This document shows, one piece after another, positions 1 through 32,000 of a stretch of DNA of 32,000 nucleotides. Within the stretch, counting starts at the first letter, position 1; each line of letters opens with the position of its first letter. The notes beneath the pieces were generated by a model, which was given only the letters and a program-made list of their open reading frames with translations, searched no databases and had not been told where the DNA came from. A program made the translations under genes and the position numbers. Origin of the DNA: Telmatocola sphagniphila (GTDB lineage: Bacteria; Planctomycetota; Planctomycetia; Gemmatales; Gemmataceae); the NCBI RefSeq assembly GCF_018398935.1, contig NZ_CP074694.1, positions 2,760,001 through 2,792,000 on the forward strand. Reading direction: 5' to 3'.

Positions 1-1648
1 TGACTTCCCCCTTGTCATCGGCGAGCGCTAACTTGGTACGGTCATTGGAAAACGCGAACGCCGTGAAGTTCTGATCGGCCGGCAGTTTGATCGAAACCGG
101 CTCTCCCCCTTTAATCAGGTCGAGAATTTTGATGACCGGCGGGCTGGCTGAATCCAGCACGGCCAAAGTACCATCGGTGAGCACTCGCACCTGCTTAGCG
201 GTCGTCTCCGGTGCGGGTTGTGGGTTGAATTGAACGCCCACGAGTTGGGTAGGTACTGTTTTGACCTCATCCTTTTTTGGAGGAGGCGTCTCTTTAGGAG
301 GAGCGACCGCAATTTCGTCTTTTTTCTTGGGCGAATCGGATTTCTCCTTCTCGTCCTTGTCGTTTTTGACTAACTCGGTCTTGTCCTTCGCCGGATCCGA
401 TTTCTTGCTGAGATCTTCCGCATTTTTCTTGTTCGTGAAGATAATCAAACTGACCACCAGCATTGCAATCGATACGAGTCCGCCGACGATCAGCGGCAGT
501 CGGGAGCCTTTGCGCTGCAGCGCCTCGCCCGGTTTGGCAGTGAGAGCCGCGAAAGCAGGAACGCTATCAGGGGCCGGTTTGGCCTGGGCCTGATTCCAAC
601 CCACATCGCCGGCCGCAACCGGCTTTGCAACAGCGGTGCTGAGCGCTTTGGTGGTTTCGGTCGACTTCTTCTGCAGCGAATAACCGAGCGTCTGGCTGGC
701 CTCCTTTTCCTGAATGGGGGTGAGGACCGCCGGCTTTTCTTCGGGGAGGATTAAATCGAGCCAGGGGGCTTTATCGAGGGGCTTGCGCGCGTTGATTACC
801 AGATTGGCGAGCAACGCGTTCAATGTCGGATCTTTGAAACTGGCCAGCTTCTTCAGCAGTGGACTTTTCGCGGGTTCCAGGAAATCCGATTCGCGAAAAA
901 GCAGGTTGTCGCCGTTGTCGAAGGCTTTCCAAAGTTCCTCGCCTCCGAGGATGGTTCCGCGCAGGGCCGTCGCTATAACCAGATGCGGGAAGCGATCGAC
1001 ATCGGGACCGAAGATGCGGTTGCTGGCCCGCAAGGGGTGCTGATAATTGGCATGCCCGACTTCACCCGAGTTTTTCCCGGCCAGACTGGGTATCCACATA
1101 CCGTCGTAATCGATCAATTTTAAACCGAGCTTAGCGGGAGTAAATCCCGGAACCAGCAGAACGTTGCCGTGCTGCAAGTCGGCATGGGCGATTTCGGAAT
1201 CTCGCAATCTCTTGGATAACCGGCACCAGACACCCAGGAGTGCCTGGAGAACGTGGGGCTTCTCGAGATTATCCCGAACGAATTCATTCAGGGTGAAGCC
1301 TTCCACCCATTCCATTTTGACGATCGGAAACCATTGGTTGCGTACCCGAATTCCCTCTTCCTGATACTGAAAGCCGACGGTGAATGGCAGATTCTGCTTC
1401 CGGAGATGTTCGTCGATCTGCGCGTATCTCTCGCGCAGGCCGGTGACTTTACGGGTAAAGCACTTGATGGCCCAAACCGAGCCGTCGCCCCCTCGGAGTT
1501 GATACACATCGGCGAAATTGCCCGAACGGGGCACCGGGATTCCCAAGGGACCAGCCGGGACCTCCCCCGCCTTCAGATCAGGGTCTGAAAAGCAGCTGGC
1601 GGGATTCTGGATCGCCTCATTGTAATCCTGGGACAAGGGCCAATTCAT
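1..1648 (-). CDS. Atypical Ser/Thr protein-kinase-like protein (TerY-P triad type) with one TM helix and a beta-propeller-like C-terminal region. It is partial: the C-terminus lies beyond the left window edge.
   Basis: This frame is open from the ATG at 1648 (AAGGA lies 10-14 nt upstream) to position 2, with no stop, which explains its absence from the ORF track. My translation starts MNWPLSQDYNEAIQNPASCF. Kinase-like motifs are VWAIKCF (beta3 Lys), HADLQHGN (catalytic loop, nt 1163-1186) and LIDYDG (DFG equivalent). The TM segment LPLIVGGLVSIAMLVVSLIIF maps to nt 437-499. It is followed by a K/D/E/P-rich linker and then strand-rich repeats (VRVLTDGTLAVLD, FAFSNDRTKLALADDKGEV). Confidence 0.75.
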   Translation of the reverse strand, partial: MNWPLSQDYNEAIQNPASCFSDPDLKAGEVPAGPLGIPVPRSGNFADVYQLRGGDGSVWAIKCFTRKVTGLRERYAQIDEHLRKQNLPFTVGFQYQEEGIRVRNQWFPIVKMEWVEGFTLNEFVRDNLEKPHVLQALLGVWCRLSKRLRDSEIAHADLQHGNVLLVPGFTPAKLGLKLIDYDGMWIPSLAGKNSGEVGHANYQHPLRASNRIFGPDVDRFPHLVIATALRGTILGGEELWKAFDNGDNLLFRESDFLEPAKSPLLKKLASFKDPTLNALLANLVINARKPLDKAPWLDLILPEEKPAVLTPIQEKEASQTLGYSLQKKSTETTKALSTAVAKPVAAGDVGWNQAQAKPAPDSVPAFAALTAKPGEALQRKGSRLPLIVGGLVSIAMLVVSLIIFTNKKNAEDLSKKSDPAKDKTELVKNDKDEKEKSDSPKKKDEIAVAPPKETPPPKKDEVKTVPTQLVGVQFNPQPAPETTAKQVRVLTDGTLAVLDSASPPVIKILDLIKGGEPVSIKLPADQNFTAFAFSNDRTKLALADDKGEV

Positions 1649-1782
1649 TATGGCACATCCTTCGCGGAATGCCGAGTCATGCGAACGCAGATTGCCCGGC
1701 GTTCCGAATCGGGAACACCAGGCAAAATTTGGACGCCGAGCCCGACAGGGCTAATTCGTTGCAGCGGCAGCATTTGAGACAT

Positions 1783-2541
1783 TCACTCTAAAGCATCGAT
1801 AACCAGCAAAGTAATATCGTCATTTTTCAAGGCGGCCGATTCTCGCTGCGTGGTTACCCAGGTCTCGAAAAACATTTCCGGTGTGGGGAGTGAGCGAATA
1901 TCATTAAGATCCAGCCAGGGTTTCTTTCCCGACTCCAACTCCGTCAGGAACCAGCAGGCTAATGCATCCGTCATCAAATAAAATATATCACCAGGCAGGA
2001 AGTTCGCCAAAAGGCGTTTTTCCATCGGAGTCTTTCCCGCACTGCGCGGCTTCGAACTCAACAAGGCCGGCCGTGAGCTAAATTCCGAGGCGGCTTGAAG
2101 TGGAAAAGCCTTTACAAGTTTATCATCTCGAACGTGGAATAAACAGGAATCTCCCACAGCAATCGCCTGATAAGTTCGTTCATTCGGCAGCAGGGTGAAT
2201 TCCAAACCGAGAAATGTGGCAAAGGCCCCATCGTGCAGTTTTTCTTCCGCGAACCAGGAAATATTCTCTGGAGAGGCGGGCACGCTGTTGGCCCAAAGCT
2301 TTTGCAGCGGCGGCAGCCAATCCGCCCAGCCGTTGGGTGCCTGCAATAAAGAATTTTCGATGAAACCGAAGGTCAGCTTGTTGGCCCACTCGCCGGAGTA
2401 AGAACTCTCCGAGGCTCCGTCCGCGATTGCGAATCGGCAGACGGACAGGTCCGCCGCGGCGGAATCCTCATACTCGGCAAGTGAATGTCCCTTCTTTGGC
2501 TGCGAAAAGCTACTCCACCGGAATGGCTTCTGGCTCGTCAT
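1783..2541 (-). CDS. PP2C-family protein phosphatase
   Basis: This is a 252-aa ORF with an ATG start and GAAGG upstream. PP2C-type motifs occur in the expected order: FAIADGASE (metal-binding Asp-Gly), AIAVGDSCLFHV, FYLMTDALACW and the C-terminal NDDITLLVI. Confidence 0.8.
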   Translation of the reverse strand: MTSQKPFRWSSFSQPKKGHSLAEYEDSAAADLSVCRFAIADGASESSYSGEWANKLTFGFIENSLLQAPNGWADWLPPLQKLWANSVPASPENISWFAEEKLHDGAFATFLGLEFTLLPNERTYQAIAVGDSCLFHVRDDKLVKAFPLQAASEFSSRPALLSSKPRSAGKTPMEKRLLANFLPGDIFYLMTDALACWFLTELESGKKPWLDLNDIRSLPTPEMFFETWVTTQRESAALKNDDITLLVIDALE

Positions 2542-2570
2542 CCTTCATCCTTCAAGTTGGAATGCCAACA

Positions 2571-2591
2571 ATTGGCCATTGGCCATTGGCC
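2571..2591. repeat. Perfect heptanucleotide tandem repeat, ATTGGCC x3 (GGCCAAT x3 on the transcribed strand)
   Basis: Read directly from caATTGGCCATTGGCCATTGGCCgc. It lies in the 99-bp gap between the vWA and PP2C genes, 30-50 nt upstream of the PP2C start codon. Confidence 0.9.
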
Positions 2592-2640
2592 GCATAGTGA
2601 GCTAAACGGCGAACCCGGCGGGTGGTTTCGGTAATTCTTT

Positions 2641-3480
2641 TTAGCGAACGTGAGAAGCCACGCGCGTCCCGATTTCCAGAAATCTTACCAGGGCCACCAG
2701 GTCCGCATTGAACATGAAACCCCGGCTGTTCGGATTCACAGCAAAGCCTTCTTCCTCCGCCGCCAATCGCAATTTATCTGGCAGAACGCTCGACATTCGA
2801 AGCAGAACCTTGGCGTAGATGTCGGGAAGGCGGTTATCGTCGGAAGGAAAGGAAACCGGGACCGTTTCCTGCTCCGAAATGTGGGCGTTAAATAGTAAAA
2901 CCTGCCCGTCGGTGCTGGATAGAGCTCGGATTTCCGAAGCGATTTGCATCGGGTTGGCGTCCGAGGGCTGGCCATCGGTGAGATTGATGATCAAAGGCGG
3001 AAAGCATTTTGGAAAACGGAGGAGGAATCCCCCGATGACCTGCTTGGCCAGTTCCAGAGCCCCGTACATGGCCGTCTTGCCCTCGGCCACCGGTTCGAAC
3101 CAGATTGGGAAGCGATAACTCTGCTCCGTAAATCCCCCTGCCCCATCATCCACCAGTCGCTTGCGCTGTTCGACGCGCATCGGCGAGGTTGCCACCGCGC
3201 TGATCGGATGGAGGACCTTATTTTCCGAGACGTTCTTGAGGAGCGGGGTCACTGTATCGCCGTAACCGATCACCCCGATGTGAAAGTAATCGCGGACGCC
3301 ATCCGCTTTGGCGCACTTCAGAACCAGGTTCTGCAAAACGCGATTGATAGCATCCGCGACACCTTCTGATTTTTTCTTCCCTTGCTGACCTCCAAAAGGG
3401 CCTTCCATCGAACTGGATTGATCGATGAGAAATAAAATGCAGGTCGGATTGGTGCGGCTGATTTCAGCTGTATATGGCAT
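2641..3480 (-). CDS. von Willebrand factor A (vWA) domain protein, TerY-like
   Basis: This is a 279-aa ORF. The N-terminal beta-strand plus MIDAS motif reads ILFLIDQSSSM (DxSxS, nt 3409-3423). Later vWA elements are HIGVIGYGDTV and LIINLTDGQPSD. There is no signal peptide or TM segment. Confidence 0.85.
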   Translation of the reverse strand: MPYTAEISRTNPTCILFLIDQSSSMEGPFGGQQGKKKSEGVADAINRVLQNLVLKCAKADGVRDYFHIGVIGYGDTVTPLLKNVSENKVLHPISAVATSPMRVEQRKRLVDDGAGGFTEQSYRFPIWFEPVAEGKTAMYGALELAKQVIGGFLLRFPKCFPPLIINLTDGQPSDANPMQIASEIRALSSTDGQVLLFNAHISEQETVPVSFPSDDNRLPDIYAKVLLRMSSVLPDKLRLAAEEEGFAVNPNSRGFMFNADLVALVRFLEIGTRVASHVR

Positions 3481-3517
3481 GGCTATCCGTGGAATTTAGC
3501 GAGTCGGACCCGAGTAC

Positions 3518-6500
3518 TTACTCTTTAGGCATCGGTTTTATCGTACCGCTGAACGTAATCGATTTCAGCAAGATTCCTTCCGGAGCAATATTCCCGCCCG
3601 GCTGAATCACAATCGGAGTTGGGGGGCTCTTGTCCGCCTGAAGGAGAATCGTTCCGGAGGAGGGGATCGCGGACTTGTTCACAGATCCCTGACAGGAATA
3701 ACTGAGCTTCGTTCCCTTCCGATCCAAGGTGTAGACGATACTGCTCTTGGGTGCCGTACCCGGAAAGGCAATTTCTTCGCCGAGCACCTGGATTCGCAAT
3801 CCCGCAGCCCCGGGAATGGCGGTGATGTGAATCCTCCAGCTGTCCTCTACCAGAAAACGGGTCGTGATTGCCGCATCGTTCTTCGTGAAGCGCACGCCGT
3901 CCGTTTCGAGTCGGGAGCCGCCGGAATTCGTCAGGTTCGCAGAGAAGTTCTTTTCGTTGCCAATCAGCTGAGCATTGGAACGCACCAGGTTTGTCTCGGT
4001 CGCCGTGGCTGGAGTAGTAGTTGTGGTTGCCGGCGTCTTCGGGGCATTTTTAGTGGAATTGGCGTCCAGGCGCCGGGCCAGTTCGGTGGCCTGAGTATTT
4101 TTGCTGAGAAGTTCGATTTTATCGGCGGCCCCGACCTGACCGCTTTCGAGGGCCTTCAAATACCAATGTTTAGCACGCAACCAGCAACTGGCTTTAGCCG
4201 AATCGTTGGCAACCTCGGGTGAAATCCCCAAAGCCCACCAGGCATTTCCCAATTCGATCTGATCTCGAAACTCGGTCGGATTCTTCAGATCCTGGCTGGC
4301 AAGCTTTTTGAGCGATTCCATATCTCCCTGAGAGAGATGAGAAAGAGCTTCGGCATAATTCCGTTTCCGAAGCAGCAGGTATTTTCCGAGAATCGCATGG
4401 GAGGAAGCATCGTTCGAATTCGATTCCAGCTTCTTGCGGGCTTCGACGGCCTGCCCCTCTTCGAGCAGATTGGACTTCAAACGCCCTTTCAATTTTTCAA
4501 TGGAATTGACGACTTCTTCCGCAGTGGAGAATTTCGCCAGCCGTTCGACCACGGGCAGTAATCGCACGATGCAATCGTAACGCTGCGCTTTCTCGGCTTC
4601 ATCGAGAAATGACATGCACCGGACAGTAAACGGAGGCAATAGCCCATTAGGAATGTTTTTGGCGATCTCCTCCAGGATATTGGTCCACTCTTCAAAACTG
4701 TCGATCTGGAACCAGCGCGAATGGCTGGCAACGACTTTGAACGCTTTGTCGAAATCGAGTAATTTCACATACTGTTTGCGCGCCGCGGTGAAGTAGATGA
4801 ACCGAGACTCGGGAGCTTGAGCTACAGATTCCGCGAGTTTCGCAAAGCGGTCCCCACTACTGGTTATCACTTCGGTTTTTTCCGAATCCAGTAACGCGGC
4901 TTCTTTTTGCTTGAACTCCTGCCAGAGCGATTTGAGCGTATTGAAATCCGGCACCGGGAGAGGTTGCGGAGGCAACAGAGCCATCTCCAGATTCCCAACC
5001 GGGGGAACATCGCCTGCCTCGGCAGCTTGCAGCCTAACGATTTGTGTCTTTCCCTCGCTCAGCGCAACTGCAACCAGATCCCCACTGGAAGTCGAGTCGA
5101 GACTATAGGGTTTCGCTTCGAGAGTTGTGGGTGTGCCATCGAATTTTTTCAAAGGGTACGTGGTCGAGATTAAGCCCCGCTCCAGAGAGCAGGCCAATAA
5201 GGATTTATCCGATGGCATCTGACGGAAGGCGGTGAGGGTATCCTTACCGCCGGACAGCGACTCGAGTTTCTGGTCACTTACCGGGTTCCAGACGGTAAGT
5301 TCGTTATCGTCTCCCAGAGAAATCAACTTACCGCCATCATGGGAGAATGCTAGCTGGGTGATACTCTTACCCTTGGCACTCCCCTTCCACTTATTCAGTT
5401 TCTTGTAGGTCTTCGCATCGATGCGCTGGATAGAGCCATCACTCATCCCGACGGCTAAGATCGAATCGTCCGGAGTGACGGCCAAAGATGTTACGGCTCC
5501 CGTGCTAGCCAGATTCACGGATTTAATCGGCTCCTTGTTGCCCAACTTCCAGAAATCCACATCGCCGGCCGTGTTGCCGGTGAAGAGGATTTGTTCGTCG
5601 GAGGAAATGGCGAGTGCGCGAACACCTCCTCGAAGGTTCACCAACCGTTGGGTGGTATCTCCCGATTCGAGTTGAATCACGAAAATCGTCCCGCCATCAG
5701 TCACGGCAATCGATTTCCCGGAAGGGAACATCAACAGGCCCCGAGCGGGACTTTCCAATTTGACGAGTTTTTTAGCATCCGTGAAATCGGGTCGGTGCAA
5801 GAGCACTAACTGATCGTCGCCAGTGGTCACCAGAGCAGAACCATCTTTTCGCAATACTGAAAAGCGCACGGCCTCCTGATGGCCTTTGAGGATACCTGAC
5901 TGAAAAACCGGTTTTTTGACAGTGTTGGCGAGGAGTCCTTTCGGGTCTTCCTTCTTGATTTCTTTAGGGGGAACCTCAACGGGCTTGGCAATATCCGAAG
6001 CCGCATCCGTTTTAACCGGTGGGGTGATGCCGGACTTGGGTGTCAAAACCTCTTTTTCTGAGTCCTTTTTTTCTAACTGAGTCGCGACTTTTGTTTCTTC
6101 GACGCCCTTCCCGGCGATTTGCGTGAAGTAGTAAGCAGCGCCTCCACCGCCCGCCAACAGCAGGATTCCGAAAACCCACTTCAAAGCCCCGCCCTGTTTT
6201 CGGGGGCTTTTTCGCTTCTTCATCGTGAATTCATCGAACCCGGCGGCAACCACCAAACTCGGTTTGACCGGCGATGCGGGGGGAGTTGCTGCAGGAAGAG
6301 GCGTGGCTGACACGTGCCCTGGAGATACGGGTATCTCCTGTTTCCACCAGTCCACCTTCTTGGCTTTGGGCTGCGCGGGTTCCACGGGGGCATCATCCCA
6401 CCAAGCCGACGGATCGTTGGTGGCCCGAGTCGATTCATCCGCCAGATCCAGGGGTTCCACATCCGAACCTTCGTCTTCCGAGGCGGCTTTAGTGGAGTTG

Positions 6501-6778
6501 GATTGATGCAGGTACCCTTTTGGATTATTTTCGTACTGTTCCCGCTTGGCCGGATTGCTCAGAATATCTCGGGCTTCCTGAATTTCCTTAACGATTTTGG
6601 CATACAGCTGGGCATGCGGGCCCTTTTTATGTTGGCTGATTTGGAGAATCCGTAGCATGCAGGCGTCTGAAATTGCTTCCGGATCTCGTTCGCTGGACGA
6701 AATTCCCAGAAGGGCATACAGCGAAGGCGGACGCTGTACTTTCGAAATACTCAACCAGTCGTGATAAGGATCGAACAC
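3518..6778 (-). CDS. Large single-pass membrane protein with an N-terminal J-like domain (no HPD), a TM helix, WD40 beta-propeller repeats, a Sel1/TPR-like helical region and a C-terminal beta-rich domain
   Basis: This is a 1086-aa ORF with a GTG start at 6778. The N-terminus FDPYHDWLSISKVQRPPSLYALLGIS...ARDILSNPAKREQYEN resembles a J domain, but QHKKGPH sits where HPD is expected. The TM segment ALKWVFGILLLAGGGGAAYYFTQI maps to about nt 6116-6187. WD40-like repeats follow (GHQEAVRFSVLRKDGSALVTTGDDQLVLL, VTSLAVTPDDSILAVGMSDGSIQ, ITQLAFSHDGGKLISLGDDNELTVW). Sel1-like elements follow them (GNAWWALG, AKHWYLKALESG), then a poly-Thr linker and a beta-rich tail. Confidence 0.8.
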   Translation of the reverse strand: MFDPYHDWLSISKVQRPPSLYALLGISSSERDPEAISDACMLRILQISQHKKGPHAQLYAKIVKEIQEARDILSNPAKREQYENNPKGYLHQSNSTKAASEDEGSDVEPLDLADESTRATNDPSAWWDDAPVEPAQPKAKKVDWWKQEIPVSPGHVSATPLPAATPPASPVKPSLVVAAGFDEFTMKKRKSPRKQGGALKWVFGILLLAGGGGAAYYFTQIAGKGVEETKVATQLEKKDSEKEVLTPKSGITPPVKTDAASDIAKPVEVPPKEIKKEDPKGLLANTVKKPVFQSGILKGHQEAVRFSVLRKDGSALVTTGDDQLVLLHRPDFTDAKKLVKLESPARGLLMFPSGKSIAVTDGGTIFVIQLESGDTTQRLVNLRGGVRALAISSDEQILFTGNTAGDVDFWKLGNKEPIKSVNLASTGAVTSLAVTPDDSILAVGMSDGSIQRIDAKTYKKLNKWKGSAKGKSITQLAFSHDGGKLISLGDDNELTVWNPVSDQKLESLSGGKDTLTAFRQMPSDKSLLACSLERGLISTTYPLKKFDGTPTTLEAKPYSLDSTSSGDLVAVALSEGKTQIVRLQAAEAGDVPPVGNLEMALLPPQPLPVPDFNTLKSLWQEFKQKEAALLDSEKTEVITSSGDRFAKLAESVAQAPESRFIYFTAARKQYVKLLDFDKAFKVVASHSRWFQIDSFEEWTNILEEIAKNIPNGLLPPFTVRCMSFLDEAEKAQRYDCIVRLLPVVERLAKFSTAEEVVNSIEKLKGRLKSNLLEEGQAVEARKKLESNSNDASSHAILGKYLLLRKRNYAEALSHLSQGDMESLKKLASQDLKNPTEFRDQIELGNAWWALGISPEVANDSAKASCWLRAKHWYLKALESGQVGAADKIELLSKNTQATELARRLDANSTKNAPKTPATTTTTPATATETNLVRSNAQLIGNEKNFSANLTNSGGSRLETDGVRFTKNDAAITTRFLVEDSWRIHITAIPGAAGLRIQVLGEEIAFPGTAPKSSIVYTLDRKGTKLSYSCQGSVNKSAIPSSGTILLQADKSPPTPIVIQPGGNIAPEGILLKSITFSGTIKPMPKE

Positions 6779-7004
6779 CCTTCGTCCCCTGAAAAACTAA
6801 GCGTAATTCGCAACATTTTAAGGATAACTCAAGCCAGGCTTCGCGCAAAGCGAATTGATGGGAAGTTTCCGGGAAGGCCCGCGCATCCTACTTTTTTACC
6901 CAATTGCTGCTTTAATTAGTAGACGCGGATAAAGCGGAATTCGTTCTCGAAATCGGCACAGATAAGGCTAAAGCGAGATTTTTTCGTACCCAGGCGAATC
7001 CCCA

Positions 7005-7661
7005 ATGCTCGACGAGATGTTTACATTCGGTATTTTCAGTTACGTTTCCCTATTTGTCATGGTCGATCCCATTGGAAATCTTCCCATTTTTCTGGGAATG
7101 ACCAATAAGTTGAATCCCCATCAGCAAAATGGCGTAGCCCTGAGAGCCACTCTGATTTCGTATCTGATTCTGATAGCCATTGCTTTCACCGGACAGGCTA
7201 TCTTTCGCTTCTTCGACATTCGCATCGAAGAACTCAAAATCGTTGGCGGGATTATCTTCTTCATCGTCGGCTACGAAATGTTGCATGCCCGCCTCTCCCG
7301 CACCAATATCGACGAGGAAAGCACCCACGACTACGCCCACGACATCGCTCTAACCCCCTTGGGAATCCCCATGCTTTGCGGCCCGGGGGCGATGGCCAAC
7401 ACAATGGTTTTGTGGAATCTCGCCGACTCGATTCCCAAAAAAATGACGGTCATCATTACCCTGACGCTCGTTATGGTCACCACCCTGATCATCTTGCTGG
7501 GCGGTAAAAGACTGACGAAATTTCTCGGCGAGAGTGGCAACAAGGTCATGCTGCGGCTCATGGGTCTGATAACCATGGTGATAGCCGTGCACTTTTTCTT
7601 CGATGGGCTCAAGCCTATTCTCCGGGATATCCTGAACATCCCTGAAAAGGCTGCTGGTTGA
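7005..7661 (+). CDS. MarC family (UPF0056) integral membrane protein
   Basis: This 218-aa polytopic ORF has the family-typical N-terminus FVMVDPIGNLPIFLGMT and about six hydrophobic segments. Confidence 0.85.
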   Translation: MLDEMFTFGIFSYVSLFVMVDPIGNLPIFLGMTNKLNPHQQNGVALRATLISYLILIAIAFTGQAIFRFFDIRIEELKIVGGIIFFIVGYEMLHARLSRTNIDEESTHDYAHDIALTPLGIPMLCGPGAMANTMVLWNLADSIPKKMTVIITLTLVMVTTLIILLGGKRLTKFLGESGNKVMLRLMGLITMVIAVHFFFDGLKPILRDILNIPEKAAG

Positions 7662-7760
7662 AGCCGTCGGCGATTCCGAGCAAGGCTAACTTTCGGTTCG
7701 AAAAGCCTTTAGGATTCCTAAGATAAACGACAGTCAACACCAGCGACGCTGAGGAATCCC

Positions 7761-8606
7761 ATGCGTTTTCTGATTCTGGGTAACGAAAAGAAACTTCAGG
7801 TTCGCGAGCAGGCGGAATTACTGGCTCGAGAAATCCCGGCGGCCGGGGGGCAGGTGGTGCTGATCGATCTCAATTCCGAAAGTAATCTCGAACATGTCGA
7901 AGCGGATGTGGCCTTAGTTCTTGGCGGCGACGGGGCAATTCTTCGAGCTTCCCGGCAGATGAACACCCACCAGATCCCTGTTCTGGGAATCAATTATGGT
8001 CGGCTGGGGTTTCTGGCCGACTTGTCCACCGATGAAGTTCTGCCGCAATTGAAGTCAGTCGTCGAAGGCAGATTCCGACTTTGCAAACATCTGATGTTCG
8101 AATGCGAAATCGAAGGTAACGGTAAATTTCACAAATATTTAGGATTGAACGAAGTCGTCATCCGAAGTTCGCCGCCATTTCATATGGTCGATTTATCTTT
8201 GTCCATCGATGGCGAAGAGGTCTCCCGTTTCCTCGGTGACGGTATCATTGTCAGCACACCCATCGGTTCGACCGCCTACTCCCTCGCGGCGGGCGGTCCG
8301 ATCCTAAGCCAGGAACTACCCGTATTCGTAATCACTCAAATGTGCGGACACACATTAACATATCGTCCTCTGGTAGACTCCGCACAAAAAACATATTCGA
8401 TACGATTGGAAGCAACGGATGGAGCCTGCGTTGTGATCGACGGGCAGGAATTGATAGAACTGGCTTCTCTCCAGACCGTCACGGTTCGCAAGTCGGCCGT
8501 GGAGTTCCAGACGATTAAGGTCGGGTCTAAGACTTATTATCGTACCCTGCGAGACAAGTTGAACTGGGGGACGACTCCCAATTACCGCGGGAATAAGCTT
8601 TCATGA
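7761..8606 (+). CDS. nadK: NAD(+) kinase
   Basis: Motifs are LVLGGDGAILRASR (GGDG), GINYGRLGFLAD and DGIIVSTPIGSTAYSLAAGGPI. The length (281 aa) is typical. Confidence 0.9.
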   Translation: MRFLILGNEKKLQVREQAELLAREIPAAGGQVVLIDLNSESNLEHVEADVALVLGGDGAILRASRQMNTHQIPVLGINYGRLGFLADLSTDEVLPQLKSVVEGRFRLCKHLMFECEIEGNGKFHKYLGLNEVVIRSSPPFHMVDLSLSIDGEEVSRFLGDGIIVSTPIGSTAYSLAAGGPILSQELPVFVITQMCGHTLTYRPLVDSAQKTYSIRLEATDGACVVIDGQELIELASLQTVTVRKSAVEFQTIKVGSKTYYRTLRDKLNWGTTPNYRGNKLS

Positions 8607-8667
8607 TCTCGCGAACTCCCCCGCTCCTCGCTCCGTAATAAACGAAAACTCGGGATACTGCATAAAC

Positions 8668-9966
8668 ATGAGTACTACGCTTCTAGAAATTCTCGGTGTC
8701 AGTCAGCTATTGATGCTGGTGCTTATTTTTTCGGCATTGCCTTGGGTTTTTTCGCTATTGCCCGGCGGTGTCAGCCATCGGCAGACCGAGCTTGCCGACC
8801 TGGCAGCACGGGACAAAGATTTTTCGAACCGCAAAATCGGTTCCTACTCCGGAATTTGGAGTAAAGAATTCTGGACGATCATTCTCGCCGTGAATTTCTT
8901 CGGCGTGGCGATGCTCACCTATCTGATCAACAATTTCCGCGATGGACAGAAACTGGCAGAATACGGCCGGTATTACGGCTGTTTCCTGCATCTGAATCTG
9001 GCGGCCGATTTCTTCGTCTTCGTCTTCTATGGAATGCTGAAATTCTGGCCTAAAGGGGGAGCAGTTGCACTGGCCGCTTTCCGGGAAAGCGTTCGTTCGC
9101 CGATGTACTGGGTGATCTGCCTGCTTTCGATGTTCCTTCTGGTTCTTTCGATGCTGGTACCCTACTTCACCTTCGGTGAAGATTATAAAGTCTTCAAGCA
9201 AATGAGCTTCGACATCGTAATGTTCGCAGCACTTCTCTTCGGTATGCTGGCGATCAGTATCTCGGTTTATGAAGAAATCGAAGGTCGAACGGCCATCACC
9301 GTGATGAGTAAGCCGATCAGTCGCCGTCAGTTCATGATCGGGAAGTATCTCGGTATCCTCCTGGCCAGCGGGGCCATGATGATGATTCTTGGCTGGTTGT
9401 TGACCTGGACGCTGTACATCCAACCGCGATTTAACAAGCTGGATGATGTGATCGATTATCTGCCCATCGAAATGACTCAAAAAGTGGGCCCGCTCTGCGA
9501 TAAATTGATGTTCACACCAGAAGGCCAAGCGGTGACGCACGGCGTCGGGATCTGGTTCGGCGAAACGCTCGCACATCACCTCGGCCTGCTTTTGACCTTC
9601 GGTCAGGTGATGGTACTGCTGGCTATCTCGGCCGCGTTGGCGACTCGTATGCCGTTCGCGATCAACATCGTGATCTGCCTTATGGTCTTCCTTTTGGGTC
9701 ATCTGTCGCCGGTTCTGGCCTCGGCGACCGAACGATTGGGCGACGACTTTTCGCTCATGCTCGTCGGTTTCATCGCCAAACTGTTCAACGTGGTCTTCCC
9801 TGCGCTGGATTACTTCCAGTTTGGACCGGCGATTATTCGCGAGAACCCGATCCCGATCTGGTCGTTCACCCAGTACGTGCTGACTATCGTGGCCTACGCG
9901 ATACTTTACTCGACAATTGCAATACTTATCGGTTTGCTCTTGTTTGAGGATCGCGATCTGGCGTAG
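8668..9966 (+). CDS. ABC-2 type transporter permease-like membrane protein
   Basis: This is a 432-aa polytopic ORF. The stretch ISVYEEIEGRTAITVMSKPISRRQFMIGKYLGIL matches the ABC-2/NosY-like permease signature (ExxxGTxExxxxxPxSRxxxxxGK). No cognate ATPase gene lies directly adjacent. Confidence 0.65.
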   Translation: MSTTLLEILGVSQLLMLVLIFSALPWVFSLLPGGVSHRQTELADLAARDKDFSNRKIGSYSGIWSKEFWTIILAVNFFGVAMLTYLINNFRDGQKLAEYGRYYGCFLHLNLAADFFVFVFYGMLKFWPKGGAVALAAFRESVRSPMYWVICLLSMFLLVLSMLVPYFTFGEDYKVFKQMSFDIVMFAALLFGMLAISISVYEEIEGRTAITVMSKPISRRQFMIGKYLGILLASGAMMMILGWLLTWTLYIQPRFNKLDDVIDYLPIEMTQKVGPLCDKLMFTPEGQAVTHGVGIWFGETLAHHLGLLLTFGQVMVLLAISAALATRMPFAINIVICLMVFLLGHLSPVLASATERLGDDFSLMLVGFIAKLFNVVFPALDYFQFGPAIIRENPIPIWSFTQYVLTIVAYAILYSTIAILIGLLLFEDRDLA

Positions 9967-10010
9967 GATGCATTGATCGCCCTAACTGAGCATCTTAATG
10001 CGAGGCCCCC

Positions 10011-12299
10011 GTGGCAACGGTTCCTCAGGAAGAGGGTCGATCCTTCGCTTACCTGGAATCGACCCCGTTTCGTAAATTCCTGGGCGTTATATACGCCTGT
10101 TTCGACGTCTTCCTCTTCTGCGGTCTGATAATACTCCTTGGCCTTTTCGTCGATTTTCTGACGAATCAGGGGAAGATACCCCATCTGTCCGATCTGCCGC
10201 TGGCGGATCAAAAAAGCATCCTGACGGAATGGAAAAACTACGACGCCGACTATCGACGGAAGATCGTCCAGGAGGCCGGCTTCGACTTTCCTTCGCCCGA
10301 TTCGGTCTCGGATCCGGAGGCTTCCCGGAAAAATGCACTTCTTTATCGCCTGATAGGCAAAGAAGTTGCCCCGCTCGTGTTGGAAGCCTCTGCGGACGAT
10401 TTGCAGAAATGGGCCCGACAGAATGGACCGATCAACGACCCTTACTGGTCCGCCCTGCTGGAAAACGAACTTCGCTGGCAAATACTCTTGCGGACTCGCC
10501 TTCAGGAAAAAGTGTCCAACTCAGCTGCTGAGTCTATCCATGTAGTCCAGAAAACGAGCGACAATCCGACGATTCAAAATCCCGTCGGACCGTTGCCTTC
10601 CGCCGGTGTAATCTCTCTTTTAGCTCGCAATACACAGCATTGGTCGTTTCCACTACTTGCTCTGAAAACTCGTTTTTCCCCCTGGTTAACTAGCGGCAGC
10701 GAACTGAGTCTGAACACCCGTTATCTCCTTACGCTGTTTGCCTGCGGACTTCTTTTAACCGCGCTGAGATTCGGCGTTTCGATTCTGATCAATCGCCACG
10801 CCGCCCGACTGACATTGCATGCGGTAACGAACCTGCGGCGAGGGATATATCACCATTGTCATCGGTTGGGAAATCTTTCGCTGGTGGGCGATGGGACCAG
10901 CGGGGCGAGTACCCTATTTATTCGGGAAGTGGAGGCGGTACAGGATGAATTTTTCGTCCGTTACGCCAATCAATATCGTTACACTCTCTATCTGATTGCC
11001 TTGCCCATTCTGGCGCTGGCGGCCCAATTTTGGCTAACCCTGGCTGCCCTGTTGATCGGGCTGGTGGCCTGGATGTTCCTGAATCTGCGTCTGCGGAGTC
11101 TGGCGAAAAAAACCAAAGAAAGCAGCCGACGTGCGAAAGCGTGGTTGAGCCGCTTGACGGAAAGTTTGAAAATCATGCGCCTGGTGCGGTCTTACAGCAT
11201 GCAGACCTTCAACCAGTCCCGACTGGAGCGTCAGCTAGCCGACTACGAACGCGAGCAACTGCAACGCTACCGTCAGGAAGGTTCCATACGGCCGACCGTG
11301 TTTCTCTTTTTGTGCAGTTTGACTTTCCTTGTTCTGTTCCTCGCCGGGGTCATTTCACTCAATCAACCGATCGGAGCCTTCGCGCTCACTGTAGTGGTCT
11401 CATCGCTGCTCTGTCTCTACTATCCGCTCCGCAGCTTCGTCGGCCAACGGAAGTATCGCCGCAAGGCCGATTTGGCCGAGCAGGTTTTGCAGAAGTACTT
11501 CGATCGCCAGTCCAAAGTGAAAGATATCGTGGATGGCGAATTTCTGGATGTGGTGCGGAAAAACATCCGCTTCGAGGATGTTTCTTTATCCGATCAGGAG
11601 GAGCGTAAGATTCTCCGCCATTTGGAACTGACGATTCCTGCCGGTTCGCGTGTGGGTATCGTAGGGCCGGATGAGATCCAGAAGAAATCCCTGCTTTACC
11701 TCATCATGCGCTTGAACGATCCGAAGGCCGGCAGCGTTCGCATGGATGGCAAGGACTTGAAATGGGTTTCGAAAGATTCACTCCGAATGCAGGTGGGCGT
11801 GATCCTGCAGGACCATCTGGTCTTCAATGATACCGTCGCGAATAACATTGGCTGCGGCGATCCGAACGTCACCCTACCGCAGATCATCGAAGCGGGGAAA
11901 CTGGCTCACGCCCATCAGTTCATTCAAAAGCTCCCGCACGGCTACGAAACCGTGATCGGCGAATTTGGACACTCGCTCTCCATCGGTCAGTTGTATAGGA
12001 TCGCCCTCGCACGCTGCATCCTGCGTGATCCTTCGGTGCTTTTGATTGAGGAACCGGTGATCCCCCTGGATGATGAGACGAAAGAACTGCTGGATGATTC
12101 GGAAGATCGCTTCCTTCAGAAGCGAACAGTGATCTACCTTCCGCATCGCATCTCGACGTTGAAATCCTGCGATATGCTGCACTTAGTGAACGAGGGGCGG
12201 ATAGAAGCTTCCGCAAAGCATCGGGATCTGCTTCACGAAAGTCCTCTTTACAAACATCTGTACTACATGGAATTCAATCAGTTCGGCGAATCGAATTGA
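10011..12299 (+). CDS. ABC exporter-like fused TMD-NBD protein (MsbA/ABCB-type fold) with degenerate nucleotide-binding motifs
   Basis: This is a 762-aa ORF with a GTG start. The C-terminal NBD aligns by eye with MsbA: the Q-loop (VGVILQD), NDTVANNI, D-loop and H-loop (LPHRIST) are all present. Walker A is GPDEIQKKS (nt 11664-11690), the signature is LSIGQ (11976-11990) and Walker B is LLIEEP (12036-12056). About 190 aa are inserted between TM1 and the next TM segment. Confidence 0.8.
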   Translation: MATVPQEEGRSFAYLESTPFRKFLGVIYACFDVFLFCGLIILLGLFVDFLTNQGKIPHLSDLPLADQKSILTEWKNYDADYRRKIVQEAGFDFPSPDSVSDPEASRKNALLYRLIGKEVAPLVLEASADDLQKWARQNGPINDPYWSALLENELRWQILLRTRLQEKVSNSAAESIHVVQKTSDNPTIQNPVGPLPSAGVISLLARNTQHWSFPLLALKTRFSPWLTSGSELSLNTRYLLTLFACGLLLTALRFGVSILINRHAARLTLHAVTNLRRGIYHHCHRLGNLSLVGDGTSGASTLFIREVEAVQDEFFVRYANQYRYTLYLIALPILALAAQFWLTLAALLIGLVAWMFLNLRLRSLAKKTKESSRRAKAWLSRLTESLKIMRLVRSYSMQTFNQSRLERQLADYEREQLQRYRQEGSIRPTVFLFLCSLTFLVLFLAGVISLNQPIGAFALTVVVSSLLCLYYPLRSFVGQRKYRRKADLAEQVLQKYFDRQSKVKDIVDGEFLDVVRKNIRFEDVSLSDQEERKILRHLELTIPAGSRVGIVGPDEIQKKSLLYLIMRLNDPKAGSVRMDGKDLKWVSKDSLRMQVGVILQDHLVFNDTVANNIGCGDPNVTLPQIIEAGKLAHAHQFIQKLPHGYETVIGEFGHSLSIGQLYRIALARCILRDPSVLLIEEPVIPLDDETKELLDDSEDRFLQKRTVIYLPHRISTLKSCDMLHLVNEGRIEASAKHRDLLHESPLYKHLYYMEFNQFGESN

Positions 12300-12308
12300 T
12301 TCGCCGAA
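12282..12308. terminator. Perfect 11-bp stem / 5-nt loop hairpin between convergent genes (possible bidirectional terminator, no U-tract)
   Basis: The sequence is TTCGGCGAATC-gaatt-GATTCGCCGAA. It straddles the TGA stop (12297-12299) of the ABC gene and ends 7 nt before the stop of the convergent thioredoxin-TPR gene. Confidence 0.4.
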
Positions 12309-12314
12309 CGCAAT

Positions 12315-13472
12315 TTACGGTTTCTGGAATTGAACGGGAACCGTGGGCGTCTTTCGCTTCATCTGAGCCAACTTCATCGACGCGTTTTGAGCCTGCAGCG
12401 TGTTGGGAGCGAGCTTCATGATCTTCTCGTAACACAAGGCTGCCTCGTCGATTTTCCCCTTTTGGATCCAGGCCTCCGCCAGTCGCGTATACATCTGGGC
12501 GGTCTGATCCGCCAATTCCTCGGCGGCCTTCGCCAGTCGATCGGGATTCGCCTGAATATCCCGAAGGATCAAAGTGGCTTCCCGCGCTTCCGGCGAGTCG
12601 CTGAAGGTTCCCAGAATCGTTTCGCAGGATTCCACGCAGCGGTGGAATTTCTCCTTGCGATATTCCTCTTTGGCCATGGCGAGAAGTTCGTTGGCCCGCT
12701 GGTCGCGAGCCGCTTCGCGAATCGTCGATTTGGCAGTTAAACTGGCAATCTGCTTCGAGGAATCTTCCGCGGCTTTCGTGCCCGGGAACTTTCGAACCAC
12801 TTCGGTGAGCTGTTCCATGGCCTGGGTCGCCTGACCCCGATCGATCAGATCCTTGACCTGAATCCGCTTCTGATTGGCCTGCTGTTCGAGTTCGTTTAGC
12901 AGTTGTTTGGATTTACCTTGAACCGGCCGATCCTTGCCGTCCTCGCAGATCGACTTCAAAAGCGTAATCGCTTTAGCATAGTCGTTGGCAGAAATCGCTT
13001 TGGAAGCTTCGTTGAAATCGCGCGCCATCCAGTCGGGAGTGGCCACGGCCATGGCCCGCTGCAGATGCTCGTTCAGCCGGGAGGCTTCCATGTACCCTTC
13101 GATAACGCCCAGGATCTTACCATCGCTCCCGGCCATAATCAGGGTGGGATAGGCCTGAATCTTCAAAGCCTGAGTTAAAGCCGGTTCCCGATTGGCATCG
13201 ACTTTCACGGGAATGAATCGATCGTTCAGCAAATCGACGATGCCAGAGTCTTTAAAGGTCGTCTGGTCGAGTCGACGACAGTGAAAGCATTCCTCGGTAC
13301 CGAAGTCGAGAAAGAGCGGTTTGCCCTTTTCGGCCGCTTCCTTGCGGGCTGCGTTATAATCCTTACGCCATTGGACGGTCTCTCCGGCAAGCGCGGGCCT
13401 TGCCGAGACAACCATTACGAAAACCACGCCAATCAGCGTGTTCCGCATTCGAAAGCACGGAATCGTCTGCAT
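12315..13472 (-). CDS. Secreted thioredoxin-fold protein with a C-terminal TPR/helical repeat region
   Basis: The thioredoxin-like core is KPLFLDFGTEECFHCRRLD (CxxC), followed by IPVKVDAN and AYPTLIMAGSDGKILG. The signal peptide is MRNTLIGVVFVMVVSARPALA. The C-terminal half is helical and TPR-like (AEAWIQKGKIDEAALCYEKIMKLAP). I place the start at the first ATG (13472), which has GGAGAGAG upstream. The longest ORF begins at a TTG at 13502. Confidence 0.75.
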   Translation of the reverse strand: MQTIPCFRMRNTLIGVVFVMVVSARPALAGETVQWRKDYNAARKEAAEKGKPLFLDFGTEECFHCRRLDQTTFKDSGIVDLLNDRFIPVKVDANREPALTQALKIQAYPTLIMAGSDGKILGVIEGYMEASRLNEHLQRAMAVATPDWMARDFNEASKAISANDYAKAITLLKSICEDGKDRPVQGKSKQLLNELEQQANQKRIQVKDLIDRGQATQAMEQLTEVVRKFPGTKAAEDSSKQIASLTAKSTIREAARDQRANELLAMAKEEYRKEKFHRCVESCETILGTFSDSPEAREATLILRDIQANPDRLAKAAEELADQTAQMYTRLAEAWIQKGKIDEAALCYEKIMKLAPNTLQAQNASMKLAQMKRKTPTVPVQFQKP

Positions 13473-13498
13473 GGAAAAACTCTCTCCAGGAGTAACGC

Positions 13499-14398
13499 TC
13501 AAGCTCGCGGATGGGCCTTTTGATAACTTTCCTGCACTTTTTGCTTCGACAGGTGCGTATAAATCTGGGTCGTCATCAGGCGCTTGTGTCCCAGAAGTTC
13601 CTGCACGCTGCGAATTTCCGCTCCGGCATTCAGCAAATGTGTGGCGAAAGTATGCCGGAGCGAGTGCGGGCTGAGATTCGCATCCAGCCCGGCGCGGTTC
13701 ACATATTTTCCGACAATCCGCCCGACGCTACGGACCGTCAATCGGGTTCCTAATTTGTTCAGGAATACCGCATCGCTTTTCTTTTTCGTCTGGGCTAACA
13801 GTTGGTCGCGCTCGACGAGCCAGGCTCTCAGGGCTTCCACGGAGGGCGCTCCCAAAAGCGCGTAGCGTTCGCGCTTGCCTTTCCCCCGAACCGTGACGAT
13901 CCCTTCTTCCAGCTTCAGGTCATTGAGACTGAGGCCCACCAGTTCGCTGACGCGTACTCCCGCCGAGTAGAATACCTCGAGAATCGCGCGATCCCGGTTG
14001 GGAAACCGGTCGTTCTCCTCGGGCTGAACCAGTAGAGAATCCACCTCCTGATCGCTCAGAAAGCCGGGTAATTTTTTATCTACTTTGGGGCTTCGCAGCC
14101 CGAGCGTCGGATTTGTCTGAATCACGCCGTTTCGGCACAGATACCTGAAAAAAGATCGCACGGCCGCAATTCGTCGAGCCGCCGTGGATTTCGAGTATCC
14201 TTTTTCGTGGAGCCAGGCGACGTAACGACGCAGTAACCGGGGAGAGACCGCTTCGATCGCGTAGTCCGTCGAACCCAGAATTTCCTGCCAGCACTCGTGG
14301 GCCTGGGTCAGATCTTCCCGATAAGATTTGACCGTGTGGGTAGAGGAATTTCTTTCCAGCGACAAGTGTCGCAGAAAATCCGCCAGCAATTTATCCAT
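13499..14398 (-). CDS. xerC: Tyrosine site-specific recombinase, XerC/XerD family
   Basis: The C-terminal catalytic motifs are HSLRHTFATHLL and LLGHKRLMTTQIYTH (R..HxxR..Y). The N-terminal SAM-like domain reads FLRHLSLERNSSTHTVKSYREDL. I place the start at MDKLLADF (ATG at 14398); the ORF-track start at 14464 adds 22 aa. I cannot decide between XerC and XerD by eye. Confidence 0.85.
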   Translation of the reverse strand: MDKLLADFLRHLSLERNSSTHTVKSYREDLTQAHECWQEILGSTDYAIEAVSPRLLRRYVAWLHEKGYSKSTAARRIAAVRSFFRYLCRNGVIQTNPTLGLRSPKVDKKLPGFLSDQEVDSLLVQPEENDRFPNRDRAILEVFYSAGVRVSELVGLSLNDLKLEEGIVTVRGKGKRERYALLGAPSVEALRAWLVERDQLLAQTKKKSDAVFLNKLGTRLTVRSVGRIVGKYVNRAGLDANLSPHSLRHTFATHLLNAGAEIRSVQELLGHKRLMTTQIYTHLSKQKVQESYQKAHPRA

Positions 14399-14509
14399 GG
14401 TGTCGATCTCAAGAAGAACGCATAAGGGCCGATACTCGGCACTTCCCTCGGTTGAAGATCTCAAGAGCGACGCGATACGTCACCGTTCAGACTTCAACCG
14501 GAGAGATTC

Positions 14510-14824
14510 TTAATCCCGCACACCAACTTCGCGGATCGTTGAAGGCGTTTGAGCCTGCAAACGAGCCCGCTCGGTTAGAACGGCCGCATCGAACCAGGTT
14601 AAGCTGACATCCGGGTCGGCCGCCTGATTGCGAATGCTGTCTATCAACTTCTCTCGACTGTCTTCGTCGTAAACGAAAACGAAGCGTTCCTTGCCTTTGA
14701 TGAGAGCCAGTACACTGATTTCCTGTCGCACGGAAAGCCTCATCAGCGGAGTCAATGGAGATGATCCTTCACACATCCCAAACATCGGCTCTATCTGGGA
14801 ATTCGCTGCGATTTCTTTGAGCAA
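14510..14824 (-). CDS. Hypothetical small protein (91-104 aa depending on start)
   Basis: The ORF lies upstream of xerC on the same strand. It has a TTG start at 14824 or an ATG at 14785 (MFGMCEG...). I recognise no motifs. Only its intergenic position and length support it. Confidence 0.4.
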   Translation of the reverse strand: MLKEIAANSQIEPMFGMCEGSSPLTPLMRLSVRQEISVLALIKGKERFVFVYDEDSREKLIDSIRNQAADPDVSLTWFDAAVLTERARLQAQTPSTIREVGVRD

Positions 14825-14951
14825 AATCGCGGATCGGGAATGTGAAGTTCAATCCCAACCGGCAAGATCGATGCAGCTTTACAGAAATTGCTCTTCCGCT
14901 ACGCGGATTGGCGTGGTAAAAATTGCAAATTATCATTCCGTAACCGGCAGG

Positions 14952-15722
14952 ATGCCAACCGTGAAAACCGCGATCTTAATCCCCGCGCGTTTCGCCTCCA
15001 CCCGACTCCCCGCGAAAGCCTTACTCCGGGAAACGGGCAAATACCTCATCGAACACGTTTATGAACAGGCTAGCCAGACCACCTGCGCCAGCGATGTGAT
15101 TGTCGCTACCGATGACGAGCGGATCCTCCGGGCGGTTGCTTCCTTCGGAGGTCGGGTTGTACTGACGGCAACGAATCATCAATCTGGAACAGATCGCATC
15201 GCCGAGGTGGCTCAGTCGCTCGACTCCGACATCCTCATTAACGTCCAGGGGGATGAACCGACTATCGATCCCAAAGCTATCGACTTGCTGGATTCTCTGA
15301 TGCGTACACACCCGGAAGCGGAAATGGCCACGCTGGCCGTCCCCTTTGATCGACAGGAAAACTGGCAAAGCCCGAACATGGTGAAGGTGGTTACCGATGC
15401 CTGGGGGCGGGCTATCTACTTCAGCCGCAGTCCGATCCCCTACTGCCGGGATGGAACGCCCGATTTTTCCTCGGGAAAATACTTACAGCATTTGGGAATT
15501 TATGCCTACCGCCGCGAGTCGCTGTTAAAACTGGCCAGCCTTCCGCCCCATCCTCTCGAAGATATCGAAAAGCTGGAACAACTTCGGGCAATAGCTCAAG
15601 GCTGGGCGATTCAAGTAGGTGTCGTGGCGCATGCCGGCCGAGGTATCGACACCCCGGAGGATTATGCCCTGTTCGTAAACAGCTATCGGCAGCAGATTCT
15701 GCAGTCGCGACGCGCTGCCTGA
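14952..15722 (+). CDS. kdsB: 3-deoxy-manno-octulosonate cytidylyltransferase (CMP-KDO synthetase)
   Basis: The sequence MPTVKTAILIPARFASTRLPAKAL, VIVATDDERI, NVQGDEPTIDP and HLGIYAYRR is typical KdsB. The start is placed at ATG 14952. The track ORF from 14691 is an unsupported 5' extension that overlaps the divergent small ORF. Confidence 0.9.
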   Translation: MPTVKTAILIPARFASTRLPAKALLRETGKYLIEHVYEQASQTTCASDVIVATDDERILRAVASFGGRVVLTATNHQSGTDRIAEVAQSLDSDILINVQGDEPTIDPKAIDLLDSLMRTHPEAEMATLAVPFDRQENWQSPNMVKVVTDAWGRAIYFSRSPIPYCRDGTPDFSSGKYLQHLGIYAYRRESLLKLASLPPHPLEDIEKLEQLRAIAQGWAIQVGVVAHAGRGIDTPEDYALFVNSYRQQILQSRRAA

Positions 15723-15755
15723 GCGAATGCGGAACTTTGCGTAGAAGTTATAAAT

Positions 15756-17015
15756 TTATTCCGCATGGGAGCGGGCAAACAGCTTCCGAATCGAAGAGAA
15801 CAAGGTCCGGTTGGCAGGAAGTTCGTTGCAAGGCTTTTCCTGAGGCGGTTTAGAGTTCGCCAACTTCGGAGACAACGGCCTCGTTTCCGCTCGCGGGAGA
15901 CTAACGCCGAGCGATCGCCAGTGAGCCGCCGGCAGGTGCGGGTAGACGAACGAAACCACATCCATCGCCGAATTGAACCGGGCATTCGGATCGACGGCCC
16001 CCAGCTTACCAATCAACTTATCGATGAACGGCGGCAATTCTGGTCGGACCTTCGAGGGTGCAGGGATGTCACTCGTCTGGCGAGCTGCCATGGATTGAAG
16101 CGCGAGACCGGGGAAGGCCGCTTGTCCGGTCAAAGCGGAGTAGAGTGTCGAGCCCAGGCTATAAAGGTCGCTTCGGGCATCCATGTCGACCATGGCCGTC
16201 TGCTCTGGCGGGATATGAGCAATTTCCAGAGCGTACTCTTCCAGATTGATGCGTTTGGTATTCTGCTGCCAGGGGTCATCCAGCAGGTTCGTCAGGCCCA
16301 GATCGAGCAATTTGGTTCGGTGGTTGGGATAGATGGCGATATTCTGAGGCTTAATGTCGCGATGCAATAACCCGACCGCATGAGCCTGAGCCAGACCTAA
16401 AGCCACCTGCCCGGCAATTTCCACGGATTGATTGACGGAGAGAGTTCCTTCCCGAATCAGGAGATCATCCAGCGTGGGAGCTTCCACCAGTTCGGAAACC
16501 ACATAGTAGGTCCCGGAAAGCATTCCCAGATCGAGAATCTGTGCGATCGAGGAATGGTGTATACCCGCCGCTGTTTTAACTTCGTTTAGGAAAGTTGTAA
16601 ATGCTTCCGATTCACTGACGCGATTACTGGGAATGACTTTAACGCTGACTTTCTGATGGGAATCGATTTCTTCGGCGAGAAAGACAATGCCGACCCGATC
16701 CTGTCGGATTCCTTCCAGAATTTTGTACCGCCCCAGCAGGAAGCCGCCGCTTCGTCCGTTCAGAAGTTGCATGGCCTGATATTTGGTGAGCAATTTCAAC
16801 CGAACCAGATGCGTGGCCAGATGAAGTGGTTCAAGTGTCAGAAGTTGCTTGAACGAAAAATTGGCGAATGCCCTGCCAAGTATTGGCAGAGGGATCAAGC
16901 CGCTGCGTTGCAGCGCATTCAGAAAAGCGGTTTCCGGCAGTCGAATGGTGGGCTGGTGCGGTTCCAAGGCATTTCTCCCGTTCGATAATCCCCCGTCGGG
17001 GATCGACGAATGCAT
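15756..17015 (-). CDS. Ser/Thr protein kinase homologue with a degenerate glycine-rich loop and an N-terminal helical pre-kinase domain
   Basis: HRDIKPQN, LLDLGL (DFG equivalent), PPEQ (APE equivalent), VSVKVI (beta3 Lys) and FLNEVK (alphaC Glu) are all present. The GxGxxG position reads LEGIRQDRVGIV. The N-terminal LLTKYQAMQLLNGRSGGFLLGRY is shared with the neighbouring kinase. There is no TM segment. Confidence 0.85.
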   Translation of the reverse strand: MHSSIPDGGLSNGRNALEPHQPTIRLPETAFLNALQRSGLIPLPILGRAFANFSFKQLLTLEPLHLATHLVRLKLLTKYQAMQLLNGRSGGFLLGRYKILEGIRQDRVGIVFLAEEIDSHQKVSVKVIPSNRVSESEAFTTFLNEVKTAAGIHHSSIAQILDLGMLSGTYYVVSELVEAPTLDDLLIREGTLSVNQSVEIAGQVALGLAQAHAVGLLHRDIKPQNIAIYPNHRTKLLDLGLTNLLDDPWQQNTKRINLEEYALEIAHIPPEQTAMVDMDARSDLYSLGSTLYSALTGQAAFPGLALQSMAARQTSDIPAPSKVRPELPPFIDKLIGKLGAVDPNARFNSAMDVVSFVYPHLPAAHWRSLGVSLPRAETRPLSPKLANSKPPQEKPCNELPANRTLFSSIRKLFARSHAE

Positions 17016-17095
17016 ATGTAGTCGCAGAAATTCAAGGCGCAGGAATCCCGGATGGGACTCTCGTTCGGGCTGTCACCCGAGTCAAAACGGTTAAA

Positions 17096-17120
17096 ATGCG
17101 GCTACCTTTCGGAGCCGCAT
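17096..17120 (-). terminator. Rho-independent-type terminator for the upstream (17221-19206) kinase gene
   Basis: On the minus strand the sequence reads ATGCGGCT-ccgaaaggt-AGCCGCAT followed by TTTAACCGTTTTGA. This is an 8-bp stem followed by a T-rich tail. Confidence 0.45.
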
Positions 17121-17142
17121 CTGGCATCGTATTTAGGAACAT

Positions 17143-17178
17143 CCCTTGTCGCCGCGGCGACAACGGGGATTTTTTTTC
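17143..17178 (+). terminator. GC-rich palindromic hairpin followed by T8, oriented for the plus strand
   Basis: The sequence is CCCTTGTCGCCGCGGCGACAACGGGG. Its core TTGTCGCCGCGGCGACAA is a perfect palindrome. It is followed by ATTTTTTTTC (T run 17170-17177). On the minus strand the same hairpin is preceded by A8 and lacks a good U-tract. Confidence 0.45.
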
Positions 17179-17220
17179 AAAGCGGAAGGAAGCCGATTCG
17201 CAATCGCATCCCTCCAGGGC

Positions 17221-19206
17221 TTATTTCGAGATTTCAAATTCGGCCAAGTAGACACTGCCGGTAACATCGGTATCGAGTGAATGGAATTCGAAATATCCTT
17301 CCGAATTCGGATCCAGCCGGATCGTTCGTTCGATAGTCTGCCACTGGCCACCGGTTCCCTGCATGTGCTCCGCACCGTAGATTCCATAGGCGTGCTTTAT
17401 TTCCGGAGCCGTTGGCTTGAACTTAAACTGCACGGCTTTCTGCAAAGTCGAATTGGTCAAATACGTAATCTTGACTCGCAACAATCCATCGGCAGGCACT
17501 TTGAGGTAAGGGCTCAGCAGCATCGACGTGCCATAGGGCATTTCGCCCACCTTCACGTTTTTGGTTCCAATCGCCATCTTCCCGGCGATCACCTCCGCGC
17601 TGTAAGTCGCGTCCGAAGTCGGGTCATAGGTGTGACCTCGCCATCCGGTTGGCCACTCGCCTTCTCCGGAGCGGGTACGTTGAACGAAGTGTCGATCTTC
17701 CAGGGGATCTTCCACGGGCTCGCAATTTCCAATCAGCTCGAAAGCCTTCTGCTTGGACAGATCGAGAGTGTACATAGAAATACCGCTGGATTTTAGTGCC
17801 GGCGGATTTTCCGGATTCGATTGAGGCCGCGGTTGATTTTGTCGTACTCCCTCGGGCGGCTGCGATTTTGGAAATGACTGAGCGCCCCGGTTGTTGTTCG
17901 GTTCCGTCGCATTCGCCACGGTACTGGACGATCCGGAACCAAAGAACTGCGTGATCAGGAGCGTCAGCACGACTGTGGCCGCGATCCCCCCCGCGACACT
18001 GAGCACATTTTTGTTACGGTAGAACGGCTTGACTTCATCTGGCTTATTCTTGGAGAATCCCTTGACAGGAAGCTTCTTTGATCCCGTATTTCTATTCAGT
18101 AGCTTGGCGGTGGTTGATTTGATGGAATCCGAGTCGATATCACCCTTCGAAAGGCCTGCGACCACTCGGGCCGCCCCGGCATCCGGCAACCATTCGGCCA
18201 GAGCCTCGATAACTTCCGCGGGTGTTTGAAAGCGATCTTCCGGCTTCTTGGCGATCATTTTGTCGACGATCGCCGAGAGCGCGGGTGGAATGGTTTTATC
18301 GATATCGCTCAAAGACGAAGGCTGCTTAATCTGATGTTGGAACATCTTCTGAGTCGTGTTTCCCTTAAACAACGGCTTGCCGGTGACCAGAGTATAGAGC
18401 GTCACACCCAGGCTGTAGATGTCCGCACGAATGTCGATATTCGGACTACTCATCAATTGCTCGGGGGACATGAAATCGACCGTCCCCATCAGTGCGCCCT
18501 GATCCATGAGCGAAGTGAGCTTATCGCCCGGTTCGCTGGTACAGCGGGCTAAGCCCATATCCAGGATCTTGATAATCCCTTCCCGGGTCACCATCAGATT
18601 GGAAGGCTTGATATCGCGATGAATGAAGCCTTTTTCGTAGGCATGCTGCAAACCGGCGGCGGCCTGCGAAATGTAATCGACGCTGCGGGAGAGTCCCATG
18701 GCCCCGCCGTGCTCCAACAGGGCCTCGAGTGTACTACCGTCGACGTATTCCATCACGATGAAGTGGGTCTGTCCCTGCAGACCCACATCGTGGAGGCGAA
18801 CGATATTGGGATGATCCAGGGCAGCCGTCGCCCGGGCTTCGCGGAGGAACCGTTCGATGTTGATTTGTTCGTTGGCCTTCTCGTTGAGCAAAACTTTAAT
18901 TGCGACTTTTCGTCCCAGATCCCGATGCTCGGCCAGATAAACAATTCCCATGCCCCCTTTGCCGAGAGGGCGCTGAATCACGTAGGATTTCAGGGTGAAA
19001 CCGCGAGTTTTGCCTCCCAGCAACTGATTCGCCTGGTACTGGGTGATCAATCCATCCTTCACCAACTTGGCGGCACACTCCAACTTGTCAGTCGGAAGGT
19101 CCGATTCGTCCTCGTACATTTCGCGAAACTTGTTTTCGTTCAAGACGCCGCTTTTGCGGACGATGAACAAGAACGGATTGGAAGCAGCAGTTTCGGGAGA
19201 GACCAT
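17221..19206 (-). CDS. Membrane-anchored Ser/Thr protein kinase with an extracytoplasmic beta-rich C-terminal domain
   Basis: All canonical motifs are present: LGKGGMGIVYLAEH, VAIKVL, HRDIKPSNLMV, ILDMGLA, MSPEQ. The pre-kinase domain reads LITQYQANQLLGGKTRGFTLKSY. The TM segment is VLSVAGGIAATVVLTLLITQFF. It is followed by a P/Q/N-rich linker and a beta-rich domain of about 190 aa. I place the start at ATG 19206; the track uses TTG 19221. Confidence 0.9.
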   Translation of the reverse strand: MVSPETAASNPFLFIVRKSGVLNENKFREMYEDESDLPTDKLECAAKLVKDGLITQYQANQLLGGKTRGFTLKSYVIQRPLGKGGMGIVYLAEHRDLGRKVAIKVLLNEKANEQINIERFLREARATAALDHPNIVRLHDVGLQGQTHFIVMEYVDGSTLEALLEHGGAMGLSRSVDYISQAAAGLQHAYEKGFIHRDIKPSNLMVTREGIIKILDMGLARCTSEPGDKLTSLMDQGALMGTVDFMSPEQLMSSPNIDIRADIYSLGVTLYTLVTGKPLFKGNTTQKMFQHQIKQPSSLSDIDKTIPPALSAIVDKMIAKKPEDRFQTPAEVIEALAEWLPDAGAARVVAGLSKGDIDSDSIKSTTAKLLNRNTGSKKLPVKGFSKNKPDEVKPFYRNKNVLSVAGGIAATVVLTLLITQFFGSGSSSTVANATEPNNNRGAQSFPKSQPPEGVRQNQPRPQSNPENPPALKSSGISMYTLDLSKQKAFELIGNCEPVEDPLEDRHFVQRTRSGEGEWPTGWRGHTYDPTSDATYSAEVIAGKMAIGTKNVKVGEMPYGTSMLLSPYLKVPADGLLRVKITYLTNSTLQKAVQFKFKPTAPEIKHAYGIYGAEHMQGTGGQWQTIERTIRLDPNSEGYFEFHSLDTDVTGSVYLAEFEISK

Positions 19207-19221
19207 GTTTCTGTGCACCAA

Positions 19222-19549
19222 AATTAAGAAGGTGTTTATTTATGCAATTATTTAGAACAATTTTTAAGATGCTGTCTCAAAAAACAGATTGAATTTAAAA
19301 TAATTGCAGTTGAAATTTATTTCACTAATGTGCCGGATGTCGATCAATTCGCCCTCTATTTTCGCAAGATCGGAAAATTTATTTGCGCAGGGCTATAAAT
19401 CTCATCCTTGCAGCGAATAACTTTTTTATCTCCCTGGGAGGGGGTTCCCGGGAGATTCGCAAAGCCTCCTTCCACTTCCTACTGAGCGAATCTGCCCTAG
19501 GATAAGGACATTACCACCGCAAATTATCCTGTTTTTTCGAGAGGCCGAT
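19222..19549. promoter_or_regulatory. AT-rich divergent intergenic control region between the kinase (-) and the peptidase (+)
   Basis: The first roughly 170 bp are visibly far more AT-rich than the flanking coding DNA. They contain an 11-bp perfect inverted repeat, TGCAATTATTT (19243-19253) / AAATAATTGCA (19298-19308). They also contain a GAAA(A)TTTATTT direct repeat (about 19312 and 19373). I cannot assign promoter hexamers confidently. Confidence 0.35.
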
Positions 19550-21658
19550 ATGTTACTCCGCTTGATTGTCGTACTAATAGGATTCGCCTCCTGGGGACAA
19601 GCTCAGCAACCGCTAGCCCCAGTTGCGACGAAAAAACCTCACGTTTTCGAACTGCACGGGGATAAGATCTCCGACGATTATTTCTGGCTCAAGGAAAAGA
19701 AGGATCCGGAGGTCATCAAATATCTGGAGGCTGAGAACGCCTACACCAAACAACTGACGAAAGATAACGAGAAACTCGAAAACCAGCTGTATAAGGACAT
19801 GCTGTCCCACATCAAACAGACCGATCTCGGCGTACCCTACGAGGATCATGGTTACTGGTACTACAGTCGGACTCAGGAAGGTAAGCAGTATCCGATCAAC
19901 TGCCGCAAGAAGGGAACTCAGGAAGCCCCGGAACAGGTAATTCTCGACATCAATGAGCTGGCTCAGGGCAAAAAGTTCATGAACGTCGGCGGCATGCAGG
20001 TCTGCGACAGCGGAAACTACCTGGCTTTTCTCACCGATACAACCGGTTTCCGCGAGTATTTTCTATCGATCAAGGATCTGGAATCGGGCAAACTTTTGGA
20101 AGATCACACCATTCAGGTGTCTGGTTTGGAATGGGCGGCCGACAACAGAACCCTTTTCTACGTGACGGAAGATGCCGCCAAGCGACCTTCGAAACTCTGG
20201 CGGCATACGGTAGGTCAGCCCAAATCAGCCGATCAACTGATCTACGAAGAGAAGGATGAGCTTTTCCGTGTCGGGATCGGCCGATCACACGATCGCAAAT
20301 ATCTCTATCGACTGTCCAGAAGTTCCACGACGACGGAACAAGCCTACCTGCCCTCCGACGATCTGAGCCAGCCCTGGAAGATCATTCTGCCGCGAAGTGA
20401 AGGACATGAATACACGGCAGACCATCGCAATGGCCTGTTCTATATCGTCACCAACTCCGGCGGGGCGACCAACTTCAAGATCTCGACGGTTCCGGTCGGA
20501 CAGAAAGATGCCGAATACCCCCTGTCCGCCTGGAAGAATTTCCTGACTTACAATCCGGCGGTGAACATCACCCGAATCTTGCTGCTGAAGAACTTTCTGG
20601 TAATTTCCGAGAGGGAGAAAGGCATCCCTCATCTTCGAGTCTATTCCTTCCATGCCGAGCAAGCCTATCGGATTTCCTTTCCCGAGCCGGTTTATTCGGC
20701 CTCGCTCGGAATGAATGCGGAATTCGATACGGATGCCATTCAGTTGAACTACACGAGTCTGGTTACACCTGCATCAATCTACTCCTTCGATTTGACGACC
20801 CAGAAGCGAACCCTCCTGAAACAAATGGAGGTACCGGGTTACAAGAGTTCGGAGTATGTGAGCGAGCGAATCGAAGCGACTTCGCACGACGGCACCAAAG
20901 TGCCGATTTCCCTGGTCTACAAGAAGGGTGTGAAGCGGGATGGCTCGGCTCCCTGCCTGCTCTACGGCTATGGCTCCTATGGCGCGACTATTCCCGTCGG
21001 CTTCAGCCCTGCCCGATTGGCGATGCTGGATCGTGGCGTCATCTATGCCGAGGCTCATATTCGCGGCGGCAGCGATCTGGGCAGACAGTGGTACCTCGAC
21101 GGCAAAATGCTCAACAAAAAGAATACCTTCCTCGACTTCATCGCTTGTGCCGATCATCTCGTTAAGGAAAAGTACTGTTCTCGAGATCGGTTGGCGATTC
21201 AAGGAGGTTCGGCGGGTGGGCTTCTCGTGGGAGCAACCATCAACATCCGGCCAGACCTCTGCAAGGTGGCCGTGCTGCAGGTTCCTTTCGTGGATGTGAT
21301 TAACACCATGCTCGACGAGTCGCTGCCGCTGACGATTCAGGAGTTTCTGGAATGGGGCAATCCCAAGAAATCCGAAGAATACGAGTACATGAAGAGTTAC
21401 TGCCCCTACACCAATCTGGGCAAAAAGTCTTATCCCTCGATCATCGTGACGACCTCCTTAAACGATAGCCAGGTGCTCTTCCATGAGCCGACCAAGTATG
21501 TGGCGAAACTGCGCACTTTGAAAACAGACAGCAACCCTCTCATTTTCAAATGCAACATGAATGCCGGGCACGGCGGAGCTTCCGGACGTTACGAAGCTTT
21601 GAAGGAAAAGGCTTTCATTGACGCGTTTGTTCTGAAGCAATTGGGAATTAACGACTAA
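19550..21658 (+). CDS. ptrB: S9A serine peptidase, oligopeptidase B (protease II)-like, secreted
   Basis: The N-terminus HGDKISDDYFWLKEKKDPEVIKYLEAENAYT aligns with E. coli protease II. The nucleophile motif is IQGGSAGGLLVG, followed by LTIQEFLEWGNP and the C-terminal NAGHGG. The signal peptide is MLLRLIVVLIGFASWGQAQ. Confidence 0.8.
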   Translation: MLLRLIVVLIGFASWGQAQQPLAPVATKKPHVFELHGDKISDDYFWLKEKKDPEVIKYLEAENAYTKQLTKDNEKLENQLYKDMLSHIKQTDLGVPYEDHGYWYYSRTQEGKQYPINCRKKGTQEAPEQVILDINELAQGKKFMNVGGMQVCDSGNYLAFLTDTTGFREYFLSIKDLESGKLLEDHTIQVSGLEWAADNRTLFYVTEDAAKRPSKLWRHTVGQPKSADQLIYEEKDELFRVGIGRSHDRKYLYRLSRSSTTTEQAYLPSDDLSQPWKIILPRSEGHEYTADHRNGLFYIVTNSGGATNFKISTVPVGQKDAEYPLSAWKNFLTYNPAVNITRILLLKNFLVISEREKGIPHLRVYSFHAEQAYRISFPEPVYSASLGMNAEFDTDAIQLNYTSLVTPASIYSFDLTTQKRTLLKQMEVPGYKSSEYVSERIEATSHDGTKVPISLVYKKGVKRDGSAPCLLYGYGSYGATIPVGFSPARLAMLDRGVIYAEAHIRGGSDLGRQWYLDGKMLNKKNTFLDFIACADHLVKEKYCSRDRLAIQGGSAGGLLVGATINIRPDLCKVAVLQVPFVDVINTMLDESLPLTIQEFLEWGNPKKSEEYEYMKSYCPYTNLGKKSYPSIIVTTSLNDSQVLFHEPTKYVAKLRTLKTDSNPLIFKCNMNAGHGGASGRYEALKEKAFIDAFVLKQLGIND

Positions 21659-21868
21659 TTGTCAGAGCGAGTCTGGAAGTTGCTGCAAAGAACTGATTCC
21701 AGGGTAAGAGAACGCAGCAGCTTCCGATCGCATTAAGTTCGTGAGTTAGCGACAGAATCCTAGAATTGTGCTTGAGTTACTCGACTTAAATAGCTAAGCT
21801 CAAGGAATTCCAAAGTGAAACTCTTCTTTCTTTGCTCCTGCGTGCCTTCAAAATGAGCACGCCACTGA

Positions 21869-22552
21869 ATGACTGTAGACAAAAATGTTCGTCTTTCTCG
21901 TTGTGAATATTGGATTTTAAATCAGCTTGCCCATCTTTGCTTTGAGCCCTTCTGGTTTGATGATCGACATGCCGGTGGTGCGTTAAACACGCAATCACAT
22001 GGATTAGATAATTCCCAACTGGCCGCTACCCTACACTACCATTACTCGAAAGATTGGATTCGCTTTGAAACATTTGATGAGCAGCCACTTCACTTCTCGC
22101 TGGAAGATATTGTTGCTGCCATTGAACCCAAGGAAAATCAGGTTCGATCTTTCGCTTGCATCACGGAACTCGGCGGTGCGATTTGGGAATCCTTTGCTAA
22201 GCCAAATTGGGGCACCTACTTACAGCACCACGGTTCGGTGAATTCTGATGACGAGACCGAAGAGATTGAAATTCTTGCTACTGATCGCCGAAAGATCGAT
22301 TCTTACTTGTTGTTGCTCGATCAATACTTTGAAAATGGTCAATTCTGGTGTGTTGACCGTTCCACACTCCGAGAGGAATTGCTTTCCCCATTCAACGTGA
22401 CGTATTGGAAACAACTCCCCCAAGGGTATCGCCTAACGTTCCGAATGATACGAAGAGAATCTGACGCCGTTTCCGATTACGAAAAGGCACTTTCTCGATC
22501 CTATGACTTGTCTGATCTTTGCGAATTCCGCCGCTGGTATGCCTGGGATTAA
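21869..22552 (+). CDS. Hypothetical acidic, Trp-rich cytoplasmic protein (orphan)
   Basis: This 227-aa ORF is the only long ORF in a visibly lower-GC stretch. I recognise no motif, and it has no signal peptide or TM segment. No obvious Shine-Dalgarno sequence is present. Confidence 0.55.
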   Translation: MTVDKNVRLSRCEYWILNQLAHLCFEPFWFDDRHAGGALNTQSHGLDNSQLAATLHYHYSKDWIRFETFDEQPLHFSLEDIVAAIEPKENQVRSFACITELGGAIWESFAKPNWGTYLQHHGSVNSDDETEEIEILATDRRKIDSYLLLLDQYFENGQFWCVDRSTLREELLSPFNVTYWKQLPQGYRLTFRMIRRESDAVSDYEKALSRSYDLSDLCEFRRWYAWD

Positions 22553-22745
22553 GTCAGCTAAGCCTTAGCCCGATTTCGCCAGAATCTGAATCTCCTAATT
22601 CTCCCTAAAAGCAGATAATTGAATCACTTAGGATATGCGATTCTCATAAATCAATTTTTGTAGCGCCAATTGATCTTGCCCCTTTTTCGCCCCCTCGGTT
22701 ACACTTGGCGATAATTGGAATTGCGTTCGCAAAGGATTGCGGTCG

Positions 22746-24203
22746 ATGGACAGAGTTTCGCTACCGATGGAGCCCAAACGCTCGGGATGGATCCCCTGGG
22801 CCCTGGGTCTGTTTTGTTTACTCCTCACGGCTCTGAGTGCCCGTCCTTACGCCGGGGGCTGGAACGATGGGAGTAGACTGGCTGCCGTCGAATCGCTGGT
22901 GGATCGTCAGACTCTGACAATCGACGAATCGGTGTTTTGCCATCCCTCGGCGGAATCCATTGCCGCGGATCGTGCCCCGTATCCCAGCAATAATCCCGAT
23001 TTGCTGAAAAATGGAACCAGCGATAAACTGTTCATCAACGGGCACTATTACTCCGACAAACCGGCGGTCATCTCCCTCTTGATGGCTGGGATTTACCAGA
23101 CGGCCCTGTTTTTGGGATTACCCAGCGCCGCCGAAAGACCCGATCTTTTCTGCTATGAGATCACCTGGGGCTCGGCGGGTCTGGCTTATCTGGTGGCCGT
23201 GCTGTCGATCTATCAAATTGGCCTGTTTTTGCGGCTTCCGGGTAAGTTACTGGCCGCCTGGGTGGGGAGTTTCGCCCTGGCGACTTTTGCTCTGGCCTAC
23301 ACACGCCATACCAACAACCACATTCTGCAACTCGGTTCCCTGGCTCTGATTTGCCTTCAAATGCTTCACATCAGCCGAAATGCGGCGAGTTCGCAAATTT
23401 CCCGGGGCCGGTTAGTACTTTTGGGAAGTCTTGCCGGGCTTAGTTTCAATCTCGATCTTGGTGCCGGTCCGCTGCTGGTTGCCGCGCTATTCTTCTATTC
23501 AGCTTATACCTTCCGCACCTGGAAGCCTGTTGCCGTGTATACCCTGGCCGCCTTACCGTGGGTGATTGCGGGACTGGGAATCAATTACTCTATCGGCGGA
23601 GTTATCAAGCCAATCAACATGGTGCCGGAATATTCCTCCTGGCCCGGCTGCCCGTTCACACCGGAAAATATGACCGGTTTTTCGAGACATTCACCCATCA
23701 AACTGACTGTGTACGCTCTGGCGTTACTCTTCGGCAAGCATGGCTTTCTGGTTCACAACATTCCGTTACTTTTGAGTCTGCCCGCGGCCTTCTTCGTTCT
23801 GCGAAAATCGAGTCCACTTCGTCCGGTATTGCTCACCAGCCTGGGTTGGTGCGCGGCCACGTGGCTACTCTACTCCGCCCTCTCGAACAACTACGGAGGC
23901 GGTTCCTGTTCGATTCGCTGGTTTGCCCCATTCCTCGCACCAGGATATCTGCTGCTGGGAATTTATCTGAAGGACTACCCGCGTTACTTCGCCGATTTTC
24001 TGACCCTGAGTTTCTGGGGCACTCTGTTCGGAGCAATCATGTGGACGGTCGGCCCCTGGTCCTTAAAGATGATCCCCCTGCTTTGGCCGACCGTCGGCTG
24101 TGCCCTGGTAAGTTGGGGAATTTGCAGGTATCGCCTCAGCCGTACGGAGAAACGTGAAGAACTCGTCCCCCGGGATTCCTTGCCCGTTTCCCGCGCCGCT
24201 TAA
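22746..24203 (+). CDS. GT-C fold (ArnT/PMT-like) polytopic membrane glycosyltransferase
   Basis: The ORF is roughly 485 aa with more than 10 hydrophobic segments. The first extracytoplasmic loop, WNDGSRLAAVESLVDRQTL...INGHYYSDKPAVISLL, resembles the ArnT/PMT loop (acidic residue ... NGxxYxxKPP). I place the start at ATG 22746, which has AAGGA 10 nt upstream; the track uses TTG 22737. Confidence 0.65.
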   Translation: MDRVSLPMEPKRSGWIPWALGLFCLLLTALSARPYAGGWNDGSRLAAVESLVDRQTLTIDESVFCHPSAESIAADRAPYPSNNPDLLKNGTSDKLFINGHYYSDKPAVISLLMAGIYQTALFLGLPSAAERPDLFCYEITWGSAGLAYLVAVLSIYQIGLFLRLPGKLLAAWVGSFALATFALAYTRHTNNHILQLGSLALICLQMLHISRNAASSQISRGRLVLLGSLAGLSFNLDLGAGPLLVAALFFYSAYTFRTWKPVAVYTLAALPWVIAGLGINYSIGGVIKPINMVPEYSSWPGCPFTPENMTGFSRHSPIKLTVYALALLFGKHGFLVHNIPLLLSLPAAFFVLRKSSPLRPVLLTSLGWCAATWLLYSALSNNYGGGSCSIRWFAPFLAPGYLLLGIYLKDYPRYFADFLTLSFWGTLFGAIMWTVGPWSLKMIPLLWPTVGCALVSWGICRYRLSRTEKREELVPRDSLPVSRAA

Positions 24204-24240
24204 GACACCACCGACTAGCCATTGAGGTCGAGGATTTCGA

Positions 24241-25491
24241 ATGAACGTCGCACGAATGAGATTGATCGACCGTTGGTTGGGTACCCCGGTTTGTCTTTTA
24301 CTCACGATTTGGAGAACGATCTGGGGTCGAAAATTCCCAGCGCAGGATCAGAAACCTCGAAGCATTTTGTTCATCAAACTCGCCGAGCAAGGATCGACTG
24401 TTTTAGCGCAGAGAGCTTTGCGCTCGGCGGTAGAACGGGTGGGGCGGGAGAAGGTCTATTTTCTGCTCTTTGCCGAGAATCGGCCGATTCTCGATCTGCT
24501 CGATCTGATTCCTCGACAGAACGTGATTGAAATTCGAGCCAAGGGATTACTTCGAACAATTATCGGCGCCTGCAGCGCCCTCTACCGAATGCATCGTCTC
24601 GGAATTGAAGCGGTGATCGACCTGGAGTTTTTTGCTCGCTCCTCGGCCAGTTTGAGTTACCTCAGCGGCGCGCGCTGGCGGGTCGGTTACCACGCCTTTG
24701 GGGGCGAGGGGTCTTATCGCGGCAACCTGATGACCCATCGCTTATCCTTCAACCCGTACTTGCATACCAGCCAGACATTTCAGATCATGGTCGATGCACT
24801 CGACCATCCCGCTGAACAATTTCCCATGTTCGATCTGGTCCCTTCCACAAGCGAATCGACTGGTTTTCAGTTGAAATTCGATAGTTCCGAAACGGCGGTG
24901 GTTCAGGCCCTCCTCGAAAAAGAACTAGGCAGATCTGCCCGAAAAATCATTCTCCTGAATGCCAACGCCAGCGATCTGATGCCGTTACGACGGTGGCCGA
25001 GTGACCGTTACATCGAACTGGCCAATCTCTTGCTAAGCCAGTATCCCGATTGTGCAATCGGATTTACCGGAGCTCCGAGCGAAGCCAGCGCTGTGGACGA
25101 ACTCGTTCGAAAAGTGAACAGCCCACGGTGTTTCAACACCGCCGGGAAAACCAACCTTCGCCAGTTATTGATTCTCTACAGTCTGTCGGAAATTCTGGTG
25201 ACCAACGATAGTGGCCCGGCCCACTTCGCGACATTAACGAATGTCGAGGTCGTTGTATTGTTTGGCCCGGAAACTCCGAAGTTATTTGCCGCTCTGTCGC
25301 CGCGCACTCATCCCCTCTGGGCCGGGCTGGCCTGCAGTCCCTGCATCAATGCCTTCAATGACCGGAACTCTTCCTGCCGCGATAACGTTTGCATGAAGAA
25401 AATCAGTGTGGATCAGGTGTTTGAACAGGTGGCCGAGCTGTACGAGAAGCGACAACAGCAATTCGGTCGAGGAAATCGGCTCGCGGCGTGA
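24241..25491 (+). CDS. Glycosyltransferase family 9 (LPS heptosyltransferase-like)
   Basis: The C-terminal motif LSEILVTNDSGPAHFATL...VVVLFGPETP is characteristic of GT9. It starts 37 bp after the GT-C gene on the same strand. Confidence 0.85.
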   Translation: MNVARMRLIDRWLGTPVCLLLTIWRTIWGRKFPAQDQKPRSILFIKLAEQGSTVLAQRALRSAVERVGREKVYFLLFAENRPILDLLDLIPRQNVIEIRAKGLLRTIIGACSALYRMHRLGIEAVIDLEFFARSSASLSYLSGARWRVGYHAFGGEGSYRGNLMTHRLSFNPYLHTSQTFQIMVDALDHPAEQFPMFDLVPSTSESTGFQLKFDSSETAVVQALLEKELGRSARKIILLNANASDLMPLRRWPSDRYIELANLLLSQYPDCAIGFTGAPSEASAVDELVRKVNSPRCFNTAGKTNLRQLLILYSLSEILVTNDSGPAHFATLTNVEVVVLFGPETPKLFAALSPRTHPLWAGLACSPCINAFNDRNSSCRDNVCMKKISVDQVFEQVAELYEKRQQQFGRGNRLAA

Positions 25492-25532
25492 CGCGATCAA
25501 CGGCCAGCAGTTTCTCGCTGGTGAACACTTCC

Positions 25533-25566
25533 AAAAAAAAAAGCTCACCCGATCCGGATGAGCTTT
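25533..25566 (-). terminator. Rho-independent terminator of the metalloprotease gene
   Basis: On the minus strand the sequence reads AAAGCTCA-tccggatcggg-TGAGCTTT followed by T10. It lies about 20 nt downstream of the stop at 25586. On the plus strand the hairpin is preceded by A10, so it could also block read-through from the GT9 gene. Confidence 0.65.
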
Positions 25567-25585
25567 AAGTGCTTGAGTTATTCGA

Positions 25586-28435
25586 TCAGTCGTTTATCTG
25601 CATCGAGGCATTGAGAATCTTGGCGATGCGATCGTGACACTCTTCCAGATGCGCCAGGGTCGTTTCATCCGCATCGGCAGGTTTGTCTTTGAGGGCCGCT
25701 TCGATTCGCTTGTTGATCTCCTTCAGATGCGCGAAGGCGAGGCTCTTCGCATCCGGAGGCAGACTGCCCCCGCCGCTAAAGAAGAACATAATTCCAAAGC
25801 CACCCGATTTCTCCCCTAAAACTATCTCCGATAGCTTCTTGAGATGTTCGCGCTGCAGATTTCGACGAATCGCAGAGGAGGCCGTCGCTTTCTTATCTCC
25901 CTTGGGCAGATCGGACCAGACGCCATCCGTGATGGTTCGGAAGACTTCCGAAATCTGCAACGGCTTGCCGTCTTTTTCCGACTTCAGCGAGTTATTCTGG
26001 ATTCGTTCCAGAGCCGAGACACTCAGCAATTGGTTCATGGCCATCCGCTGGATGCTGAGGACCCGGTTATGCACTGAGAAATCTGTGGAGTCGGTATCCG
26101 CGCCCCAATGGCTCCAGCGATCGACGGCCAGTTTCCGTAACAGATCGGGAGGATACTGGAAAGTCTTATCCGTGAAGATATTTTCCTGCAGGAACTTCAG
26201 AGCTTCGCGCTGTTTGGTGGTATTCACTGGAACCAGTGGATCTCGGCCTTTCGGATCGCCGCGGTGATCCCGATAAGCGTGCTCGCCGCCCACATACTTA
26301 GCGATGAGATACGACGAGTTTCCGTACTGGTTCAGTAACAAGTTGAAAGCGACCCGCGTTCGCTGGTAACCTTCCCCCTCATCCACAACCTGATTTGCCA
26401 GGTTCTTTAACAGTTCCTGGGCGATCAGCATGCGATCCTGGGAAAACTTCATGACATCGTTGCCCATGTCCCAGCGATTGATCAGCGGGTCGGAGGTGAG
26501 GAAGGTATCTTCATCCGTGCCGTAATCCAGACCGGCTTCAGATGCGCCACGACTCGCGATTTTCTTCAACTCCGTCACTTCTCCATCGGTACCCCCGGTC
26601 AGAGGCTTGTAAGCATACTCGATCGCCCAGAAGTCGTAGGGCCCCAGAGTCGTGGTGAAATAATCGCCCTGCTTGACGCCTTTGGGAGCAAGATTTACCG
26701 GAGCGTAATCCATCACCGAACCGAGAAGACCTTTTTCGTGGGTAATCTTGGTATCGTGCAGTTGATCGTTCGCCAGCATTGTGCTGCCTTTGAAGTTATG
26801 CCGTAGTCCCAGCGTATGGCCGACCTCGTGCATGACAATGGCCTTGATGGCCTGATGGATCAATTCATCCAGAATCTTGTCCTTATTCGCGTCGGCCTTC
26901 TCCTTATCGGATTTCTCCTTGTCCTTATCCTTCGGTTTATCCTTATCGCCGGGAGCTTTTTCCTTGGGTTGCGGTAGGAGTTCACGCTGGATCTGAGCCA
27001 GCGCGGCCATACCGAGTTCGTACTTCATGTGGCTGCCGCACTGGCAGACCCCCTGCTGAATCGCTCGCAATCGGTTGAGGGATTGCGATTCGCTCATTCG
27101 CTTGGGGCTCTCGTTCCAGTCGCCATTGATGCTGCGACGATTGAGTAGTTGATGATTCAGGCCAAACCCCATGTCCATGGCCAGGATGGAACTGGGGGAT
27201 TCGAATTCGATGCCGTTCTGCCGGAAGATCTGCCGTTCCTGTTTCCAGAAGCGAATCAAGTCGGCATCGAAAATGATGTCGGCATCCAGAATTTCACCGG
27301 TAAGAGGGTTCGCGCGGGACGGTCCCATGGCGAAAGCCGAGTCACTGGTGATCCAGCGGAAGGTGTTGTAGTTCATGTCTTCCGGATCGAAGTCTTCATC
27401 GTCGCGTTGCTGTACGACTTCGATTGCGTTACGGAAGCCAATTTTTTCGAAAGCTTTGTTCCACTCGAGAATTCCTTCCTGCACCGCCGCGCGATATTCA
27501 TGTGGAACAGTCTTTTCGATGTAGAACTTGATGCTGCGTTTGGGAACCGAAAGTTTACCGTTCTTCACATCGATCTGATCGGCCGGCTCCAGGCGCCAGC
27601 GATTGACGTAGCGTACGAAAGCGGTGTCCTTGCTCGTGCTGCTGAAGTCTTTGACGGCTGTGACGAAATAGCCGACGCGATCATCGGCCACACGAGGCTG
27701 ATAGCCGCCGTCGGGAAGTTCGGCCAGACCGTAATGAATCACGACGGTTTGTCCACGGCTGTCGATATTACTGTCGCCACCGCCGAATCGGCCGGAACTG
27801 TAAGTTGCTTGGACTTCCAACTCGATGTTTCGCGGGAAGACTTTAATTTTGCCCCAGACACTACGGCTGGAATCGAAAGCACCGAGGTTCAATTCGGCGA
27901 AGTCGGTCATGAAAATGTCATTCAGATTGATCAGCAACCCCTGATTCATCTGATTGATTGCGGCAATGCGGAGCGACATTAAAACCGAATCGGTATAAGT
28001 GATGTCCACGGCCCGTGCGGTCGGCGTCCCCGCTCGAGCCTTGAAGTGCACATTGCGTCGAATCAGATGCACTTTCTCGCCAGCCCGCTTAAAAAGCAGT
28101 ACCCATTGTTCATCGAAGTTCAGAGTCATGCCACCCATCCCGGCGCCTTTGGCTACCGCGATGGGGCAAAGGATCGGTTTCCCCAAATGCTGGGGCTGCA
28201 ACTCGAGGTAAGCGGCGTCTTCCTTCTGATAGACTTTAAATAGCCCTTCCTGCACTTTGGCGCCACGTGAGATGTTGGCAAATTCCAGGATGCGAGGATC
28301 CGGTCGGCGGAAACCTTCGTTCATCTGGACTCCCTCAAAGGGATTATCCGGCACTTGCGCCTGCGCTAAACTGGGGACAATCAGCATGGCACAGCATGCG
28401 CCAATAGAGAGTCCGAAACGCCAGTTTTTCCTCAT
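25586..28435 (-). CDS. Large secreted zinc-dependent metalloprotease (HExxH)
   Basis: This is a 949-aa ORF. The signal peptide is MRKNWRFGLSIGACCAMLIVPSLAQAQ. The zinc site is IVMHEVGHTLGLRHNF (HEVGH at nt 26816-26830), with downstream GSVMDY. The overall layout resembles the large bacterial zinc-dependent metalloprotease families annotated with DUF-type N- and C-terminal domains. Confidence 0.85.
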   Translation of the reverse strand: MRKNWRFGLSIGACCAMLIVPSLAQAQVPDNPFEGVQMNEGFRRPDPRILEFANISRGAKVQEGLFKVYQKEDAAYLELQPQHLGKPILCPIAVAKGAGMGGMTLNFDEQWVLLFKRAGEKVHLIRRNVHFKARAGTPTARAVDITYTDSVLMSLRIAAINQMNQGLLINLNDIFMTDFAELNLGAFDSSRSVWGKIKVFPRNIELEVQATYSSGRFGGGDSNIDSRGQTVVIHYGLAELPDGGYQPRVADDRVGYFVTAVKDFSSTSKDTAFVRYVNRWRLEPADQIDVKNGKLSVPKRSIKFYIEKTVPHEYRAAVQEGILEWNKAFEKIGFRNAIEVVQQRDDEDFDPEDMNYNTFRWITSDSAFAMGPSRANPLTGEILDADIIFDADLIRFWKQERQIFRQNGIEFESPSSILAMDMGFGLNHQLLNRRSINGDWNESPKRMSESQSLNRLRAIQQGVCQCGSHMKYELGMAALAQIQRELLPQPKEKAPGDKDKPKDKDKEKSDKEKADANKDKILDELIHQAIKAIVMHEVGHTLGLRHNFKGSTMLANDQLHDTKITHEKGLLGSVMDYAPVNLAPKGVKQGDYFTTTLGPYDFWAIEYAYKPLTGGTDGEVTELKKIASRGASEAGLDYGTDEDTFLTSDPLINRWDMGNDVMKFSQDRMLIAQELLKNLANQVVDEGEGYQRTRVAFNLLLNQYGNSSYLIAKYVGGEHAYRDHRGDPKGRDPLVPVNTTKQREALKFLQENIFTDKTFQYPPDLLRKLAVDRWSHWGADTDSTDFSVHNRVLSIQRMAMNQLLSVSALERIQNNSLKSEKDGKPLQISEVFRTITDGVWSDLPKGDKKATASSAIRRNLQREHLKKLSEIVLGEKSGGFGIMFFFSGGGSLPPDAKSLAFAHLKEINKRIEAALKDKPADADETTLAHLEECHDRIAKILNASMQIND

Positions 28436-28726
28436 AATGTACCTCTCGGTGTCTGGGGCCGATTCAATCGAGCATTGTCGATTTATAGCTAACGATAGTG
28501 AAATTCTGAAAATAGAACTTTGAGAGTATCCTTTCTAAACCGTGAAATCAACAATCTTTACTCTTGTCGGGCGATAATTTTGCCCAAACGAGCAATCTGT
28601 ATCGAAAGAATCAAAAAGAAGCCTCCGAAAATGGAAAATCGCTTGACTCCGTACGGATCTCGAATTCCAATTGAACCCTGTTATTGGCTCAAAAAAGATC
28701 GCAGATCGATCGCTGGAGGCCCACAG

Positions 28727-29446
28727 ATGGCTCGAATTCGAATACTCCGAAAACGCCTATTTCTGCTGCTCACGGCCATCCTTTTTACTTCTGTATCCCT
28801 GCAGGCGGCTGAAGAGGATATTTTGCCCCCGCAATTGCCTAAAGAGCAACGTGAACGGCTTCAGAAGTTTCTGGTCGATCACTCGCAACCCGAGCGATTC
28901 TTCCCGAAAAATGCGAAAGTCGTGGATTCCAAATCCCCGGTACCGATTCCGGATGAAAAACCCGTCTCGGCCAAATCCATAAAGCAGTACACGGTTCAGA
29001 TTGTTCAGCATCGACCAACACCCGATCAACCCCGAGTTAACAAAGTCGATGTCCTCTATTACCGACCCAATCCTGAAAAAGGGAAAGCCGGTATCACGGT
29101 GAAATATACGGTAGACCTGGAAACCGGGAATCAGGTCGGTGAGACCGAAGTCCTCCTGAAAGCCCACACTCCGATCTCCCGGGAAGAGACCGAGGAAGCC
29201 GTCGCTTTAGCGAAAGAAAAGTCACCAGAGCTCAAGGCCCTTTACGCCAACCGGGATCCGAAATCGATCCGCTGGGAATACCTGCAAATGATGGTCACCA
29301 AGAAGTTGGATCAGGTGCAAGTCGGTGACCGGGTGGTCCGAATCGTCTTCACGGCCGCTCCCGCTCAAGGAGAGAGCGAGGCCCCTCCTCCACTGCGCGT
29401 TCTGGTAGACCTGACGCGTCAACTCGTCATTAAAGACGACCGATAA
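28727..29446 (+). CDS. Secreted protein resembling the N2/N3 (D2/D3) domains of copper amine oxidase
   Basis: I place the start at ATG 28727, giving the signal peptide MARIRILRKRLFLLLTAILFTSVSLQAAEE. The track ORF from 28520 is a 5' extension. By eye, VDVLYYRP...ITVKYTVDLETGNQV...HTPISREETEEAVALAKEKSPELKALY...LRVLVDLTRQLVIKDDR parallels E. coli TynA ADVIMLDG...EAVVDLQNNKLL...NNSEEFAAAVKKRGI...LVAVVDLEQKKIVKIEE. Confidence 0.6.
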   Translation: MARIRILRKRLFLLLTAILFTSVSLQAAEEDILPPQLPKEQRERLQKFLVDHSQPERFFPKNAKVVDSKSPVPIPDEKPVSAKSIKQYTVQIVQHRPTPDQPRVNKVDVLYYRPNPEKGKAGITVKYTVDLETGNQVGETEVLLKAHTPISREETEEAVALAKEKSPELKALYANRDPKSIRWEYLQMMVTKKLDQVQVGDRVVRIVFTAAPAQGESEAPPPLRVLVDLTRQLVIKDDR

Positions 29447-29492
29447 GCTGGTTTTCTATCCTGATTTTCCGAGACACCACGAGATCTGCTTT

Positions 29493-30887
29493 ATGAAGTT
29501 AGCACTTCGCTCGGCCGCTTTGGGCATGTTGCTGGTTACGGCTGGCGTTTACTATCTCAGGGGCAGTTCTGGAGAAAGCACGGCGGTCGCACAAAGAATC
29601 CGTCCGCAAGAAACCCTCAATACGCAATCCCTGGAATCCTCTCCGAATATTGTCCGGCAAGGTTTTCCGGCCGCGGGATATGACAAAAGCGATATCACCA
29701 AAAGCGAAACCGCCTGGGAAATCGAATGGGAACTCACTCACCCGAATAATCGGCCGTACTATCCGCCCGGCAGCATGCTGCGAATCAAAAGCGCGAAATT
29801 CATGTGGAAGGATAAACAGGGGAAACCGCAGTGGATTACCGTGGTGCGGATGCTCGAGACTGCGGAAATTTATGTGCCCTACGACAACGGCAACACGGCC
29901 TTTCTCGACATCCATGACATGCCTTTCTACATGACGCCGGCCCGCAAGGAATTCCTAGGTCCCAACTGCGTTGCCCCGGGAGAGTTGATCAAATCCTCCA
30001 ACCCGGCCTGGAATCATACGCTTCATAAGGAAGTCCATGACGATGGCGTTCGCTGGATGAGTGCGGAGACAAATATGCGAAATCAGATTTCCGACCGAGT
30101 CCGACGAGGCGAAAAAATGATTCTCTGGGGAACCTACTACGGTGCCAATTACCGCTATCTGATCGAGTACAACTTCGGCGATGATGGCACTCTGGTCTGC
30201 CGTATCGGGCCTACCGGTCGAAACATTTTTAACCGCCAATCGGATCTGAGCGATACCCACCTTCACATCGGCTGCTGGCGCATGGAAATGGATCTGGGAG
30301 ACCCCATCACCAAAAAAGGAGGTCCGAAATCGAATGATGTGATACTGGTTCGCCGAGTATACGACGAAGCGAATGAAAAATTTGGCCTCGTCACTAAACC
30401 GTTCAACAAGAATTTTCAGAATGAAGCCTGCGAGGGATCGGCTCGCTGGGTTCCGGAAGAATTCACCACCGTCCGCTTCCAGAGCAAGGAACGAAAAAAT
30501 TCGCATGGCCGATCAATGGCTTACGATGTCATTTCACAACGATTCGGGTCGATCCGGCAACTCCAACCCGAAGGAGGCAGTTACGAGTCGAACATGGATT
30601 TCATCAATCAGGACTTTTGGGTGACGCGGACCGAACCCAGTTTCACTGAATATATTAACGTTCCCACTTACGCGAAGGAAAAACGCCCGCTCACGGATCA
30701 GGCGACCACTCTGTGGTTATGCACACCGGCGATTCACGCGGCTCGCGGTGAGGATTTCGGCCCCTCGAATGGAACCAACAGTTACTCCGGGGTCGCTATC
30801 ACCACCTGGGCAAGTTTCATCCTGAAACCTCGGGAACTCTTCGATAGCACGCCGTTGTATAAGTCTTCGCCAATCTTCGGACGCTAA
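29493..30887 (+). CDS. Copper amine oxidase catalytic-domain homologue (catalytic domain only, N-terminal signal anchor)
   Basis: The alignment by eye to the E. coli TynA D4 domain covers four blocks. YYGANYRYLIEYNFGDDGTLVCRIGPTG matches STVGNYDYIFDWIFHENGTIGIDAGATG. DTHLHIGCWRMEMDLGD matches TTHQHIYNFRLDLDVDG. FINQDFWVTRTEP matches FMDKQLWVTRYHP. LWLCTPAIHAARGEDFGP...ILKPRELFDSTP matches VWMTTGTTHVARAEEWPIMP...LLKPWNFFDETP. Confidence 0.8.
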   Translation: MKLALRSAALGMLLVTAGVYYLRGSSGESTAVAQRIRPQETLNTQSLESSPNIVRQGFPAAGYDKSDITKSETAWEIEWELTHPNNRPYYPPGSMLRIKSAKFMWKDKQGKPQWITVVRMLETAEIYVPYDNGNTAFLDIHDMPFYMTPARKEFLGPNCVAPGELIKSSNPAWNHTLHKEVHDDGVRWMSAETNMRNQISDRVRRGEKMILWGTYYGANYRYLIEYNFGDDGTLVCRIGPTGRNIFNRQSDLSDTHLHIGCWRMEMDLGDPITKKGGPKSNDVILVRRVYDEANEKFGLVTKPFNKNFQNEACEGSARWVPEEFTTVRFQSKERKNSHGRSMAYDVISQRFGSIRQLQPEGGSYESNMDFINQDFWVTRTEPSFTEYINVPTYAKEKRPLTDQATTLWLCTPAIHAARGEDFGPSNGTNSYSGVAITTWASFILKPRELFDSTPLYKSSPIFGR

Positions 30888-31046
30888 CCGTCCCGCCCAA
30901 TCTGTCCAACTTTCGGCGGGAGATGAGTTCTCAGGCTTCTCCTGCCGCCGGTTTTCCAATGCCCGGTCCTTCATCCCATATTGACAACACTACCGTATGC
31001 CGTCATAAGCATTTTTCGAAATCGGTTCTCACTGCGAGAGAAACTC

Positions 31047-31655
31047 GTGACTAGCAATTATCGGTGGAAATGGTGTCTGGCGGGATTTGTCGCCGTCGGC
31101 TGTGCCAGTGGGCCGCCCGTCGATCGTTCTCAGCCCGCCACAGTTGCCGTTCTCGAACAGGATTTCGAAAACCCGATTCTGATTTCGCCGGGTATTGGCG
31201 ATCCCATCACATATGCGGACATTTTCGAGCGAGTGCTTTCTGTCGTGGGAGATTATTTCGAGATCGCCTACCCGAACCGCTACGACGGCCGGATTGTCAC
31301 CCTGCCGAAGTTGGCCCCCGGCTACGAACAGTTTTGGAAGCCGGGTTCTCCAAACATCCGCGAGCGTCTTTTAGACACCATTCAAACGATGCGATATCGT
31401 TGCACGGTGCAAATCCGGGCCGCTCAGGCGGGGGGCTATTACGTTCAAGTGACGGTTCTGAAGGAATTGAAAGACGATCCCCAACCCGCATTGCCGTACG
31501 CCGGACGGGCCTCATTCCAGGAATCGCCAACGATCGAACGTCAATTTGAAGTGGTTGATCCCAATGCGGTTTCGACGGGCGAACGCTGGATTCCCAAAGG
31601 CCGGGATTACGCGCTGGAGCGTGAAATCCTGCGAAAGATTCAACGCTGCCAGTGA
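31047..31655 (+). CDS. Hypothetical lipoprotein
   Basis: The ORF is open from 30981. The most plausible start is GTG 31047, which gives VTSNYRWKWCLAGFVAVGCASG with a lipobox-like AVGC. I recognise no other motif. Confidence 0.5.
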   Translation: MTSNYRWKWCLAGFVAVGCASGPPVDRSQPATVAVLEQDFENPILISPGIGDPITYADIFERVLSVVGDYFEIAYPNRYDGRIVTLPKLAPGYEQFWKPGSPNIRERLLDTIQTMRYRCTVQIRAAQAGGYYVQVTVLKELKDDPQPALPYAGRASFQESPTIERQFEVVDPNAVSTGERWIPKGRDYALEREILRKIQRCQ

Positions 31656-31693
31656 GGATTACACTTCTTTAACAAACTCGCCCAGCCACCGAC

Positions 31694-32000
31694 TTAGTCG
31701 ATTACAGGGATCGACAACGGCAATTTGACCGTGAAGGTCGAACCCTTTCCAACAACACTTTCGACCCGAATACGGCCTTGATGTTGCTCGATAATTTGTC
31801 GGCAGACGCTTAATCCCAGACCTGTACCACCATGCCCGCTGGAATCGGGATCTTTGGTCGTATAGAAAGGTTCGAAGATCAACCGGAGTTGTTCGGGTGG
31901 AATCCCCGGTCCGGTATCGGCGATGCGAATCTCGGCCATCTGAGTGACCGCATTCTCCCGAATCTCGATCTTCAGCCGGCCTCCGTGCGACATGGCCTGG
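31694..32000 (-). CDS. Sensor histidine kinase, C-terminal HATPase_c domain. It is partial: the N-terminus lies beyond the right window edge.
   Basis: The G1/G2 boxes are [26 protein letters not shown] and [36 protein letters not shown]. The reading frame stays open upstream of the track's Met at 31993, through to the window edge. Confidence 0.85.

Follow-up and report, generated by a model that had tools for sequence, protein, structure and literature searches.

The results indicate that four adjacent genes of Telmatocola sphagniphila (Gemmataceae), located at the left end of the 32,000-nucleotide stretch of DNA that was analysed (hereafter, the window), form a module in which a TerY-P triad is combined with a J-like receptor partner. 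Judging from homology, the last three genes are the triad itself, i.e., a vWA protein (TerY), a PP2C-type phosphatase and a protein kinase. We consider it rather probable that the module works as a receptor-driven phospho-switch, and a role in defence or conflict appears the most likely one because of the homology with validated TerY-P. This role is extrapolated from proteobacterial OB-type systems, and non-defence envelope signalling should be regarded as a serious alternative. The TerY-P triad is already known as a validated anti-phage system. What is new is found in one planctomycete group: the kinase of the triad is built as a membrane receptor, and the vWA gene is immediately preceded by a conserved gene for a J-domain-like membrane protein.

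Based on the ORF list and translations, the four genes are all on the minus strand in the order gene 1, terY, PP2C and kinase, with intergenic gaps of 37, 99 and 134 bp, exactly as described in the initial annotation. The gene 1 ORF starts with GTG, and the kinase ORF starts with ATG at position 1648 and exits the left edge of the window, so that 549 aa are visible. The source contig (L001) confirmed that the gene continues past this edge and gave the full kinase of 1423 aa (L001, 11833-16104). No terminator-like hairpin was found in the three gaps, and the four genes are probably co-transcribed. Two canonical STK genes were observed elsewhere in the window. The features of the cluster are as follows.

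3518-6778, minus strand: gene 1 (ORF; NCBI KIH39_10940, identity to a Telmatocola sphagniphila protein), single-pass membrane protein of 1086 aa
6524-6778, minus strand: degenerate J domain at the N terminus of gene 1, residues 1-85, predicted cytoplasmic (Pfam DnaJ and a homologue profile)
6185-6523, minus strand: Pro-rich linker, residues 86-198, predicted cytoplasmic, with the WW motifs SAWWDD (6392-6409) and VDWWKQ (6338-6355)
6125-6184, minus strand: TM helix of gene 1, residues 199-218 (sequence and hydropathy scan)
5009-5899, minus strand: WD40 β-propeller, residues about 294-590, predicted periplasmic (Pfam WD40/β-propeller families, best E 5e-24)
4043-4978, minus strand: TPR-like α-solenoid, residues 601-912 (AF2 pLDDT 91, helices only; TPR-type Foldseek matches)
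3521-3991, minus strand: C-terminal β-sandwich with a ConA/L-type-lectin-like fold, residues about 930-1086 (AF2 and Foldseek)
2641-3480, minus strand: terY, soluble vWA protein of 279 aa with an intact MIDAS (DQSSS, 3409-3423; LTDG, 2971-2982)
1783-2541, minus strand: PP2C-type phosphatase of 252 aa (PADLOC PDLC02222), 99 bp downstream of terY
749-1648, minus strand: kinase domain, residues 1-300 (VWAIK, 1463-1477; HADLQHGN, 1163-1186; IDYDG, 1100-1114)
437-499, minus strand: TM helix of the kinase, residues 384-404, sequence LPLIVGGLVSIAMLVVSLIIF
1-436, minus strand: start of the predicted periplasmic tail of the kinase; the gene runs past the window to residue 1423, and the tail comprises about three β-propellers

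The vWA, PP2C and kinase folds were recovered by profile searches, weakly in Pfam (23.9, 16.4 and 16.7 bits, respectively) and very strongly with the PADLOC TerY-P models. TerY matched PDLC02224 over profile positions 1-274 of 277 (6.9e-96, 319 bits), and the phosphatase matched PDLC02222 over positions 8-238 of 242 (1.3e-33, 114 bits). The MIDAS residues DxSxS, T and D, conserved in at least 90% of 73 aligned TerY homologues, are all present, as are the PP2C motifs ED, DGA, GD, DA and DD.T, conserved in at least 90% of 68 aligned homologues. Every motif quoted in the initial annotation for the three proteins was located at its place, including ADGAS, VGDSCLF, LMTDAL and DDITLLVI in the phosphatase. 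Thus, the PADLOC matches and the intact catalytic and MIDAS residues bear out the identification of a TerY-P triad. Of 76 related genomic loci from several phyla, nearly all keep the order TerY-PP2C-kinase.

The triad was first described comparatively in the Ter context (Anantharaman et al. 2012, cited in PMC11090510). Stand-alone TerY-P without Ter genes protects against T7-like phages (Gao et al. 2020, as reported in PMC7699616 and PMC11090510), and TerY-P in P. aeruginosa protects against Autographiviridae (bioRxiv 10.1101/2022.08.12.503731). Given this published anti-phage activity, the earlier statement that the triad has no experimentally defined function is outdated. In the literature searched, no mechanism, trigger or effector of TerY-P was found.

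The kinase scored 16.7 bits with Pfam Pkinase against a cut-off of 31.7, so the canonical domain was not reached, and it matched the PADLOC STK_OB model PDLC02223 strongly (6.6e-73, 244.5 bits) over profile positions 1-294 of 562 only. Positions 295-562 were unmatched, i.e., the protein is without the OB fold. The HxD...N and DYD motifs, invariant among 69 homologues, are present. Pfam WD40 families cover the tail from the TM helix to the C-terminus, and the propellers were also seen in the AF2 model of P0325, a 99%-identical fragment corresponding to residues 869-1423. Hence the one TM helix and the propeller-like tail proposed from the visible part of the gene were both found, and according to the predicted topology the protein is a single-pass receptor kinase with about three propellers placed in the periplasm. 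The membrane anchor itself is nothing special to this kinase: a TM segment follows the kinase domain in 42 of the 65 TerY-P kinases sampled.

Gene 1 encodes a second receptor-like protein with the same plan as the kinase. Its domain order is a J-like domain, WW-bearing linker, TM helix, WD40 propeller, TPR-like solenoid and lectin-like β-sandwich, the last three forming the predicted ectodomain. The N-terminal domain scored 22.6 bits with Pfam DnaJ, under the cut-off of 27.8; a profile built from 26 homologues matched J-domains only in the PDB (best E about 1e-6), which upholds the J-like assignment. The HPD tripeptide is needed for Hsp70 stimulation by J domains. In an alignment to DNAJB9 and DnaJ, gene 1 has H-K-K at this place, and its relatives have H-x-x or other residues. 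In locus L090, a canonical Pkinase is joined directly to the J-like domain. Elsewhere the domain heads proteins with WD40, LamG and FGE-sulfatase tails, the ones also carried by planctomycete receptor kinases (PMC11032199). Both observations suggest that the J-like domain is connected with kinase signalling. The basic stretch KKRKSPRKQ ahead of the TM helix implies an N-in topology.

The WD40 region is clear in Pfam, as the initial annotation had it, and aligns with the short-form homologues of gene 1. The C-terminal part, previously called Sel1-like, is probably better described as a TPR-like α-solenoid, judging from the AF2 model. Residues 568-1086 matched no Pfam family at E<=1, and the PDB neighbours of the model are TPR proteins. 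With residues 601-1086 as the query, an exhaustive HMMER search gave 3725 proteins at E<=1e-3, the listed matches lying mostly in the TPR-like part. We also observed a lectin-like β-sandwich at the C-terminus, which was absent from the initial annotation. Foldseek related it to ERGIC-53, VIP36 and legume lectins in the PDB with a probability of 1.0 and modest TM-scores (0.4-0.5).

To the question of whether gene 1 belongs with the triad, the neighbourhood survey suggested in the initial annotation gave a positive answer. In each of the seven DNA-verified loci with a TerY at least 63% identical to that of Telmatocola (the window, L002, L005, L062, L097, L103 and L126), the gene immediately 5′ of TerY is a J-like one, separated from it by 37, 11, 239, 12, 11, 11 and 5 bp, i.e., by 5-37 bp in six of them. 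In an eighth contig, the gene lengths alone point to the same four-gene arrangement. The J-linked TerYs that could be placed (n = 6) formed one clade in a crude neighbour-joining tree without support values. The flanking genes vary between the J-linked loci, so the J-like/TerY pair persists independently of its surroundings. The recurrence in seven loci indicates that the large upstream gene is a real conserved partner rather than a chance neighbour, which supports the initial annotation in this respect. WW motifs, one to four per protein, occur in all nine TerY-linked J proteins, gene 1 included, and number zero or one in the unlinked relatives. The two receptor-like proteins also have ectodomain modules in common. 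WD40 tails were seen in each of the four J-linked kinases open to assessment, and the kinase of L062 has a LamG lectin domain in its tail. The TPR-like domain of gene 1 recurs in TerY-P kinases, namely in the tails of those from L007 (E 7e-41, with the ORF intact) and L005.

Based on the above results, we infer what the kinase may act on, which cue may trigger the module and what its physiological output may be. Trans-envelope sensing is plausible given the predicted topology. The ectodomains of the kinase and gene 1, acting jointly or side by side, would detect a cue from the periplasm or the envelope. The kinase would then phosphorylate either TerY or the J-like protein on its cytoplasmic side, and this phosphorylation may switch the MIDAS-dependent docking of TerY at a membrane scaffold. 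PP2C would reset the switch. It is likely that the extra J-like partner touches TerY, and the J-like domain together with the WW-bearing linker is a candidate docking site for the vWA MIDAS. As a more specific and only tentative proposal, the TerY-P of this Gemmataceae clade may be periplasm-sensing: the kinase and the J-like protein would co-recognise a cue outside the cytoplasm, for example phages that adsorb or inject, or foreign macromolecules that have entered the enlarged planctomycete periplasm, and TerY, as the cytoplasmic output, would assemble on the WW-bearing tail under phospho-control. Locus L126 contains the J-like gene, TerY and a predicted secreted WD40 protein, without PP2C and kinase; its gene content points to a J-like/TerY core. 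If the periplasm-sensing proposal is true, L126 would mark the J-like/TerY pair as the ancestral core, with the kinase and phosphatase acting as regulators.

It is also possible, if on balance doubtful, that the module serves housekeeping signalling in the envelope or periplasm and is not immune, the kinase being one more of the many receptor Ser/Thr kinases of Gemmataceae. The vWA adaptor and the J-like co-receptor could then regulate, for example, periplasmic uptake, surface polysaccharide handling or cell-cell contact. The genes around the Telmatocola cluster, in the window and in L001, are housekeeping ones without a defence island. The six related loci also lack a consistent defence island: among 39 ORFs in the flanks of the other J-linked loci, one clear defence gene (DarG) was found. 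No close relative was found in viral contigs, gene 1 has a MarC-adjacent synteny in common with L121, and the window itself holds the two canonical STK genes. The ectodomains (WD40, TPR-like, LamG, FGE-sulfatase and PA14) correspond to the palette of ordinary planctomycete membrane STKs (PMC11032199). Against such a role, the triad proteins are high-scoring matches to the validated-defence models, full-length for TerY and PP2C, and TerY-P is distributed patchily over distant phyla with a largely constant gene order, as is typical of mobile defence cassettes. Moreover, one MAG carries at least two TerY-P copies on one contig (L005, L068), and a conserved signalling core with hypervariable sensor tails is also typical of immune sensors.

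A complete three-gene TerY-P could instead lie beside an unrelated resident J-like/WD40 gene, many of which exist in Gemmataceae. The long-form gene 1 relatives P0183, P0188, P0177 and L079 have no triad alongside, and relatives without TerY-P also occur in L121, L122 and L125. In L121, the relative occupies the same MarC-adjacent slot and is followed by an unrelated gene, so the Telmatocola adjacency could reflect the insertion of a triad beside a resident gene. In addition, the J-like N-domain stands at the head of many different proteins, and validated TerY-P works with three genes. We nevertheless regard this explanation as very unlikely: in seven loci with varied flanks, the J-like/WD40 gene adjoins, on the upstream side, a TerY of a single clade, mostly at 5-37 bp, the eighth contig has this layout by its gene lengths, and planctomycete TerY-P loci outside this clade have no such upstream gene. 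The pair was also retained in L126 after the loss of PP2C and the kinase, the TPR-like module is common to the J proteins and TerY-P kinase tails, and the WW motifs track with TerY linkage.

That the cluster is an accessory of a tellurite/Ter stress-response system is hardly credible: the TerY name and the original comparative description, as cited in PMC11090510, would favour it, but the genes scanned in the 32-kb window and those called in the 20.8-kb L001 gave no Pfam match to TerD, TerC, TerZ or TerB, and stand-alone triads act without Ter genes (PMC11090510). The initial annotation was right about this absence and not about its value as a distinguishing feature, since it is the normal state of validated stand-alone TerY-P.

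For the preferred reading, a TerY-P switch with a J-like receptor partner, the planctomycete variant gives two handles on the TerY-P mechanism, namely the extra partner and a set of natural architectural variants. In these variants, periplasmic propellers take the place of the OB fold, TPR-like and lectin modules move between the two receptor-like proteins, and one locus retains the J-like gene and TerY after the loss of the kinase and phosphatase. Together, they suggest which parts of TerY-P are the core and which are sensors. The finding also indicates that a cassette of the defence type has been given the receptor design that characterises the expanded signalling repertoire of planctomycetes, which would blur the border between immunity and envelope signalling in these bacteria. 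Even if the module only serves ordinary signalling, a four-gene unit that recurs in Gemmataceae will have received a useful annotation.

Compared with stand-alone TerY-P (Gao et al. 2020; PDLC02224, PDLC02222 and PDLC02223), the Telmatocola cluster has the same three proteins in the same order and on the same strand, no Ter genes, full-length matches for TerY and PP2C and a strong match for the kinase domain. It differs in that the OB fold of the kinase gives way to a TM helix followed by predicted periplasmic β-propellers over about 1000 aa, and in the additional upstream J-like/TM/WD40/TPR-like/lectin-like gene. Furthermore, the host is a planctomycete and there is no defence island, whereas protection is known only for proteobacterial homologues; the proteobacterial OB-type TerY is only about 46-48% identical to that of Telmatocola. 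The zinc-ribbon-kinase TerY-P triad is built from the same vWA-PP2C-STK set and is seen as a phosphorylation switch that can be added to other machinery. Its kinase ends in a zinc ribbon, for which the Telmatocola kinase has the TM helix and propellers. Its partners are cytoplasmic nucleases, helicases and GTPases, whereas those in Telmatocola are membrane receptor-like proteins, and the genes adjoining the Telmatocola cluster include no recognisable effector, such as a nuclease.

The planctomycete membrane STKs (PMC11032199) have the same topology, with the kinase in the cytoplasm, a single TM helix and repeat arrays in the periplasm, and their WD40, TPR and FGE-sulfatase palette is also found on planctomycete TerY-P kinases. 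Those enzymes are canonical Pkinases, whereas the Telmatocola enzyme belongs to the TerY-P kinase family, in which β3 often has Arg, and is encoded with a dedicated vWA protein and PP2C. Finally, residues 1-85 of gene 1 are homologous to the J domains of DnaJ/Hsp40 co-chaperones, but the protein has no HPD, G/F, zinc-finger or client-binding domains, and its J-like domain, unlike that of DnaJ/Hsp40, heads a planctomycete family of single-pass membrane proteins.

[quoted passage not shown] The four genes are consecutive on a common strand:

3518-6778, minus strand: gene 1, J-like/TM/WD40 protein, 1086 aa, GTG start
2641-3480, minus strand: gene 2, vWA protein (TerY), 279 aa
1783-2541, minus strand: gene 3, PP2C, 252 aa
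ATG at 1648, minus strand, crossing the left window edge: gene 4, kinase, 549 aa visible in the window
11833-16104 of the source contig L001: gene 4 complete, 1423 aa

The gaps of 37, 99 and 134 bp given in the initial annotation were reproduced from the ORFs, and all of the sequence motifs quoted there were located in the window proteins. No terminator-like hairpin was found in the three gaps by a scan based on consensus match only. The 128-kb contig L001, an exact match to the vWA protein, contains the whole kinase gene, and gene 1 corresponds, by protein search, to KIH39_10940 of Telmatocola sphagniphila (Planctomycetota, Gemmataceae).

The Pfam scores of the three smaller proteins were very low (VWA, 23.9 bits; PP2C_2, 16.4 bits; Pkinase, 16.7 bits). 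Against the PADLOC models of TerY-P, TerY (6.9e-96) and PP2C (1.3e-33) matched over their full length, and the kinase matched positions 1-294 of the 562 in the STK_OB profile (6.6e-73), which is the kinase half, with the OB half unmatched. The triad is the known, validated TerY-P system, and standard defence-annotation tools would call it. Among homologues from 76 related genomic loci, the MIDAS residues of TerY (DxSxS, T, D) and the metal-binding motifs of PP2C (ED, DGA, GD, DA, DD.T) were at least 90% conserved, and all of them are present in the window proteins. These loci span Planctomycetota, Rhodothermales, Chloroflexota, Proteobacteria and Thermoplasmata, and nearly all keep the order TerY-PP2C-kinase. 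In several Dehalococcoidia (Chloroflexota) loci (L037, L042, L043, L046-L048, L056, L063, L073), TerY is present in tandem copies and/or there are two kinases of the TerY-P type, and in the Thermoplasmata loci L029, L032, L033 and L044 the kinase lies on the strand opposite to TerY and PP2C.

The earlier statement that such triads have no experimentally defined function is outdated, since anti-phage protection is reported in PMC7699616 and PMC11090510 and in bioRxiv 10.1101/2022.08.12.503731. According to the former two, stand-alone TerY-P, with an OB fold in the kinase and no Ter genes, protects against T7-like phages (Gao et al. 2020). The preprint describes a TerY-P variant that protects P. 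aeruginosa against Autographiviridae, with most infected cells surviving. In the literature searched, we found no mechanism, trigger or effector of TerY-P.

The genomic context of the cluster is neither for nor against a defence role. MarC, NAD kinase, ABC transporters and a thioredoxin-like protein lie on one side, and a pseudopilin-like protein, a cupin, a nitroreductase, RNase H and TsaD on the other; these neighbours are housekeeping genes. PADLOC analysis of 39 flanking ORFs from six loci with a J-like gene directly 5′ of TerY (L002, L005, L062, L097, L103 and L126) yielded one clear DarG match (1.7e-134) and a few weak ones; because these flanks are mostly housekeeping, no defence-island argument could be made. 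No close TerY relative was found in the viral contigs scanned. Three further genes in the window deserve mention:

13499-14464, minus strand: tyrosine recombinase of the phage-integrase family (Phage_integrase, 2.3e-46)
15756-17015 and 17221-19221, minus strand: two canonical Pkinase-family Ser/Thr kinase genes, side by side, ~9 kb from the cluster

Because no tRNA gene was found in the whole window, the recombinase may be a housekeeping enzyme of the Xer type; a CTP_transf_3 gene (14691-15722) adjoins it. The adjacent Pkinase genes agree with the kinase-rich genomes of Gemmataceae. The main alternative to a defence system, non-immune envelope signalling, is possible, if somewhat unlikely.

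The domain organization of gene 1 was predicted as follows:

residues 124-147 (window 6338-6409, minus strand): WW motifs SAWWDD and VDWWKQ in a predicted cytoplasmic linker
residues 199-218: TM helix, with a basic cluster just N-terminal
residues ~294-590: WD40 propeller, predicted ectodomain
residues 601-912: α-solenoid, predicted ectodomain (AF2 pLDDT 91; PDB neighbours are TPR proteins)
residues ~930-1086: β-sandwich, predicted ectodomain, L-type/legume lectin-like (ERGIC-53, VIP36)

Homology to J domains was recognised in residues 1-85, which scored 22.6 bits against Pfam DnaJ, under the cut-off; a profile of this N-domain built from 26 relatives had no PDB matches other than J domains (best E 1e-6). 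The HPD position is occupied by H-K-K, so canonical activation of Hsp70 is unlikely, and the role of a canonical DnaJ co-chaperone was rejected. A Pro-rich linker with the two WW motifs follows, and the basic cluster before the TM helix places the N-terminus, by prediction, in the cytoplasm. Foldseek assigned the β-sandwich with a probability of 1.0, yet the TM-scores were merely 0.4-0.5.

A full-length search with gene 1 yielded only WD40 look-alikes, as WD40 words saturated the candidates; the real family was recovered with the non-WD40 C-terminus. An exhaustive HMMER search returned 3725 relatives of residues 601-1086, about a dozen of which, each ~1000 aa, have the whole architecture of gene 1. 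The patterns for the metagenome scan, derived from a five-sequence alignment of the gene 1 family, fell in the J-like domain, so that most of the loci obtained represent other J-like proteins. In planctomycetes, the J-like N-domain serves as a general module, placed at the head of proteins with WD40 and LamG, with FGE-sulfatase, or without a recognisable tail; in a 539-aa protein of locus L090 (1573-3189), a canonical Pkinase domain is fused to it directly.

For the kinase, the following parts were distinguished:

residues 1-300: kinase domain, followed by a linker
residues 384-404: TM helix

The motifs H-x-D-x4-N and D-Y-D, both present in the window kinase, are invariant in 69 aligned TerY-P kinases (loci L001-L077). 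At the β3 'VAIK' position, the same alignment has R in 48 sequences and K in 20, including the window kinase, and the R in 48 of 69 relatives marks the family as really atypical. The ~1000 residues after the TM helix match many WD40 and β-propeller families. No close homologue of this tail was found in the protein search apart from P0325, a metagenomic fragment (JGI, 555 aa) 99% identical to residues 869-1423. Its AF2 model (pLDDT 75, moderate confidence) is all-β and has a disordered stretch between two propeller bodies, so the whole tail holds approximately three propellers. The closest relatives of the kinase domain, mostly from Gemmataceae, share 52-67% identity with it (70% in a single partial match) and are just 270-580 aa long. 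The 1423-aa protein itself (L001 11833-16104) was absent from the matches of this search, the best of which was 62% identical.

Membrane anchoring is common among TerY-P kinases: a TM segment follows the kinase domain in 42 of 65 sampled sequences, and in 25 of the 65 at least 100 residues lie beyond it. Planctomycete tails include the following:

L004, L068, L072, L005 and L062: WD40
L003 and L024: FGE-sulfatase
L007: PA14
L062: LamG

A homologous J-like/TM/WD40 gene lies directly 5′ of TerY in the window and in L002, L005, L062, L097, L103 and L126, with 37, 11, 239, 12, 11, 11 and 5 bp, respectively, between the J-gene stop and the TerY start. The TerY of each of these seven loci, all with DNA and the window counted, is at least 63% identical to that of the window. 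In five of them (L002, L005, L062, L097, L103) the J-like protein is a short form of ~620-670 aa that stops just past the propeller; L126 encodes a long form of 1028 aa, like the window. A further contig, the one around P0182 (1030 aa, 279 aa, 258 aa and a 1064-aa WD40 protein), repeats the layout as matched on gene lengths only. In a neighbour-joining tree, constructed without L062, where TerY is frameshifted, the six J-linked TerYs form one clade. Among the related loci examined, the upstream J-like gene was absent from planctomycete TerY-P loci outside this clade, and none of the Telmatocola flanking genes recurs beside the other J-linked loci. One to four WW motifs occur in all nine TerY-linked J proteins, as compared with none or one in four unlinked relatives and none in four relatives of unknown context; these motifs of the linker could serve in docking.

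It is improbable that gene 1 is a chance neighbour of the triad, although three observations count against obligatory linkage. No triad was found beside the long-form relatives P0183, P0188, P0177 and L079. In locus L121 (216-4282), MarC (59% identical) divergently adjoins a long-form relative of gene 1, as at window 3518-7661, and CTP_transf_3 stands where the window has TerY-P; this relative is only ~25% identical to gene 1. The third observation is the use of the J-like N-domain in many other planctomycete proteins, as described above.

The L126 locus (3362-8918) contains the J-like gene and TerY (64% identical) and has neither PP2C nor kinase; TerY is followed by a 543-aa WD40 protein whose N-terminal hydrophobic segment would fit a signal peptide. 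Gene 1 shares its TPR-like domain with the TerY-P kinase tail of L007, in an intact 1225-aa ORF (2295-5972; E 7e-41) where PA14 follows it, and with the distal part of the frameshift-ridden kinase tail of L005 (15437-16806), where the J protein is the short form without this domain. Two features, the absence of a kinase from L126 and the sharing of TPR-like and lectin modules, suggest that the core may be the J-like/TerY pair and that both ectodomains may act in one compartment.

For the four-gene TerY-P variant, we infer the following function. The ectodomains would sense a periplasmic cue, the kinase and PP2C would together determine whether TerY or the cytoplasmic tail of the J-like protein is phosphorylated, and this state would control whether TerY docks at the membrane in a MIDAS-dependent manner. 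The variant yields concrete, testable hypotheses on how TerY-P works.

The TerY-P triad was named in a comparative study of Ter loci (Anantharaman et al. 2012, as cited in PMC11090510). The reading of the cluster as an accessory of a Ter locus was rejected, as no Ter genes were found among the genes scanned in the window and in L001, and is very improbable. The lack of Ter genes, initially taken as a distinguishing trait, is what is normally seen in the validated stand-alone TerY-P. The triad itself and the frequent membrane anchoring of TerY-P kinases are already known, and nothing in the four-gene module is categorically new. The apparent novelties are a conserved partner in the form of a J-like receptor (no J-like/WD40 partner of TerY-P was found in the literature searched), the exchange of modules between this partner and the tail of the kinase, and a reduced locus that keeps the J-like/TerY pair. 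Ordinary planctomycete receptor kinases carry accessory domains and repeat arrays predicted to be periplasmic (PMC11032199), and the tails of planctomycete TerY-P kinases draw on the same palette. In contrast to the OB-fold kinases and to the TerY-P version in CoCoNuT systems, where the C-terminus of the kinase is a zinc ribbon (PMC11090510), the window kinase ends in a predicted periplasmic propeller array.
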